NCBI GenBank assembly: GCA_023249225.1 | Contig: JAHFDA010000006.1 | Coordinates: forward strand, 1,349-65,348 | Source: a bacterium | Lineage (GTDB): Bacteria > Margulisbacteria > Marinamargulisbacteria > JAHFDA01 | Direction: 5' to 3' | Length of the DNA: 64,000 bases | Shown: positions 1 to 64,000 of the stretch, one piece after another | How the letters are laid out: each line of letters starts with the position of its first letter | How positions within the stretch are numbered: position 1 is the stretch's first letter | Translations under genes and position numbers: made by a program | The notes under the pieces: model-generated | Databases searched by the model: none | Seen by the model: the letters and a program-made list of their open reading frames with translations, nothing else | Told to the model about the DNA's origin: nothing

Positions 1-437
1 ATGACCGGCAAAGCTACACGCGGCGGGTTTTTAATATTGAACAAATTAAGCGGGAGAGTGTTTATTTTAAAGCGCATGTAAATGCTCTATTAGATGGATC
101 TTTCAATGACCTGTCTCCGCAAGACAAGGCCCAGTTTTCTGCCTTGCTTAAAATTGCGGTACGTGACTGCGTAAGCCGGGGATACCGAATTCATCAGCTG
201 CTTTTGTACTACATGGCCCAGGTTAAAAAAACGATTGAGGATGCAGAAACATACATCGGATACATTGAAGGCCGCTATGGTTATAGAACCGATGCTGAAT
301 GTGTGCTGATGCTTCTGATCCGCGTTGATAACGTGGTTTATCAGGCGCATATGCAAGCAAGCCGGAATTGGGTTGATGCTTTTTTTCCGACTGCTTATCT
401 TTTACCGCAGTTTTTTAAGGCGAAGGTTGAGCGGTAA
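1..437 (+). CDS. Hypothetical protein, 5'-truncated at the window edge; the frame is open from position 3 into the listed ORF 144..437
   Basis: Frame 3 has no stop codon from position 3 through 437, and its codon usage looks coding. I recognise no conserved motif. Confidence 0.35.
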   Translation, partial: DRQSYTRRVFNIEQIKRESVYFKAHVNALLDGSFNDLSPQDKAQFSALLKIAVRDCVSRGYRIHQLLLYYMAQVKKTIEDAETYIGYIEGRYGYRTDAECVLMLLIRVDNVVYQAHMQASRNWVDAFFPTAYLLPQFFKAKVER

Positions 438-1284
438 ATTCAGCCGCTAATTCCTGTAGTAAATTTTCGAATTCTTGTGGGCTTTGCGGTTCAGGCATGC
501 TTTGCAACAGGTTGTCCAAAATAGAACGCATGTGTTCGGGTGCTTGCAAGGCTGCCTGTGAAAGGGTTTCGTAGGCGTTTTGCATGTCTCCGTTCTGGTA
601 GTAGCACTCTCCCAGTTTTTGCAAAACACTGAAATCGTTTGGGTTCCATTGCGCGGCAAATCGAAAATCAGACAGGGTGGCTGGTAAATTTCCAGATTTC
701 TCGTGCCACAGGCCACGGCGATAATAAGCCAGTGCCAAAAAGTCCGAGTGCTCCAGGGTGTTGTGTTCAATATAGTCCAGGTCTACTTGCGAGAACTCCG
801 CATAATTTTCGTCGGCGCATGAAAAACCACCCAGCGGGTCAAAGTTCATATAAGCTCCGTCCCATTTTAAAACGCGCACGTAAATATGTTCCGGCAGCAC
901 CACGATTTTAAGTTTCCAACCCAGCTCGTGCGCAATGGACAGGTACAGGAGCGTATAACCATACGCGTCCAGTTCAAGGTCTGCGTGTGTGAGCATTTCA
1001 AAAAACAAGGCGCTACCTTCATCGTCACGCGCATGGATAAATGTCTCAAGTAAGGCATGCAAGTGATAAATACCCAGATGCGGGTCAAGCTGATCGAGGC
1101 CAGATTGCTTGACGGCGGACATGATGTATCCAAGGTTTAATGCGGCCTGACCCAGGGTCTTGGAATCAATGTAGATCTGCTCAAGCGTTAAGACAGAGCG
1201 CAGTGGATTATCGGCAGATAAAAACGAAAGACTAACCGGATCTACTTTTTGAAAAAGTCTAAGGGCGAGTGTTTTGTGCTGCAC
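415..1284 (-). CDS. Transglutaminase-like domain plus C-terminal TPR protein (SirB1/YchA-like); the start is uncertain, with candidates a GTG at 1284 and an ATG at 1122
   Basis: A central region, HELGWKLKIVVLPEHIYVRV, is typical of the transglutaminase-like superfamily and is followed by TPR-like helices. The ORF as listed would overlap dapL. Confidence 0.5.
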   Translation of the reverse strand: MQHKTLALRLFQKVDPVSLSFLSADNPLRSVLTLEQIYIDSKTLGQAALNLGYIMSAVKQSGLDQLDPHLGIYHLHALLETFIHARDDEGSALFFEMLTHADLELDAYGYTLLYLSIAHELGWKLKIVVLPEHIYVRVLKWDGAYMNFDPLGGFSCADENYAEFSQVDLDYIEHNTLEHSDFLALAYYRRGLWHEKSGNLPATLSDFRFAAQWNPNDFSVLQKLGECYYQNGDMQNAYETLSQAALQAPEHMRSILDNLLQSMPEPQSPQEFENLLQELAAEFTAQPSP

Positions 1285-1324
1285 GGTAATATATCGATAA
1301 TAATATCTATTAATTTCAATAAGG

Positions 1325-2497
1325 TTACTGGAACCGAATATCCTTGGCCTGCATACGTCCAATGGCCGCATGGATGCGTTCAACCGGCAGCGTAATGGCC
1401 ATTCTAAAATAACCCTTGCCCTGCGCGCCGTAACCATTTCCGGGTACGGCCACAATACCGCAACTATCCAGTAAATGTGCGCAAAAAGAGGCCGAAGTAA
1501 AATTTTCTGGCACGGGGGCCCACATGTAGAAAGTGGCTTTAGGCGCAGTCAACTTCCACCCCAGCGAGTTCAAGCCTTCCACAAGAACATTGCGGCGCTC
1601 CACGTAGATTTTGTTCGATTGGGCAATGCAGTCCTGCGGCGCAGTCAGCGCCACAATGGCGGCGCGTTGGATGGCCTTAAAGATGCCGCTATCCACGTTG
1701 GTCTTAATGGTTCCCAGCGCCTGTACAGCGGTGGCGCTGCCACAGGCCATACCCACCCGCCAACCGGTCATGTTGTAAGTTTTGCTTAGACTGTGAAACT
1801 CAATGGCCACATCTTTGGCATCTTTGATTTCTAAAATCGAATGAACCTTGTAACCATCGTAGGCGTTTTCGGTATAGGCGGCGTCCCAACACAGCAAAAG
1901 ATCATGCGTGCGGCAAAACTCAACGGCCGCTTCCATTTCCTTAAGGCCTACCACGGCACCAGTGGGATTGTTGGGATAGTTTAAAAATAAAATTTTTGAG
2001 CGCCTCACCACATCCAAAGGAATAACGCCAAAATCTGGAAAATAATTTGTTTTTTCCGAAACGGGGACGCTGTACGGTTCTCCGCCCGCAAGGATGGTGC
2101 CCATGTGATAAACGGGATACCCAGGATCAGGCACCAGCACGTAGTCGCCCGGATCCACAAAAGCGGTAAAGACATGGGCAATGCCTTCTTTAGAGCCAAT
2201 CAGCGCCAGAACTTCTTTTTGCGGGTCAAGGGTGACATTAAATCTTTTTTGATACCACTCTGCCACGGCGCTACGGTAATCAAGCTCGCCCTGGTAACTG
2301 GGGTAGTTATGCGTTTTTGGGTCATCCACGGCTTTTTTAAGGGCTTCTACAATATGGGGCGGAGTAGGCAAATCGGGGTCGCCGATGCCCATGTTGATGA
2401 TGTCGACCCCCCGCGCAATGGCAGCCGATTTTTTGCGGTCAATTTCGGCAAACAAATAGGGCGGAACTTTACCCAGACGTTTAGAAGGTTTCATCAA
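1325..2497 (-). CDS. dapL: Class I/II PLP aminotransferase, probably LL-diaminopimelate aminotransferase (DapL type)
   Basis: The N-terminal ...PPYLFAEIDRKK motif and the SLSKTYNMTGWRVG lysine-PLP region match the DapL family. The gene sits next to dapF. Confidence 0.6.
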   Translation of the reverse strand: MMKPSKRLGKVPPYLFAEIDRKKSAAIARGVDIINMGIGDPDLPTPPHIVEALKKAVDDPKTHNYPSYQGELDYRSAVAEWYQKRFNVTLDPQKEVLALIGSKEGIAHVFTAFVDPGDYVLVPDPGYPVYHMGTILAGGEPYSVPVSEKTNYFPDFGVIPLDVVRRSKILFLNYPNNPTGAVVGLKEMEAAVEFCRTHDLLLCWDAAYTENAYDGYKVHSILEIKDAKDVAIEFHSLSKTYNMTGWRVGMACGSATAVQALGTIKTNVDSGIFKAIQRAAIVALTAPQDCIAQSNKIYVERRNVLVEGLNSLGWKLTAPKATFYMWAPVPENFTSASFCAHLLDSCGIVAVPGNGYGAQGKGYFRMAITLPVERIHAAIGRMQAKDIRFQ

Positions 2498-2570
2498 TTA
2501 CCTAATTTAAAACAATTTCGAGCTTCTGAAAAGACTCATAGCGCCAGGGCATGGTTTAGCGATAAATGGC

Positions 2571-3215
2571 ATGGTGGACTTTTTACCGATTTCAATTAAC
2601 GATCCGCAGCTCATGAAGTTCCGTGTTTTTTTGTGCGAGGCGGATTCGCCTAATTTCAGGACTTATGCCAGTGCCGGCAATGGTCTTGTGGATACCCAGG
2701 AGGAGCTGGATTTTGCTGCAAACGCAGCCCGGCAAGCCCTTGACCCCTTTGATTACGATGAATTTCTGGCTTATCTAGAAGTCCGATACAAGGCCATACC
2801 CACTCCTGTGGTTCCAGAAGTTGTAAACTCTGTGCCGACGGAGTCTGTTATTCCAGAACCGGAGATCGAAGAAGCACTTGAGTTTGAAGATGAGTTGTTC
2901 GAAGACGAGGAGCTGACTCCCATTGTCAATTGGGGTGATCTGCAGCGCATGCGTGAACGCTGTCAAGCAGATGGCCAACGCTATCGTTTAAAAACCAGGC
3001 CGGGAGAATTACGGCTTACCATCTCTGGTCCCGAGGGAGTACGCAGCTATCGGGTGTCGGCGGAAAGCACACTTTCAACCATAGAATCGATGCAAATCTT
3101 AAGCGCGCTTTCTGCGATGATCCGTTCAAAAGACGTTCGTAAGCAGGATCTGCCAAACATGGTTACCGCCCGTAACCTGGTTCGAAAGCAAGCCTCTACA
3201 GCATTGCCAGATTAA
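2571..3215 (+). CDS. Hypothetical protein with an acidic central stretch
   Basis: This is a 214-aa ORF between dapL and dapF with an acidic run, EPEIEEALEFEDELFEDEE. I see no known motif. Confidence 0.35.
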   Translation: MVDFLPISINDPQLMKFRVFLCEADSPNFRTYASAGNGLVDTQEELDFAANAARQALDPFDYDEFLAYLEVRYKAIPTPVVPEVVNSVPTESVIPEPEIEEALEFEDELFEDEELTPIVNWGDLQRMRERCQADGQRYRLKTRPGELRLTISGPEGVRSYRVSAESTLSTIESMQILSALSAMIRSKDVRKQDLPNMVTARNLVRKQASTALPD

Positions 3216-4053
3216 CTTCGCCTTCAAACACTTTTTCGGCGGGACCGGTCATAAATACGTGGTTGTCCTCGCGCCAGTCAATCTCCAAAGTTCCACCGGG
3301 CAGTGTGACCCGCACAAAACGCGCCAATTTGCCCTCTAAATTTCCGGCCACCACCACGGCGCAGGCACCGGTGCCGCAGGCCAGTGTGGGGCCAGCGCCG
3401 CGTTCCCACACTTTGACTTCCACCCGGTCGGGGGCGTGGACTTTAACAAACTCCACATTGGTGCGCTGGGGGAAGAGCTCATTAAATTCCATCATGGCGC
3501 CGTATTTCTCAAAATTAAAATCCAAACTATCAATAAAGGTGATTGCATGGGGGTTTCCCATCGAGATGGCCGTAAAGAAAAAAACCCGGTCGTCGACGCG
3601 AAACTCCTTGCGAATAAAGGTCTGGCTGCTGGGGCTGATAATCGGGATCAGACTTGAAATGACAATCGGTTCACCCATGTCGACCCGCAGACCTTCGAGC
3701 ACGCCATTTTTAACCAACATATCCACAGTACGCAGACCCGCGTCGGTCTCGATCTCCAGACTGGGTTTGTTGGTTTTCTTGTATTCATGCATGTATTTGG
3801 CCACGCAACGGATGCCGTTGCCACACATTTCGGGAACAGAACCGTCGCTGTTGACGATTTTTAATTTAATGTCAGCTTTTTTGCTTTTTTCGATAAGCAG
3901 CAAACCGTCAGCCCCCACGCCAAAATTCCGGTGGCATACTTTTTTGCCAAGGGTTTTGATGTCGGCAACAGGCTCCCAATCCTTTTGGGTTGCATCAAGA
4001 ATAATGAAGTCGTTCCCGCAGCCCTGGTATTTGAAGAATTTTATCTGCATCAA
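3196..4053 (-). CDS. dapF: Diaminopimelate epimerase
   Basis: The N-terminus FFKYQGCGNDFIILD, the MCGNGIRC motif and the C-terminal CGTGACAV motif are classic DapF active-site cysteine motifs. Confidence 0.9.
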   Translation of the reverse strand: MMQIKFFKYQGCGNDFIILDATQKDWEPVADIKTLGKKVCHRNFGVGADGLLLIEKSKKADIKLKIVNSDGSVPEMCGNGIRCVAKYMHEYKKTNKPSLEIETDAGLRTVDMLVKNGVLEGLRVDMGEPIVISSLIPIISPSSQTFIRKEFRVDDRVFFFTAISMGNPHAITFIDSLDFNFEKYGAMMEFNELFPQRTNVEFVKVHAPDRVEVKVWERGAGPTLACGTGACAVVVAGNLEGKLARFVRVTLPGGTLEIDWREDNHVFMTGPAEKVFEGEVNLAML

Positions 4054-4981
4054 TCCCTCCGTTAGTATCTAACCAATAAAATCGGTCATTTGGCCAGTCG
4101 CGCGCAAATTTACGGAACCAGGTGTACTGGCGCTTGGCCAGTTGTCGGGTGTGTAAGACAATTTGGCCCCGTAGCTGGGTAGCATCGAAATCTCCCTTAA
4201 GAAAACGTATGGTTTCCTTGTAACCGATCGATTGCAGTGGCGCAAGCTGTGGGGCATGGCCTTTGGCCAGCAACGTCCGTACTTCTTCAATCAATCCGTC
4301 TGTAAGCATCTGATCCGTGCGTTTTTCGATTAAGGCCTGCAAAAAAGATTTTTCGGCTTGCAGGCACAGCACCACAAAGGGGCTTTCGGCCATGGTTTTT
4401 TTGCTGGCAAGCTGTGACAGCGTCTTTCCGCTTTGGGTGTGCACCTCCAGCGCGCGCACCAGGCGATAAAGGTCATTGGGCGCAATGCGCCGGTGTGATT
4501 CTGGATCTACTTGTTTAAGTTTTTCGCGAGCCTCGCCGGGATGGTCTTTAACCCAGGCAGAAAGCTTTTCACGCAGGGCCGGATCGGGGGGCAAAGCCAC
4601 CGGATTAAAATCTTCACAGAGCGCCCGCAGATAAAAGCCTGTGCCTCCACAGACGATGGGCTGCTTGTGCCTGGCGCGGACGGCAGCCAGGGCCTGTCGG
4701 GTTTCCGTTAAAAAACTCCCCACATGAAAGGCTTTGTCTGGAGCACATAAGTCAAGGCCATGATGGGGTACTGTGGCGCGTTCCTTTGGGCTGGGTTTGG
4801 CAGTACCAATATCCATGCCACGGTAAACCTGCATGGAATCAGCCGAAATCACTTCACCGTCCACCCTCACAGCCAGTTCTATTGCCAGGCGGCTTTTGCC
4901 AACAGCGGTGGGGCCGGTCAATATCAAGGTCAACGGAGTGCCGCTGGCAAGCCGGGATGCTGGCTGGTTTAAGGCTTCCAT
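3995..4981 (-). CDS. miaA: tRNA dimethylallyltransferase
   Basis: A P-loop, LILTGPTAVGKSRLAIELA, and the ISADSMQVYRGMDIGTAKP motif identify MiaA. The chosen start is MEALNQ... The 3' end overlaps the dapF start by about 59 nt. Confidence 0.88.
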   Translation of the reverse strand: MEALNQPASRLASGTPLTLILTGPTAVGKSRLAIELAVRVDGEVISADSMQVYRGMDIGTAKPSPKERATVPHHGLDLCAPDKAFHVGSFLTETRQALAAVRARHKQPIVCGGTGFYLRALCEDFNPVALPPDPALREKLSAWVKDHPGEAREKLKQVDPESHRRIAPNDLYRLVRALEVHTQSGKTLSQLASKKTMAESPFVVLCLQAEKSFLQALIEKRTDQMLTDGLIEEVRTLLAKGHAPQLAPLQSIGYKETIRFLKGDFDATQLRGQIVLHTRQLAKRQYTWFRKFARDWPNDRFYWLDTNGGIDADKILQIPGLRERLHYS

Positions 4982-5008
4982 TCTTACTACAATGGGATCA
5001 TACGGCAA

Positions 5009-5671
5009 ATGACCAGCGTCGCAAGCGATCCATTTTACTTTTGTACTTACCGCGTCTACTGCCAGCCCGCCGGACTACAAGCGCGCTCTTTAAAGGAGCT
5101 GGTACAGGCTATTGGTGCAGCACCCGACGAGTCGCTGTGGTATCACCAGCATTACGCCTATGTGCATTACCGTTTTGACGGCCCACGCTTTAGAAATGAT
5201 TTTTCGGTGTGGGTACGCGATACCTGGGGTCTTGAAGTTTTATCCGAACGCCTGTCGGCGATCGACAACCGGCATGTCTTTGATGTTCAAGAAGTCCGTG
5301 ATCGTTTGCGCGGCATGCTGTATGACTGGCACCGCCACGAAGGCAAAGATCACTTTGAGGATAGCGTAGACGAGCCCCGTGCCTTTCGCGTCATCAAGCC
5401 CTGCCGCGTACTGCTTTCCACGGGTCTTTCGGCATGCACGCTCGAAGAATTTGCGCAGACGTTGCGCCGGGTTCCAGCGCAAAGCGTGTTTTACCATACC
5501 TTTGAAGCGCGTCTTAAAGCACCCGACCACAGCAATGATTTTTCACGCTGGATTGATGGGGCCTTAAAGCTGCCTAACCTGGGTCGCGAAATTCAGTTGA
5601 TCAATCCGTTTTTCTACACCATCGACGATTACCGTGAGCAGATCTTAAATCGGATTCGCGCCTATGTATAA
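5009..5671 (+). CDS. Hypothetical protein, first gene of an overlapping three-gene glycan cluster
   Basis: A 220-aa ORF whose end overlaps the glycosyltransferase start by 8 nt. I recognise no domain. Confidence 0.45.
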   Translation: MTSVASDPFYFCTYRVYCQPAGLQARSLKELVQAIGAAPDESLWYHQHYAYVHYRFDGPRFRNDFSVWVRDTWGLEVLSERLSAIDNRHVFDVQEVRDRLRGMLYDWHRHEGKDHFEDSVDEPRAFRVIKPCRVLLSTGLSACTLEEFAQTLRRVPAQSVFYHTFEARLKAPDHSNDFSRWIDGALKLPNLGREIQLINPFFYTIDDYREQILNRIRAYV

Positions 5672-6908
5672 GGCTAGTTTTACCGACCTGGCGCATCTTT
5701 TAGGCCCGCAGCGCCTGCACGAGTTGCGGCCCATGCTCGAGCAGGTACTCAAGGGCAAGCGTCTGCATCACCTGACCGGTCCGCAGCCACACAAAGGCAC
5801 CGAGGAACTGATTACCCGGCTGATGGCGCTGGGAGAACAAATCGGTTTTGAGGTGACCTGGGATCGCCTCTGGGCCGATGCCGGCTTTGAACAAGCCTGC
5901 GACGTCCTGTCGCAGGAAAGTCTCAACGAGCAGTTCATGTGGTCGCAACGCCTGAAGCAAGCTTACGAAGAAGGTCTGGATTACGCTAAAAAGCAATTAC
6001 GCCGCCATCTTTGGAACGCGGACGCCGTGTTTGTGCACGACATTCCGGCACTGCCGGTGGTGGCCGAACGTGGCGCGGGTTGCTGGGCGTACTTTTCTTA
6101 TGACTATATTGGCTGGACGCCGCGTGTGTTTTACGAAAGCCACATTGCCCTGCTGAAAAAATTTGACGCGGTGATCCTGCCCAATGCTGCTTTTACCGCG
6201 CCCGAACTGCCACCACAGCATCTGTGGCTTCCGGCCGTCGACGTGCTTGCACCCCGAAACCGCGAGCTAGAAGACGATGAAGCGCAGCGCCTCTGGCAGG
6301 GACTAGCACTGCCAAAGGATCTCACTTACATTCTTTATGCCGACCGCTATGATCGGCTCGACCATGCCGAAGAACTGTTGGGGCATTACCTGGGGCACAA
6401 GGCGCATGAGCGGGTGGCGCTGGTGATTGCAGGCGAAGCCGCCGAAACCAACCCGGCTGCCCGGCGCCATTTTGCGGCCTTACGCGACCGTGCCAAGGCG
6501 GATCCCAGCGTGCATGTGCTGGCCTTGCCGGCCAACGAGGCCCTGCTTAATGTCTTGCGTCGGCGCAGTGTCGCCCAGCTCTACTGGCCTCGGCCCGGGC
6601 GCACTGACCCATCTTTAACCGAAGCTTTGTGGGCCGGTTCTCCGGTCATCGCTATGGATACACTGGGTGTGCGCGATATTGTGCGTTCGGGTGTCACCGC
6701 ATGGCTGGCCACCGATGCGCTGCACATGCTCGACCTTGCCCAGCAGCTGGTGCAAGAAAAAAAGCGGGCGTTGGGATTGTCAGAGCGGGCGCGTATGTAT
6801 GCCTGGGATTATTTATTGCTGGATAACGAACTGATGAATTTGGCTTGTTTTTTTGTTTTTAAGCAAAATCCGCAGACTTGGGTGGATTGGACCGCGCAGT
6901 ATCGTTGA
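5664..6908 (+). CDS. Glycosyltransferase (GT-B fold, family-4-like)
   Basis: The C-terminal EALWAGSPVIAMDTLGVRDIV resembles the Glycos_transf_1 EAxxxGxPVIA motif. The length is 414 aa. Confidence 0.5.
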   Translation: MYKASFTDLAHLLGPQRLHELRPMLEQVLKGKRLHHLTGPQPHKGTEELITRLMALGEQIGFEVTWDRLWADAGFEQACDVLSQESLNEQFMWSQRLKQAYEEGLDYAKKQLRRHLWNADAVFVHDIPALPVVAERGAGCWAYFSYDYIGWTPRVFYESHIALLKKFDAVILPNAAFTAPELPPQHLWLPAVDVLAPRNRELEDDEAQRLWQGLALPKDLTYILYADRYDRLDHAEELLGHYLGHKAHERVALVIAGEAAETNPAARRHFAALRDRAKADPSVHVLALPANEALLNVLRRRSVAQLYWPRPGRTDPSLTEALWAGSPVIAMDTLGVRDIVRSGVTAWLATDALHMLDLAQQLVQEKKRALGLSERARMYAWDYLLLDNELMNLACFFVFKQNPQTWVDWTAQYR

Positions 6909-7864
6909 TGGCCAGCCCGCTGCTCAAACGGCCCTGGCAGAATTTTCCGGGGTGTTATTTATCGGCTTTTATCAGTCCGCGCAGTGCAGCACAGGTACAA
7001 CATTTAATTGGCCCGGCCGATATCAGCGCATATGAAAAAAAAATTGGCCGTAAACTGGCTATTGTCATGGTATTTCTTGCCTGGGGAGAACCGCAGGCGC
7101 TGACGCCCTTTCCGCGCCAGTGGTGCCAAGCGATCTCCCAACAGGGGGCCATCCCACACATTACCTGGGAGCCGTGGAATTTTGACAAGCAGTGCTCGTA
7201 TTATCGAAACCAAAGTATTGTGGCTGGGATGTGGGACCGCTACCTTGAAAGCTGGGCTCACGACATCAAATCCTGGGGACAATCGCTGTTCTTAAGATGG
7301 GGTCACGAAATGAATTCAGACTGGTATCCCTGGGGTGGCCAAATTTCCGAAGGGGGTGCCGCTGCCTATGTACAGGCCTACCGGCATGTGGTGAATGTTT
7401 TTCGCGCCCAGGATGTGAGCAACGTGGTTTGGATTTGGGGTCCCGATGCCGCTACTTTTGCCAGCCATAAGTTTCCCTTTGAATACGAACCTTATTATCC
7501 CGGAGATGACTATGTCGACTGGATTGGTTTTGATGGCTATAACTTTGCCATGGATGGGACGCTTCAAAAGCCCTGGACCCGTTTCAGAGATCTTTTTAGC
7601 GACATCTACCAGCGTTGCGAACGTTTAAACAGCCAGGCTCCATTTATGATTGGCGAGTTTTCCAGCGGAGAAAAAGGTGGTGATAAGGCTCTTTGGATTG
7701 TAGAAGCCTATCAGGATATTGAAAAACAGTTTCCACGGATACGGGCGGTGACCTGGTTTGACCAGGATAAAGAATCGCATTGGCCTATCGACAGCTCGCC
7801 AGAGGCGCAACAGGCCTTTCGCAAAGCCATCGCCTCCCAATATTTTTTAGATAAAATCGTGTAA
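6908..7864 (+). CDS. Clan GH-A glycoside hydrolase (GH26-like, beta-mannanase-like)
   Basis: LFLRWGHEMNSDWYPWGG is a candidate acid/base HEMN motif and FMIGEFSSG is a candidate nucleophile xGEF motif. The ATG start overlaps the upstream stop (TGATG). Confidence 0.55.
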   Translation: MASPLLKRPWQNFPGCYLSAFISPRSAAQVQHLIGPADISAYEKKIGRKLAIVMVFLAWGEPQALTPFPRQWCQAISQQGAIPHITWEPWNFDKQCSYYRNQSIVAGMWDRYLESWAHDIKSWGQSLFLRWGHEMNSDWYPWGGQISEGGAAAYVQAYRHVVNVFRAQDVSNVVWIWGPDAATFASHKFPFEYEPYYPGDDYVDWIGFDGYNFAMDGTLQKPWTRFRDLFSDIYQRCERLNSQAPFMIGEFSSGEKGGDKALWIVEAYQDIEKQFPRIRAVTWFDQDKESHWPIDSSPEAQQAFRKAIASQYFLDKIV

Positions 7865-7874
7865 AACAACTATG

Positions 7875-7904
7875 TTACGAAATGACCTGCAGGCATGCTA
7901 ATAT
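7875..7904 (+). promoter_or_regulatory. Candidate sigma70-type promoter of the rpsP operon (TTACGA-N18-TAATAT)
   Basis: This hexamer pair with an 18-bp spacer lies about 45 bp upstream of the rpsP GTG start. It is a weak match found by eye. Confidence 0.2.
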
Positions 7905-7949
7905 TAAGTCCCCTTTTACAAAAAAATACTATAGGTACAGGAGTTATGT

Positions 7950-8357
7950 GTGGCAGTCAAAATTAGATTAAGCCGTAAAGGCACCCGGAGTAAACCTTTT
8001 TATCATCTGGTGGTTATTCACTCTAAAAATAGGCGTGACGGAGATTTGGTCGAGGATCTGGGTTGGTATAACCCCATTAGCACGCCCAAGCAAGCGCTGT
8101 TAAATACCGAACGGGTTAAATATTGGGTTGGCATCGGTGCCGAAGTGGCCGAAGGTGCGCAGTCTTTGCTCGAAGCGCAAGGTATTCTTGGCAAGTCAAA
8201 AATTGTGGGTCCTAAATCCCGCGAAAAAAGACGCAAGCCAGACAAGCTCACCAAGGCCGAAAAGCGTACCCAAGCGCAGTCTATGGTCGAGGCCGGAGAT
8301 AAAACCGAAGCTTCTCAAAAAGCACAATCCGAAAAAGCCAAAGAGACGCCCGCATAG
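7950..8357 (+). CDS. rpsP: 30S ribosomal protein S16 with a Lys-rich C-terminal extension
   Basis: MAVKIRLSRKGTRSKPFYHLVVIHSKNRRDG matches the S16 signature. A GTG start is preceded by an AGGAG Shine-Dalgarno sequence. Confidence 0.9.
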   Translation: MAVKIRLSRKGTRSKPFYHLVVIHSKNRRDGDLVEDLGWYNPISTPKQALLNTERVKYWVGIGAEVAEGAQSLLEAQGILGKSKIVGPKSREKRRKPDKLTKAEKRTQAQSMVEAGDKTEASQKAQSEKAKETPA

Positions 8358-8399
8358 TTTGGCGTTAGGATTAATGAGGTTTTATCAGGAGGCGGCGTA

Positions 8400-8678
8400 A
8401 TGAAAGAGCTCGTTGAATATATTGTCTCTGCTTTGGTGGATGTCCCCGAAGAAGTCATGGTGATCGAAACCCTGGGTGAAAGCATTATCGTGCTAGAAAT
8501 ATTTGTAGCACAGGATGATATCGGCAAAGTCATTGGACGCGAGGGACGCATTGCCAATGCCATCCGAACCATTGTTAAGGCTTCGGCGGCAAAATCCAAT
8601 AAAAAAATAACCATAGAAATTCTTTCCAAAAATCCAGAAGGTGAAAAGCAGCCGGTCGGCCAGCGCAGCACCTTTTAG
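8400..8678 (+). CDS. KH-domain RNA-binding protein (YlqC/UPF0109 family)
   Basis: VIGREGRIANAIRTIV contains the KH GxxG loop. Its position after rpsP is conserved, and the start is preceded by AGGAGG. Confidence 0.8.
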   Translation: MKELVEYIVSALVDVPEEVMVIETLGESIIVLEIFVAQDDIGKVIGREGRIANAIRTIVKASAAKSNKKITIEILSKNPEGEKQPVGQRSTF

Positions 8679-8686
8679 AAAAGACG

Positions 8687-9178
8687 GTGATCCCTATGCA
8701 AGATAAAGTCACTCTTAAAAGAACCGTTACCATCAAAGCGATTGTCACCGAAGATTTTAGGCGTTATTTGGTACACGAGCTTAACAGTGCCATCCGCAAT
8801 CTTGAGACCAAGCTTCATGCAGTGGTCGATCAAGGTAAAAACCTGCTTAAAGCCTTAAACGATCAAGGCGCCAAGGAACAAATGCAAAATATAAAGCAAC
8901 AGCTTGAGCTTGAGCGTCAGCAATCCCGGTCAGCCATAGAGGACTTGAAAAAACGCATCGAAGACGCCAAAAATTTGACCCTCGGAAGCGAGTTCATTCA
9001 AGGCACCGTCGAAGGTTTTGTCGATGTTAAAAAGGGTGAAAATTTATACAAGGCGCTGGGAGCACTTGAAATCATTATTAAAGATGGCGATATTATGGAT
9101 ATCCGCAACATCGAGGCGCCGCAGGCCCTGATTACGCCGTCAGGTGCTGCGCCCAAAAAAGAAACCTTAGCAGTCTAA
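8687..9178 (+). CDS. YlqD-like coiled-coil protein, occupying the slot where rimM normally sits
   Basis: It has a coiled-coil centre. The C-terminal IIKDGDIMDIRN resembles the B. subtilis YlqD C-terminus IEDGKVVDIRER. It has no RimM PRC-barrel or glycine motifs. Confidence 0.5.
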   Translation: MIPMQDKVTLKRTVTIKAIVTEDFRRYLVHELNSAIRNLETKLHAVVDQGKNLLKALNDQGAKEQMQNIKQQLELERQQSRSAIEDLKKRIEDAKNLTLGSEFIQGTVEGFVDVKKGENLYKALGALEIIIKDGDIMDIRNIEAPQALITPSGAAPKKETLAV

Positions 9179-9193
9179 TCAAACGACCCAAAG

Positions 9194-9925
9194 TTGAAAA
9201 TTGATTTCATCAGTTTATTTCCGGAGCTTTTAAAACAAGCGCTTTCGCACAGCATTCCCAGCCGGGCGTCAAAAAAAAAACTAGTACATTTTGGGTTTAT
9301 CAACCCCCGCGACTTTGCCACGGATAAACATCGCCAGGTTGATGATCTGGCCTATGGGGGCGGTCCGGGGATGGTGCTGATGCCTGAACCACTGGTGAAG
9401 GCCATTGAAAGCGTCAAAAAAAAGAATTCCACCTTAATCTTGCTAAGTCCCGTTGGAAAAGAGCTCAACACGGGGGCGGTCAAACGGCTGGCTAAAAAGC
9501 CTCATTTGGTGTTAATTTGCGGGCGTTACGAGGGGGTGGATGAGCGTCTTGGCCAAATAATGCCTCTGGAAAGCTATCGCATCGGTGAAACCCTGGTGAG
9601 TGGCGGAGAATTTCCAGCCCTTATGCTGGCGGATGCCGTGGCGCGCCGTCTACCGGGCGCGGTCGGAAACGAACAGTCAATTCTCGAAGAAAGTTACGAA
9701 AAAGCCCTTCTGGACTACCCCCACTACACACGTCCCGCTAGTTTTAGTAATATAGAAGTCCCTCCGGTGCTCTTATCAGGGGATCATGCCAAGATAAGGC
9801 GGTGGCGCATGATGCAAGCTGCCAGTATGACTTGGCGCAGACGACCGGAGCTTTTGGGTCAGGCAGTTTTAAGTTTGTCTGAACAGGCAGTTTTGTTAGA
9901 AGCCTTGCTGGCTTTAAAGGAGTAA
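9194..9925 (+). CDS. trmD: tRNA (guanine37-N1)-methyltransferase
   Basis: The LICGRYEGVDERL and GGEFPALMLADAVARRLPG motifs identify TrmD. The start is a TTG. Confidence 0.9.
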   Translation: MKIDFISLFPELLKQALSHSIPSRASKKKLVHFGFINPRDFATDKHRQVDDLAYGGGPGMVLMPEPLVKAIESVKKKNSTLILLSPVGKELNTGAVKRLAKKPHLVLICGRYEGVDERLGQIMPLESYRIGETLVSGGEFPALMLADAVARRLPGAVGNEQSILEESYEKALLDYPHYTRPASFSNIEVPPVLLSGDHAKIRRWRMMQAASMTWRRRPELLGQAVLSLSEQAVLLEALLALKE

Positions 9926-9928
9926 AGC

Positions 9929-10315
9929 ATGTCAGTAATTGAAGCATTACAAGCAGCCGAAATAAAAAAAGATTGGCCAGAGATGCATCCAGGGGATCAG
10001 ATCCGTGTCAGCCATAAAATTATCGAAGGTGCCAAGGAGCGCGTTCAGAACTACGAAGGCGTGGTGGTGCGTTTTCAAGGCAAGGGTATTTCGCGTTCGA
10101 TCGTGGTGCGTCGGGTGGTTTCCCAAATTGGCGTTGAAAAAGCATTTCCGCTTTCCTCGCCACGTGTCACCCAGATCAAGGTGATCAAACAAGGCAAGGT
10201 ACGTCGGGCGCGTTTGTATTATCTACGTGAACGTGTGGGTCGCAAGGCCACCCGTATTGCAGATAAAAAGGCACAAATGACGGTGGCGGCTGTTCCGTCA
10301 GAAGCCGTTTCCTAA
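9929..10315 (+). CDS. rplS: 50S ribosomal protein L19
   Basis: FQGKGISRSIVVRRV is the L19 signature. The gene follows trmD as in the canonical operon. Confidence 0.9.
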   Translation: MSVIEALQAAEIKKDWPEMHPGDQIRVSHKIIEGAKERVQNYEGVVVRFQGKGISRSIVVRRVVSQIGVEKAFPLSSPRVTQIKVIKQGKVRRARLYYLRERVGRKATRIADKKAQMTVAAVPSEAVS

Positions 10316-10328
10316 ACTGCAGACTCCT

Positions 10329-10895
10329 TTGGACGGCGTACGCATACCGCAACTTAGGACGATTCTTTTTCCACCCAAGGGAACTCAAAAAAGTGCTCTG
10401 CGCGAATGGGTAGAAACCATTGTGGTGGCTGGGCTGATTGCCTTGGTCATCCGCACTTATATCTTGCAGATTTTTTATATTCCCTCTGGATCAATGATCC
10501 CAACCTTGCACCCTAAAGACCGTATTATTGGATTGATGTTTACCTTTCGCTTCCGTCTGCCCCAGCGCAATGACATTGTGATTTTTAAATATCCTGAAGA
10601 CCCGCATAAAAACTTTATTAAGCGCCTTATTGGTCTTCCGGGCGATGAATTGCGTATCCGCGATGGGGATGTCTACATTAACGGAATACTACTCCAACCC
10701 CAAGGTTACCAGGTGGTCAGGGACCATAGTTACTTTGGGCCGGTCACAGTGCCTGGCGGCCAGTATTTGGTGCTAGGGGATAACCGTCCCAACAGTGCCG
10801 ACAGCCGGGTTTGGGGATTTTTACCCGCCAAAAACTTAATGGGCACCGGTTGGATCCGCATCTGGCCTCCGCAACGCCTGGGTTTTTACCAGTAG
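10329..10895 (+). CDS. lepB: Signal peptidase I
   Basis: It has the GSMIPTL catalytic Ser box, KRLIGLPGD and GDNRPNSADSRVWGF. Confidence 0.85.
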   Translation: MDGVRIPQLRTILFPPKGTQKSALREWVETIVVAGLIALVIRTYILQIFYIPSGSMIPTLHPKDRIIGLMFTFRFRLPQRNDIVIFKYPEDPHKNFIKRLIGLPGDELRIRDGDVYINGILLQPQGYQVVRDHSYFGPVTVPGGQYLVLGDNRPNSADSRVWGFLPAKNLMGTGWIRIWPPQRLGFYQ

Positions 10896-10917
10896 GGGCA
10901 ATTCATGAATTGCCCCA
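10896..10917. terminator. Perfect 22-bp palindrome GGGGCAATTCATGAATTGCCCC between convergent lepB and the TPR membrane protein
   Basis: The palindrome is read directly from the sequence. It lies between two convergent stop codons and is a candidate bidirectional terminator hairpin, though it has no U-tract. Confidence 0.35.
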
Positions 10918-10923
10918 CCGCGA

Positions 10924-13881
10924 TTACAAACCGGGGGTAGGCATTTCAAAGCTTTGGTTTGCCTGATGCTGCCGGTTTTCAAGCTGCGTTAACAGAAAAC
11001 GTGCTTCGGCGTGGTCAGGCTTATGGCTTAAAAGATCCTGCAAGGCTGCTTTTGCTTCGTCCATCTGATTGGTTTTAAGATAAAGCTTGGCCATGTTTAG
11101 ACGCGCGTGTATTTGTTCGGGATCAAACTGTACGCAGTAATATAACTCATCGATGCCCGCCTGCCATTCTTGTTTTCCAATGGCCTGATTGGCACGTACA
11201 ATATAACCTTTGACCTTGTTAATGACATATTCGCGGTCGGCAGTAGCTTTTTCGGGTTGGCCAAGCTGGTCATAAGCCCGGGCACGTTTGAGCCAGATGT
11301 CTTTAAAGCGGTCATCAATTTCGAGCGTGCGGCTGTAATAGTTGACCGCATCCTGGTACTGGCCACGCTGCATATTAATATCCCCGGCCTTGTTTAAAAA
11401 AATAGGATTGTTAGGATCGTCTGCGGCACCCTCTTCAAAGTGTTTTTCGGCCAGGTTGGAATACTGTTTCTGCTCGTCCAGATCCGTCGTTAAACTGCCC
11501 ATCAAGGCGTAAACGGTGGCCACATACATGTGATACCAAGGGTTTTCTGGCTGTAGATGCAGACACTCTTCAAAGGTATCCCTGCTCTTCAGCAGTAAGC
11601 TCTTTTTTTCGTTGTTATCGCCAGCGTAGGCATGCCAGTCGTGGTAGATCTTTCCAAGTTCGTCGCGGAATTGGGTCTCGAGCGGGGCGTAATCCACTGA
11701 TCGTTGGGCATACATTGCGGCATTCTTAAAATGCAATTCTTGTTTACTGTCCATGGCTTTTTGGTGTGCATTGTAGGCCAGCAGGTAGTTGTATTCTGCC
11801 TTCCACAGATGCGTACTTTGAAACAAGCCAGCAAGGGTGGCCAACCACAACAGAGGGATGCAAAATAATTGCCAGGTGGGCACATCCTGTAAATTAAAGT
11901 GTCCTGACCAGTGTTCCGCCGGCACGCCCTCAACAAGGGTTCTGGGCTGCATGCAAATGGCCACACCGATACCACATACCATAAAAAAAAGGGAATAGGT
12001 GGCGACCACACCAAAGTTAAAAAAGACCTGTCCCTGGTAGGTAAAAACGGCCCCTAAAAGACCGGCCATAATAAACATAAAAGGCTGATCTTGTGTCTGG
12101 TGAATGGTTTTAACGATGCAATAAATAATGTACGGAACAAATCCGCCATAAAAAAGTAAAAATCCAATCAAGCCAATGGTGACCAGTTTGTTTAGGTAGT
12201 CGTTATGAAACTTATCGGGTGTGGCTCCGTGGTGGCCTTCGAGTATTCCATAATCTTTTAAGCGATATTTGGGAAAGATATATTTCACCGTTCCAGGACC
12301 GGTGCCGATCAATAATTGATGCCAGTTGTCGTGCCATGCGTTTAGTCCCGACTTCCACATGCTGGTGCGGGCCGAGCCGGTAATGGCAATTTGACTGATG
12401 CTGGCAACTTTGGACTGCACGTTTTCGGCCGACTCTGAAAGCGTGGCATGTACCCGGCCTCCGGTGAGATCGGCCCACATCTTAGGCAGGGCGGGCCGTG
12501 CGGAGATGGCCGCCAACATGATAAAACTGATCAGCAACCAGGCCCACACATTAGGATGATGCTTTGAATAACGCTTCCAGCTAAGACCAAACAAACCGAC
12601 CCCCGCCAAAAGGTAAAGTGTTAATTGTCCAAAACCCAGCGCCACGTTCTGAAGCTGGGTTAGCGCAAAAATGATCAAAAGCCTTAGTCCAATCTCCTTA
12701 TAATCACGCAAGCAGAAAATCAAAAATACGATGTAGATTGCAATCCACCCCAGCAGCGGTCCCCCATACAGCCAGCTTATTTTATAAACCTTGAACAGAT
12801 AAAACATAAAAAATACACCAGTGGTCACTATGGTCATCATCACGTCCATAAAAAAGAGCTTGGGTTTGTTGGCGTCCACAAAGTTTTTAAACGAAAAAAT
12901 AAAAAAGAACACCATGGCCGCAAAAAATCCCTGCCAGGCGGCACGGCTGTAACTTAAAACCTGGGTATGGTACACCAAAGTGGCAATGGCAAAGAGTGTG
13001 CCTTGCCACCCAAGATACCAGCCTAAAATTCCGATACCCAGCGCCATCAGCAGGGCCATGAAAACCGCCGGAGCCGAAAATTCGTAACTTACTAAAAAAG
13101 CCCAACATAGTGCCAACATCACGATGAACACAGCGATTTCGATACCCACGTTTTTCCAGTTTGTTCCTTTTTGTTGGGCAAAGGCATTTAAAAGCCCAAG
13201 CACAATGGGCACCATCATGGCCACATAGGGGCAGTAGTGCACCGGGTTGTTAATCGAAGCAAACACACGTTGCGAGGCATCGCCTGACCAGGTGATAAAG
13301 TCATATCCCAAACTCTGCGAGAAACCGTAAAGCGATACTAAAAAGGCAGCCATTGCCATGGTACCCAGAAGTAAAAACAAATGGCGCTGGCTGATGATCG
13401 TGTGGGTAAAGATGATCACTAAAAGGGTAATAAAGATCACATGAATCCAGCCGTCCCAACGGTCGTACGCACCCATAATGGCTGAAGTACGGTTTACCGA
13501 AAAAAAGGTGCTCACAGAGTCCACCGCCAACCAGGCCAGGATTAGCCAGTCGAGGGCTTTTAAATGGAACCATTTTTTTGGCAGGGGTGCTTCGATTGAT
13601 ACAGGCTCGGGCGCAGCCATTTTAACGGAGGCAGATTTTTTCCCCTTGTTTTTTGAAGCCTGGGCCACTTCAGAAACCGATTTTTGACCCCGAAGCAACA
13701 GGTATTTGGTGCCCCACAGTCCCAGGATGAGAATCAGGTTTATTTTTAGCCAGGTAATTTTATTAACTTCAAAGGCCGAGCGCGTCAGGGTGCTAAAGAC
13801 CAGTGGGATGCCAACAATAAAAAGCATCTGAAGCACAAGGATGCTCCGGTTAAAGAACCGGGCGATGCCTTCATTGGACAT
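10924..13881 (-). CDS. Large polytopic membrane protein with an O-antigen ligase (Wzy_C)-like core and C-terminal TPR repeats
   Basis: It is 985 aa with many hydrophobic segments. The C-terminal 300 aa have TPR-like repeats (AYDQLGQPEKA..., YLKTNQMDEAKAALQ). Confidence 0.6.
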   Translation of the reverse strand: MSNEGIARFFNRSILVLQMLFIVGIPLVFSTLTRSAFEVNKITWLKINLILILGLWGTKYLLLRGQKSVSEVAQASKNKGKKSASVKMAAPEPVSIEAPLPKKWFHLKALDWLILAWLAVDSVSTFFSVNRTSAIMGAYDRWDGWIHVIFITLLVIIFTHTIISQRHLFLLLGTMAMAAFLVSLYGFSQSLGYDFITWSGDASQRVFASINNPVHYCPYVAMMVPIVLGLLNAFAQQKGTNWKNVGIEIAVFIVMLALCWAFLVSYEFSAPAVFMALLMALGIGILGWYLGWQGTLFAIATLVYHTQVLSYSRAAWQGFFAAMVFFFIFSFKNFVDANKPKLFFMDVMMTIVTTGVFFMFYLFKVYKISWLYGGPLLGWIAIYIVFLIFCLRDYKEIGLRLLIIFALTQLQNVALGFGQLTLYLLAGVGLFGLSWKRYSKHHPNVWAWLLISFIMLAAISARPALPKMWADLTGGRVHATLSESAENVQSKVASISQIAITGSARTSMWKSGLNAWHDNWHQLLIGTGPGTVKYIFPKYRLKDYGILEGHHGATPDKFHNDYLNKLVTIGLIGFLLFYGGFVPYIIYCIVKTIHQTQDQPFMFIMAGLLGAVFTYQGQVFFNFGVVATYSLFFMVCGIGVAICMQPRTLVEGVPAEHWSGHFNLQDVPTWQLFCIPLLWLATLAGLFQSTHLWKAEYNYLLAYNAHQKAMDSKQELHFKNAAMYAQRSVDYAPLETQFRDELGKIYHDWHAYAGDNNEKKSLLLKSRDTFEECLHLQPENPWYHMYVATVYALMGSLTTDLDEQKQYSNLAEKHFEEGAADDPNNPIFLNKAGDINMQRGQYQDAVNYYSRTLEIDDRFKDIWLKRARAYDQLGQPEKATADREYVINKVKGYIVRANQAIGKQEWQAGIDELYYCVQFDPEQIHARLNMAKLYLKTNQMDEAKAALQDLLSHKPDHAEARFLLTQLENRQHQANQSFEMPTPGL

Positions 13882-13959
13882 TTTTTTTAGTCTACCGTGT
13901 TCAAAGAGGTGTGTCTAAGTGTTTGGAAAACAAAAAATGAAAAACGACAATTCATACTA

Positions 13960-14604
13960 TCATTTTTTATTAATTTGCGAAATGGCCCAGTGACAAATGG
14001 TTTTTAATCCGGTGTTCTGACATAAGGGTGTTAAAAAAGGCAGGGCGGACGGATCTTTTAATGTGCCCAGGGCCACCACACAGGTTTTACGCACATTGGG
14101 ATACTCAAGCCCCGTACACAAGCAAGCCACGGCCTGCGAACCGCCAATTTTCCAAAGCAGTTCTGCCGCCTTGTTAGAGAGCATCCAATCGGGTTGTTTA
14201 AGGGCGTCACTTAAAAAGCCAATGGCCTTGCTCCTCATGCGGGTAATGATGTCAAGGTAAGTGACCCGTTCGCCAGGCAAGCAGTCTTTAACGCGCGCAA
14301 AGACATAGGGCAGGCACAGGTCGGGCTGCCGGGCCATGGCCTTGATGGCGTTTTTGCGCACATGCTGATCGGTGTCAAAAATAAGCGTGGTTAAAAGCCC
14401 AGGTACTCGGGGTTCTGTGATGTTTCCCAAGGTATCCGCCACGCACCAGCGCACCAGCCAGTGAGGGTGATTTACATACTGGCTTAGGGCGTCTACGGCA
14501 GAGGGGTCAGAAATATCTCGAAAATCAAGTACGGCCGTCCAGTTTTCTTCATGGCGGGTGATTTTTTCAACCAACTTATTTATCTTATTAGATATTTTTG
14601 TCAT
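13960..14604 (-). CDS. HEAT/PBS-lyase repeat protein
   Basis: HEAT-like units recur (HPHWLVRWCVADTLGNI, QHVRKNAIKAMAR, PNVRKTCVVALGTL). The start is taken at MTKISN to avoid overlapping the divergent gene. Confidence 0.55.
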   Translation of the reverse strand: MTKISNKINKLVEKITRHEENWTAVLDFRDISDPSAVDALSQYVNHPHWLVRWCVADTLGNITEPRVPGLLTTLIFDTDQHVRKNAIKAMARQPDLCLPYVFARVKDCLPGERVTYLDIITRMRSKAIGFLSDALKQPDWMLSNKAAELLWKIGGSQAVACLCTGLEYPNVRKTCVVALGTLKDPSALPFLTPLCQNTGLKTICHWAISQINKK

Positions 14605-14647
14605 GCACTGCAACCGCTTGGCGGGCCATTCGAAATAATAGCAAAGG

Positions 14648-17524
14648 ATGCAAATCTTTAGGACAATTTCCGAGCGCTGCGAACTGCCCTTATCGGTCAA
14701 GAGTTGGATCCGTTTTAAATATGGCAAAGAAACAACGGACCTGGTCATGCAGGTTGTGACGCAACTTAAACAGGCCGAGGCGCAAGGCGTCTTGGCCATG
14801 GACTGGGAACGGGCCTATAAGAAACTCAAATATGAACTGCGGGTAGGCCACACGCCGTATATGTTGGTGGCCAGCCTGATTTCATTAGGATCGCTTAAGC
14901 GTGGTTCCTTGCAAGACGCGATGGTTGCTTTGCAGACGAACACGCCCAGGGGGGATTTGGCACAGATCGACGAAGCCACGCTTCAAAAAATGGGGTGCAT
15001 GATTGCCGCTGCCGACAAAGCCATGCAATTTTACCGTCACCAGATATTTATCGGCGACCCACATCAAAAAAACGAAATTTCTTTTTGGGCCCGGCGCCTG
15101 CAACGGTTTATTCTGGCAGAGCTCTCTTTGCTTGGAACCCAGCATGTTTTGCCAGACGAACTTGATTTGGCGCGCCGGGCTTCCCGGCTTTTGGCCTTAG
15201 AAGTTTATGTGGAAATCGAAGAGCAAACCTCGGTCAAAGCTTATGCAACCTATCTTGAAAACTATAATCGGCATGATTTCAAGGCGCACACCGAGCATTT
15301 AAAGGCGTTTACGGTATTGCCAGAACTCATGCGTTACCTAGGGTTGGATATTGGCTACCATCTTGAGCAAATTGCTTTTTGCTTTGTTGAGCCAGAGCTT
15401 TTTTTACATCATCGTCGGGCAGTGTTGGCCCATGTTGCCGGCATTGAGGTGCCGGGAGCAGGCCGTGATTTATGGCTTAATCTGCAAGAGCCCTGGAAAA
15501 ATTTTGAGGATAAACTTAGGCGTCAACAGGATCGGGTAAAGCGCATGTTGCGTCACAAAGGCCTGACAGATTTGCATTTATCGGGTCGCATTAAATCGGC
15601 GCACCGCAGCTGGGTGAAACTGCGTGAGCTATGCAATAAGGAACACATTTCTGTAGGGGGTGATCCCAAGGCCTACTGGGATTATTTGTATCTGATTAAA
15701 GACCTGGTGGGTTTTCAGGTCATTACGCAAAACCGCCGACAGATTCGCGCGGTCTCTGCGGCACTGCGCCAGGAATATTTTGTACTCAACACGGCAGACT
15801 ATATCCGCCACGGTCCCGAGTTGAATAAGCATAACGGTTACCGGGCCATCCATATCAAATGTCTCCCGGCAGAACGATCAGAGACGTACACAGATTTTCT
15901 AAAAGCGCTTGATGCAATGGCGGACCATCTCAAGGATGGCCAGCATTGGCTGGAACGCAGGGTGTATGTCGAAGCCGTCGAAGTTCGGGCCATGGCAGAT
16001 GGATTTTTGGTTTCAGATCATGACTGGCGCAATTACCGCGCAACCATGAAAGCGCACAATGCGTTGCTGATTAAGGTACAGGGCTTGCGCCGTTTGTTTG
16101 AGGCTGCGCATCTTTCAGAACTTTTGCAGGCGGGAAAATTTCAAAAATGTGTTACTGTGCTTGAAAAATTTTGGCGAATCGAAGTGGCGCCTACCGAAAT
16201 TCAACTGGTATCCAATTCTGATTACCAGAATAATTTTTATGGAACGGCAGCCCATATCAATTACACCGTCATGGGACGTGATGCAGTAGACACAGGCATA
16301 TCGATAGACGAGTTTCCTTCACCCGAATCTTTTGGACGTTGGTTTTTAACACAGGTGCGGCAAACTATGGATGTGCAGATTAGGCTTCCGGATGGCACGC
16401 TGGACTTTTTAAATTTACCGGTACGCAGCCAGTGGATCGACGTGCTGATGCATTATCAGGCGCAGACAAATTCGGAAGGCGGAATGAGAAATGCGGAACA
16501 GGCTCCGCTAAAAGTAGATGCTTCCGGAATTTATTTGCAGTGGCAGGCGCAAGGTGCGTCTGTATCGGATTATTCAGCTTTGCCTGTGGATGAGGGCTCT
16601 TTTATCGGTTTTCATGTTGCACAGACTGCATCCAAAGCGCGCATCCAGGTGCAGCCGTCACAAGTTCAGGCCTGGATACGTGGCACGAGCAAGCTGCTTG
16701 TGCTCGAGCATCTGATGGCTAAAAATCCGGAGTGGTTTGGCGTAGACGTGCTCGAAGAATTACGCAGCATACTTTATGGACGCGTGGATAAAACCACGTG
16801 TCCGGTGTTAACCAGACTTGAGCAGCATTTGCATGCTTACCTGGTTGATCGTGGATGGAATGTGGCCATTGAAGACCTTGAAAAATATTTTGAGGGTTGG
16901 GTCTACCGTCTGGGCTTTCGGAATTTTTTTGAGTTCCTTTTGGGGTTTGGATTTTTGGTATTCGTCGAGGATCACACCGACGAGCGCAGCAGTACGTTGC
17001 ACGGTGAGATCCTGCAGGCGATTGAGTCGATTGCCTTGCATCGTCCGCGTGTTGAACTTAAAGATCAGCAGCTTGTCATTGAAGCAGCCCAGGTTGACCC
17101 AGACATGGTGTTTGGACTTTTAGATTATTTGGCCCAGTTGCATCTCAATATTGAAACGCTGGAATTTGCGTTTGAAAAACAAAAAAAATCCTGGCCCCTA
17201 ACATTTAAGGCGGATATTTCGCATTTGTCTGAAGACGTGGGCATTGATCTTAAAAAATCGATTGCCCAGTTTGTGGCCCGTTACAGTCAACAAAATTCAC
17301 TGGACGCAGACGCCTGGTATCTGCGCTCCGATATGCGGGAAGGCTTTAAGGTCAACAAGGCCTTGCCTGATCAACCCGGTGAACTGCGTCGTCTGATGGC
17401 GACATTACGGGGGCAATATTCGCCTCCAGACAGAGCCGATGCGTTACGGGTGTTTGGTATTGAGGCCCACAATGGTCGCGTTCAAGTTGAGCTTATCCAA
17501 AAGAAAGATCAGGCTTCCTCGTAA
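14648..17524 (+). CDS. 958-aa protein of unknown function with an internal, divergent RelA/SpoT-like (alarmone-synthetase-fold) nucleotidyltransferase core at about aa 300-455. The start could instead be the MQVV ATG at 14747.
   Basis: GRIKSAHRSWVKL resembles GRxKxxxSIxxKM, DLVGFQVI resembles DVRAVRIV, and ADYIRHGPELNKHNGYRAIHI resembles DYVANPKPNGYQSIH. A degenerate VEAVEVRAMADGF sits where the EIQIRT-LAMDFW motif would be. The order and spacing follow the RelA/SpoT synthetase fold. Confidence 0.5.
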   Translation: MQIFRTISERCELPLSVKSWIRFKYGKETTDLVMQVVTQLKQAEAQGVLAMDWERAYKKLKYELRVGHTPYMLVASLISLGSLKRGSLQDAMVALQTNTPRGDLAQIDEATLQKMGCMIAAADKAMQFYRHQIFIGDPHQKNEISFWARRLQRFILAELSLLGTQHVLPDELDLARRASRLLALEVYVEIEEQTSVKAYATYLENYNRHDFKAHTEHLKAFTVLPELMRYLGLDIGYHLEQIAFCFVEPELFLHHRRAVLAHVAGIEVPGAGRDLWLNLQEPWKNFEDKLRRQQDRVKRMLRHKGLTDLHLSGRIKSAHRSWVKLRELCNKEHISVGGDPKAYWDYLYLIKDLVGFQVITQNRRQIRAVSAALRQEYFVLNTADYIRHGPELNKHNGYRAIHIKCLPAERSETYTDFLKALDAMADHLKDGQHWLERRVYVEAVEVRAMADGFLVSDHDWRNYRATMKAHNALLIKVQGLRRLFEAAHLSELLQAGKFQKCVTVLEKFWRIEVAPTEIQLVSNSDYQNNFYGTAAHINYTVMGRDAVDTGISIDEFPSPESFGRWFLTQVRQTMDVQIRLPDGTLDFLNLPVRSQWIDVLMHYQAQTNSEGGMRNAEQAPLKVDASGIYLQWQAQGASVSDYSALPVDEGSFIGFHVAQTASKARIQVQPSQVQAWIRGTSKLLVLEHLMAKNPEWFGVDVLEELRSILYGRVDKTTCPVLTRLEQHLHAYLVDRGWNVAIEDLEKYFEGWVYRLGFRNFFEFLLGFGFLVFVEDHTDERSSTLHGEILQAIESIALHRPRVELKDQQLVIEAAQVDPDMVFGLLDYLAQLHLNIETLEFAFEKQKKSWPLTFKADISHLSEDVGIDLKKSIAQFVARYSQQNSLDADAWYLRSDMREGFKVNKALPDQPGELRRLMATLRGQYSPPDRADALRVFGIEAHNGRVQVELIQKKDQASS

Positions 17525-18828
17525 AGTCCAAACTGCTTGTGCAAAAGGTTTTTAAGCAGCAAAGGCGCGGCAATAAACTGGCCGGCATATTTGTCGACTT
17601 CGCTGCGGCGCAGTTCAAGTTGTGGAGCCTTGCGGATTTCGCCTGCCAGGCCCAGTTCGCCGTAACAAAAACTGCGTGGTGGCAGGGCTTGATTCAGGGC
17701 GCTGCTGGCCAGTGCCAGGGCTACGGCCAGATCAGAGGCTGTATCGGTAAGCTTAAAGCCCCCGACGACATTGAGGTATACGTCACGCTGGCTAAACCGC
17801 AGGCCGGTGTGACGTTCAAGAATCGCCAGAATCATGTCCACGCGATTGCCGTCGAGGCCGTTTACGACCCGCCGTGGAAGGTGCAAGGTGCTTGCCGCAG
17901 TCAGGGCTTGAATTTCGATTGCCAGTGGCCGTGAACCTTCAAGCGCAATGGTCCAGGCCGAACCAGGCACGTCCGCAATGGCAGGATGGTCTAAAAATAG
18001 GGTAATGTCGCTGATGGGTTTAAGGCCAGTACGGGTCATTTCAAAAAGCCCCAGTTCATGGCTAGGACCGAAACGGTTTTTATAACTGCGCAGCATGCGC
18101 AAGGCCTGTACGCGTTCGCCCTCAAAAAACAGCACCGTATCCACCATGTGCTCAAGCACCCGTGGTCCCGCAATCGACCCGTCTTTGGTCACATGGCCGA
18201 TCAGGATCAGCGTGCTTTGTGGGCTCTGGGTTTTTACGGTTTGAATCAACAAGGCAGCGCTTTCACGCACCTGCGTGACGGTGCCGCAGGCCGAGGCTAC
18301 TTCGGGATGCTGCAGGGTCTGCACAGAATCCACCACCACGATATCGGGTTTTTCACGGCTGATGTAGGCGCTGATCTGTGATACTTCGGTTTCCTGTGTG
18401 ACATAGGGCAGCATCGTCACCCCCAGGCGCTGCGCGCGTTCCTTGACCTGTGTCAGCGATTCCTCACCGCAGACATACAGGGCTTTGGCCGGATTGCGTG
18501 CCGCCAGAATCTGCAGGGCCAGCGTGGATTTACCAATTCCCGGTTCGCCTGCCAGCAAGATGGCAGCCCCTTCGATCAGACCCCCGCCCAGCACGCGGTC
18601 AAGTTCCTGGATGCCGGTGGCATGGCGCCGAAAGAGTTCGGATGCGACCGTATCGAGCAGCACCACGGGCAAAGGTCCACCCGCGTTTACCGAGCGGCCA
18701 GAGGGTGCGCTGCGTTCGACAAACTCTTCGAGGCTGTTCCAACTGCTGCAGTCTGGGCAACGTCCCAGCCAGCGCGGCTGTTCGGATCCGCATTGGTTGC
18801 AAAGAAAGGTGACTTTGGTTTTTACCAT
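17509..18828 (-). CDS. radA: DNA repair protein RadA/Sms
   Basis: It has an N-terminal zinc finger (CNQCG...CPDC), a GEPGIGKSTL Walker A motif and a Lon-like C-terminal domain. Confidence 0.9.
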   Translation of the reverse strand: MVKTKVTFLCNQCGSEQPRWLGRCPDCSSWNSLEEFVERSAPSGRSVNAGGPLPVVLLDTVASELFRRHATGIQELDRVLGGGLIEGAAILLAGEPGIGKSTLALQILAARNPAKALYVCGEESLTQVKERAQRLGVTMLPYVTQETEVSQISAYISREKPDIVVVDSVQTLQHPEVASACGTVTQVRESAALLIQTVKTQSPQSTLILIGHVTKDGSIAGPRVLEHMVDTVLFFEGERVQALRMLRSYKNRFGPSHELGLFEMTRTGLKPISDITLFLDHPAIADVPGSAWTIALEGSRPLAIEIQALTAASTLHLPRRVVNGLDGNRVDMILAILERHTGLRFSQRDVYLNVVGGFKLTDTASDLAVALALASSALNQALPPRSFCYGELGLAGEIRKAPQLELRRSEVDKYAGQFIAAPLLLKNLLHKQFGLYEEA

Positions 18829-18853
18829 ACCTTGTGGGGGTATGGTAGCCGGT

Positions 18854-21448
<2,595 letters not shown>

Positions 21449-21496
21449 TTTTTATCCTCTATTAAATTTTATCGAACGTGTATGTCAAAGTAAACT

Positions 21497-21513
21497 TATC
21501 CTTGAGTAGGATA
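21497..21513. promoter_or_regulatory. Inverted repeat TATCCT-N5-AGGATA in the divergent clpC/RND intergenic region
   Basis: This is a perfect 6-bp inverted repeat with a 5-bp spacer. It lies about 50 bp upstream of the clpC start and is a candidate operator. Confidence 0.2.
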
Positions 21514-21586
21514 CGATACCCTATATATTCCCGGATTTACCAGCGATCAAACCCTAAAAATGTGGTAAATTTTAGACGCGATTGCC

Positions 21587-24247
21587 ATGCGAATTCGTTT
21601 TTTAAAATGGTTGGCCGAATTTTCAACCGAAAATTACCAGGCAGTCTTGTTTATTGCGGCAGTGATATCCATTATTTGCGCCTTTATTGGTGCAGGCTTG
21701 CAGATACGCACCCAATGGGTGGACATGTTGCCCGAATCTCTGGCATCGGTCAAAGAATTTAACGCTATTATTGAAAATTTTGCGTCCGACTCCGATATCC
21801 TGGTGGTTCTGGAAGGGTCTCCGGAAACGCTAAAACAGGCGGCCGAAAGCCTGGCAGGAGCGCTGATACAAAATCGTACCTTAATCCGTTCGGTTGACTA
21901 CCGGGTGGATCGCGAGTTTTTAGAAAAACATGGACTGCTGCTGCAAGATGAGCAGGACATGGATACGTGGATGCAACTTTTTAAGAATCTTAACCTGACC
22001 GGAGTACTTCAAAGAACCAGTGGACTGATCGAACAAGGCCTGAAAGACGAGTCACAGTCCGATGATGCCGCCAAGGGCCGAATAGCCCAGCGGGGGATGG
22101 CCTGGCTTGAGGCCTGGCTCGGGTATTTTGAGCGCAGCTTGGATGGAAATCCCAGTTCACAGGAAGAACTGACCCAGTGGATGGAGCATACCTTTTACGG
22201 GGAGACATACTACTTTAATGCGCCACATAATCGCCTTATTCTGTTTGTGCGCCCGCAAAGCCCCGATCATAAAAATGCCCGGCAGATTAAGGGTCTGATA
22301 CAAAACGCATTGCAACCGTATCCGCAGGTGCAAGTAGGCCTGACCGGTGTTTACATGGTTTCCTATGAAGAACTGCAAACGATACGCGGCGATTTAAAAA
22401 CGAACTCTGTGCGTTCCCTGGTACTCATTCTGCTTATCTTTGTGTTGGCTTTTCGCATGCTGCTGGCGCCGTTGATTGCCAATCTGCCGGTGATCATGAG
22501 CATTTTGGTTACGCTGGCAGTGGTCCGCTATAGCGTGGGATATCTTAATCTCATTACATCGGTCTTTGGCATCATTTTGCTGGGTCTCGGGGGTGACTAT
22601 TCCATTCACATTCTGTCGCACGTCACTGACCCCGAAAAAGAAGGCGTCAAAATGTCCGAAAAAATCAAAGAAGCCTTTGTCACCTCTGGCCAAGGCATCA
22701 TTACCGGCTGCCTGACCAACAGCCTGGCTTTTTTTACCTTGATGCTGGCAGATTTCCGTGGCTTGTCTGAATTGGGTTTTACCACTGGTATTGGCATCAT
22801 CATTTGCATGAGTTGCGTGATGTGCGTTTTGCCGGCGTTGCTGATGTGGGAAAGTTCGCTGCATGGAAAGATTCCGAAATACCGCCATTTGAACCAGCGC
22901 CGCCCGCCTGCGGTGTCGTTTCAGTTTTTACAAACGTTGGGAGATAAACTTGTGCGTTACCGTTGGGCTGTGGTCGGCGTGATGCTGGCGCTGACGATTT
23001 TATTTTCGTACGAGGCCAGGCACATCACCTTTAACCGTAGCCGCACAGCCATTCAGCCTGAAAACATGCCCAGTGTTAAGGTGCTGAACCAAGTCATTGG
23101 CGATTTTGGCCTGTCGCCAGACGGTGCCCTGTTAAGTCTTAGCACCTTGCAGCAACTGCGTTACTACACGCACCAGTTTGAGCAATTGCCCGAAGTGGCC
23201 ATGGTTGACAGCGTGGTTCGGTATCTTCCTACGGTGGCAGACCAGGAAACCCGCTTGAAAAAAATTTCGGGATATCGGTTGACATTGCAAGCATCAAGCC
23301 AGGAACATCAAAGTTATTATCTTGAGAACCGCAGACAACTTTCGGAGGCCTTTGGAGACTTAAAAAAACGGTTGCTTGAGCTGGCTTCTATGGCCTATCT
23401 ACAAGGTGAATATGAAGCCAGTGATCGTGCCCAGCAGCTTGCCGATGGGGTGGTCACCACGCTTCAGGCCAAGGTCAATACACTGGGTTCACCACGTGGA
23501 ATCGATGCTTTTCAAGATGTTTTTGAAAAAAGTGCTCGTGCGTTTCTTTGGCGTGTGACGGATACACAGCCGGTGACTCCTGAAAACCTGCCTTACGCGA
23601 TCCAGCAGCGTTATATTGGCAAGGACGGAAAATTTCTTTTAGGTATCTTACCCAAAGAGGATGTATGGCAGGAGCCCTTTCAGACCAAATTTTTAAAAGC
23701 GGTTCAGGAGGTCAGTTCCCGGGTGACCGGAACCGTGGTGTTATTTTCGCAGTCGGTTAACCTGGCCACTCAAGAGGTGCGCTGGTGTACCTTGGCATCG
23801 TTTTTGACCATGGTGATTTTGCTATGGCTCGACTTTAAAAACCTGACCACCACGCTGGTGGCGCTTATACCACTTATTGTAGGAGTCTTGTGGATGCTTG
23901 GGATACTGCATTTGTGTGGCGTGGAATACAATGTGCTTAACATCATGGCGATTCCTTTAATTCTTGGCATCGGCATTGACAATGGTGTACACATGATCCG
24001 CCGTTACCTTATCGAAGGCCGGGGCAAGTTGGGCTTGGCCATGCATGGCAGCGGACGGGGGATTTTGCTTACCTCGGGAACAAATGTATGCGGCTTTGGT
24101 GCCTTGGCGATGTCGACGCATCCGGGCCTGGCCAGCTTTGGTTTGGTGCTTACGGTCGGTTTGCTTGCCACTTTGACGACAACGATGATTACATTGCCAG
24201 CGCTGATTGCGGTGTTTGAACAATTTAATATTTCACTCAAAGGCTAA
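21587..24247 (+). CDS. RND-superfamily exporter (MMPL/HpnN-like, 12 transmembrane segments)
   Basis: Two six-TM bundles are each preceded by large periplasmic loops. The MMPL-like repeat is LTNSLAFFTL... Confidence 0.75.
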   Translation: MRIRFLKWLAEFSTENYQAVLFIAAVISIICAFIGAGLQIRTQWVDMLPESLASVKEFNAIIENFASDSDILVVLEGSPETLKQAAESLAGALIQNRTLIRSVDYRVDREFLEKHGLLLQDEQDMDTWMQLFKNLNLTGVLQRTSGLIEQGLKDESQSDDAAKGRIAQRGMAWLEAWLGYFERSLDGNPSSQEELTQWMEHTFYGETYYFNAPHNRLILFVRPQSPDHKNARQIKGLIQNALQPYPQVQVGLTGVYMVSYEELQTIRGDLKTNSVRSLVLILLIFVLAFRMLLAPLIANLPVIMSILVTLAVVRYSVGYLNLITSVFGIILLGLGGDYSIHILSHVTDPEKEGVKMSEKIKEAFVTSGQGIITGCLTNSLAFFTLMLADFRGLSELGFTTGIGIIICMSCVMCVLPALLMWESSLHGKIPKYRHLNQRRPPAVSFQFLQTLGDKLVRYRWAVVGVMLALTILFSYEARHITFNRSRTAIQPENMPSVKVLNQVIGDFGLSPDGALLSLSTLQQLRYYTHQFEQLPEVAMVDSVVRYLPTVADQETRLKKISGYRLTLQASSQEHQSYYLENRRQLSEAFGDLKKRLLELASMAYLQGEYEASDRAQQLADGVVTTLQAKVNTLGSPRGIDAFQDVFEKSARAFLWRVTDTQPVTPENLPYAIQQRYIGKDGKFLLGILPKEDVWQEPFQTKFLKAVQEVSSRVTGTVVLFSQSVNLATQEVRWCTLASFLTMVILLWLDFKNLTTTLVALIPLIVGVLWMLGILHLCGVEYNVLNIMAIPLILGIGIDNGVHMIRRYLIEGRGKLGLAMHGSGRGILLTSGTNVCGFGALAMSTHPGLASFGLVLTVGLLATLTTTMITLPALIAVFEQFNISLKG

Positions 24248-25020
24248 TGCATATGGCAAACGTTGATCGCCCAGTCCGTTTCTTTTTAAGCTTACTCATG
24301 GTCGTTGTCTTTTTGTTGAGCAAGGCCTCTGCCAAATCGCTCCCGACAGCTGATCACCTGCTTGAAAAAATGCGTCAAAATTTTTCAATTACCGGACGTT
24401 ATGCTGAAGTTTCTATGAACGTGGTGCGTGGTAATCGATCGGAATACATCCATTTTGAAATATTTGCGGCGGATGCCAATCGCTTGCGTCTTGAGGTCAG
24501 CCGGCCACCACGCGTACAGGGGTCGGCCATTGTACGCAATGCTGCGCATTTGTGGGTGGCACTGCCGCGGCTTGAAAGTGTACGGCATTATCCGGTTAAA
24601 AGCGGAGCCTTTGGGGATCAGACGGTTTTTGGCAGCGATTTAAGGCTTTCAGATTTGTTTGGTAGTTTCGAGGGTTACCAGGCCACGGTGATGCAGGGGG
24701 GACACAGCGAGCCCTTGCAACTTATTCTTGTGGCCATCGACAAACAAACGCAGCTTACCGTCTTGCTGACTCCAGATGAATTGCCCGATACGATTACCGT
24801 GGAGGAATGGACGCAAGGCGATAAATATGTGCCAGTACGCCGCCTGCAGGCCTTGTCATGGCAAGGCCTCGACCGCAAGCGTTATCCGGATAAACTGGTG
24901 GTGACCGATCTGGTCAAACCCGACCGTTCCACGCGCGTTGAAATTCTTTATTGGGTTGAAGGACGTGAGTTTCCGGAAAACCTGTTTGAAAAACCAGAAG
25001 AACGCAACATCCAGCCATGA
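24247..25020 (+). CDS. LolA-like outer-membrane lipoprotein-sorting family protein (putative partner of the RND exporter)
   Basis: It has a signal peptide and the beta-rich pattern of the LolA-like family. The start codon abuts the RND stop. Confidence 0.45.
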   Translation: MHMANVDRPVRFFLSLLMVVVFLLSKASAKSLPTADHLLEKMRQNFSITGRYAEVSMNVVRGNRSEYIHFEIFAADANRLRLEVSRPPRVQGSAIVRNAAHLWVALPRLESVRHYPVKSGAFGDQTVFGSDLRLSDLFGSFEGYQATVMQGGHSEPLQLILVAIDKQTQLTVLLTPDELPDTITVEEWTQGDKYVPVRRLQALSWQGLDRKRYPDKLVVTDLVKPDRSTRVEILYWVEGREFPENLFEKPEERNIQP

Positions 25021-25721
25021 AGGCTGATACAAATTATTTTCGGATGCCACCCTTTATGGTGCGACACAGATTATTTGCTTTTGCCATTTCAGTGGCAATT
25101 GCGGTGTTGTATGCCGAAGCAGCCTGGTTTCTTCAAAAAATAAGCAATGTACCGCACACGGTTTTTGCGCTGTTAAACATTGCTTTGATCAGCGGTGCTG
25201 GATACCTGCTTTCGTTTTGGTTGCCGGCCCAGATTTTTCCGGAGTCCAAGCTGATTTCAAAAGAAGAGACTGGGATGATCCCTTTTTTAGCCAATCAGTG
25301 GGCAATTTCAGTCTTGTGTGTCGCCATCACCTCTGGGTTGGCCTGGCGACTGACCTTAAGCGTGGTAGTGGATAGCACAGCCATGGCAGATTACCAGTGG
25401 TTTGGACTTTTTTTTCTAAAGGCATTTTTTGGCGCGGTGTATGTGCATGGTTGTGTGACCTACATCCGGTATGTGGAATATTTATACGTGCGTCGTGAAG
25501 ACCAGCCCATCAAAATTTTAACGATTACCGCATCTCTGGCTGTGGTGAGCGTGGCAGTGGCGCTCATCTTGTTTTTTAGGGATCTCGACGGGCTAAACCA
25601 TCTACCGATGTGGTCAGACAGCAATGTCTGGGGGCTGCACATCTATTTTAGGGGTCTGTACTGGATTTCGTTGATGGCATGGGTATATCTTTGGCATATT
25701 GTTTGTCTAGCGGATCATTGA
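25017..25721 (+). CDS. Integral membrane protein, hypothetical
   Basis: It has about six hydrophobic helices and overlaps the upstream stop by 4 nt, which suggests it shares an operon with the RND exporter. Confidence 0.4.
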   Translation: MKADTNYFRMPPFMVRHRLFAFAISVAIAVLYAEAAWFLQKISNVPHTVFALLNIALISGAGYLLSFWLPAQIFPESKLISKEETGMIPFLANQWAISVLCVAITSGLAWRLTLSVVVDSTAMADYQWFGLFFLKAFFGAVYVHGCVTYIRYVEYLYVRREDQPIKILTITASLAVVSVAVALILFFRDLDGLNHLPMWSDSNVWGLHIYFRGLYWISLMAWVYLWHIVCLADH

Positions 25722-25799
25722 TTCTCTTTAGAAGATGGCTTCTAGATTATCCAGATTTTCAAATGCGACTTTCATTGCCTGGCACGTTAAATTGACCCC

Positions 25800-26414
25800 G
25801 TGCAGTACAAGCGGGTGGCGGGAGTCGAAGCAGATGTAATCCCCATTCTTCCAGAAATACAATTTGCGGGCGCGCGGTTTATCAAGGTGATAGGTATCGG
25901 AAGGCCTGTGTTTACGGTTAAGTATTTACATGTCGACGGAACGCATTCGTGGCTGCTTTGGCTGGCGCAAAGCAAGGATACACGCCAATTTCGTCTGGCG
26001 CTGGTCATGGGCCAGGGCGAGGCGTTGGTTTTTTCTGTGAATATTCCGTATGGTTCTGACCCTGAATTTTTTCTTGATCCACGCTTTGCGGTTAAAAAAG
26101 CCTTGCCGACGGGGGATCCTTTGCTGCGGTCTTGTGGTCAAACTTTTTTAAAATATACCCAGGTTTTGTTAGATGCCATGGCGCCAGCTAACATAGATGC
26201 ACACATGCAAACAGGCCTTTTACCTTTAAGGTTTACGCGTGAAAGCATTGGCCTGATTCAAAGTACGCTTGAGTCAGAAATTGGTTTTGGGCGGATGCGG
26301 CATTTTGTCAGTCTAGAAAGCATCGACAATACGGTGCGGCGCCTGCTTGTGGAGTTTCCGACACTGCGCGACCGGCTGGATGAAATGTTAAAAGAGCCGG
26401 TAAGAAATTTTTAA
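25800..26414 (+). CDS. Hypothetical protein
   Basis: A 204-aa ORF with a GTG start and no recognised motif. Confidence 0.3.
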   Translation: MQYKRVAGVEADVIPILPEIQFAGARFIKVIGIGRPVFTVKYLHVDGTHSWLLWLAQSKDTRQFRLALVMGQGEALVFSVNIPYGSDPEFFLDPRFAVKKALPTGDPLLRSCGQTFLKYTQVLLDAMAPANIDAHMQTGLLPLRFTRESIGLIQSTLESEIGFGRMRHFVSLESIDNTVRRLLVEFPTLRDRLDEMLKEPVRNF

Positions 26415-26420
26415 CCCCGG

Positions 26421-27452
26421 CTAAAACTTAATTTGTCTGATTTCCTGTGCCTTGTCTTTATGACAGACCAGCACACCGTCTTTGGTGGACACGATGATTA
26501 AATCTTTGACGCCGATGGTGGCCAATGGCACGCTGCTTTCGTTGATGATCATGCAGTCTTTGGTTTCGATCTGACGGACTGATCCCTGCACAATGTTTCC
26601 GTGTGCGTCCCTGCTGCGAATACTTTCCAACGCGGGCCAGCTGCCGATATCGTTCCAGTCAAACGTGGCTGGAACCACATACACGTTTGCGGCTTTTTCA
26701 AGCACGCCATAATCCACAGAAACAGAGGGCGTTTTAGGGAAAAGTTCTTTAAAAGTTTTCCACCAGATTTCGGGTTTGTCAGCGCTTTCGAGCGGTTTTA
26801 AGATTTTCATGAGTTCCGGCAAGTGCATGTACAGGCTTTCAAGGATACTGGATACTTTCCAGACAAAAATGCCACTGTTCCAAAAAAAATGCTTGCGGGC
26901 AAGATAACGTTTGGCGGTAGCGCTATCGGGTTTTTCATGAAAACCTTTAACGGCAAAGCCCCGGCCAGCAGTGCGCTCGGGATCAGCTTCGATGTAACCA
27001 AATCCGGTCTCGGCGCGGGTGGGTTTAATGCCCAGCGTGACGAGGCCCTTTGAAACCCGCGCCAGGGCATCGGCCTCTTTAAGACAGCGGTGAAATTTGG
27101 CGATGTCCGTTATCAAGTGATCGGCAGGCAAGACCACCATGGTTTCGTCGGGATGTTTGCGCCGCAGCCACAAGGCTGCCGCAGCGATGCAGGGCGCTGT
27201 ATTGCGTGCGGCGGGTTCAGCTACAATTTGATTTTCGGATAATTCTGGAATTTCACGGCCAACGGCTGACTGGATGCCTTCGCCGGTAAAAACATAAATG
27301 TTTTCGGAGGGCACCAGGTCTTTGATGCGCTGATACGTCAGTTGCAAAAGGGATCCATCGCCGGTCAGGTTTAGCAACTGTTTAGGGCGCGCGGGCGTCG
27401 ATAGCGGCCAGAAACGGGTGCCTGACCCGCCAGCCATAAGCACAACCAACAT
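26421..27452 (-). CDS. manC: Mannose-1-phosphate guanylyltransferase
   Basis: The N-terminus LMAGGSGTRFWPLSTPARPKQ is the NTP-transferase GxGxR motif typical of GMP/ManC. Confidence 0.8.
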   Translation of the reverse strand: MLVVLMAGGSGTRFWPLSTPARPKQLLNLTGDGSLLQLTYQRIKDLVPSENIYVFTGEGIQSAVGREIPELSENQIVAEPAARNTAPCIAAAALWLRRKHPDETMVVLPADHLITDIAKFHRCLKEADALARVSKGLVTLGIKPTRAETGFGYIEADPERTAGRGFAVKGFHEKPDSATAKRYLARKHFFWNSGIFVWKVSSILESLYMHLPELMKILKPLESADKPEIWWKTFKELFPKTPSVSVDYGVLEKAANVYVVPATFDWNDIGSWPALESIRSRDAHGNIVQGSVRQIETKDCMIINESSVPLATIGVKDLIIVSTKDGVLVCHKDKAQEIRQIKF

Positions 27453-28337
27453 TTAAAGAAATTCTGGCAGCTTGCGCTTGGCGGCGTCCACCGTATTTTT
27501 AAGCAACATGGCAATGGTCATGGGGCCAACACCACCGGGCACAGGTGTAATGAATTTTGCGCCCGGTTCCACTTCTTCAAAATTGACGTCGCCAATCAGC
27601 TTGCCATCCAGGTCGCGGTTAATGCCGACATCAATGACGGTGGCATTGGCCTTGATCATATTTTTTTCAATCAAACGCGGTTTTCCCGCCGCAGCAATGA
27701 CAATGTCACCGGTCTTAACCACTGACGCCAGATTTTTGGTATGGCTGTGGCAGATACTGACGGTGGCATGACGCTGCAAGAGCAGGTGAATCAGGGGTTT
27801 GCCAACAATATTGGAGCGGCCGACAATGACGGCTTGTTTGCCGTCGAGCGATTGCCCGGTTTGTTCAATGAGTTTCATGACCGCTGCCGGCGTGGGTGGA
27901 ATAAAGGGGCAGGGCAGGCCTGACATCAGTTTGCCTAAATTCATGGGATGAAAGCCATCGGCGTCTTTGCTGGGGTCAATGGCTTCGGCCACGGCTTGCG
28001 GGTCGATTTGTTTTGGCAGCGGCAATTGCACCAAAATGGCATGTACTTGTGGGTTGCGGTTTAAGTTGCCGATCAGTTCTAGCAAGTAAGTTTGGGTGAT
28101 ATTTTCCGCAAGATTATACGGAAACGAATGGATGCCTACTTCGGCGCAGGCCGCCTCTTTATTTTTAACGTAAACCTTGCTGGCGGGGTTGTCTCCAACC
28201 AGGATCACGGCCAAGCCAGGTGGCATGCCAAGGGCTTCACAGACCTGTTTGACTTCGCTTTTAAGGCGTTCCTTGATAAGTTTGGCAAGCGCCTTGCCAT
28301 CGAGCAGTTTACTGGGTGCCGAAATTGCAGTGGCCAT
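27453..28337 (-). CDS. folD: Bifunctional methylenetetrahydrofolate dehydrogenase/cyclohydrolase
   Basis: It has LDGKALAKLIKERLK, VGRSNIVGKP and PVPGGVGPMTIAMLL. Confidence 0.9.
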   Translation of the reverse strand: MATAISAPSKLLDGKALAKLIKERLKSEVKQVCEALGMPPGLAVILVGDNPASKVYVKNKEAACAEVGIHSFPYNLAENITQTYLLELIGNLNRNPQVHAILVQLPLPKQIDPQAVAEAIDPSKDADGFHPMNLGKLMSGLPCPFIPPTPAAVMKLIEQTGQSLDGKQAVIVGRSNIVGKPLIHLLLQRHATVSICHSHTKNLASVVKTGDIVIAAAGKPRLIEKNMIKANATVIDVGINRDLDGKLIGDVNFEEVEPGAKFITPVPGGVGPMTIAMLLKNTVDAAKRKLPEFL

Positions 28338-28340
28338 AGA

Positions 28341-31300
28341 TTAGCTTACCTTTTTTTCGGAGATGATTTTTCCGTCTTCGATTAATTTGACCGATACCAG
28401 ACTGCTGATACCTTTTTGTGGCATGGTGACACCATACAAGGTTTGTGCGGCAGCCATGGTGCGCTTGTTATGGGTGATGATGATCATCTGGGTGCTTTCA
28501 GTAAACTTTTTAAGTGCCCGAGTAAAGCGCCCCACATTGGCATCGTCTAACGGGGCGTCAATTTCGTCAAAAAGCACAAAGGGCGCTGGCCGGGTCTTGA
28601 GCAAGGCAAACAACAAGGCAATACCCGTCAGGGCCTTTTCCCCGCCAGACAACAGTTGCAGGCTGGTATTTTTCTTGCCAGGTGGATGCACCCACACGTC
28701 AATGTCGCAGCTTAAAATGTCGGCTTCTTCGGGCCACAGCAGACGGGCCTGTCCGCCTTCGAAAAGTTCCTGAAATGTTTCGCTGAAATGTTTTTGGATC
28801 TCGGTTAGGGTGCTGGTAAATTCGCGGCGTGCCAACTGATCAAGCTGCTGGACAAGCCGCTCGAGATCACGCTTGGCCTTGGTCAGGTCTTCCATTTGTT
28901 TTTCGTTAAATTCGGAGCGCTGCTTGAGCTCATTGTATTCGTCGATAGAAAGAAGATTTACGGGTTCCAGCCTTTTCATGTCGCGGCGGATACGCCGGAC
29001 ACGGGCCTCAACTTCGTCAAGCGATTCGGTCAGATCAGGCAGGTTAAGGACGTCTTCAAGGGTACTTTCATGTTCCTGCGCCAAAATGGCGGTCATGTGG
29101 GCCAGCTCTGATTCGACCTTGGCCAGTTCAATTTCAAGTTGTGTCAGCGCGGCGTTTTGTTGTTTTTGGCTGGCGTCGAGCAGACGGACGTCGTTTTGGA
29201 TTTGTTCAAGCGTTTGTTGGGTGGCCTGGCGCTGGGTTAAAAACTCCTTAAGGCGGCCTTCGCTTTGGGTTTTGATTGCTTCGGCCGGCGGAATTTGTGC
29301 GCCGACACGGGCTTGCTGGCTTTCGAGCTCGCCGTGCTGCTCGCCTAAGAGGGTAAGTTCATTTTGCTTGGCTTCGATCCAAGATGCGTACTGTTTCAAA
29401 CTTTGCATCAGTGAGCTTTGTTGCATGGCCAGTTGTTCGGCGCGGGTTTGGATTTCAGTCAATTCAATGCGTTTTTGCGTCAATTGCTCAACCTGAATTT
29501 CGCGTGCCCGTTCGATGGCCGAAACCTGCGACAAGAGCTCTGCAATGCTGGCCTGGGTTTCAGTTTTGTGGACGGCGCAGTCCTGCATTGCGGCCGTGAG
29601 GTGCCCAAGATCGCTGGTGAGTTTTTCAAGTGCCCGGTGGATTTCGGCCTGCTTGTCCTGGGCATTCTGACGGCGCTCTTGCAAGTCAATCTGGCGTAGT
29701 GTCAGGTTGCGTAGTTCTGACTCAAGCTCTGCATTAAGCAGGATCCGGCGCTGCTCCTGCAGGCGCAAATGATCCAGCTCAGCTTCAGACACCACGCGCG
29801 CCTGCCTAAGATCTGACAACCAGCGTTCTTTTTCTAAAAATTGAGCCTGGTGTACAGACACCGCCTCGCGCAGTTCTAAAATTTGGCGATGGCGCGTCAG
29901 GATATTGGCGGTACCCTGATGCACACTGCCGCCCGAGACCATGCCGTGCTTGTCGTAACGCGTGCCTGACAATGTAATGATGGCGCGAATGCCTGTGCGT
30001 ACGGCGGGCTGCTGCCACAGATCTGCCACGGGTGCTGAATCTTCAACAATGAGGATATCGTGCAACAGTTGAGTGGCGGTCTTTTCCAGGCTGGGATCAA
30101 ACTTGATCAGCGCAAGCGCTGTGCCAAGCACGCCTGGCAGGCCCTGCAATGCGGCCGCGTCAATGTAAGCATCCGGAAGGGATATGCGATCAAGGGGCAA
30201 AAAAGTCACACGGCCAAAATCGGCTGATTTAAGAAAGTCCAGGGCTTGTTCGGCAGCGGCAAGCGATGCCGTGGTGACGGCCTGAAGGTGTGGACCCAGG
30301 GCGGCTTCGATGGCCGCTTCGTAAGGCTCGGGCACCTGCAAGAGGTCGGCAAGAACGCCATGAATCTGCTTAAACTGCTCTGGTTGCGAACGCTTGGCCA
30401 GGATCAGGTTCTTGACACCCTTGATATAACCTTCGAGGCCATGCTGCATTTCTTCGAGTAGCGACAGGCGCGAACTGCTGATGTCGAGCAGTTCTTTGGC
30501 ATGGGCGCGTTCTTCGGCGGCCTGCTTGAGACCGGCGGTATTTTCGACCAGCTGTGCATGTTGGCCTTCGGCCAGACGCAAAAATTCTGACTGCTCTTTA
30601 AGGGACGCCTGTTTTTGGTTTTCAAGATCATGCATCTGCGATTGCAAGTTTTGGATTTCGTGCAGACATTTGTCGACCTCTAAAACACAAAACTGAAAAC
30701 TTTCTTCAAAACGTTGTTTGGCCGAACGCAATTCCACCAGGCCGTGTTCATGGTGGAGCAGTTCGGTTTCGTGTTGCATTAAATTCTGGCGCAGGGTTTC
30801 CTGGGCATGTATCTTTGTTTTCCACTGCTGGGTCAGTTCAGCCAGCGCTGTTTCTAGGATGACGACCGCTTGTATCGCCAAGGACTGTTGCGCACGGGCT
30901 TCGGCTTGTGCCTGCTCAAGCGTGGCGCTTTGGGCAGCTTGTTCGGCATGATGGCCCTGGGTTTTCTGCAGATCATGCTGGGCAAGTTTTTGCCGTTCTT
31001 GCAGGCCATAAAGGCGTTCGGCCAACACGTCTTTTTCTTTGTGCCATTGTGCCAGATCCTGCATTTGACGGCCAAGATTGAGTTGTATATCGGCAATGGA
31101 AGCTTCGAGATCTCCCAAGAGTTCGCGGCTATTTTTTTCGTCGCCCAAAAGCTGGGCGCAACGGGCTTCTTCAGCCTGAACCCGGGCATGAATGTGCTGC
31201 GCCTGGGTTTTGAGGTCGCCTTGTTGGCGATTTAAGCGCAGCGCTTTTTCTTTAAAAAGGCCAACTTCAAATTGCGTCAGCTCCTTGCGCAAACTGATAT

Positions 31301-31949
31301 AGGCCTGGGCTTTTTCGGCTTGTTCCTTAAGGGGCCCCAGGCGTGATTGCAGCTCGTTTTGTAGATCCAGCAGTCGGGTAAGATTTTCTTCGGTGCGCTG
31401 CAACTTACGCTCGGCGCTCTGGCGGCGGAACTGGTACTTATGAATGCCAGCCACCTCTTCAAACGCAGCACGGCGTTCGTCGGCCTTGGCTGAAATAAGC
31501 TGATCGACCTGGCCCTGGCCCACCATAAAATAAGAACTGCGGCCAATACCTGTGTCCATAAACAAATCGAGGATATCTCTAAGACGGCAAAGCTGGCCGT
31601 TAACAAAGTACTCGCTTTCGCCCGAACGGTAGAGTTTGCGCTGGATACTGACTTCCGGAAAATCCAAGGGCAGCATTTTTTTGCTGTTGTCGAGTGTCAG
31701 CGATACCGAAGCCATGCCCACCGCTTTTTCGGTGTCGGTACCATTAAAAATGACTTCCTCGGCTTTAGAAGAACGTAGCATTTTCATGCTTTGTTCTCCC
31801 AGCACCCAACGGATGGCGTCAAAGACGTTGCTTTTTCCGCAGCCGTTGGGCCCCACAATGGCCGTTAATTTTATTTCCTGGTTAAATTCGATATACGTGT
31901 GTTTAGCAAAGGTTTTAAAGCCGTTAACCTCTAATTTTTTTAGGTACAT
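28341..31949 (-). CDS. smc: Chromosome segregation protein SMC
   Basis: It has the N-terminal Walker A motif LTAIVGPNGCGKSN, a long coiled coil, a hinge, and the C-terminal LSGGEKALTGIALLFAL signature plus Walker B motif. Confidence 0.9.
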   Translation of the reverse strand: MYLKKLEVNGFKTFAKHTYIEFNQEIKLTAIVGPNGCGKSNVFDAIRWVLGEQSMKMLRSSKAEEVIFNGTDTEKAVGMASVSLTLDNSKKMLPLDFPEVSIQRKLYRSGESEYFVNGQLCRLRDILDLFMDTGIGRSSYFMVGQGQVDQLISAKADERRAAFEEVAGIHKYQFRRQSAERKLQRTEENLTRLLDLQNELQSRLGPLKEQAEKAQAYISLRKELTQFEVGLFKEKALRLNRQQGDLKTQAQHIHARVQAEEARCAQLLGDEKNSRELLGDLEASIADIQLNLGRQMQDLAQWHKEKDVLAERLYGLQERQKLAQHDLQKTQGHHAEQAAQSATLEQAQAEARAQQSLAIQAVVILETALAELTQQWKTKIHAQETLRQNLMQHETELLHHEHGLVELRSAKQRFEESFQFCVLEVDKCLHEIQNLQSQMHDLENQKQASLKEQSEFLRLAEGQHAQLVENTAGLKQAAEERAHAKELLDISSSRLSLLEEMQHGLEGYIKGVKNLILAKRSQPEQFKQIHGVLADLLQVPEPYEAAIEAALGPHLQAVTTASLAAAEQALDFLKSADFGRVTFLPLDRISLPDAYIDAAALQGLPGVLGTALALIKFDPSLEKTATQLLHDILIVEDSAPVADLWQQPAVRTGIRAIITLSGTRYDKHGMVSGGSVHQGTANILTRHRQILELREAVSVHQAQFLEKERWLSDLRQARVVSEAELDHLRLQEQRRILLNAELESELRNLTLRQIDLQERRQNAQDKQAEIHRALEKLTSDLGHLTAAMQDCAVHKTETQASIAELLSQVSAIERAREIQVEQLTQKRIELTEIQTRAEQLAMQQSSLMQSLKQYASWIEAKQNELTLLGEQHGELESQQARVGAQIPPAEAIKTQSEGRLKEFLTQRQATQQTLEQIQNDVRLLDASQKQQNAALTQLEIELAKVESELAHMTAILAQEHESTLEDVLNLPDLTESLDEVEARVRRIRRDMKRLEPVNLLSIDEYNELKQRSEFNEKQMEDLTKAKRDLERLVQQLDQLARREFTSTLTEIQKHFSETFQELFEGGQARLLWPEEADILSCDIDVWVHPPGKKNTSLQLLSGGEKALTGIALLFALLKTRPAPFVLFDEIDAPLDDANVGRFTRALKKFTESTQMIIITHNKRTMAAAQTLYGVTMPQKGISSLVSVKLIEDGKIISEKKVS

Positions 31950-32015
31950 ACATCACCCAATTTGCTTGTCACCATCAGAGAAATGACTTTCCGTATCATC
32001 CATTGTAACGTATTT

Positions 32016-33626
32016 TTAAACCGCAGTCGCTAACTCAATCTTCGGAAAAATAGGCTCTCCCTTTTGAACCTGTGTGCCGACCGGAAGCTTACCCCATTCC
32101 CAAGACGTTTTTTTGATGTCCGTTAGACTTCCGGTCAGGCCCAGGGCTTCCCACATGCGTTGGGCTGTTGTGGGCATAAAGGGCGACAGGAGCAAGGCTA
32201 AAAAGCGCAGCGCTTCTAAAACGTTGTACATGACCACCGCCAATTCGTCTGTTTTTCCGTGCTTAAACAAGGTCCAGGGCGCGCGTTCGTCGACGTAACG
32301 GTTGGCGCGGGATACCAGTTTCCAAATTTCATCCAGGGCCAGATGCAATTTAAATTGCTGAACAAGAGGTTCCAGCGCTTCCACGGTGGCTACAGCAAAT
32401 TGTGAAAATGCGCTGTCGACGGGTTGGCAATGACTTTCATCACTGGCGGGCACCTTGCCTTGAAAATACTTTTCCAGCATTGCCAGTGAACGGTGCAACA
32501 GGTTTCCAAGGTCATTGGCCAGGTTACTTTGGTAGCGGTTTTCGAGCGCCTGCCAACTGATCGAGCCGTCCTGTCCAAAGCTGATCTCACGCATTAAAAA
32601 AAAGCGCAGCGCATCGACGCCAAAACGTTCGATAATGGCTTGCGGATCAATTGCATTGCCTTTGGACTTACTCATTTTTTCGCCATCGGCCAAAATAAAA
32701 CCATGTCCATAGATCAGCTTGGGCAGAGGGATGCCTACCGACAGCAACATGGCGGGCCAGATAATGGCATGGAATTTAATAATGTCCTTGCCGACCAGAT
32801 GGACATCTACCGGCCAACGTTCTAAAAAACCCCCGGCGTCAGAAAGGTAGTTGATGGCACTGATGTAATTGAGCAGCGCGTCAAACCATACATATATATA
32901 GTGCGTTTTTTTAGGGGTAAGCCAGTTTCCGTCCTTATCGTGTACCTGGGCTCCCAAGTCGGGGACGGGGATGCCCCACTGGCAACTGGTGCGCGTGATG
33001 GAAAGATCGGACAAGGGTTCACGTAACATGCCCAAAATTTCATTTTTACGGAATTCGGGCAGGATCCATTGCGGATTGTCCTGAATGTACTTGAGCAAAA
33101 GTTCCTGATAACGACTCAAGCGGAAAAAATAAGATTCCTCTTTTAAAAGCGCTACTTCGCGCTTGCAACCAGGACATTTTTTGTTTACAAGCTGGGTTTC
33201 GGAATAGTAGGTTTCGCAGGGCTGACAGTACCAGCCTTCGTACTCGCCCAGGTAAATGTCTCCTTTGTTGTAAACCAGCTTAAAGAACTGGGCCACGACC
33301 GAGGCATGACGTTCTTCGGTGGTGCGAATAAAATCATCGTAAGAAATATTCAGCGTCTGCCACAGGCCTTTAAAACGCTCGACCACCCGGTCGGCAAGCT
33401 GTTTGGGGGTCTCGCCACTGGTCTCGGCTGCCTTTTCGATTTTTTGGCCATGTTCGTCAGTGCCGGTTAAAAAATGCACTTTGTTTCCGCGCAAGCGCTT
33501 GTAACGCGCCACCACATCGGCTGCAATGGTGCAGTAGGCATGGCCAATGTGCGGCACATCATTGACATAGTAAAGCGGCGTGGTGATGTAATAGGTGCTT
33601 TTCTTATACAGTGTCTCAACCGACAT
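32016..33626 (-). CDS. metG: Methionyl-tRNA synthetase (short form)
   Basis: HIGH is present as PHIGHAY, KMSKS is present, and the zinc knuckle is CPGCKRE. Confidence 0.9.
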   Translation of the reverse strand: MSVETLYKKSTYYITTPLYYVNDVPHIGHAYCTIAADVVARYKRLRGNKVHFLTGTDEHGQKIEKAAETSGETPKQLADRVVERFKGLWQTLNISYDDFIRTTEERHASVVAQFFKLVYNKGDIYLGEYEGWYCQPCETYYSETQLVNKKCPGCKREVALLKEESYFFRLSRYQELLLKYIQDNPQWILPEFRKNEILGMLREPLSDLSITRTSCQWGIPVPDLGAQVHDKDGNWLTPKKTHYIYVWFDALLNYISAINYLSDAGGFLERWPVDVHLVGKDIIKFHAIIWPAMLLSVGIPLPKLIYGHGFILADGEKMSKSKGNAIDPQAIIERFGVDALRFFLMREISFGQDGSISWQALENRYQSNLANDLGNLLHRSLAMLEKYFQGKVPASDESHCQPVDSAFSQFAVATVEALEPLVQQFKLHLALDEIWKLVSRANRYVDERAPWTLFKHGKTDELAVVMYNVLEALRFLALLLSPFMPTTAQRMWEALGLTGSLTDIKKTSWEWGKLPVGTQVQKGEPIFPKIELATAV

Positions 33627-33640
33627 GGCACTATCTTAAT

Positions 33641-33668
33641 GCGTGAAGCGTGAAGCGTGAAGCGTGGG
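33641..33668. repeat. Tandem heptamer (GCGTGAA)x3 plus GCGTGGG in the 43-bp spacer between the amidohydrolase stop and the metG start
   Basis: Read directly from the sequence. The same heptamer array recurs at 52728-52755. Confidence 0.8.
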
Positions 33669-33669
33669 T

Positions 33670-34875
33670 TTACTTGATCTTTTGACCGGAAACAAAGCTG
33701 TGCTGCAGCGCGCCGATCGCGTTGTATGAAAACGCCGACTCACACAGTTCCCATACCCCAAAATCGGCATAAAATCCTTTTTCGAGTTTACCTGCCAGGG
33801 CTCCCATGCCAATGGCCTCGGCGGCGGTTTCGGTGGCCATGGTCCAAAAGGCGTTAGGGTTTTCTTCGGGATGGCGCTTGATCAGGTAGTCGATTTCGTC
33901 GCGCAGGCTCAAGCTAAAGTTGCTGGCCAGGCTGTCTGTTCCCAGGCACACCGGAATGCCGGCGGCCTGCATGCGCTTCCAGGGGTGTTGCGGGTGCTTA
34001 AAATACTCGTGTGTGCAGCGCGGACAGTAAACCACTGCAGCGCCATGCTTTTGTAACAAAGCAAAATCGCTTTCGGCCAGATAAGTTCCATGCGCAAATA
34101 AAATGCGCGGAGCATTTTGGCAGCTTTCATAGATATACTGCGCGGGTGTTTTGCGGGGTGCCTGGTAAGCGCTCATGTCGTAACCCAGGGACTGATACAG
34201 TTCCCGCAAGGGTCCCTGGCCAGATGCTAAAAATTCAATTTCTGCTTTGGTTTCTGCCAGGTGAGTGGTTAGCAAGCGCTGCTGCTTTTGGGCCAGGTCT
34301 GCGCACAGGCCATACAGTTCCGGCGCAACCGTATAAGGCGCATGCGGAGAAACACCGGCTTTAAAAAATTCATCTTCTTCGATCATCGCAAGCAGAGTCT
34401 CCAACGCACCCATGCTGCGGACAGATTCATTTGCATCCAGCGTAAACACCTCAAAGCAGGCCAGTTTGCGCAGGGGCGCTTTAAGCAACGGCTCATAAAT
34501 ATGCTGCGAGCTGATATCCACCACAGTCGTGGTTCCGCTTTGAATCAACGCGTCGAGGCCACGTTGCATGCTGTGATGAAAAACAGATTTGTTCCAGCGG
34601 CGGCGCAAATCCACCAGCGTGCGGATCCAGGACGCAAAATCTGGGCCGGGTTCGATTTTGTTTTGCAGCAGCGTCAGCTCAAGATGACAGTGCGCATTGA
34701 TGAGGCCGGGGAGCATGACGGCATTGTCAAAACGGTTTACCTGTTCAAGCGGGTAGGCCGAACGAATTTCATTAAGTGTCCCAACATCGGCAATTTGGCC
34801 ACTTTTAATAAGTAGTGCTCCATCTTTTATCAGGGTCTGGCTATTACAGAGGATGTGGGGTGCAGAGTAAATCAT
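33670..34875 (-). CDS. Metal-dependent amidohydrolase (cytosine/adenosine-deaminase superfamily). Possibly the aminodeoxyfutalosine deaminase of the futalosine pathway.
   Basis: PGLINAHCHLEL is the HxH metal motif. HGTYL and a later aspartate follow the amidohydrolase pattern. The gene lies among mqn genes. Confidence 0.7.
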   Translation of the reverse strand: MIYSAPHILCNSQTLIKDGALLIKSGQIADVGTLNEIRSAYPLEQVNRFDNAVMLPGLINAHCHLELTLLQNKIEPGPDFASWIRTLVDLRRRWNKSVFHHSMQRGLDALIQSGTTTVVDISSQHIYEPLLKAPLRKLACFEVFTLDANESVRSMGALETLLAMIEEDEFFKAGVSPHAPYTVAPELYGLCADLAQKQQRLLTTHLAETKAEIEFLASGQGPLRELYQSLGYDMSAYQAPRKTPAQYIYESCQNAPRILFAHGTYLAESDFALLQKHGAAVVYCPRCTHEYFKHPQHPWKRMQAAGIPVCLGTDSLASNFSLSLRDEIDYLIKRHPEENPNAFWTMATETAAEAIGMGALAGKLEKGFYADFGVWELCESAFSYNAIGALQHSFVSGQKIK

Positions 34876-34903
34876 GGTGAGCTCGATAAATGACCCAGCG
34901 GTC

Positions 34904-35725
34904 TTAGTGCTTGAGCCATTTCTTGTTCTGCGGCTTTTTAAGATAATTTGCCGATGTTGTAACCTTTTTTCTGCTTTTTTTCTCCAGTTCCTTGCGGGCG
35001 TTGCCTGCTACCGTGCCACCGGATTTGGCGGCTTGCTGGTTTTCGGTAAAACCTTGGGCGTCAGTGTTGACGGCAATCTCTTTGGTCGAAGCCTCGCCCA
35101 GCATCGAGAAAATGAGCTCCAAATCGCTCATGTGATCCCGCAGGTTTTGGCGTTTGAGACCCTTGAGTTGCTTGTATTCTGATGGTGTTAAGCCAAAGGT
35201 AGCCTGGGATATTTCCGCAGTCAGAATCTCGTACTCTTTAGGGGCCTTCACTCCGCGTTTTTGCCATTCGTTTGTAAGTTCTTCACGGGTAGCGATGCCA
35301 CGAATGCGTTTTTCTATCCAGTCGTCGTCATAGCCCTTGGCTTTGTACAGGGCCCGGGTACGTTTGGTGCCAAGTTCAGGATCTTCGATTTCTTGGATGC
35401 GTTCGTAACCCACCTTGGCTAGCCAGCGCTTAAAGGGTTCGGCTTTGGGGGAGGGGATAGCCTGAATAATACGGAAAATACCCTCGGTATTGGCGCAGCT
35501 CATTTTTTGCGTCCCGCCACCAGTTTCAATATCAAGGGTATGTACAAACTGTACCCACCCTTTGGCCAGCTCTGGATCACGCTGTTTTATGCGCTGGGTA
35601 TATTGTTTGGGGTCGTTTGAATCGGTTAAAGCCAAAACCACATCTTCAACTACAAACCACCATTCGTTGTTATGAACAGTTTTACGGATTTCTTTGGCGC
35701 GGAAGAGGGCGATGTGGGTGGTCAT
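34904..35725 (-). CDS. Bro-N domain protein, DinD (DNA-damage-inducible protein D)-like
   Basis: The N-terminal ...IRKTVHNNEWWFVVEDVVLAL... is a Bro-N/KilA-N-type motif. The start is taken at MTTHIAL, 8 nt downstream of the Fic stop. Confidence 0.55.
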   Translation of the reverse strand: MTTHIALFRAKEIRKTVHNNEWWFVVEDVVLALTDSNDPKQYTQRIKQRDPELAKGWVQFVHTLDIETGGGTQKMSCANTEGIFRIIQAIPSPKAEPFKRWLAKVGYERIQEIEDPELGTKRTRALYKAKGYDDDWIEKRIRGIATREELTNEWQKRGVKAPKEYEILTAEISQATFGLTPSEYKQLKGLKRQNLRDHMSDLELIFSMLGEASTKEIAVNTDAQGFTENQQAAKSGGTVAGNARKELEKKSRKKVTTSANYLKKPQNKKWLKH

Positions 35726-35732
35726 AAGTAAG

Positions 35733-36797
35733 TTATATTTTGTCCCATCCTTGTCGATTTTTCCGTTCCCACCGTGCCGCCCGCCCTGTTCCCAGGCAGC
35801 GAACCTTTTTCTCCTTGCGCATCCCGTTAAGCACCACACGAATCATGTCGTGGGAGACATGCGGACACGCAGCCTCGACATCCGCCAGCGTAAACTGCAG
35901 GGGCAATTCGCGCACCGACTGCTCGACCAAAACGGTTTTGTTTCCGCGTCGGCGTTGAAGTTTGCCAAGTTGCGTTTCGAACTGCTTGTAGGCTTCCACC
36001 AGCGTGACAATAAAAAATTCGGTCCACGGGCGAATGTCATGTTTCCCAAGATGCCAGTTTTTTGAGGAGCGCTGCAGAACATCGTAATACTGCTCCTTGC
36101 GATCCTCGACGATTTTTTCCAGAGCCACATAGCGGCCCACATCGTAGTCATTTTGATAGAGCAGCAGGGTGGTTAGGAGTCGCGAGAGCCTGCCATTGCC
36201 GTCGCGGAACGGATGGATGCATAAAAAATCAAGCACCAGCGCAGCGACCCGTACCACGTCTGGAATCTGCCCATCCTCGGCCAGATCGTGATACCGGCGA
36301 CAGGTTTCCTTAACGAAAGCGGGCGTTTGCCGGGCTGAAACTGGAACAAACCGGGTTTTCCACGAACCATCTGGAAGCCGCTCCTCAATGGTATTGTCCC
36401 GCCGTTTAAAGTGGCCGACAGGCTCGTCGGTCAGCCGGAACATTTCTTTGTGAAAATCCAGGATGCTTTCGGGGGTCAAACGCAAGCGCAGCGGCTTTTG
36501 GTGAATGCGCGACAAAACGGCCTTGTACCCCAACACCTCCGCCTCGGAACGATTGCCAGGTTTGGCGTTTTTAAACAGAGCCTTGATACGCTGCGGCGTT
36601 ACCACCACGCCTTCGATGCGGTTGGATGACTCGGTGCTTTGGATCATGGCGCTGTATCTTAGTGTTTCAAGGGTTTGCGGGGTTTGTTTCTTAAATAAGT
36701 CCTGCCGACCCTTGTAACGGCCTAATTGCTGGAGCAACCCGGCAAAAGAGATGTCGAAATACTGATCCTTTAAATAATGGGGATCAAGGGAAAACAT
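35733..36797 (-). CDS. Fic/Doc (Fido) family protein
   Basis: HPFRDGNGRLSRLL is the canonical Fic motif HPFx[DE]GNGR. A winged-helix-like tail follows it. Confidence 0.85.
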   Translation of the reverse strand: MFSLDPHYLKDQYFDISFAGLLQQLGRYKGRQDLFKKQTPQTLETLRYSAMIQSTESSNRIEGVVVTPQRIKALFKNAKPGNRSEAEVLGYKAVLSRIHQKPLRLRLTPESILDFHKEMFRLTDEPVGHFKRRDNTIEERLPDGSWKTRFVPVSARQTPAFVKETCRRYHDLAEDGQIPDVVRVAALVLDFLCIHPFRDGNGRLSRLLTTLLLYQNDYDVGRYVALEKIVEDRKEQYYDVLQRSSKNWHLGKHDIRPWTEFFIVTLVEAYKQFETQLGKLQRRRGNKTVLVEQSVRELPLQFTLADVEAACPHVSHDMIRVVLNGMRKEKKVRCLGTGRAARWERKNRQGWDKI

Positions 36798-36850
36798 GCT
36801 AAACCGATATTACCATGTTTAGCTAGACATTACTACGTTTATTACTATGT

Positions 36851-37987
36851 TTACCTTTTTGAGGGACTTGCGTGCTTGTTTGCGGACCTCTTTTCCGTAA
36901 CTGTCGGCTGATAATAAAAATTCCGCCGCTGTGGAATAAAGCCCGCATTCACAGCCAGGTGTTTTAAATCTTCTTCCTGCAGACTGTAGGTGGTGCCTGC
37001 GGCACTGACCACGTTTTCCTCTAGCATGGTCGAGCCCAAGTCATTGGCGCCGTAAAAAAGCGCCAGTTGGCCGATCTTGGGGCCTTGTGTGACCCAGCTT
37101 GATTGGATGTTGGCGATGTTGTCCAGGTACAAGCGGCAGATGGCTTGAACTTTTAAATATTCAAACGAACCCACGCGCGCGTAATGTGTGGTTGCTCCAA
37201 GCTCGGTGTGGTCGGGTTGAAAGGTCCAAGTGATAAAAGCGGTAAAGCCGCCGGTTTCGTCTTGCAGGTCGCGGATGCGGTGCAGGTGTTCCACCCTTTC
37301 CTCTAAGGTTTCGGTGTGCCCAAACATCATGGTGGCGGTGGAACGCATGCCCATTTTGTGCGCGGCACGGTGGACATCGATCCATTGATCGGCGCTGCAT
37401 TTGCCGTGGCCAATCTCGCGCCGGTTTTTAGGCGACAGTATTTCTGCGCCACCGCCGGGCAAGCTGTCCATGCCCGCTTCACGCAGAGTTTTAAGAGTGT
37501 CTGCATAACTTAATTTAGAAAGCCGGGCGAGCACATGAATTTCCGGAGCGCTAAAGGCGTGGATGTGGATGCCATACTTTTGTTTGATGTGGCGCAGCAT
37601 TCCGGTGTAAAACTCCAGCGGCAGCGCCGCGTTCATGCCGCCCTGCAGCAAAATTTGCCGTCCGCCCACAGCCATCAGCTCCTCAATTTTTTGGTCGATC
37701 ACATGCTGCGGCAGCACGTAGGCATCCGTCTCTTCGGGTTTCCGCTTGAAGGCGCAAAAGCTGCAAGTGGCCACGCACACGTTGGTGTAGTTGATGTTGC
37801 GGTCGATGTTGTAGGTGACGGTTGGATGAGGGTGTTTTTGCCAGCGTACCTGGTTGGCGTAATGCCCCAGCGTTGGGAGATCTTTTGATTTGAACAATTC
37901 CAACAGTTCTTGGTCGGATACCCGGCTGCCAGCCAAGGGTTTAGAGCCTATGTCTTGAATGGCTTGGCTTAAAGTATCGACCAGCAC
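36851..37987 (-). CDS. Radical-SAM menaquinone biosynthesis enzyme, MqnC/MqnE (CofH-like) family
   Basis: NINYTNVCVATCSFCAF is the CxxxCxxC cluster typical of MqnC/MqnE. A paralog is at 48385-49473. Confidence 0.8.
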   Translation of the reverse strand: MLVDTLSQAIQDIGSKPLAGSRVSDQELLELFKSKDLPTLGHYANQVRWQKHPHPTVTYNIDRNINYTNVCVATCSFCAFKRKPEETDAYVLPQHVIDQKIEELMAVGGRQILLQGGMNAALPLEFYTGMLRHIKQKYGIHIHAFSAPEIHVLARLSKLSYADTLKTLREAGMDSLPGGGAEILSPKNRREIGHGKCSADQWIDVHRAAHKMGMRSTATMMFGHTETLEERVEHLHRIRDLQDETGGFTAFITWTFQPDHTELGATTHYARVGSFEYLKVQAICRLYLDNIANIQSSWVTQGPKIGQLALFYGANDLGSTMLEENVVSAAGTTYSLQEEDLKHLAVNAGFIPQRRNFYYQPTVTEKRSANKHASPSKR

Positions 37988-38007
37988 GGGGGATATTGTA
38001 ACTTGTC

Positions 38008-39933
38008 CTATTCCGCATCGGCCACCAACACGCTGGCGGGTTGCGAATACATTGCAAAACGTTTTACGTGGTTTTGGTCGGCTGAAACCTCACGGGCCTG
38101 ATTCGTATCAATCGATACCAGCTCAAGGTCAGTACGACCTTTTTTCATCCAATCGGCAAAGGGAATGCATTCGCCGCCGTCTTTGTTTTCAGATTTTCCG
38201 TTGGGCAGTTTCATCTGGGTTGCTATTGAAGTGGAATCAATGGCCCACCAGCCCGTCGTGGTTTCGCCAGTGCGTGAGTTGGTGCCTTCGCCGTAATACA
38301 CCAAGGCAGTGTGGTGGGGATCAAAAGAAGGCCTTTGCATGCGATCAAGAAAAATTCCGCCACGTTGCTCTGCGGGAACCTGGGCCAGCAACACCTCTTC
38401 ACTGCCTCCATTTTCGGTATCAATATAAGCTTCGTTATAGCTCAAGCTAAAATCTTGCACCAGAAAAATAGTTCCCTGGGTGCGTAACAGCGTTTCCATC
38501 TCTTCAGGCGTCGAAGTTTGCGCTGCAAGGTGCAGGGTAGGACGGTCTCCCAATTCTTCAAAGTCTTCAATTTCGGCGGCCCGTGCGCCAAGATCAGAAG
38601 CCATCACACTGGCAAGACTTGAAGTGCTGGCTTTAACTTCAGCATCGGTCATTCCAAGGATGATCTGGGTGCCAGCCCGCACGGCTGCAATGCACGAGTA
38701 GCTGCGAAATCCGTTATCAGCGGTCTGACCCGTGCCCTCATAAGACCAGTGGTAAAACGCCAGATTCTCCCTAAAAAAGTTCAGGTTTTCAGCCTGGATC
38801 GGATCCATGTCGGAGGGCATCAGCTGTGCTCCCAGGGCGCTAGCAGTGCTGGCAGCAGCAGTGCTTAAATGATCAAAGCCTGGATCGGCGGGCAAGCGGC
38901 CACTGTGAAAAGCCTGACGCAACGCAGTGGCGTCCATTCCAAAGGGTTCGGCCACCAGGCTGGCAGTCAGGGAATCCTGACATTTCTTGCGTGTCCCGCC
39001 CTGGCTGTTGACGCCCGTATCAAAGAGTAAGAACAGGTTGGCGTCAAACGAAGCTGACGCGGCCGAAAGCTGGCGTAATCCATCGGTATCCACTTGATTG
39101 ATGCCGGTTTCCAGCGCCTGCGCCAGCCATTGGCCTTCGGGTTTTGTGGCATCTAAAGCACCAAGCGCTTGATATAATTTGGCCATACCTTCGGTTTTAT
39201 TTAAGGTCTGCTGATACCAGGCCGGGTTGACGAGCATTCCCATCAGCGGCTCATAGTCTTTGTTCATCATGCGGTTTCCGGGCTGATGCATCCAGGTGTC
39301 TTGGGTGCCAATATATTTGCCAGCTTCATTGAGCTGAACGAGCAATACGTGATCCAGCGCCGGGCGCAGTGCTTCAGGTGCTTTGGCGTATAAGGCAGGT
39401 AGCATGTCCCACTGTGCAACAAGTGTTTCGAGCGAATCCACGGGTACGCTATGGTCTTGGATCAATCCGGATAAAAATGTTTTTTCATCGGCGCTTAAAG
39501 TATCGCTTTGGATCCAGTGGGTAAATTCGTCCGCATTAAGCAACTCATGAACACTAACGGGCAAAACTTCTACCTGGGCAGGGGGCACGGATAAAAATGT
39601 AGGCAATGCAGCGGGTTCAGCCGGAACTTGCGCAGGCAACGCAACGGTGGGCAATGTGTTTGTATCAAAGTGCGTACCGGTTTTTTGCCACTGCAAAGCA
39701 TCACTGCTTTGGGCGTACACACTTCCTTCAGTATCAATGAAGGCCGCTGCTCCGTTGGCTGAAGTGCCACGATAACCCTGTAGCGGCTGTTCGCCAAAAG
39801 TAATCGAAGCCGGCTTAAATGTTTTAGGATCAAGGGCGTTTTTGGGAGATGCCGCATTTTGAGCGGCGCGCCTGGTATCGCGCAGGGCCTTGGTTTCAGT
39901 ACGCAAAAATACACCGGGTTGGATTTCGGGCAT
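38008..39933 (-). CDS. Hypothetical 641-aa protein with a low-complexity N-terminus (effector-like ORFan)
   Basis: The N-terminus appears to lack a signal peptide and is G/S/T/A/P-rich. No domain is recognised. Confidence 0.45.
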   Translation of the reverse strand: MPEIQPGVFLRTETKALRDTRRAAQNAASPKNALDPKTFKPASITFGEQPLQGYRGTSANGAAAFIDTEGSVYAQSSDALQWQKTGTHFDTNTLPTVALPAQVPAEPAALPTFLSVPPAQVEVLPVSVHELLNADEFTHWIQSDTLSADEKTFLSGLIQDHSVPVDSLETLVAQWDMLPALYAKAPEALRPALDHVLLVQLNEAGKYIGTQDTWMHQPGNRMMNKDYEPLMGMLVNPAWYQQTLNKTEGMAKLYQALGALDATKPEGQWLAQALETGINQVDTDGLRQLSAASASFDANLFLLFDTGVNSQGGTRKKCQDSLTASLVAEPFGMDATALRQAFHSGRLPADPGFDHLSTAAASTASALGAQLMPSDMDPIQAENLNFFRENLAFYHWSYEGTGQTADNGFRSYSCIAAVRAGTQIILGMTDAEVKASTSSLASVMASDLGARAAEIEDFEELGDRPTLHLAAQTSTPEEMETLLRTQGTIFLVQDFSLSYNEAYIDTENGGSEEVLLAQVPAEQRGGIFLDRMQRPSFDPHHTALVYYGEGTNSRTGETTTGWWAIDSTSIATQMKLPNGKSENKDGGECIPFADWMKKGRTDLELVSIDTNQAREVSADQNHVKRFAMYSQPASVLVADAE

Positions 39934-40003
39934 ATACCCTAAAATTCCCGGATTGATGCCCGACTAAACCAAATTTAGCCCGCACTATTCATATTTTTGG
40001 GGA

Positions 40004-40783
40004 TTAAAATTTACTGGGGATATCTGATGCAGTCACCAGACGATCCCAGGTGTGAACCGCATAGGGCGGCAGGTCTTCGAGTGCTGCAAGCTCATCATAA
40101 AAACGGCGCAAGGCCAAGCGGTGCTTTTCGCCAAGTTCGTATTGAATGTGCTTGTTTAAATAGTCCGATGCGACAGCATCGGTGATGCCAATTTCCAAGG
40201 CGGCCTGACGCACAAGCGCAGGCATGTTTTGTTTGCCCTGCGCGTAAGCCCGGTGCAGTTTATCGGGCCATTCTCCGGCAACAACGTGAGGGTGTTTAAC
40301 CCAGAGCGCATATACAAAAGGAAGTCCGGTCCATTCTGTCCACAAGGCGCCAAGGTCGTAGTCATAGTTTGCGGGCGGTGTTAACAAGGCGCGGTTGCCG
40401 ATCACCAAGACAGCATCGGCGGACTGATCTGTTTCGGTCACTGCTAGTCCGTAACGGTTCTGAAAAAGAACCTGGGCCAGGGCATTGCTGGTACGGCTTT
40501 GGTAATCGCGCCGAAAAGTTTTAATCTGTTCAAGCGGTACGCGCGCAATCAGGCGGATGCTGCGCACTGCGCCATACGAGGCAATGCCTAAGGGCACCAG
40601 GGGTTCCAACTGTCCCCCGTAACGCAGCAGTTCCACCGATGGCAGCAAGGCGATATCCAGTTCATGATTTAAAAATTTGCGGCTTAAGGTGGCGGGATCA
40701 TCAAATTCCAGTTCGGGCCGTATGCCCTCGGTCAGGGGAAGAGCGTTAATAAAGGGTACACAACCGACACGCAACATGGCCAT
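40004..40783 (-). CDS. mqnA: Chorismate dehydratase (futalosine pathway), MqnA-like
   Basis: LRVGCVPFINALPLTEG follows the MqnA/MqnD periplasmic-binding-like N-terminal YLNxxPL pattern. It lacks the MqnD SPCPND motif. Confidence 0.7.
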   Translation of the reverse strand: MAMLRVGCVPFINALPLTEGIRPELEFDDPATLSRKFLNHELDIALLPSVELLRYGGQLEPLVPLGIASYGAVRSIRLIARVPLEQIKTFRRDYQSRTSNALAQVLFQNRYGLAVTETDQSADAVLVIGNRALLTPPANYDYDLGALWTEWTGLPFVYALWVKHPHVVAGEWPDKLHRAYAQGKQNMPALVRQAALEIGITDAVASDYLNKHIQYELGEKHRLALRRFYDELAALEDLPPYAVHTWDRLVTASDIPSKF

Positions 40784-40825
40784 GATTGTATCTTACGGCG
40801 TTGATTGGTTTGGCAGTGTGCTGGG

Positions 40826-41803
40826 TTAGGGCAGCGTAAATTCTAAACGCGGAATTTTGACTGGTTTGGAACAATGACACGCTCGCGCCCGGTCTGCGCT
40901 GGCGGACAGATTTTGCATGAACGCAGGATACGAGCGCGCCACCTGTGAAAAATCTTTGACGGCGCCAATATCCATCAGCGCAAATGTAAAACTTTTGTAG
41001 CGGTGATCGTTAATCCAGTCTTCAATCAGGCCGTAGTCGTGCACATTCGTTCCAAAAGATTCCAGCACATGGTAGCCGTTGTCCATTTTTAGTGCGATAA
41101 AAGCATGACCAGGAGATTGCCCCTCGTTATCGTTGTAAACTTGGACAGAAAATAAGACGCCATAATGCTCAAGTAGCCTGGGAAGCTGGTCTAAAGCATC
41201 TGTCTCGGGGACGAACCCGGAAATCACCGGTTCCTGCAACACTCCGGCAGTGCGGAATTCGGTCTTATGTGCCAGATTCTGCGCCACGCCATAAGGTTGG
41301 CCAGATCCCAGATAGGTTGAATAAGGCATAAGGCCAAGTACAAGATGCAAATAGACGTTGTTAAAAAAAATGCAACTCATCGACTGCGCGGGTTGACCGG
41401 CCCGGGCTCCAAGGTTGGCTGTGTTTGGGTAATAGAATTTGCCGTCACTGCGCACATACGCATCAAAACTCCAGGGTACGCCGGCCAGTATGCCAAAAAC
41501 CTGCGTATGGTTATTAAGGATCTGCGTCTGTACTTCTGGCGGAACGGGCGCATGCACAGCCTGTAAAAGTTCTGCGCCGATTGCACTGGCAAAAGCCCGC
41601 CCATCGAGCATCAAGGCATTGGCAATTTCAAATAAAGGTTGGCGCAGTTGCCGGGCAGCAGAATCTGTTTTTATATTTTGGCGCAGATACTCAAGAACAG
41701 TGCCTAACTCTGCCTGTATCAAAGCAGTTGCGTCCAACGGAGCAGCATTTGCCAGCTCAACTGACACAGTTTTTGCAAACGCGTTTCGTCGCGGACTGTC
41801 CAA
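40826..41803 (-). CDS. Hypothetical protein with a candidate papain-like Cys-His domain (C144 ... PGH233 ... D/N)
   Basis: The SMSCIFFNNVY and SPGHAFIALKMDNGYHVLES motifs recur in the C-terminus of the neighbouring 660-aa protein with a near-identical Cys-to-His spacing (89 versus 91 residues). Confidence 0.45.
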   Translation of the reverse strand: MDSPRRNAFAKTVSVELANAAPLDATALIQAELGTVLEYLRQNIKTDSAARQLRQPLFEIANALMLDGRAFASAIGAELLQAVHAPVPPEVQTQILNNHTQVFGILAGVPWSFDAYVRSDGKFYYPNTANLGARAGQPAQSMSCIFFNNVYLHLVLGLMPYSTYLGSGQPYGVAQNLAHKTEFRTAGVLQEPVISGFVPETDALDQLPRLLEHYGVLFSVQVYNDNEGQSPGHAFIALKMDNGYHVLESFGTNVHDYGLIEDWINDHRYKSFTFALMDIGAVKDFSQVARSYPAFMQNLSASADRARACHCSKPVKIPRLEFTLP

Positions 41804-41958
41804 GCGGCAGTTTTAATCATACTTGGAAACGGGGCATCAGAAACTACAGAAGTATTGCTTGAAATTGAACTTACTGGGGGCATGACCGTAAGAACTTATC
41901 GGGGCAGATGTATAAAAATTGCAAAATTTAGTTATTTAATACATTTAGTATTTTAGAA

Positions 41959-50576: not shown

Positions 50577-51430
50577 AACAACACATCCGCGCTGACAAAG
50601 AGGCAGAAGACCACGGCGATGGCCCCGTTGGCGGTAAAGAATGCTGCATTGGCTTGATCCAAGCGGTTTCCCCGCAGCAACCAGTGTTCGTACACCAAAA
50701 AGACCACCACCACCATGAGCCCCACCTGTGCAAGCGCCCCGGCATGAACAAGTATTAAAAACTTTTGCAGCATGATGACCATGGCCAGGTGAAAAAATTT
50801 GCTGATTTTTAGTGCCGCTGGAATTCCGAAGAGTTGCGGAATTGAAAACACCTGCCCCGAGGCGCGGTCAAATTCCGCATCCTGACAGGCATAGATGATG
50901 TCAAAGCCTGCCACCCAAAAAAGTACCGCCAGACATAGCCATAGCGAGGGTATCCAAATAGTTCCGGTTACCGCCACGGCGGCTCCGATGGGGGCAAGGC
51001 CGAGCGCCAAACCAAGTGCCAGGTGACTCATGCTGGTCAAGCGCTTGGTGTACGAATATCCAAGCAAGACGGCCAGGGTAGGCAGCGACAGAGCAAAAGC
51101 CAGTGGGTTTACAAAAAAAGTGGCGGCGATAAATAACACCGCATGGGTCAGACAAAATAAAAGCGCATAGCGGCGGCTTAAAATGCCTTTAGGAATGTGC
51201 CGCTCGCGGGTGCGCGGGTTTTGGGCGTCAATGTCGGCATCGGCCCAGCGGTTAAAGGCCATGGCTGCATTGCGGGCGCTGACCATGCAAAATACGATCA
51301 GCGCCGTGATGTGCCACTGTGGAAGACCCCCGGCAGCATAAAGTATCGACACCAGCGCAAAGGGCAAGGCAAAAATGGAGTGTGAAAATTTGATCATCTC
51401 AAACGTCATGAGGATTTTTTTAAAAAGCAT
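50573..51430 (-). CDS. UbiA-family aromatic prenyltransferase (MenA/1,4-dihydroxy-naphthoate prenyltransferase-like)
   Basis: NRWADADIDAQNPRTRERHIP is the UbiA Asp-rich motif NxxxDxxxD. It is a polytopic membrane protein. The start MLFKK overlaps the upstream stop (TAATG). Confidence 0.8.
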   Translation of the reverse strand: MLFKKILMTFEMIKFSHSIFALPFALVSILYAAGGLPQWHITALIVFCMVSARNAAMAFNRWADADIDAQNPRTRERHIPKGILSRRYALLFCLTHAVLFIAATFFVNPLAFALSLPTLAVLLGYSYTKRLTSMSHLALGLALGLAPIGAAVAVTGTIWIPSLWLCLAVLFWVAGFDIIYACQDAEFDRASGQVFSIPQLFGIPAALKISKFFHLAMVIMLQKFLILVHAGALAQVGLMVVVVFLVYEHWLLRGNRLDQANAAFFTANGAIAVVFCLFVSADVLF

Positions 51431-52200
51431 TACAGCAGGGTGACCAAAAGCTGCTTGCATTTTTCTAAATTTTCCTCATCTTCAATCGACCACAGCGGAC
51501 GAATAGCGGTGGTAAAGGCCTGATCAAGATATTTTTTAGCAATCTCTTTTTCGCCTTTTTCATGGTAGGCAAAAGCCAGACTTTTAAGCGCGCTGATGCT
51601 GGCTTCGCGGTCCACCGCCTCAAGCCCGTAATGCACGGCCTTGTCTTTGCTACCGATACTGATGGGCCAAGGTGGAGCCTGGCGGTAAAGTTCACTAAGG
51701 AGCACCCGCGCCGACACGTTGTCCGGATTTAAGATCAGCACGGTCTGCATAATTTCTTTAACTTTGCTTACGGCAAACAAGCTGGACAGAATGCCGCGAT
51801 TTTGTGCGGCCCGGCTGATGGCCATGCCGTACCAGAGCTGGGCCTGCCATAACCTGGGCCGGGCGTTGACGGCTTCAAGTCCGTGGTGCTCTGCCAGCTC
51901 AAAGTAATTTTTTTTCTGGTCGGCATTTTCGGACAGCAATCCAAGTCCGATGTAAATCCGCGCCAGGCGCCAGTGCGCAGAAGCAATGTTGGGCCCGTTG
52001 GTCTCGGCAACCTCTTTTAAAATACGGACGGCCCGTAACTGGGTTTCAAGATTAGGGCGGTCTGCGTACAAACGGTCGGTATTCAGTAATATGGCGTCAA
52101 CGGGTTCATCTGCCCTAAGCAGGGTCCCCGTCGCTACAAGCAGCCCACAGAGCAACAGGATGCTTAGAAGTTTACGGATCAATGTGACGCGTCTTTCCAC
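51430..52200 (-). CDS. Secreted TPR/Sel1-like repeat protein, hypothetical
   Basis: It has an N-terminal signal peptide (LLLCGLLVATGTLLRA) and helical repeats. Confidence 0.5.
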   Translation of the reverse strand: MERRVTLIRKLLSILLLCGLLVATGTLLRADEPVDAILLNTDRLYADRPNLETQLRAVRILKEVAETNGPNIASAHWRLARIYIGLGLLSENADQKKNYFELAEHHGLEAVNARPRLWQAQLWYGMAISRAAQNRGILSSLFAVSKVKEIMQTVLILNPDNVSARVLLSELYRQAPPWPISIGSKDKAVHYGLEAVDREASISALKSLAFAYHEKGEKEIAKKYLDQAFTTAIRPLWSIEDEENLEKCKQLLVTLL

Positions 52201-52766
52201 GCTTTGTGCAAGCGTTGCGGCAGGTCAAAATGATCAAGGATTCGTCCGACTACAAAATTCACCAGATCATCAATCGATTTTGGACGCTGATAAAAACCGG
52301 GGTTGGCGTCCAAAATAGTGGCGCCCGCCAAGGCCAGCGCATGCATGTTGCCAAGGTGAATGACGCTGTACGGCGTTTCGCGCGGAACCAACACCAGTTT
52401 GCGGCCTTCTTTTAAACACACGTCTGCGGCGCGCTGCAGCAGGTTTTGCGACAGGCCACCTGCGATGCTTCCCAAAGTTCCGACCGAACAAGGCACCACA
52501 ACCATTCCCATGGTTTTAAAACTACCCGAGGCGATGGGGGCGAAAAAATCATTAATCTGATGGCGGATCAACTTTCGCTTGGGCAACCAATTTTTGCCAA
52601 GTTCATAGGTAGCCACTTTTTCGCCGTTTTCTGAAACCACCAAATGCACCTCGATGTTCGCAGGAATTGTCTCGATCAGCCTTTTGGCGTATAGGCTGCC
52701 GCTGGCGCCGGTGATGCCGACGATCAAGCGTGAAGCGTGAAGCGTGAAGCGTGAAGAATTCGTCAT
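52179..52766 (-). CDS. ubiX: Flavin prenyltransferase UbiX. The start is either the ATG at 52766, which is coupled to the menG stop, or the TTG at 52727.
   Basis: RLIVGITGASGSLYAKRLIE is the UbiX N-terminal signature. The heptamer repeat array lies between the two candidate starts. Confidence 0.8.
   Translation of the reverse strand: MTNSSRFTLHASRLIVGITGASGSLYAKRLIETIPANIEVHLVVSENGEKVATYELGKNWLPKRKLIRHQINDFFAPIASGSFKTMGMVVVPCSVGTLGSIAGGLSQNLLQRAADVCLKEGRKLVLVPRETPYSVIHLGNMHALALAGATILDANPGFYQRPKSIDDLVNFVVGRILDHFDLPQRLHKAWKDASH
52728..52755. repeat. Tandem heptamer (GCGTGAA)x4 at the 5' end of ubiX
   Basis: Read directly from the sequence. It is identical to the array at 33641-33661. Confidence 0.8.
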
Positions 52767-53482
52767 GGCTTTGTCCCGATAAAGCAACTCACCACACCAA
52801 AGGTCATGGAGTGGACGTGGCAGTTTGAAAAGCCAGACTGTTCCATCAATTTTAAAAAAGCGGGGCGGGGCGGAAACTTTCCGACCGAGTCGGGCAGATA
52901 CGTGTAGGCCCGGGAGTCGCGGCTGATGAGGGCACCCAGGCGTGGGAGGATTTTGCTGAAATACAGTTTGAATAAGGGGCCAAACACGGGGTGGTGGGTG
53001 TCGTTGAATTCAAGGATGACGGCTTTTCCGCCCGGGTAGAGAACACGGCGCATTTCGCGCAGACCCCGTTCCAGATCGGCCACGTTGCGGATGCCAAAAG
53101 CCACCGATGTCAGGTTAAAACTTTCATCGGCAAAAGGCAGGGCTAGCGTATCGGCCTGGGAGATGTTCAGCTTGTGTTCCAGCGCTGTTCCGGCCACTTT
53201 GGCACGGAAAAGTTCCAGCATGGGCGCCACAAAATCTGTTCCAGTTACCCTTCCGTTGGGACCGAGACGGTGGGCAAACTCGATGGCCAAGTCGCCGGTG
53301 CCACAACACACATCCAGAATCTGCGCGTCTGGTTGTGCCGCAGCCAGCGTGACAGACTTGCGACGCCAGTAACGGTCTACATTTAAACTTAAAAGATGGT
53401 TTAAAAAATCGTAGCGAGGCGCAATACGCGCAAACATGTCCTGTACGTAGGTGGCCTTGTCGACAGCGGAGAAGGTGTTCAA
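52763..53482 (-). CDS. ubiE: Demethylmenaquinone/ubiquinone C-methyltransferase
   Basis: YDFLNHLLSLNVDRYWRR is the UbiE/MenG signature. It also has the SAM-binding DVCCGTGD. Confidence 0.85.
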   Translation of the reverse strand: MNTFSAVDKATYVQDMFARIAPRYDFLNHLLSLNVDRYWRRKSVTLAAAQPDAQILDVCCGTGDLAIEFAHRLGPNGRVTGTDFVAPMLELFRAKVAGTALEHKLNISQADTLALPFADESFNLTSVAFGIRNVADLERGLREMRRVLYPGGKAVILEFNDTHHPVFGPLFKLYFSKILPRLGALISRDSRAYTYLPDSVGKFPPRPAFLKLMEQSGFSNCHVHSMTFGVVSCFIGTKP

Positions 53483-53745
53483 GACGGTACTGCTTCGAGC
53501 GCGGTTTTAAGCTGACCCTTACGATCCCATTCCGAAAGTTCGTCAAAGCCGCCGATCAGCTTGCCATCCAGCAAAATGATGGGAACGGTGCTGTGGCCAT
53601 AGCTTGATTTAACAGTGGTGATTTGCGCATCGTCTCCGGATAAATTAATTTCTTCAAATTCGATTTTACGTTCGTTGAGCAAGCGCTTGGCGGCCAGGCA
53701 ATAGGTACAGTAGGTGGTGCTGTACAGGGTGATGCGGGGTTTCAT
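53479..53745 (-). CDS. Glutaredoxin-family protein
   Basis: It has a YSTTYCTYCLAAKRLL CxxC motif, TVPIILLDGKLIGGFDEL, and a thioredoxin-fold size of 88 aa. Confidence 0.7.
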   Translation of the reverse strand: MKPRITLYSTTYCTYCLAAKRLLNERKIEFEEINLSGDDAQITTVKSSYGHSTVPIILLDGKLIGGFDELSEWDRKGQLKTALEAVPS

Positions 53746-53750
53746 GACGG

Positions 53751-54089
53751 CTAGTTAAAATGAACTTTGGGTTTTACGTGTACCTTTAGGCCGTTTTGCA
53801 GGTCGTGTAAAACCTTTTCAAGATCATGCATCAGGCGGTTAATTGAAAAACCGCTTTCTTTTTTTTCCAGATCCTTAAGTTTGCTATAACCGTCAAGGAT
53901 CATGGTAATCGCTTGTTCATTTTCTTCGTTCTCATAGTGGCAAAAACCGCGGTTGATATGGCCGAGGCTCTTGAAAATTTTTTTTTCTTGCTCATCCATG
54001 TCTGCAGGGGCAGTTAAAAAAACTTCTTGAGCTTCAAAATATTGCCCGTCGTCAAAGAGCAAAAGTACGTCTTCTAGTTTAGAGTGCAA
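53751..54089 (-). CDS. DUF309-like protein
   Basis: LFDDGQYFEAQEVFL resembles the DUF309 FxxGxYFEAHExLE motif. Confidence 0.4.
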   Translation of the reverse strand: MHSKLEDVLLLFDDGQYFEAQEVFLTAPADMDEQEKKIFKSLGHINRGFCHYENEENEQAITMILDGYSKLKDLEKKESGFSINRLMHDLEKVLHDLQNGLKVHVKPKVHFN

Positions 54090-54154
54090 GGTGGCTTTAT
54101 TTTAACCCGGATTGTCGACTCTTGGGACTGCCAAACAAGGTTGTTTTAACCCGC

Positions 54155-54228
54155 CACTGTTCATACTTTACTCGTAGGCGGGTTCCCATGTGTAATAGTC
54201 CGCTTCATATGCGTGAATAATCCGGGTT
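54155..54228. repeat. Dispersed repeat copy A (about 74 bp, core GTAATAGTCCGCTTCATATGCGTGAATAATCCGGG)
   Basis: It is near-identical to 60640-60708 and shares its 35-bp core with 62248-62282. Confidence 0.8.
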
Positions 54229-54346
54229 TAAACCAAAGTTCCGTTTGGATGGTCTTAAAGAGGACAGAACAACCCATGAGCATTAGGCGATACAATCGAA
54301 AACGATCAATACTTATTTTTACTGGATTTTTCGAGGAGTTTTATAG

Positions 54347-56749
54347 ATGTCAAGGCTTCTAAATCGGCACACTGCACTACGAATGAAGCCATGGCTTCCA
54401 ATGCTGCTGTTTGCTGGTGCCTGCAACGATTATCACTTGGGCACATATAACACGGTGGAACTTTCGGTCTCGGATGCCAGCTGGGGTCCGACGGAGTGCG
54501 GGGGGACATCCGTATTCAAAGTTTCTGAAGACGGAGCTGCCACGGTCGACGGTCAAGTGTCGGGTTACGTTAAAACCATCGACGGACGCTGGAAGGTGGC
54601 GGGCAGCGATGCCGGCACGGCAGACTTTGAAGGTTGTTTCAGCTCCGATGAATGTTCAACCCACTTTGCCTATACGGCTGGAACTCCCGCAGCCTTTGAA
54701 AAAATCAAACTTACCGTTGAAGTAGGTGATGCTGCTGGCATCAGTACCCTAAGTGACAGCGTTTCAATATACACCGACCAAAAGCCTGCGGGCGAAATGG
54801 TGGCACCTGCGGACGGGAGCCGTTCTATATATGGCGATACCGTGGCCATGATTGGCACTGCCTGGGATACCGAGGACTGTTCGACCCAGCTAAACATGTC
54901 GTTTTATAGCAGCTTGGATGGTTTGCTGGCAGAGGACGTAGCCGTGGATGGCTTTGGACTGGGGCAACTTAACATCAGCAATCTTACGGTCGGCGATCAT
55001 GCACTTTATTTAAAGGTCACGGACAGCATGCAGCAAAGCTCGTTTTCCAGCACCATGACTTTTACTGTATGGCCGCAGGAATCCTGCAACGGCATTGATG
55101 ATGATGGCGATGGCGAAATTCCGGCAGACGAGGTCGACAACGACGGCGATGGCTATCGTTTATGCAACGGAGACTGCAACGATCAGGATGCCACCGTGCA
55201 CCCCAACGCACCGGAGCTATGCGACGACATTGATAACGACTGCGACGGCGAAATCGAAGATCCCGGCCTGGAAGTCTGGGATGGCTGGGACAACGACTGT
55301 GATGGTACGGTGGACCAAATTCCGCTCGAAACCGCAGATGCCAATTATATTGGCGAAGAAGGTGAAGACCACGCCGGGCTGGCGCTGGCATCGGCCGGCG
55401 ACGTGGATGGCGATGGTCTCGGGGACGTTTTGATTGCTGCGCCGCACAACGATTATGCCGGAACGGGCACCGGGGCGCTTTATTTGATACTTGGCAAAAC
55501 GATTGCGGCCTACAGTGGGGCGGTGTCCATTGATCTTTCAATGGCCGATTACATTTTTACTGGAATTGATAGTGAGGTGGCCGGTATTTCTGTAGCCGGT
55601 CTGGGCGACGTCAACGGCGACGGTTATGCAGATTTTCTTGTAGGCGCATATCACAACTATATGACGGACAACTCCGCCGGAGCGGCCTACCTGGTGCCTG
55701 GCCGCGCGGATTTTGGAACAGCGCAACGGCAAACGCTCGCGGATGTTGCGGCAGTGGTTTACTACGGCGAGGCTTCGCAAAACTGGGCGGGCTATTCCGT
55801 TGCAGCTGCGGGTGATGTCAACGCCGATGGGTTCATGGACTATCTGATTGGTGCTCCCGGGGCCTCAAATTCCGCTGGAAGCACGCAGGCTGGCAAGACG
55901 TATTTGCTTTTCGGTTACGAAAGCCCCGAATGCATCCCCGAAGTTTATCTGGCGGATGTTTCGACGGTGTTTGAGGGCGAGAACACGGGTGATGAGAGTG
56001 GCTTTAGCGTTTCCGGCGCAGGTGATACCAATGGCGATGGGTATGGCGACATACTCATTGGAGCTTTTGAAAATGGCGAGGCGGGAGATGGTGCCGGTAA
56101 AACGTATTTGATTCTTGGACGCGAGGATTTTGGCGTCGAAGCATTCAGCCTTGCGAACGCCGATGAAATGTTTCTTGGCGAAACGGCTTGGGACTTCAGC
56201 GCGTATGCGGTTTCCGGAACGGGCGATCTGAACGGCGATGGTCTTACAGACTTTGCCATTGGCGCGCCTTATAACGATGAGTCCTATGACAAGGCAGGCA
56301 AGATCTATGTTGTGCTTGGCAAAACCAGTTTTGGCAGTCACGCAGCCACCTCACTTGCGGCGGCCGATTATGCCTTGCTCGGCACAGAATCCGATGTCCA
56401 CGCCGGTTTATCACTTTCAAGCCTTGGCGATGTGGACCAGGACGGACGCGCGGATTTTGTGGTGGGCGAACCCAAGGCACATGACGAAAATGTCGGTGAA
56501 TCCTACGTGATTATGGGCAATGTACTCACCGAACGTTATTCCATTGGCGACGAGATCATGCTCTGGGATGCCTCTGCCCTGTTCTGGGGCGAGTATCCGG
56601 GTGATTACAGCGGTTATACAGTTGCTGCTGCCGGAGATGTCACCGGAGATGGATATCCAGAACTTTTAATTGGTGCCTACGCCAACGACGAGGGCGGAGA
56701 CTACGGCGCGGGCAAGGCGTATTTGGTGCTGAATTATTTTGGGGAGTGA
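54347..56749 (+). CDS. Lipoprotein with a Cys-rich MopE-like CxDxDxDG metal-binding motif and FG-GAP (integrin-alpha beta-propeller) repeats
   Basis: It has a lipobox (LLFAGAC), CNGIDDDGDGEIPADEVDNDGDGYRLCNGDCNDQD, and repeated GDVNGDGYADFLVGA FG-GAP units. Confidence 0.7.
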   Translation: MSRLLNRHTALRMKPWLPMLLFAGACNDYHLGTYNTVELSVSDASWGPTECGGTSVFKVSEDGAATVDGQVSGYVKTIDGRWKVAGSDAGTADFEGCFSSDECSTHFAYTAGTPAAFEKIKLTVEVGDAAGISTLSDSVSIYTDQKPAGEMVAPADGSRSIYGDTVAMIGTAWDTEDCSTQLNMSFYSSLDGLLAEDVAVDGFGLGQLNISNLTVGDHALYLKVTDSMQQSSFSSTMTFTVWPQESCNGIDDDGDGEIPADEVDNDGDGYRLCNGDCNDQDATVHPNAPELCDDIDNDCDGEIEDPGLEVWDGWDNDCDGTVDQIPLETADANYIGEEGEDHAGLALASAGDVDGDGLGDVLIAAPHNDYAGTGTGALYLILGKTIAAYSGAVSIDLSMADYIFTGIDSEVAGISVAGLGDVNGDGYADFLVGAYHNYMTDNSAGAAYLVPGRADFGTAQRQTLADVAAVVYYGEASQNWAGYSVAAAGDVNADGFMDYLIGAPGASNSAGSTQAGKTYLLFGYESPECIPEVYLADVSTVFEGENTGDESGFSVSGAGDTNGDGYGDILIGAFENGEAGDGAGKTYLILGREDFGVEAFSLANADEMFLGETAWDFSAYAVSGTGDLNGDGLTDFAIGAPYNDESYDKAGKIYVVLGKTSFGSHAATSLAAADYALLGTESDVHAGLSLSSLGDVDQDGRADFVVGEPKAHDENVGESYVIMGNVLTERYSIGDEIMLWDASALFWGEYPGDYSGYTVAAAGDVTGDGYPELLIGAYANDEGGDYGAGKAYLVLNYFGE

Positions 56750-56756
56750 AAACAGA

Positions 56757-59204
56757 ATGATGTCACATCGTAAAATCGCCTTGATTATTCCGCGCCAAAT
56801 TATTTTTGCAACGGCTCTGTTTGTAACGCCTGCCTGCAGCGAGTATCACTTTAGCTATCAAAATTCCGTGCAGATTAAACCCGAAAACGCCGTGCGCGGT
56901 TCCGCAGTTTGTGACGGCAAAGACATGGATAAGGTTCCCGAGGACAGCGCTATAGATTTGCGTGCCGATTTTCATATTCAGGGGAACGTTAGAAGCGCTC
57001 AATGGGTCATGGAAAATGGGGACACCTATGACGCCAGTATTGCCGACTGCGTGGCCGATGAAGATTGCAGTGCTTATTCCGAAACCTCCGTTGAAGCGGC
57101 GGACGGAGGTTTAACTCGTCAAACCGGGATCACGGCCAACGTAAGCACAGATATCGGCATGACCACCGTAAGCGATTCGGTGGGTATTTATACCGACGCC
57201 AAGCCTCAAATTTCAGTGGCTTCACCAGCGGATGGCGACGCCTTTCTTTACGGTGACGACATCAATATGGTGATTGCGGTCAATGATACCGAGGATTGCA
57301 GGGACGACCTGAAAATATCGATTGGCAGCAGCGCCGATGGTGTGCTGGCGCAAGATCTGGCGCCGTCATCGAGCGGGGTACTCACGTATACGCTGTCGTC
57401 TTTAAGTACTGGCGATTACACCCTGATTGTTTATACGACCGATTCGATGGGCCAAATTGCCTCTACGTCCATTGATATTACGGTGATGGCGGTCGAAGAG
57501 TGCAACGGCCTCGATGATGACGGCGACGGGGTCATTCCGGTTGACGAACAAGATTACGATGGCGACGGCTACATGCTGTGCGAGGACGATTGCAACGATC
57601 AAAACGACCATGTGCATCCCGACGCCGACGAAGTTTGCGACGGCATCGACAATGACTGCGATGAAGAGATCGACGAGGATCCCGTGACCTCCGCCGAAGT
57701 ATGGAATGGCATCGACGACGACTGCGATGGCACCATCGACCGCATTCCCTTAAGCACGGCGGATTATATGTACACCGGTCAGGAAGAGAGCGATGGAAGC
57801 GGTTATTTTGTTTCCCCGGCCGGCGACGTGGACGGCGACGGCCTTGGCGATATTTTAATTGGCGCGCCTCTTTGGGCAGGCCACCCGTCCACCGAAACGG
57901 GAATGATTTATTTAATCCTCGGAAAAACCATTGCGGCTTACGGAAGCAGTTTTCTTTCGATTAGTCTTGCGGATGCAGACTACATCTTTGAGGGAGACCA
58001 ATATTCCGAAGGCCTGGGTTATCAGGGCGCCAGCGCGGGCGACGTCAACGGCGACGGTTATGATGATTTTGTGCTGGGCGCGTCTTGTAATGATGTCGTC
58101 GAAGAATGCGAGCCCAGCACCTATCTTGTGCTTGGACGCGCAGACTTTGGCTCGTCCAAAAATATTTCTTTAAGTAACACAGGAGTCCTCTTTTACAATG
58201 ATCTTGAGACGCTTGCAAGCTTTACCTACGCTACCGGAGCCGGGGACATTAATGCCGACGGGTACACGGATCTGATCATCACCGTGCCCTATGCCTATTC
58301 GTTGGATGGTGCCGAAGAAGCCGTGGGCCGCGTGTATTTGCTTTTTGGGAGCGCGGACATTGAGTCAGAATCGGGCCTGTATCTATCCGAAATGGATCTG
58401 GCTTTTGTGGGGGAGCATGGCGACGATGGTATTTATATGGCGGCGGCGGGCGCCGGAGATACCAATGGCGATGGTTATGACGATATCCTGATTGGCTCCA
58501 AATACAATGACGCAGCGGGCTACAGCGCCGGGCAGACGTATTTGATTTTAGGGCGTGAGGCTGGAGATTTTGAAAGTTTTTATTTTTCGCTGGCCGATGC
58601 CGATGAAAAATTCCTTGGTGAAGATGAATACGAGTTTAGTGGCTATGCGGTGGCGGGCAGCGGCGATGTCAATGGCGATGGCCTTTCGGACTTTGTGGTT
58701 GGCGCGCCGCACCACGGGCGCTATGACCGTAACGGCATGACCTATCTCATTTTTGGATCAAATTCTTTTGGCAGCGGTACGGCGCGCAGCCTGGCAACGG
58801 CGGACTACGGTTTTACGGGCGATGCCTACTACGAATATTCCGGCTGGGCGCTGGCGGGTCTTGGAGATGTGGATGCTGATGGTCTTTCGGACTTTGCGAT
58901 TGGCGCGCCGTACGCGCACCTGGCGTCCGACGGCACGTATGAAATGTCGGGGCATACCTACGTGGTCAATGCGGCCATGCTCGCCAGTCATGATCTGCAC
59001 GAAACCATTAACCTTTACTATGACGCCTCGGCGCTGTTTTGGGGCGAGCATTATATGGATCTAAGCGGTTCGTCCGTATCTTCGGCGGGAGATGTCAACG
59101 GCGACGGCTATCCCGATCTTTTAATTGGCGCCTACCAGAGCGAAGGCGGCGGTTTGGAATATTCGGGCAAGACGTATTTGGTGATTAACCGGTTTGGGGA
59201 GTAA
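56757..59204 (+). CDS. Tandem paralog: MopE-motif/FG-GAP repeat lipoprotein
   Basis: It has the same architecture as the gene at 54347-56749 (CNGLDDDGDGVIPVDEQDYDGDGYMLCEDDCNDQ and GDVNGDGY... repeats). The ATG follows a GGGGAG Shine-Dalgarno sequence. Confidence 0.7.
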   Translation: MMSHRKIALIIPRQIIFATALFVTPACSEYHFSYQNSVQIKPENAVRGSAVCDGKDMDKVPEDSAIDLRADFHIQGNVRSAQWVMENGDTYDASIADCVADEDCSAYSETSVEAADGGLTRQTGITANVSTDIGMTTVSDSVGIYTDAKPQISVASPADGDAFLYGDDINMVIAVNDTEDCRDDLKISIGSSADGVLAQDLAPSSSGVLTYTLSSLSTGDYTLIVYTTDSMGQIASTSIDITVMAVEECNGLDDDGDGVIPVDEQDYDGDGYMLCEDDCNDQNDHVHPDADEVCDGIDNDCDEEIDEDPVTSAEVWNGIDDDCDGTIDRIPLSTADYMYTGQEESDGSGYFVSPAGDVDGDGLGDILIGAPLWAGHPSTETGMIYLILGKTIAAYGSSFLSISLADADYIFEGDQYSEGLGYQGASAGDVNGDGYDDFVLGASCNDVVEECEPSTYLVLGRADFGSSKNISLSNTGVLFYNDLETLASFTYATGAGDINADGYTDLIITVPYAYSLDGAEEAVGRVYLLFGSADIESESGLYLSEMDLAFVGEHGDDGIYMAAAGAGDTNGDGYDDILIGSKYNDAAGYSAGQTYLILGREAGDFESFYFSLADADEKFLGEDEYEFSGYAVAGSGDVNGDGLSDFVVGAPHHGRYDRNGMTYLIFGSNSFGSGTARSLATADYGFTGDAYYEYSGWALAGLGDVDADGLSDFAIGAPYAHLASDGTYEMSGHTYVVNAAMLASHDLHETINLYYDASALFWGEHYMDLSGSSVSSAGDVNGDGYPDLLIGAYQSEGGGLEYSGKTYLVINRFGE

Positions 59205-59340
59205 TAGCCCTCTAGCGTAGTGCGGGCTAAAGAAGTCAGAGGCAGGAGTGGCAACGCCTGACCTGTGTCGACGGCACAGGGTGAGCGGCGACAGGTAAAC
59301 ATGTTTAATTATCCTGTACATAAGGGTACAGTATAGTTAT

Positions 59341-59892
59341 ATGCTAAAATCTCATGTTTCGGCTTTGTTACGCAGTGAACAAAGACTGTTTCATGTGCAG
59401 GATTTAGCGGCACTGTGGCAGATGCAAAACCTGAATACCTTACATACCACGCTGTCAAGGTATTGCCGCAAAGGGCTATTGTTTAGGGTTTATCGGGGTT
59501 TGTATAGCAAAGTTCCATGGCAGTACCTGGATGCGCTTGAATTGGGGGCCAAAGCCATACACGGTTTTAACTATCTTAGCTGCGAGTCTGTATTGGTACA
59601 GCATGGTTTAATCAATGCGCAGCCAGCGGTGTTGAGCTTTGTGGCAGAAAAACCCAAAGTCTTTAGCATAGGCACGTATCACTATAGGTGCCGCCAAATG
59701 AGCGCGGCTTTTTTGTTTAATCCCTTAGGAGTTCAAAAACAAGGGCCAATCAAAATTGCTTCGGCAACGCGGGCTTTGGCCGATATGTTTTATTACAACC
59801 CGATGACGCATATCGATGGAAAATACAACCGGCAAAAAGTAAGCGAAATGATGTCTGCGATTGGTTATGCCCAACCAAGGTACAGCGTATGA
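59341..59892 (+). CDS. AbiEi-like antitoxin/transcriptional regulator (type IV TA)
   Basis: It is 183 aa and sits immediately upstream of the AbiEii-like nucleotidyltransferase, overlapping it by 4 nt. The N-terminus looks wHTH-like. Confidence 0.5.
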   Translation: MLKSHVSALLRSEQRLFHVQDLAALWQMQNLNTLHTTLSRYCRKGLLFRVYRGLYSKVPWQYLDALELGAKAIHGFNYLSCESVLVQHGLINAQPAVLSFVAEKPKVFSIGTYHYRCRQMSAAFLFNPLGVQKQGPIKIASATRALADMFYYNPMTHIDGKYNRQKVSEMMSAIGYAQPRYSV

Positions 59893-60629
59893 TATTGCCC
59901 CGTCCAATTGATGCAAAACACAAAGCATGGATGTACCGGGTGCTGGTCGAAATTGCCGACGATAAGCAACTACTTAACATATTGCGTTTTAAAGGCGGCA
60001 CTTGTGCGGCCATGCTGGGATGGCTCGACCGTTTTTCCATCGATTTAGACTTTGATTTTATAGGTGATCATTCAAGCGTGGGAGATGTCAGGTCTAAGCT
60101 GGAGCAGTTGTTTAAAGCGTTAGGGTTGGAGATTAAAGACCGCAGTGACAGTGGTATTCAATATTTTCTAAAGTATGCTGCACCCCAGAACCAACGTAAT
60201 AGTTTAAAAGTAGAGGCCAGCTTTCCGGTGCCGCGATGTAACCAATACCAGAGCATGTATTTTTCGGAAATTGAACGGACACTGTGGTGTCAGAGCCGTG
60301 AGTGCATGTTTGCTAATAAACTGGTGGCGGTATTGGATCGTTGGGCAAAGCACCATTCATTGGCCGGACGCGACATTTATGATATTCATTATTTTTTTAT
60401 CAATGCCGTACCATATTTGGCGACAGTCATTGAGGAGCGGCGCGGTACAGACCTGGTTTCATTTTTTAGCGAACTTCGGGATTTTATTAAAAAAAGATTT
60501 AATTCAGTGGTTATTCAGCAAGATATCAATATGCTGCTGCCACACAAAAAGTTTAAAACGTTTTATAAACACGTGGTACCCGAAACAGTGCGCTTGATCG
60601 ATGAAGAGATGATTCGCTTAAAACGTTAA
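59889..60629 (+). CDS. AbiEii/AbiGii-family nucleotidyltransferase toxin (DUF1814)
   Basis: LRFKGGTCAAMLGWLDRFSIDLDFDF is the characteristic N-terminal NTase motif of the AbiEii family. Confidence 0.7.
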   Translation: MILPRPIDAKHKAWMYRVLVEIADDKQLLNILRFKGGTCAAMLGWLDRFSIDLDFDFIGDHSSVGDVRSKLEQLFKALGLEIKDRSDSGIQYFLKYAAPQNQRNSLKVEASFPVPRCNQYQSMYFSEIERTLWCQSRECMFANKLVAVLDRWAKHHSLAGRDIYDIHYFFINAVPYLATVIEERRGTDLVSFFSELRDFIKKRFNSVVIQQDINMLLPHKKFKTFYKHVVPETVRLIDEEMIRLKR

Positions 60630-60639
60630 CCGCACCGTA

Positions 60640-60708
60640 AGCACTATTCATACTTTACTCGTAGCGGGTTCCCGTGTGTAATAGTCCGCTTCATATGCGT
60701 GAATAATC
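60640..60708. repeat. Dispersed repeat copy B (about 69 bp)
   Basis: TTCATACTTTACTCGTAGCGGGTTCCCGTGTGTAATAGTCCGCTTCATATGCGTGAATAATCCG is near-identical to copy A. Confidence 0.8.
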
Positions 60709-60712
60709 CGTT

Positions 60713-60949
60713 TTACTTTAGCCAATGTTCAATATCGTCCAGGTATTTTTTCCAGGGTAGTACCTTTACCGCGCCGAGCATATACGTGTTTTCAGCCGTG
60801 CAGACCGCATAGGTGGGGACATCTGGTTGATCCGCCGCAAATGAACGTAACCCGGAGAGATGCGCCGAAGTCACATTGGGCGTCCATTTGATTTCAAAAG
60901 CAGCCACCATGCGGTTGCGTTCGCTTTTTTCCCACGCGGGCATACCCAA
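60713..60949 (-). pseudogene. Remnant (C-terminal DUF4143 part only) of an AAA+ ATPase/DUF4143 gene
   Basis: AFEIKWTPNVTSAHLSGLRSFAADQ...YAVCTAENTYMLGAVKVLPWKKYL matches the DUF4143 C-terminus. The N-terminal AAA domain is absent. Confidence 0.4.
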
Positions 60950-61012
60950 GTTATAGCCGAATATTTAAGTTATAGCCAATTTATGCTATAACTATGTATA
61001 ACTTAGTATAGT
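60948..61012. promoter_or_regulatory. Iteron-like repeats: AAGTTATAGCC twice in direct orientation, an inverted GCTATAACT and a partial ATAACTTA, upstream of the ATPase gene
   Basis: Read directly from the sequence. The repeats lie 30-90 bp upstream of the GTG start at 61041 and are candidate operator sites. Confidence 0.3.
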
Positions 61013-61040
61013 CGGACAAATTCCGAAGCGAGGCATTTTC

Positions 61041-62249
61041 GTGGAAAAAGTTAAAAACCCATTTTCCCCTGGAGCTGGATCACCCCCACCCGAACTAGTT
61101 GGGAGAGACGAAATTATTGAAGGAGCGAGGGTTTTGTTTGACCGTGTTAAACATGGGCGTTCTGAAAAAAGTATGATCTTGGTTGGGCTAAGAGGGGTCG
61201 GGAAGACAGTTTTACTCAATGAATTGATGCGCGAAGCCAAGAGGTCTGATTGTCATACGATCATGATTGAAGCTCACGAGGGAAAATCTCTTGCAGCTCT
61301 GTTAACACCGTATCTTCGAACAACCCTTTTTGGTTTGGATCGAATAGCCAATATGAGCGATAAAGCCCGCAGAGGCCTTGCGGTACTTAAAGGGTTTATT
61401 GGAGCGGTGAAGGTTAAGGTTTCAGAAATTGAAATAGGGTTGGATATTGACGCGGAGCAAGGGGTAGCGGATAGCGGAGATCTGGAATCTGATTTGCCAA
61501 ATCTTTTTATTGCGGTGGCAGAGGCCGCACAGGAACGAAATACCGTCATCGTATTACTTCTCGACGAAATTCAATACCTGTCTGAAAAAGAATTGAGTGC
61601 ATTGATCATGGCAATGCATAAAATGCAGCAGCTTCAACTACCATTAATTCTCATTGGGGCAGGGCTCCCAATATTAACTCGCATGGCCGGGGAGTCCAAA
61701 TCATATGCGGAACGTCTTTTTGAATTTCCGGCCATTGGACCTCTTTCAAAATCCGATGCCTATAAGGCATTGGTTGATCCCGTTAAAAATGCAGGAGTAG
61801 AATTTAATAAAAATGCGGTGGATGAGATATTTCGTGTAACAAAAGGGTACCCTTATTTTATTCAAGAGTGGGGATACCAAGCGTGGAATCATGCCGAAGG
61901 AAGCGCGATAGTGTTATCGGATGTCCAGAAGACAACAAAATTAGTAATAGCACGACTTGATGCCAATTTTTTTCGAGTACGTTTCGATCGACTTACACCC
62001 AGTGAAAAAAGATATTTAAGAGCCATGGCACAGCTCGGTCCCGAAGCACATCGTTCGGGAGATATTGCAGAAATGCTAGGTGTCAAGCTAAGTACGGTAG
62101 CGCCAACAAGAGCCAATCTCATTAACAAGGGGATGATTTACAGTCCGACGTACGGGGACATGGCTTTTTCTGTGCCACTTTTTGACGAGTATATGCGGCG
62201 GGCAATGCCCGAGAATGAAGCCGGTCAAAGAAAATCAAAAGGCATGTAA
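61041..62249 (+). CDS. AAA-family ATPase of the Arch_ATPase/DUF234 type
   Basis: The N-terminal NPFSPGAGSPPPELVGRDEII and a Walker A motif LVGLRGVGKT are the hallmark of PF01637-type ATPases. Confidence 0.65.
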   Translation: MEKVKNPFSPGAGSPPPELVGRDEIIEGARVLFDRVKHGRSEKSMILVGLRGVGKTVLLNELMREAKRSDCHTIMIEAHEGKSLAALLTPYLRTTLFGLDRIANMSDKARRGLAVLKGFIGAVKVKVSEIEIGLDIDAEQGVADSGDLESDLPNLFIAVAEAAQERNTVIVLLLDEIQYLSEKELSALIMAMHKMQQLQLPLILIGAGLPILTRMAGESKSYAERLFEFPAIGPLSKSDAYKALVDPVKNAGVEFNKNAVDEIFRVTKGYPYFIQEWGYQAWNHAEGSAIVLSDVQKTTKLVIARLDANFFRVRFDRLTPSEKRYLRAMAQLGPEAHRSGDIAEMLGVKLSTVAPTRANLINKGMIYSPTYGDMAFSVPLFDEYMRRAMPENEAGQRKSKGM

Positions 62250-62282
62250 TAGTCCGCTTCATATGCGTGAATAATCCGGGTT
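62248..62282. repeat. Dispersed repeat copy C (35-bp core) flanked by a GGCATG/CATGCC inverted pair, starting at the ATPase stop codon
   Basis: GTAATAGTCCGCTTCATATGCGTGAATAATCCGGG is identical to the core of copies A and B. Confidence 0.8.
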
Positions 62283-62578
62283 AAGCATGCCATAAAAAGG
62301 GAGCTGCCCGATACCTTTAATTGCGGGTTTTCAAGTGCCCGGGGACAGTGAAGGCTCTTGCTGGTACCGGGGCTGCAATTTTAAGAAATTCTGGGAGCGC
62401 CAAAAAAGTCCTGATTCATTATTGGGCTTGGCGGGCGCAATCCCCCTTCTGCCCGCCTTGAACCGGAGTGGAAAGGACAATTTTTCCTTCAACTGCGTTC
62501 AGGATGGTGAGCTTGTCGAATCCACAACGTCGTTTTGAGGAGGTATGATAAAACAGCGAAGTTGGTTCCCACCACACA

Positions 62579-62920
62579 TCACTTTCTATTTTTTGAAGCC
62601 TTAGCTTGTTTATTAAAGTTGAGCGCCACTTCGATCCAATACTCAAAATCTTTTTGCTGCATGAGACCATTTGGACTCACGAGCAGGAACCCCCGTACTT
62701 TTCTTTTCATCATATCCATTTCGTGACAGCCCTTTTTCTCAAGCGCCTTTTCGTGCATTGCGGGATCCAAGCGAACCATGAGCTCGTCCTTGATAATTCC
62801 CACGCACATTTTGCCGTTTACCATAAACGTCAACCCGCCCATCATTTTCTTTTCTTCGACGCGTCGCACTTTCGAAAATACATTCCTAAGTCGATTTGCT
62901 AATTTTTCGTCGTAGGCCAT
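62579..62920 (-). CDS. TfoX N-terminal domain protein
   Basis: MAYDEKLANRLRNVF...MMGGLTFMVNGKMCVGI matches the TfoX_N family pattern. Confidence 0.6.
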   Translation of the reverse strand: MAYDEKLANRLRNVFSKVRRVEEKKMMGGLTFMVNGKMCVGIIKDELMVRLDPAMHEKALEKKGCHEMDMMKRKVRGFLLVSPNGLMQQKDFEYWIEVALNFNKQAKASKNRK

Positions 62921-62926
62921 AGGGAT

Positions 62927-63382
62927 TTAGGATGCGGTTGCACCCGTCTCGACATAACTTTTCAGCTTCCCAAGTGCATCGTCAATGATTTGTGAAAACT
63001 TGCGGCGCATAATAAGTGTATTCATGATTTTGCCAGCGATGCCAAACTTTAAATCGTATTCAGTGTCGGATATGAGTAGCGTGCTATCTCCGCCTTTTTC
63101 GAGTCCATTTGTCCACCGCATAAAGACCAGCGGCCATTGGTGCTCATATAGCTCGAAGCTGATTGATTTATTTGGCTCAAACGCAGTAACGCGCTCTTCA
63201 ACGAATTTCCCATCCTTGAAGTCGCAGTGACGCGCCGAACCCACCCCCTCCTTGTTTGATGAGATGATTTTCACAGTTTTGACCAACGGATTGGTAAACC
63301 TTACCGATTCAAGATCGGCGAGCGTGCGAAAGACTTTTTCGACAGGCGCATTAATTGTTATTTCGTGATGAAGTTTTGTCAT
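62927..63382 (-). CDS. SRPBCC family (polyketide_cyc2-like) protein
   Basis: MTKLHHEITINAPVEKVFRTLADLESV is a typical SRPBCC N-terminus. The start is taken at MTKL. Confidence 0.55.
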   Translation of the reverse strand: MTKLHHEITINAPVEKVFRTLADLESVRFTNPLVKTVKIISSNKEGVGSARHCDFKDGKFVEERVTAFEPNKSISFELYEHQWPLVFMRWTNGLEKGGDSTLLISDTEYDLKFGIAGKIMNTLIMRRKFSQIIDDALGKLKSYVETGATAS

Positions 63383-64000
63383 AAATATATTGTACTCCGG
63401 GACTACAAACGCGCCATACACAATGCTGTACGACTATGAATTGCATGTAAGCTATGACGAGTTGCGGGTGCTGGTCTTTGCCTTGGATCAGGGTCAACGG
63501 GTCTATCAACAACGCTCACGTCAGGGGCGTTTAAAAAAGATTCTTACGTACAACCTCAATCTTACGTTGGCCATGCAAAAGAAGTTGGAACCATCAAGAA
63601 AAATGACTGCTTTTGCGGTAAATCCAAGATACGATGGGACATGGATTTAATATCACCATGTAAATTTAAAGTAGTTAATTAAAATTACATTGTAAATTAT
63701 TATAATATCCTTAAAAATGAAAAATTGCCTGGGCCTATCAGTCAACGGCGGGGGTGTCGGTGTTGGCGGTAAAGTAACGAGCCTGGTTGGCGTCAAACGT
63801 CCGTAACTGCCTGCCCCATCAATTTCCCTTGGGTGCCCGATAATCCGTAGTATCAATGCACGCGTCATAAAGTTTCTTATCAATTTTGACCCAAGCGGTT
63901 CCATTAATACCGCGCCTGTTTTTGGATGCAGGACTATCCGGGAAGGCAGATTCAAGCCTAAGCCATCGAGAGCTGTCTCTGGAAATCGCCTTTACTTCAT

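Follow-up and report, generated by a model that had tools for sequence, protein, structure and literature searches.

Does the large open reading frame (ORF) at the centre of this locus encode an enzyme of the RelA/SpoT (RSH) superfamily? Enzymes of this superfamily govern the stringent response, and those known as toxSAS function in toxin-antitoxin and anti-phage systems. An earlier note had described a cryptic RelA/SpoT core buried in a 958-aa ORFan within the stretch of 64,000 nucleotides analysed here (the window), and had considered a toxSAS-like enzyme or an inactivated scaffold. The ATP-donor and acceptor-loop part of such a core was recovered in the present analysis, but the catalytic block as placed in that note was not.

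Gene Structure and Neighbourhood

The 958-aa ORF is real (Table 1). Its likely start is the one chosen by the gene caller at 14747, with which a divergent overlap with the HEAT-repeat gene is avoided. The divergent pairing with this gene and the overlap with radA, both pointed out previously, were confirmed; the convergent overlap with radA comprises 16 nt. The surroundings, a block of housekeeping genes (S16-KhpA-YlqD-TrmD-L19-LepB ... RadA-ClpB), show synteny with the sister lineage. Neither a small antitoxin gene adjoining the ORF nor mobile-element genes were found in the gene neighbourhood. Within the window there were no paralogs of the protein and no Rfam family matches, and the protein itself contained neither internal repeats nor a transmembrane segment.

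Table 1. Features of the 958-aa ORF and its neighbours (positions in the window; aa numbering of the 958-aa protein).
Feature	Positions	Strand	Basis or remark
HEAT-repeat gene (NblB/PBS-lyase-like), divergent	13960..14799	-	pairing also kept in sister lineage
ORF, 958 aa	14648..17524	+	gene caller start 14747, giving 925 aa (P0001)
N-terminal ~280 aa, without detectable family or HD signal	14648..15493	+	no Pfam match at E ≤ 10; no hhalign match to long-RSH HD region
N-terminal two-thirds of RSH synthetase fold, aa 310-403	15575..15856	+	profile matches; RelP 6EWZ best PDB sequence match; basic region
Putative triphosphate-binding helix GRIKSAHRSWVKL, aa 313-325 (R314, K316, K324)	15584..15622	+	alignment with 20 RSHs and SpoT
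Putative Mg2+-Asp strand DLVGFQVI, aa 352-359 (D352, G355, Q357)	15701..15724	+	alignment with 20 RSHs and SpoT
Putative acceptor ("G-loop") segment DYIRHGPELNKHNGYRAIHI, aa 384-403 (D384, Y385, Y398, H402)	15797..15856	+	4-aa insertion; without RXKD/EXDD
Candidate catalytic block of the earlier note VEAVEVRAMADGF, aa 441-453	15968..16006	+	unsupported
Best candidate strand and helix WRIEVAPTEIQLVSNSDYQNNFYGTAAHINYTV, aa 509-541 (E517-x-Q519)	16172..16270	+	Pfam splice, hhalign, AF2 strand; not significant in unbiased scan
Third look-alike block TMDVQIRLPDGTLDFLNLPVRSQWIDVLMHY, aa 573-603	16364..16456	+	exact VQIR; Glu replaced by D575
Conserved C-terminal 49 aa	17363..17509	+	33% identity, ungapped, to ortholog fragment on L084
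radA, convergent, overlapping 3' ends	17509..18828	-	arrangement kept in both relatives

Relatives of the Gene

Homolog searches at first sight agreed with the label ORFan. A word-indexed search of 5.8 billion proteins and an exhaustive phmmer search of 1.84 billion representatives returned the 958-aa protein itself only, besides one chance match (P0005) across the homolog searches. P0005 was rejected as a homolog, since it is a triple CBM_4_9 repeat protein and its match is repeat-inflated. However, the gene is no true orphan, and at least two other members of the lineage carry it at the same position. On a 12,432-bp contig of the sister lineage (assembly ERZ27296333), which also carries RadA P0127, the positional ortholog (5434-8541, minus strand) encodes 1035 aa, matches PF04607 faintly and shares the ClpB-RadA-X-HEAT synteny, and a third contig (L084) carries a C-terminal fragment of an ortholog that is 33% identical to the 958-aa protein. 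RadA is 67% identical where the 958-aa protein is 33% identical, and RadA itself has no more than two relatives above 52% identity. A scan of genome contigs with a pattern from both C-termini gave no match and also missed the source genome itself; a scan with lineage-specific RadA peptides retrieved RadA segments of at most 59% identity, and none of the 80 loci encoded a relative of the ORF. Three further large ORFs of the window likewise had no Pfam match, so that the orphan status mainly reflects a poorly sampled lineage. Judged by its intact reading frame, its conserved position and the 33% identity of the ortholog C-terminus, the 958-aa gene is real and under selection.

Similarity of the Central Region to the RSH Synthetase Fold

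The profile comparison suggested with the earlier note did reveal similarity to RelA/SpoT. Pfam PF04607 (RelA_SpoT) matched the native protein with 23.4 bits (E 7.3e-5), below its gathering score of 27. Local hhalign against a core alignment of 20 SAS and long-RSH sequences aligned residues 310-403 with columns 14-90 of 128 (probability 87%, E 3.8e-6). The reference profiles were built from metagenome long RSHs and plasmid SAS genes; the homologs of E. coli SpoT all exceeded 90% identity and were unfit as a diverse profile. A purpose-built RSH HMM ranked the 958-aa ORF first among 3,780 ORFs (915 kaa) with 26.6 bits. The runner-up, with 19.6 bits, was itself a true remote RSH (L154), all others remained at or below 9.3 bits, and the empirical background test gave an E of 1e-6. 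Three independent profiles converged on the same 95 residues. Among PDB sequences, RelP (6EWZ) matched the core best, and the region carries a strong net positive charge (+13). From PADLOC, PDC-S33 was the only match; it was weak (17.3 bits) and covered positions 92-147 only of the 349-position profile, whereas true PDC-S33 plasmid members scored 298-425 bits over their full length. By these profile comparisons, residues 310-403 truly match the RSH synthetase fold over its N-terminal two-thirds, albeit with very strong divergence.

The predicted structures were of low confidence. AF2 modelling of the full-length protein from the single sequence reached a pLDDT of 35.8, and modelling of residues 271-620 seeded with SpoT fragments of the N-part reached 53.8. 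Foldseek against the PDB with the low-confidence model gave no RSH match (best E 0.25).

Donor and Acceptor Motifs

The three RSH motifs that had been recognized by eye were borne out by PF04607, hhalign and the first rank in the background set; they lie where the earlier note had placed them and stand in RSH order, far above chance. Their spacing, claimed to match that of RSH enzymes, agrees with SpoT overall except for insertions of 15 aa and 4 aa. Residue roles were taken from the FaRel2 structure (PMC11782079), where R64, K66, K74, D90, G93 and Y128 correspond to R314, K316, K324, D352, G355 and Y398 of the 958-aa protein. R314, K316 and K324 of the putative triphosphate-binding helix align with invariant positions of 20 RSHs, and the Ser at +6 of this helix is displaced by one residue (S321). 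D352 and G355 are kept in the following strand, but the adenine-stacking Arg, carried by all 20 references, is replaced by Gln (Q357). At the equivalent position, the remote true RSH in L154 carries Ser. The acceptor loop includes D384-Y385, N396-G397-Y398 (Y398 as the base-stacking Tyr) and H402, together with the 4-aa insertion. The RXKD or EXDD motif before DY is absent, and the sequence there reads N-T-A-D. At the level of these alignments, the helix-strand-helix-strand-loop-strand part of the RSH fold, which builds up the ATP donor site together with the acceptor loop, is shown to be present.

Placement of the Catalytic Strand

Four rival placements of the E-x-Q strand were obtained (aa 409, 442, 517 and 575). 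The block VEAVEVRAMADGF, previously taken for a displaced EIQIRT...MDFW motif, performed no better than chance: spliced to the N-part it added 2 to 5 bits in Pfam and 3.1 bits in our own profile, compared with a shuffled-sequence maximum of 6.1 ± 2.1 bits in the splice scan, and it is a helix in the low-confidence AF2 model. The best candidate was the segment 509-541, which lies beyond the range given in the earlier note. When residues 409-508 were removed in silico, PF04607 rose above its gathering score to 35-36.3 bits and reached profile position 109/113, with a splice that was chosen after the motif had been seen; the 515-521 placement adds 12 to 13 Pfam bits. Residues 509-541 are also the second hhalign match, colinear with the first, and their region is a strand in the low-confidence AF2 model. 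This placement would imply an insertion of about 100 aa (aa 406-508) in the beta-hairpin. The look-alike TMDVQIRLPDGTLDFLNLPVRSQWIDVLMHY added 6.4 bits locally and 6 to 9 bits in Pfam, for the strand only, and MAFFT produced the fourth, insertion-free placement. In an unbiased splice scan with shuffles, none of the four candidates rose above the null and an impossible upstream window scored highest. No match to profile columns 91-128 was found in the 958-aa protein by hhalign, and a sub-HMM of the strand-helix block alone was without power. Because of the shuffled scan, the third look-alike and the MAFFT placement, the segment 509-541 cannot be claimed as the catalytic strand, and its reading as the clearly correct strand was withdrawn.

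Flanking Regions

The flanks of about 300 and 500 aa had been described as matching nothing, and they indeed gave no match in Pfam, NCBIfam or PDB sequences. HD_4/HD, TGS, ACT_4 and RelA_AH_RIS yielded no Pfam match even on fragments at E ≤ 10. For an HD or pseudo-HD domain in aa 1-310 there was neither a Pfam match at E ≤ 10 nor a colinear match to 61 long RSHs (HMM, hhalign), and for TGS or ACT in the C-terminal fragments there was no match at E ≤ 10 nor in profile searches. The 61-sequence long-RSH HMM and hhalign recovered the synthetase core only. A TGS-like string (VQIRLPDGTLDFLNLP) and an ACT-like string (PDQPGELRRLMATL) noticed by eye were not significant in profile searches, and both readings were dropped since fragment Pfam, the long-RSH HMM and hhalign found the core only.

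Proposed Function and Alternative Explanations

In the explanation that we prefer, and to which we give about an even chance, the ORF would be a lineage-restricted, fast-evolving chromosomal core gene for a large multidomain protein with a highly divergent RelA/SpoT-superfamily pyrophosphokinase domain at its centre (aa ~283-405). This domain would bind ATP-Mg2+ and move the beta,gamma-pyrophosphate onto the 3'-OH of a purine nucleotide, thus acting as an alarmone-type synthetase. Residues 515-521 (EIQ) would most likely provide the catalytic Glu-x-Gln strand, after a largely helical beta-hairpin insertion of about 100 residues, and the flanks (~280 aa on the N-terminal side, ~400 aa on the C-terminal side) may be regulatory or partner-binding modules, like the flanking domains of long RSHs. 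On sequence grounds, this large-format variant probably represents a new branch of the RSH superfamily. A more far-reaching version, which we regard as speculative and rather improbable, would make the protein the first representative of a new, large-format subfamily of RSHs and the alarmone synthetase, possibly the sole one, of a deep-branching, essentially unsampled lineage. Donor or acceptor specificity would then be remodelled by the ~100-residue insertion in the catalytic hairpin and by Gln at the position of the donor-adenine Arg, and HD, TGS and ACT would have given way to new regulatory domains at both termini.

Loss of catalysis, leaving an RSH-derived nucleotide-binding module that now serves as a sensor or structural domain, is a possible but minority explanation. 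It would fit Q357 at the position of the invariant Arg, the lack of a significant E-x-Q strand and the fast evolution relative to RadA. However, most donor and acceptor residues are kept, which would not be expected after loss of function, the Arg is missing from the true remote RSH (L154) as well, and aa 515-521 offer a plausible E-x-Q block. With Q357 and the catalytic strand unplaced, the domain may be either an active enzyme or a pseudoenzyme. It is doubtful that the protein is instead the Rel/SpoT ortholog of the lineage, a hyper-divergent long RSH with HD, TGS, helical and ACT domains too far diverged for detection by profiles. A synthetase core preceded by ~300 aa in a large protein, as in long RSHs, the SpoT-like helix leading into the motif (L..xG[IL]....[VL]SGRxK), the conserved chromosomal position, the near-universal occurrence of long RSHs outside the PVC superphylum (PMC3153485) and, by eye only, the TGS-like and ACT-like strings speak for such an ortholog, whereas the fragment searches, the core-only result of the long-RSH HMM and hhalign, and NTAD in place of the specific RXKD/EXDD motif speak against it.

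A toxSAS-like toxin or anti-phage effector, pyrophosphorylating tRNA or making (pp)pApp, is very unlikely, and the suggestion of the earlier note in this direction found no contextual support. The weak PDC-S33 match and the basic surface, which could bind RNA, speak for it; but the match concerns the shared core only and falls far below the scores of true members, the protein has 958 aa, its gene adjoins no small antitoxin gene or mobile-element genes, its housekeeping synteny is kept in the sister lineage, and PADLOC detected nothing else. Least credible is a chance resemblance without true relation to RSH enzymes. The Pfam score below the gathering threshold and the Foldseek result could be cited for it, but the agreement of three profiles on the same 95 residues, the background E with its wide gap to non-RSH ORFs and the faint PF04607 match of the ortholog disfavour it.

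The RSH census (PMC7229694) defined 30 SAS, 11 SAH and 13 long-RSH subfamilies, all by means of HMMs. HMM surveys and standard annotation could well miss the 958-aa protein because of its sub-cutoff Pfam score and the lack of HD, TGS and ACT. An active protein would widen the range of architectures known for alarmone synthetases, and it would show that some candidate lineages surround the same catalytic core with a very different regulatory chassis. An inactive one would be an RSH-derived pseudoenzyme kept as a core gene. The practical value is modest at present, with three members known so far, each from an uncultured organism, and 680 flanking residues without a match.

Comparison with Known RSH Systems

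The 958-aa protein shares the RSH donor-site architecture with toxSAS (FaRel2, CapRel, PhRel) and PDC-S33, but it is three to four times larger and has no bicistronic TA-like locus, pZFD or antitoxin. Rel, RelA and SpoT likewise have the synthetase core in the middle of a large multidomain protein and a similar helix-to-GRxK junction, and SpoT is 25% identical to the 958-aa protein across the aligned N-part. In contrast to these long RSHs, the 958-aa protein has no detectable HD, TGS, helical, CC or ACT domain and no RXKD/EXDD, and it carries the 15-aa and 4-aa insertions and possibly the ~100-aa hairpin insertion. SAS proteins are single-domain proteins of ~210-260 aa with a short hairpin (17-20 aa from His to the catalytic Glu) and a clear EVQIRT..AMDFW..EH..YK block, whereas the 958-aa protein has Gln for the stacking Arg and no locatable E-x-Q block. 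RXKD/EXDD is absent, as in RelP/RelQ, and the SAS-like R[IV]KS triphosphate helix is present; with S. aureus RelP (PDB 6EWZ), the 958-aa protein has the pattern I.D..G..V...DYI.H....NGYR..HI in common over 55 residues.

Homology of the Central Domain to RelA/SpoT Proteins

The ORF encoding the RelA/SpoT superfamily (RSH)-like protein was intact, and all four strings on which the earlier note based its proposal of a cryptic RelA/SpoT core were located in the protein where it had placed them (see table). A public gene call of identical sequence (P0001) places the start at the second ATG (14747), for a product of 925 aa. This is probably the correct start, since overlap with the divergent HEAT-repeat gene is thereby avoided. 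Residue numbering throughout follows the 958-aa form.

Features of the RSH-like gene, its relatives and its neighbours (nt positions unless marked aa)
Feature	Position	Strand	Detail
RSH-like ORF, intact	14648-17524	+	958 codons
First motif, GRIKSAHRSWVKL	aa 313-325	+	string located in protein
Second motif, DLVGFQVI	aa 352-359	+	string located in protein
Third motif, DYIRHGPELNKHNGYRAIHI	aa 384-403	+	string located in protein
Fourth string, VEAVEVRAMADGF	aa 441-453	+	string located in protein
Convergent overlap with radA, window	17509-17524		16 nt
Convergent overlap with radA, ERZ27296333 contig	5434-5437		4 nt
Convergent overlap with radA, L084	1459-1462		4 nt
Wzy_C/TPR gene	10924-13881	-	985 aa
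HpnN-like hopanoid-type RND transporter	21587-24247		
LolA-like gene	24247-25020		
Fic/DOC-family protein	35733-36797	-	AMPylase-type fold
Radical-SAM CofH/MqnC-type gene	36851-37987	-	
Radical-SAM CofH/MqnC-type gene	48385-49473	-	
ORF without Pfam match	38008-39933	-	641 aa
ORF without Pfam match	40826-41803	-	~320 aa
ORF without Pfam match	41959-43941	-	660 aa
ORF without Pfam match	44581-46326	+	581 aa
ORF without Pfam match	46298-47266	-	~320 aa
MopE/FG-GAP gene	54347-56749	+	~800 aa
MopE/FG-GAP gene	56739-59204	+	~800 aa

Searching Pfam with the whole protein returned a single family, PF04607 (RelA_SpoT), with aa 346-405 aligned to positions 19-76 of its 113-position profile. The profile match foreseen by the earlier note was thus obtained (E 7.3e-5), at a score of 23.4 bits that falls short of the curated cutoff of 27 bits. 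NCBIfam gave zero matches to the 958-aa protein. On the same residues PADLOC reported a weak match to its defence candidate PDC-S33, an RSH-domain family against which plasmid proteins score 298-425 bits, and the top PDB sequence match was S. aureus RelP, weak but with a convincing local alignment. The genes for these plasmid proteins, from Acinetobacter towneri, Aliarcobacter cryaerophilus and Nostoc commune (L171, L173 and L174), are annotated 'RelA/SpoT domain-containing' or 'hypothetical'; they are full-length PDC-S33 members with a common C-terminal 'EAYPNYFADS' motif.

A core profile independent of Pfam was built from 12 long RSHs (metagenomes and E. coli) and 8 plasmid proteins with small alarmone synthetase (SAS) or RSH domains. 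Hhalign matched the unspliced 958-aa protein to this alignment with a probability of 87% and E 3.8e-6 (aa 310-403 against columns 14-90 of 128). Among 3,780 stop-to-stop ORFs (915,007 aa) from the window and 80 unrelated loci, the RSH-like ORF ranked first in the core-profile search (26.6 bits, E 1e-6). The runner-up, at 19.6 bits, was a genuine remote RSH protein, and all others scored at most 9.3 bits. This runner-up is an unannotated 351-aa ORF (+ strand, frame 2; …QGYRDIKLNFE…IVELQLH) from a rumen MAG of the Selenomonadaceae (L154, JAFZIV010000009.1), where it lies close to radA. Because of the Pfam, PADLOC, RelP and hhalign matches and the top rank, a chance resemblance is very unlikely; the likeness seen by the earlier note in its first three motifs is real, and RSH homology of the central domain is well supported, with high confidence.

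Relatives and Gene Order

In collections of 5.8 billion and 1.84 billion protein sequences, the only match to the ORF was its own protein. Sampling of the lineage as a whole is very sparse: RadA and ClpB are singletons at 90% identity, no more than two RadA relatives exceed 52% identity across the full collection (one at 67%, the other at 64%), and the source genome is absent among GTDB species representatives. The RadA relative at 64% comes from a 12.4-kb sister-lineage contig (ERZ27296333) with the order ClpB, RadA, 1035-aa gene, HEAT_2, LepB, L19, TrmD, YlqD, KhpA, S16, which is that of the window save for the Wzy_C/TPR gene. The 1035-aa gene, with a faint precomputed PF04607 match, is convergent with radA, their 3' ends overlapping, and divergent from the HEAT_2 gene. 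The RadA relative at 67% is encoded on a contig of 1.6 kb (L084), which ends in a 49-codon C-terminal fragment that likewise overlaps radA and aligns ungapped with aa 906-954 (33% identity, pairwise E 2e-6). Since both hold the same place, the ORF belongs to a positionally conserved, fast-evolving family of at least three members; the label 'ORFan' given earlier fits the sequence searches and fails by position. The tail-to-tail overlap with radA, reported earlier for the window together with the divergent HEAT-repeat pairing and present there, recurs in all three members and is unusually conserved.

The Wzy_C/TPR gene (O-antigen-ligase membrane domain, long C-terminal TPR array) lies between the HEAT gene and lepB and is a lineage-specific insertion, because the syntenic sister-lineage contig is without it. 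The HEAT-repeat neighbour is conserved, as is the entire block, so no specific functional link to it can be inferred.

Elsewhere in the window, a ~9-kb run of genes that defy annotation consists of five ORFs lacking any Pfam hit at E<=1e-5; three of these encode 581-660 aa, so large proteins outside Pfam are common in the genome. Two tandem overlapping genes, each with a MopE-type putative metal-binding motif and multiple FG-GAP repeats, look like duplicated secreted or surface proteins. Menaquinone synthesis by the futalosine route is suggested by the two CofH/MqnC-type genes, which together with the HpnN-like transporter and LolA-like gene point to a diderm organism. The Fic/DOC-family gene lies amid housekeeping genes.

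Placement of the Catalytic Strand

The earlier note took the fourth string for a displaced, degenerate EIQIRT...MDFW catalytic block. Another stretch, aa 509-541 (WRIEVAPTEIQLVSNSDYQNNFYGTAAHINYTV), resembles EVQIRT...GVAAHW.YK. In-silico removal of aa 409-508 raised the PF04607 score to 36.3 bits, the match then running as far as position 109 in the 113-position profile, and in hhalign against long RSHs aa 509-541 formed a second match, colinear with the first. Relative to the 23.4-bit baseline, Pfam gains were +12 to +13 bits for this block, +6 to +9 for a third look-alike (TMDVQIRL..., aa 573-603), +7 for an impossible upstream window, +2 to +5 for the fourth string and 0 to +1.4 for random or shuffled windows; on these Pfam bits aa 515-521 within block 509-541 are preferred by about 20:1 to the third block and by about 180:1 to the fourth string. 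A systematic splice scan, in which each 47-aa downstream window was tested with the 20-sequence core profile, gave +10.3 bits for the upstream window, +6.4 for the third block, +5.3 for block 509-541 and +3.1 for the fourth string, against a maximum gain of 6.1 +/- 2.1 (up to 14.7) in 60 shuffles. Columns 91-128 of the broad profile found no match in the ORF with hhalign, and MAFFT gave a fourth placement needing no insertion (PAERSETY...LDAMADHLKDGQHW). These controls weaken the case for block 509-541, and aa 515-521 (E517-I-Q519) are provisionally the leading candidate strand, not an established one; the placement at the fourth string is not supported. If aa 515-521 are correct, the hairpin between the GYRAIH and E-x-Q strands would carry an insertion of about 100 residues, as against 13-20 residues in this hairpin of reference RSHs.

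Full-length, single-sequence AlphaFold2 prediction gave a mean pLDDT of 35.8. A second run on aa 271-620, seeded only with SpoT fragments over the secure N-part and thus unbiased in strand choice, gave 53.8. In this low-confidence model the secure region has the expected helix/strand order, the fourth string is helical and aa 514-521 form a strand, features that serve as hints only. Foldseek found nothing in the PDB for this model (best E 0.25), which with models of this quality does not amount to a failure of the structural comparison proposed in the earlier note.

Predicted Function and Rival Explanations

The centre of the ORF is predicted to be a divergent RSH-superfamily pyrophosphokinase domain that would bind ATP-Mg2+, probably pyrophosphorylate a purine nucleotide, and be embedded in novel regulatory regions. 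In the FaRel2-APCPP structure, the triphosphate is bound by R64/K66/S70/K74/R77 and Mg2+ by D90; G93/R95/Q147 coordinate adenine, specificity for adenosine comes from E145, and the acceptor base is stacked by Y128 (PMC11782079). Residue roles were read from this key combined with alignments to the 20 reference RSHs and SpoT. R314, K316, K324, D352, G355, the 'DY' pair D384-Y385, Y398 and H402 are kept, the triphosphate-helix Ser is shifted by one position (S321), and aa 283-408 have a net charge of +13. In favour of the rival reading as a pseudoenzyme, the equivalent of R95, Arg in 20 of 20 references, is Gln (Q357) in the ORF; this is not necessarily inactivating, because the L154 protein has Ser in place of this adenine-stacking Arg. 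For enzymatic activity of the product the chances appear roughly balanced.

The protein might instead be a hyper-divergent long RSH. The RXKD/EXDD motif specific to long RSHs (PMC3153485) was absent from the ORF alignment, which reads NTAD there, and relative to SpoT there are insertions of 15 aa ahead of the Asp strand and 4 aa within the acceptor loop. Neither aa 1-282 nor aa 560-958 gave a Pfam match, even as fragments at E<=10, or a PDB sequence match, and neither a 61-sequence long-RSH HMM nor hhalign found a colinear match to HD, TGS, helical, CC or ACT regions, which bears out the earlier remark that the flanks match nothing. TGS-like and ACT-like strings noticed there by eye were not significant. 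No internal repeats or transmembrane segments were found in the ORF, nor paralogs within the 64-kb window. A toxin, like a chance match, is much less likely. The toxSAS-like option of the earlier note, and a defence role, are argued against by a housekeeping neighbourhood (miaA, the rpsP-trmD-rplS cluster, lepB, radA, clpB, the HpnN-like transporter, smc, metG, folD) in which no small partner gene, mobile-element gene or defence-island signature was found.

The finding is real and would matter to RSH specialists, and rests on three sequences, all from uncultured organisms. The catalytic superfamily is a known one; the architecture matches no RSH subfamily among those compared, being 958-1035 aa long and without detectable HD, TGS or ACT domains, with Gln in place of the stacking Arg and possibly a large insertion in the hairpin.

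Follow-up and report, generated by a model that had tools for sequence, protein, structure and literature searches.

The STRR sequences of cyanobacteria are heptamer repeats. Heptamer repeats are also recognised more widely as an over-represented class in bacteria (PMC4692102; PMC4679880), with GGGAATC in Xanthomonas and GGGGA(C/T)T in Nostoc as genome-favoured units (Rehm et al. 2015, PMC4692102). TAACTGA repeats, described from marine Beggiatoaceae, some Cyanobacteria and Bacteroidetes (MacGregor 2015, PMC4679880), occur as sets of 2-6 copies at many loci per genome, mostly in the forward orientation and a few nucleotides from start codons. They are intergenic, lack a canonical ribosome-binding site, span unrelated phyla and precede genes without a common function, some of them essential; a repeat-binding factor or a translational effect is unproven (PMC4679880). 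A different behaviour is known from the hmw1 and hmw2 genes of H. influenzae, the one heptanucleotide phase-variation system that has been studied well, where an ATCTTTC tract of 11-63 units in the 5'-UTR pairs with a G-rich arm to give a long hairpin that is processed by RNase III, the product being a surface adhesin of a host-adapted pathogen (PMC12721329).

Here we examine two arrays of the heptamer CACGCTT in a 64,000-nt stretch of bacterial DNA (the window). The longer of them is a perfect heptanucleotide array on the minus strand at 52726..52756, at the junction of ubiE/menG and ubiX, for which Tandem Repeats Finder (TRF) gives a period of 7, 4.4 copies, 100% matches and a score of 62. 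The unit reads AAGCGTG on the plus strand and CACGCTT on the ubiX sense strand. The array begins 6 nt after the ubiE stop and 10 nt past an ATG (52766), and its far end runs into a TTG (52727); read on the minus strand from 52800, the sequence is ...TGCTTTATCGGGACAAAGCC ATG ACG AAT TCT TCA CGC TTC ACG CTT CAC GCT TCA CGC TTG ATC GTC GGC ATC ACC GGC GCC AGC GGC..., and the interval 52728-52766 comprises the array and 10 non-repeat bases, ATGACGAATT. Thus the fourfold heptamer array that a sequence-only reading had placed between two candidate ubiX starts is present, and its description as the "same heptamer" holds as well, since a second array, listed as GCGTGAA x3.7, lies on the same strand at 33641-33666. 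The two form head-to-tail perfect copies of one 7-nt unit (4.4 and 3.7 copies) at unlinked loci 19 kb apart, with the same unit on the same strand of the 64-kb window. They are the only heptamer repeats within it and, besides one 15-nt hexamer run, its only perfect period-4-12 repeats of similar length. The two-unit 14-mer, with at most two mismatches allowed, matches the window six times against 0.51 expected, none of 100 shuffles reached six, and a chance origin of the arrays is excluded. A literature search with the two-unit CACGCTT string gave no relevant context. NarL-type heptamers, the P1 parS box A and rut sites were dropped as candidates for want of a fit in sequence or spacing.

The second array, (CACGCTT)x3.7 on the minus strand at 33641..33666 (TRF and sequence), is non-coding. 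An aminofutalosine-deaminase-like gene (stop 33670) and metG (ATG 33626) are separated by a 43-nt spacer, the greater part of which is taken up by the array. The array begins 3 nt past the upstream stop and ends 14 nt short of the only possible metG ATG, before which there is no Shine-Dalgarno sequence. An essential gene, metG, is thus translated from directly behind a CACGCTT repeat. The metG array is intergenic, while the ubiX array sits at a gene junction and probably inside the first 14 codons. The copy number before metG is identical in the Logan contig L254, which matches the window at 100% identity across 4,481 nt; it therefore comes from the same population and is not an independent strain.

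The RNA of the ubiX array is essentially unstructured (-1.4 kcal/mol, z 0.5; z 0.05 in a 111-nt context), and folding of the array alone and of this context gave no significant structure. Neither a promoter-like site nor an inverted partner arm was found at the array, no terminator lies near it (the sole terminator-like match is inside ubiE, about 300 nt off), and no Rfam family was found in the window.

The gene that the array adjoins is a member of the UbiX family of flavin prenyltransferases. Encoded on the minus strand at 52179..52766, with 195 aa from the ATG, it scores 205.1 bits against NCBIfam NF004685 (cutoff 188) and 197.1 bits against TIGR00421 (cutoff 108.9), so that both curated cutoffs are passed, and it matches the Rossmann-like flavoprotein fold over its full length, with E=1e-49 to the UbiX structure PDB 6m8v over residues 13-191. 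The family profiles begin at residues 12-13 and residue 2 of 6m8v aligns to residue 13; because both begin there, the repeat-encoded residues lie outside the UbiX fold, which begins at residue 13. Directly upstream is the ubiE/menG methyltransferase (minus strand, 52763..53482), which starts at TTG 53482 or ATG 53437 and matches TIGR01934 with 246 bits through residue 238 of 239; the 239-aa form is absent from database records, where only a 224-aa version was found. The first candidate start of ubiX, the ATG at 52764..52766, overlaps the ubiE/menG stop as ATGA, as the sequence-only reading had it (ATG 52766-52764, TGA 52765-52763, minus strand), and the second is the TTG at 52725..52727 on the same strand, two T's of which are common to the last repeat unit.

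Genes of the futalosine pathway are dispersed over the window and include UbiE and UbiX themselves, MqnE (48385-49473), a second CofH-like radical SAM gene, the aminofutalosine-deaminase-like hydrolase (33670-34875) and a UbiA/MqnP-like prenyltransferase (50573-51460). Between ubiX and the last of these lies a gene for a 256-aa TPR/RMD1-3-like protein (51430-52200), which overlaps both neighbours by about 20-30 nt. Two further regions, 34904-36797 and about 49600-50070, contain genes of other kinds: a Bro-N-domain gene and a Fic gene stand among the menaquinone-pathway genes, and the Pfam labels of the ENA contig that matches the window place a ParE-toxin/antitoxin pair between a polyketide-cyclase-like ORF (50076-50576) and mqnE. 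These genes may be mobile or defence-related insertions. A Shine-Dalgarno motif is missing from most window genes with unambiguous ATG starts, and starts and stops often overlap by four bases. For RadA, two environmental sequences are 64-67% identical and no named organism exceeds 52%, and the closest UbiX relatives come from groundwater assemblies. The source seems to be a groundwater lineage that branches deeply and is poor in Shine-Dalgarno sequences.

What the array means for the cell depends on which start codon ubiX uses. The gene callers behind the NCBI and ENA records choose the ATG at 52766, from which translation gives MTNSSRFTLHASRLIVG, with the repeat read as (S)SRFTLHASR(L); the peptide SSRFTLHASR had been predicted from the sequence, correctly so. 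A comparison can be made with L120, the only close relative for which DNA is available, whose UbiX is 70% identical and whose junction reads TAA T ATG ACG AGC AAT CGA GCC AGT CAG CCA GCT AGC CAG CGA ATC GTA GTG GGA. Relative to the window, ATGACGA is kept, the next ~30 nt are unrelated, and similarity returns at ATCGT...TCACCGGCGCCAGCGGCAGC. Exactly at the position of the heptamer array, L120 (214-255) carries a degenerate 8-nt repeat, GCCAGNNA x3 by TRF, which adds 24 nt in frame. The sequence-only reading had called for the extension to be compared across orthologs, and in this one ortholog it is of similar length but built from a different, degenerate 8-nt repeat. Without its 24-nt insert L120 would begin MTSNR-IVVG, and without three units (21 nt) the window would begin MTNSSR-LIVG. 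The two lineages thus share an MT(S/N)(N/S)..R start and have each received an in-frame three-unit insert at the same place, the L120 insert being independent of the window's array. Were there no constraint on frame, the chance that both inserts are in frame would be about 1 in 9.

The comparison with the wider family points the same way. R13-L14 of UbiX fit the family pattern [KR]-[LYI]-IVG, and 8-9 residues precede the GASG motif in 87 of 118 homologs. The TTG start would leave 6 residues before GASG, the ATG start 19, and the ATG start minus three units 12, which is within the usual range; 15 or more are present in about 12% of the 118 closest homologs. A product begun at the TTG (M-IVGITGASG) would have a shorter N-terminus than about 116 of the 118, matched only by P0002 and one fragment, and a database look-up found no TTG-initiated UbiX product. 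Because ATGACGA is kept, the L120 insert is in frame, the R-L codons fit and the TTG N-terminus is atypically short, the ATG is the more likely start, and we regard it as probably the main one; that the TTG plays this part is possible but doubtful. Nonetheless, P0002 (75% identical) is called as MIVGV, 11 nt after its ubiE stop, so that a UbiX begun where the TTG lies may well work. A metagenome scan for further UbiX relatives returned none above 54% identity. A perfect array was presumably built up unit by unit, which would mean that out-of-frame intermediates were tolerated and argues for some competence of the TTG, or of re-initiation.

Overall, we believe that the array is best explained as a heptamer microsatellite, one of a genome-specific repeat family, which is read in frame and tolerated within the UbiX N-terminal tail, and we put the probability of this reading at roughly 60%. 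Slippage would have generated an ordinary heptanucleotide microsatellite, one that would belong to a repeat family preferred by this genome, because the CACGCTT unit recurs on the same strand before metG. Translation would start at the kept ATG, coupled to the ubiE stop, and the array would be read in frame, so that three units (21 nt) would have lengthened an ancestral MTNSSR-LIVG by a net 7 residues, all of them placed before the first beta-strand. Such an insert would probably be close to neutral, with the tail outside the fold, the sense unit free of stop codons in all frames and the C/U-rich RNA unstructured, a property that would suit initiation in a Shine-Dalgarno-poor organism. Slips of one unit would shift the frame; at 4.4 units we would expect them to be rare and either removed by selection or made good in part through the TTG, and not to serve as a switch. 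There is one thing that slippage alone does not explain, namely the identical unit at ubiX and metG: at two loci 19 kb apart, this has a likelihood of roughly 1 in 1000 if units are arbitrary. A sequence-specific function or a copy mechanism may therefore exist.

The distribution of the unit in other genomes gives some sense of how such arrays behave. Three CACGCTT units were found at 119 loci or more in a scan of genome contigs, in many phyla (Nitrospirota, Chloroflexota, Omnitrophota, Verrucomicrobiota, Planctomycetota, Deltaproteobacteria, Bacteroidota and others), often several to a genome, with at least 17 genomes contributing at least two loci each, and mostly at gene boundaries. Among the matches listed (at least 119), none comes from the source genome and none has flanks homologous to the window. 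At ubiX itself the comparison of copy number is confined to a relative with a different repeat (L120) and to same-population assemblies, which agree, but one orthologous array could be compared elsewhere: in two Smithellaceae-type deltaproteobacterial MAGs it has 7.3 copies (L039, 1164-1214) versus 4.6 (L113, 5346-5377) between flanks that are ~94% identical, which is the behaviour expected of a microsatellite. In other genomes the arrays frequently form part of longer, mixed stretches of TCACGNN-type units. In Xanthomonas floridensis (L016, 1203-1271, minus strand) a CACGCTT run passes without a break into CCGCTTC/CCGATTC units, and these, read as the reverse complement, are the GGGAATC-type heptamers published for Xanthomonas; this sequence relationship suggests that units drift within one array family.

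The recurrence across phyla is not taken as evidence of a conserved element, since in viral contigs it is found at 5 loci and same-composition control heptamers, at 7 and 40, are as frequent or more so. An apparent enrichment just upstream of ATG codons (14 sense versus 4 antisense within 20 nt) was weakened in turn by the many arrays that lie antisense at gene 3' ends. The ORF-context survey that showed these antisense arrays is crude, using the longest ORFs and no gene caller, and we rely on it neither way. In MAGs of Nitrospirota, Omnitrophota, Smithellaceae, Binatia and Planctomycetales, CTTCACG arrays have antisense heptamers 15-25 nt upstream, and the antisense motif GTATCTCGTGAAGCGTATCTCGT (units ATCTCGT and GAAGCGT) is seen in L003, L005, L007, L025, L035, L046, L050, L053, L059, L071, L102, L113 and L117. 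Inverted heptamer pairs of this kind could form hairpins; no Rfam family covers them, and the window's arrays are without such a partner. At the arrays of 13 other loci Rfam likewise gave no family, and in four of these only tRNAs elsewhere.

The sequence-only reading had seen in the locus a hypermutable, phase-variable start region, and its premise is sound: in simulated variants the gain or loss of one 7-nt unit does shift the frame of ubiX, as does a change of two units either way. With one unit lost or two gained, the frame from the ATG is 11 or 18 codons long and closes on a TGA with bases in common with the TTG (cTTGAtc), a geometry that could allow re-initiation; with one gained or two lost, 49-56 codons are read out of frame across the TTG; and with three gained or lost the frame is kept. 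The locus therefore has the formal anatomy of a switch, and one may picture a contingency locus in which slippage toggles UbiX among an in-frame ON state, a partial ON state in which a short upstream ORF ends on the TTG, and an out-of-frame OFF state. All three outcomes exist in silico, CACGCTT arrays do differ in length from one related genome to another, and an assembly is interrupted here: the ubiE-bearing Logan contig L255, from run SRR14366766, enters the ubiX array and stops there after ATT and four units, its positions 1460-1490 corresponding to window 52759-52729. A contig end would fall by chance within a given 31-nt stretch in about 1-2% of cases, and this end could reflect low coverage, a SNP at 52728, pure-repeat k-mers shared between arrays, or heterogeneity in unit number. 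Against the last of these, the break does not appear to be where k=31 reasoning would put it for simple one-unit variants, and the SRR14366766 assembly is fragmentary, with contigs of 1.5-4.5 kb. The 4.4 units fall well short of the natural minimum of 11 in the hmw heptamer switch, a literature threshold from another organism; the RNA forms no hairpin; ubiX encodes a housekeeping enzyme of cofactor synthesis, within the futalosine/menaquinone set of a free-living groundwater lineage; and the 71,568-nt NCBI contig and the 22,951-nt ENA contig (ERZ27297570) have the same unit count, because they encode an identical 195-aa UbiX. The 90%-identity cluster of this protein has a single member, no variant UbiX proteins are on record, TTG-initiated ones included, and the presence of the same unit in the clearly non-coding metG array points to a genome-wide family and not a locus-specific switch. 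With so short a tract, unstructured RNA, a housekeeping gene and agreeing assemblies, the proposal of a hypermutable start finds no support, and we consider a three-state switch very improbable. The same assemblies bear on the opposite worry, that the repeat or its copy number is an artefact of sequencing or assembly. Short tandem repeats are prone to mis-assembly and L255 does break here, but a 31-nt tract is far shorter than a read, the NCBI and ENA contigs encode the same protein straight through it, L255 reproduces 28 nt of it before ending, and the metG array is identical in the Logan assembly; an artefact is hardly credible.

A better-supported alternative is that ubiX starts at the TTG and that the array is a non-coding intercistronic leader, which would promote initiation without a Shine-Dalgarno sequence either by offering unstructured C/U-rich RNA as a platform or by binding a protein. 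There is precedent in the role proposed for TAACTGA repeats in Beggiatoaceae (PMC4679880), and the leader layout known from those repeats fits metG well (14 nt from array to start codon, and no Shine-Dalgarno sequence), although it fits ubiX only with the TTG start. The metG array is certainly non-coding and shares its layout with that of ubiX, the two beginning 3 and 6 nt after the preceding stop and ending 14 nt before the ATG and in the TTG, respectively. In other genomes, too, several arrays stop 2-20 nt short of an ATG that lacks a Shine-Dalgarno sequence, P0002 starts at the position equivalent to the TTG, the window is poor in Shine-Dalgarno sequences, and the array RNA is unstructured. 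On the other side, the kept ATGACGA, the in-frame inserts in two lineages and the kept R-L codons all argue for translation from the ATG, and the N-terminus left by the TTG would be atypically short. The orientation of 133 arrays is inconsistent, with ~22 sense and 5'-proximal but ~40 antisense and 3'-proximal in a crude ORF-based count, and the same-composition control heptamers that are as common or commoner in viral contigs speak against anything special in the unit. We therefore regard a leader role as unlikely at ubiX. It is also conceivable that CACGCTT arrays serve throughout the genome as a cis-element of intercistronic junctions, read by a putative dedicated factor.

The main value of the preferred reading, a tolerated in-frame microsatellite, is for annotation. 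The start called for ubiX is probably correct, a DNA microsatellite accounts for the unusual peptide at its N-terminus, and a phase-variable label would need evidence from reads. Two related lineages have independently acquired in-frame UbiX inserts at the same codon, of 3 x 7 nt in one and 3 x 8 nt in the other, which shows clearly, if on a small scale, how microsatellites make N-terminal extensions under reading-frame constraint. The arrays also add another lineage to the pattern of a genome-favoured heptamer at gene junctions, including one directly before the essential metG. For the sake of argument, consider a population in which the three-state switch did operate: supply of prenyl-FMN and menaquinone would be heterogeneous among its cells, and the broken contig L255 would be the first sign of mixed counts. 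Should reads show such mixed counts, a free-living bacterium would be switching a core cofactor gene by means of a repeat, which would be unusual.

In the context of the known systems, the CACGCTT arrays belong with the STRR, GGGAATC and TAACTGA families as a new member. As in the other heptamer families, an identical unit is re-used at unlinked sites of the genome. The metG array closely fits the description of the TAACTGA repeats, being a recurring heptamer near the start codon of an essential gene that has no ribosome-binding site. The units differ in that TAACTGA has stop codons in every sense frame, whereas CACGCTT is open in all three and is most likely translated at ubiX; and TAACTGA sets are mostly forward, whereas the orientation of CACGCTT in other genomes is inconsistent by our crude survey and the window holds two loci. 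The likeness to the GGGAATC, GGGGA(C/T)T and STRR repeats is broader, for these too are genome-specific heptamers of roughly four units, mainly intergenic, variable in length among close relatives, sometimes arranged as inverted pairs and without known function; the GGGAATC and GGGGA(C/T)T units, however, are G-rich and can form G-quadruplexes, while CACGCTT has one G per sense unit and no predicted structure. With the hmw tracts the ubiX array has in common a 7-nt tandem repeat at the 5' end of a gene, where a change in length could alter expression, but it has 4.4 units, no hairpin, a housekeeping gene behind it and no variation observed among assemblies. Finally, the longer N-termini of about 12% of the UbiX homologs indicate that the family tolerates extra residues there; in the window and L120 the extension is visibly made from a tandem DNA repeat.

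Follow-up and report, generated by a model that had tools for sequence, protein, structure and literature searches.

Three copies of a direct repeat at the ends of two compositionally foreign gene blocks in a Marinamargulisbacteria contig

Three direct copies of a repeat bound two adjacent gene blocks in a 64-kb stretch of bacterial DNA (here called the window, meaning the whole stretch that was analyzed). We consider it somewhat probable that the copies represent one local sequence of ~90 bp, duplicated twice by two successive foreign insertions at one site, and that this site lies at the edge of a horizontally acquired region beside a menaquinone gene cluster. From copy 1 rightward, the DNA is foreign in composition throughout, and the ATPase unit of the second block is demonstrably mobile in other genomes, where it is often bracketed by host-derived direct repeats. 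The insertions at this site, their order, the circular intermediate and the crossover mechanism are inferred from structure.

Repeat copies and gene blocks

Features of the region are as follows (window coordinates).

54095..54240, no strand: imperfect ~140-nt palindrome enclosing copy 1 (−45.4 kcal/mol; z −3.7 on the + strand, −3.4 on the − strand)
54141..54245, + strand: repeat copy 1, the longest version (left arm, core at 54191-54224, GGGTT, short tail)
54347-56749 and 56739-59204, + strand: block 1 part 1, two tandem FG-GAP/MopE-motif surface proteins (Pfam, composition)
59341-59892, + strand: AbiEi antitoxin (block 1 part 2, 59341..60629)
59889-60629, + strand: AbiEii toxin (block 1 part 2)
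60623..60730, + strand: repeat copy 2 (core at 60675-60710, identical to copy 1)
60713..60949, − strand: remnant of an AAA_14-DUF4143 ATPase gene, C-terminal ~76 codons (phmmer)
60945..61040, + strand: conserved leader of the ATPase unit (convergent half-site arrays, two GTTAT and then two ATAAC)
61041..62249, + strand: Orc1/Cdc6-like AAA+ ATPase with a winged-helix C-terminal part (AAA_16/AAA_22), intact gene
62245..62282, + strand: repeat copy 3 (core plus GGGTT, 38 nt identical to copy 1)

The 35-nt core GTAATAGTCCGCTTCATATGCGTGAATAATCCGGG was found with 0 mismatches at 54192-54226 and 62246-62280, and at 60678-60712 with mismatches at its final 2 bases only; 34 nt are identical in all three copies. 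All 3/3 core copies lie on the + strand (chance expectation, 0 in 100 shuffles), and relaxed blastn with each copy as query returned no fourth copy in the whole 64-kb window. The repeat is therefore real, as the initial annotation had it, with an extent somewhat larger than the ~70 bp given there. Homology between copies 1 and 2 extends over ~105 nt (54141-54245 versus 60623-60730; 86/110 columns identical), including a 36-nt perfect run (54189-54224/60675-60710), whereas copy 3 shares 38 identical nt with copy 1 (54191-54228/62245-62282) and 34 nt with copy 2. The left arm is common to copies 1 and 2, which differ there by three substitutions or 1-nt indels and one 8-nt indel, and is lacking from copy 3; in copies 1 and 3, though not in copy 2, the core is followed by GGGTT. 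The mismatches that separate copies 1 and 2 are unevenly spread (36-nt perfect run within 86/110; permutation, p = 0.0004), as expected from a crossover inside the identical core of two diverged versions. An independent ENA assembly contains the identical arrangement of repeats and blocks, and Logan contigs (k = 31) break within copies 1 and 2, as a true repeat would cause.

Copy 1 lies in the divergent intergenic region between a DUF309-like gene (− strand) and FG-GAP gene 1 (+ strand) and is the point at which DNA composition changes from typical to atypical. Copy 2 takes in the AbiEii stop codon (60627-60629) at its left edge and directly adjoins the stop codon of the DUF4143 remnant at its right edge, and copy 3 supplies the stop codon of the ATPase gene plus two bases of the last codon, which bears out the placement of repeats at block ends. 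Downstream of copy 3 is unrelated DNA, followed by the 3′ end of a TfoX_N gene (62579-62920, − strand). The GGCATG/CATGCC pair noted earlier does flank copy 3 (62240-62245 and 62286-62291), with a left arm that is part of the ATPase gene end and not of the repeat.

Against window positions 1-44000, tetranucleotide correlation was high for the left core (0.94) and lower for AbiE (0.71), the right flank (0.67), the FG-GAP genes (0.62) and block 2 (0.56); size-matched native chunks reached 0.80-0.93 (minima, 0.67-0.89). In block 1, the two FG-GAP proteins (Pfam E values, 1e-44 and 1e-47; 46% mutual identity; tetranucleotide usage atypical of the window) had been called lipoproteins; the FG-GAP assignment held, and the lipoboxes are non-canonical. 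The AbiEi/AbiEii pair was confirmed. Block 1 contains no mobility gene and is heterogeneous in GC content (FG-GAP, 0.54; AbiE, 0.44), so that its parts may have arrived separately.

Block 2 comprises a discrete unit of ~1.3 kb, made of the half-site leader and the Orc1/Cdc6-like AAA+ ATPase gene, preceded by the DUF4143 remnant, which is cut off at the left end of the leader. The 78-aa remnant had no Pfam match, even at E ≤ 10; exhaustive phmmer aligned it with ~65 residues at the very C terminus of AAA_14-DUF4143 proteins, so that its first identification was right in substance. No further pieces of its gene were found in the window. The "Arch-type ATPase" of the initial annotation is an AAA_16 protein whose predicted fold is closest to Cdc6/Orc1 and to the archaeal ATPases PABY2304 and SSO1545. 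Given the stop codons at the copies, the foreign blocks and the mobility of block 2, the repeats are best read as recombination or insertion junctions. To that extent the proposal of recombination sites of a mobile-cassette system stands; its attC, REP and MITE variants are not supported. Other small accessory insertions in this window are without flanking repeats.

Folding and searches at the repeat

No integrase, transposase or resolvase Pfam domain was present in the ~45 window ORFs examined or in the ENA gene list for ~6 kb past the window end. ARAGORN predicted 0 tRNA/tmRNA genes, and Rfam gave 0 matches at the repeat site at the gathering threshold and none of relevance with the cutoff relaxed to E ≤ 10. 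The palindrome around copy 1 has outer arms at 54100-54114 (TTTTAACCCGGATT) and 54218-54231 (AATCCGGGTTTAAA) and an inner hairpin (AACCCGCC/GGCGGGTT). Within the core, inverted pairing is limited to TTCAT/GTGAA (4-5 bp), and TTCA-N6-TGAA forms a minimal inverted pair with a 6-nt spacer.

Were the copies attC sites of an integron cluster without integrase, each block would be a cassette. The repeats do follow the 3′ ends of AbiEii and the ATPase gene, and GTTAAGC after copy 3 fits GTTRRRY, but a regex scan of both strands for RYYYAAC...GTTRRRY (inverted pair, 50-140 nt apart) gave four candidates per strand in 64 kb, none overlapping any copy. The suggested folding check yielded no hairpin common to the three copies: for copy 2, the fold is no better than in shuffled controls (z −1.7 and +0.4), at copy 3 the stem draws on flanking bases outside the repeat, and the copies show no covariation. 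No intI was found among the ORFs and genes examined, block 1 spans 6.4 kb with four genes, and an opposite-strand gene fragment lies in block 2. This reading is effectively refuted already, and we give it next to no probability. Integron cassettes resemble the present arrangement in being compact units that end at a gene stop codon, with a repeat after gene 3′ ends; they differ in their attC boxes, hairpin and integrase, none of which was found here. The palindromic array of the ATPase unit is unlike attC as well, being upstream of the gene with half-sites TTATA/TATAA or TCTAG/CTAGA rather than GTTRRRY.

It is very improbable that the repeat is a reused functional cis element or small RNA (a bidirectional terminator or 3′-UTR element) with a core under selection. 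Perfect core conservation next to diverging arms, the exact fit of copy 2 into the spacer of two convergent stop codons and the good folding of the copy 1 region would agree with it. Against it, a terminator scan detected no stem plus T-run site in any of the three copies, there was no Rfam match, no fold is common to the three, and copy 1 occupies a divergent promoter region rather than the 3′ side of a gene. No GTDB representative is closely related (best UbiE identity, 50%); the one relative found, too distant to serve as an empty-site comparison, has a DUF309-like gene of 63% identity with no such element beside it, and thyA starts 5 nt away.

A dispersed family that existed beforehand (REP/MITE-like, or the 3′ flank of multi-copy DUF4143 genes) might instead have supplied portable homology, so that the copies were not made by insertion. 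Copy 2 is contiguous with the 3′ end of the DUF4143 remnant, and the right flank of copy 1 bears a faint likeness to the last five codons of the remnant (12/18 nt, 3-nt gap), which hints that the repeat may be a conserved 3′ flank of DUF4143 paralogues, not duplicated in place. The strong palindrome around copy 1 and a sister-sample contig on which an ATPase homologue lies close to an intact DUF4143 gene point the same way, and one Logan contig (L001) ends at a k-mer starting on a SNP in copy 2, compatible with a further variant or copy in that sample. However, there are just three copies in 64 kb, all in 8 kb and in one orientation, and the left arm of the palindrome is missing from copies 2 and 3. 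Searches with exact core words of 20-31 nt returned nothing from 185,579 species genomes, 241 M metagenome records or IMG/VR, the region had no match in plasmids or phages, and no similarity was seen in the DNA 3′ of a DUF4143 gene of 45% identity. We regard this origin as unlikely. Within the window, the copies do not look like REP elements, the core not being a palindrome and the copies being clustered in 8 kb with 0 in the other 56 kb, nor like MITEs, terminal inverted arms occurring at copy 1 only (54100-54114/54218-54231).

Mobility of the ATPase unit

More than 8,000 homologues of the ATPase were found at 65-78% identity across phyla, with hosts including Omnitrophica, Elusimicrobia, Saganbacteria, Legionella and Desulfuromonadaceae, as well as plasmids. 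Between paired loci with 85-93% nucleotide-identical ATPase genes in unrelated contexts, homology ends at −85 to −122 before the start codon and at −25 to +42 around the stop codon; one Logan contig of the unit spans just −107 to +38. Comparison of 1 kb upstream with 1 kb downstream of the ATPase gene gave significant direct repeats at 22/66 metagenomic loci and inverted repeats at 0/66. Controls gave 2/119 overall (1/78 around UbiE, 1/41 for windows shifted by 3.5 kb in ATPase loci), and the excess was significant (Fisher, p = 1.5e-9; 1.3e-6 after dereplication to 15 independent events).

These repeats are locus-specific host DNA of 23-190+ nt. At one locus (L135), the unit has a 5′ fragment of a bioF-like gene on its upstream side and the intact gene downstream; at another (L161), the terminal 66 nt of a 791-aa gene recur after the unit. 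The unit thus shows the pattern of an insertion-junction duplication, with recipient-derived repeats that vary by locus and constant unit ends in unrelated contexts. Copies 2 and 3 of the window, at −364 to −331 and −4 to +29 relative to the ATPase gene, lie within the positional range of the family, in which variable extra DNA often separates the flanking repeat from the unit. No flanking repeat was found at two thirds of the ATPase loci or on six finished plasmids, and an over-long identical core inside the flanking repeats is significant in few loci.

It is conceivable, though doubtful, that the ATPase unit is a new kind of mobile element without transposase or recombinase, which crosses phyla and duplicates 23 to >190 bp of host DNA, with copies 2 and 3 as its footprint. 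Such an element might use an origin-like or initiator-driven insertion step or a circular intermediate. Archaeal oriC-orc1/cdc6 modules likewise encode an Orc1/Cdc6-like AAA+ protein with a winged helix, and archaeal origins have inverted origin-recognition boxes just upstream of the initiator gene. The leader is oriC-like in its convergent short-repeat arrays, AT-rich centre and position directly upstream, its half-sites having the same ~10-nt phasing as at homologous loci. The likeness is one of fold and layout only (best PDB match, 17% identity; TM, ~0.45; model pLDDT, 69), and the hosts are bacterial; the half-site array may simply be an autoregulatory operator.

Two proposed insertions at one site

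In the first step of the two-insertion reading that we favor, block 1 (the two FG-GAP genes and AbiEi/AbiEii) would have entered, leaving arm, core and GGGTT on both sides. A second DNA would then have entered the right-hand copy via a crossover inside the 34-nt core, bringing the 1.3-kb leader and ATPase unit with an attached 232-nt DUF4143 scrap from an earlier insertion site. This order accounts for GGGTT in copies 1 and 3 and not 2, for the left arm in copies 1 and 2 and not 3, and for three gene ends at the copies; the distribution of GGGTT and left arm fits two nested events with zero extra assumptions. Most likely, a circularized DNA that bore a version of the site integrated through one crossover in the identical core (insertion-duplication); the crossover could be either homologous or catalyzed by a recombinase encoded elsewhere. 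A widely staggered break, filled in, could lead to the same structure. Against the two-insertion reading, neither an empty site nor a circular junction was seen, and a double insertion into ~35 nt would call for an explanation, either a tract of shared homology or an enzyme specific for the site; no such factor was identified.

Site-specific integration would make the copies att sites (attL, hybrid and attR) of two tandemly accreted islets, with the 34-nt core as the crossover region and the recombinase lost or elsewhere. The identical core with diverged arms, one site used twice, the direct orientation of all copies at block ends and TTCA-N6-TGAA with its 6-nt spacer are as such sites would have them, and tandem att-bounded islands share with this locus the three direct repeats, two adjacent foreign blocks, identical core and reused site. 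Such islands usually depend on tyrosine recombinases and lie at tRNA/tmRNA genes or gene 3′ ends. Here, identical-core direct repeats lie at the ends of foreign blocks; no adjoining recombinase was found in the window ORFs examined or in the next ~6 kb, and the target is not a tRNA/tmRNA gene or the conserved end of a gene. Moreover, the left arm common to copies 1 and 2 is unlike a simple tandem attL/attP-like/attR series of one element type, and the ATPase unit is bracketed elsewhere by unrelated repeats that differ with each host genome, which implies that no att site travels with it. Att sites are accordingly a rather improbable explanation.

Target-site duplications of transposons and casposons also involve duplicated host sequence, with an intact and a fragmentary host gene as at L135 and L161. 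In prokaryotes, the known ones are short and of fixed length (2-15 bp), whereas the repeats of the ATPase unit vary from 23 to >190 bp, and the unit has neither a transposase nor terminal inverted repeats.

Campbell-type insertion-duplication is exemplified by suicide-plasmid integration and by targeted insertion of IS26 translocatable units beside a resident IS26. It differs from the present case in that no circular form was seen, with no IS and no plasmid backbone, and for the ATPase unit the circle would have had to gain a copy of each new host's sequence. As here, it yields direct repeats of any length and sequence flanking the insert, with the crossover in the longest identical stretch; the 34-36-nt identical core with diverged arms in the window and the 23-190-nt locus-specific repeats around ATPase units elsewhere both match it.

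Three repeat copies and the genes that they border

A 35-nt core occurs three times in the window, always on the + strand (starts at 54192, at 60678 with two terminal mismatches, and at 62246), with no match expected by chance. The dispersed three-copy repeat reported in the initial annotation was thus borne out, and a relaxed blastn search of the 64 kb yielded no further copy. Copies 1 and 2 are homologous over 54141 to 54245 and 60623 to 60730 (86 of 110 columns identical, including a 36-nt perfect run); the repeat is therefore real, but longer than the ~70 bp first ascribed to these two copies. Copy 3 matches copy 1 over 38 identical nt (62245 to 62282, equal to 54191 to 54228) and copy 2 over 34 nt. 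The left arm is common to copies 1 and 2 and absent in copy 3, GGGTT follows the core in copies 1 and 3 and is absent in copy 2, and mismatches between copies 1 and 2 spare the core (p = 0.0004).

The three-copy arrangement was recovered in an independent ENA assembly, and two Logan contigs (k = 31) end within copies 1 and 2, precisely at the onset of shared k-mers. One Logan contig (L001) was 99.98% identical to the window over 4,473 nt, its single difference being a G to A within copy 2 (L001 position 4444, window 60664); it terminates at the k-mer beginning on that site, and the difference is either a strain variant or an additional copy in that sample.

Features around and between the copies
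Left of copy 1, minus strand: futalosine/menaquinone cluster (radical-SAM MqnC/E-like, UbiA, UbiX, UbiE, glutaredoxin, DUF309-like)
54141-54245, + strand: copy 1
Between copies 1 and 2 (block 1): two FG-GAP/MopE proteins (46% identity to one another), then AbiEi/AbiEii
60623-60730, + strand: copy 2
Between copies 2 and 3 (block 2), 60713-60949, minus strand: 78-aa ORF, DUF4143 remnant
Block 2, 60945-61040: half-site array
Block 2, 61041-62249, + strand: 402-aa AAA_16 ATPase
62245-62282, + strand: copy 3
Right of copy 3: TfoX_N, then SRPBCC protein
Past the window end (ENA gene list): NYN, HTH_3, and Fic genes

The 78-aa ORF had no Pfam match and aligns with the last ~65 residues of AAA_14-DUF4143 proteins; no second DUF4143 fragment was found in the window. 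Copy 2 includes the AbiEii stop codon at its left edge and is adjoined at its right edge by the stop codon of the DUF4143 remnant, and the last codon and stop codon of the ATPase lie within copy 3. With the ends of three genes adjoining copies, the proposal that the repeats mark the ends of gene blocks holds.

Candidate identities of the repeat

Direct repeats that border foreign DNA are well known as a mark of insertion. The cassette idea of the initial annotation stands insofar as foreign blocks were spliced in at the repeats, but the attC, REP, and MITE mechanisms put forward for it fail their tests. No attC boxes were present near the copies; folding gave no hairpin common to the three copies, attC-like or otherwise, and no covariation; and neither the ~45 open reading frames examined nor the ENA gene list beyond the window end held an integrase or transposase domain, leaving no enzyme at this locus to account for the repeats. 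Against a REP or MITE reading, a strong palindrome is confined to copy 1. A terminator scan detected no stem plus T-run within any copy. Exact core words were absent from species-representative genomes and JGI metagenomes (31-mer, 0 matches) and from IMG/VR (two 20-mers, 0 matches), in scans that demand exact identity and that diverged copies would escape, and the 151-nt copy 1 region had no blastn match among plasmids and phages.

No tRNA or tmRNA (ARAGORN) or Rfam family (searched at the gathering threshold across the 64 kb and at E ≤ 10 near copy 1) was detected at any copy. A small structured RNA gene that served as integration target and whose 3′ end would be copy 1 was considered and rejected, given the lack of a family match, the absence of the element in the sole relative found, and the equal folding of both strands, which is expected of a DNA palindrome. 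A coding role was also rejected; open frames occur on both strands, none of them consistent across copies. An imperfect palindrome of ~140 nt (54095 to 54240; −45 kcal/mol, z = −3.7) encloses copy 1, and the palindrome's left arm (54100 to 54114) is an inverted 13- to 14-nt copy of the repeat's own right end and is missing in copies 2 and 3. The palindrome may make the site fragile and so attract insertions.

Neither an empty site nor a circle was seen in the public sequences compared, among which the nearest relative is distant. A search for related loci with UbiE returned nothing above 50% identity. The DUF309-like neighbor had one relative at 63% identity in a different context (L085, ENA ERZ27280176, positions 3 to 1005), where a divergent thymidylate synthase gene (thyA) lies 5 nt away and the FG-GAP genes, the TfoX genes, and any repeat-like element are absent. 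A 1,192-nt contig (ENA ERZ27296333) encodes the same DUF309-like protein as the window, with a divergent neighbor starting 425 nt away versus 402 nt, which points to a 23-nt strain difference (not a multiple of 3) around copy 1.

We keep alive one further explanation, in which the repeat would be a conserved 3′ flank of DUF4143 paralogues serving as portable homology. A faint resemblance links the right flank of copy 1 to the final codons of the DUF4143 remnant. In locus L169, the sequence 3′ of a DUF4143 gene with 45% identity has no similarity to the repeat.

The ATPase unit and its flanking duplications

One of the two inserts belongs to a family of single-gene units that is very large, strongly conserved, and spread across phyla; each unit is a leader plus an Orc1/Cdc6-like AAA+ ATPase gene (~1.3 kb). 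More than 8,000 homologues at 65 to 78% identity occur in very distant phyla, and also on plasmids, usually solitary among toxin-antitoxin, restriction, and other accessory genes. The AlphaFold model (pLDDT, 69) was closest to Cdc6/Orc1, the archaeal ATPases PABY2304 and SSO1545, and RuvB. In the ~95 nt upstream of the start codon, 5-nt half-sites spaced at 10 nt form convergent arrays (TTATA then TATAA or, in another subgroup, TCTAG then CTAGA); by a strict rule such arrays were present in 35 of 79 leaders and in 2 of 79 shuffled ones.

The ATPase block is a discrete mobile unit. Between pairs of loci with 85 to 93% nucleotide-identical ATPase genes and unrelated surroundings, similarity stops at −85 to −122 on the left and at −25 to +42 around the stop codon; one Logan contig consists of the unit and nothing else; and in the window the DUF4143 remnant stops where the ATPase leader starts. 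No conserved small ORF or common flank travels with the unit across loci, except in groups from related hosts. In the window and in locus L161 the stop codon is furnished by the flanking repeat, so that, on its right side, the mobile unit seems to stop inside the final codons of the gene. The C-terminal tail after ..RAMPEF varies in length and sequence among homologues. In seven metagenomic loci (L108, L111, L116, L117, L126, L148, and L150) a gene ending ..LLTGRIRL*, which we take to be the usual C terminus of type I restriction HsdS subunits, directly precedes the unit, and this suggests a preferred neighborhood in restriction loci.

Where each side of the ATPase gene had 300 nt or more of sequence, a significant direct repeat between 1 kb upstream and 1 kb downstream was found in 22 of 66 loci, and an inverted one in 0 of 66. 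Controls gave one marginal direct match in 78 loci around UbiE and 1 of 41 for windows moved 3.5 kb within ATPase loci (Fisher p = 1.5e-9, or 1.3e-6 for 15 independent events). The flanking repeats are host DNA and differ at each locus: a 5′ fragment of a bioF-like gene lies upstream of the unit and the intact gene downstream (L135), or the unit is followed by a second copy of the final 66 nt of a 791-aa gene (L161). In minimal cases the inner edges cluster at the unit ends (−84 to −111 and −4 to +32), and as much as ~400 nt of unrelated DNA may separate repeat and unit. Copies 2 and 3 of the window (−364 to −331 and −4 to +29 relative to the ATPase gene) are a typical case, with the DUF4143 remnant as intervening DNA. 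Six finished plasmids carried no flanking repeats around the ATPase gene. Two loci, L121 and L122, were 99% identical up to +165, inside the right-hand flanking repeat, and then diverged, indicating that different partners were joined within the repeat. L122 (5,832 nt) was also the sole contig with a terminal overlap (127 nt) when contig ends were tested for circularity, the overlap reflecting either a circular molecule of 5.7 kb or a repeat in the assembly.

The family now has defined ends and a statistically robust tie to long host-derived duplications; together with the origin-like leader and the frequency of these duplications, this makes the unit a more notable result than the locus, which is itself a moderately interesting decayed variable region. 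An incomplete literature search returned no published account of the unit, nor of the long duplications of variable length that flank it. If the unit moves alone or with a simple helper, it would belong to a class of mobile elements missed by transposase- or integrase-based detection, and would explain some of the solitary "ATP-binding protein" genes in defense and accessory islands. If it is a cassette that is only shuffled passively, the locus amounts to an ordinary variable region in decay.

Proposed history of the locus

All DNA right of copy 1 had a tetranucleotide correlation of 0.56 to 0.71 with the first 44 kb (size-matched native chunks, 0.80 to 0.93), and the 10 kb left of copy 1 were typical (0.94), which places the border of an acquired region at copy 1 and extends that region beyond copy 3. 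The composition of block 1 is mixed, and its origin may be composite.

A two-step history can be proposed from a starting state a-[arm-core-GGGTT]-B′. Block 1 would have entered first, leaving arm-core-GGGTT on either side, after which the DUF4143 remnant and the ATPase unit would have entered the right-hand copy via the core. Copy 1 should then read arm, core, GGGTT; copy 2 arm, core, then remnant; and copy 3 core, GGGTT, B′, and the observed copies match. The avoidance of the core by copy 1/copy 2 mismatches favors, on this sequence pattern, a crossover between two diverged versions of the site within an identical stretch over plain fill-in followed by uniform decay; such a crossover might proceed by single-crossover integration of circular DNA or through a site-specific enzyme. 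The core-sparing signature is found in some family loci only, and when flanking repeats across the family were tested for an over-long identical core, significance was reached in a few loci only, so that this test fails to separate crossover from staggered-break fill-in.

The futalosine/menaquinone cluster is interrupted by a Bro-N/Fic gene pair (34904 to 36797) and an antitoxin/ParE pair (~49500 to 50040), neither flanked by direct repeats in the window. A tandem heptamer, (GCGTGAA)n, occurs twice within the menaquinone-related region, between the metG-like and amidohydrolase genes (33641 to 33666) and at the junction of the UbiE end and the UbiX start (52728 to 52767), with 26 nt identical at both sites.
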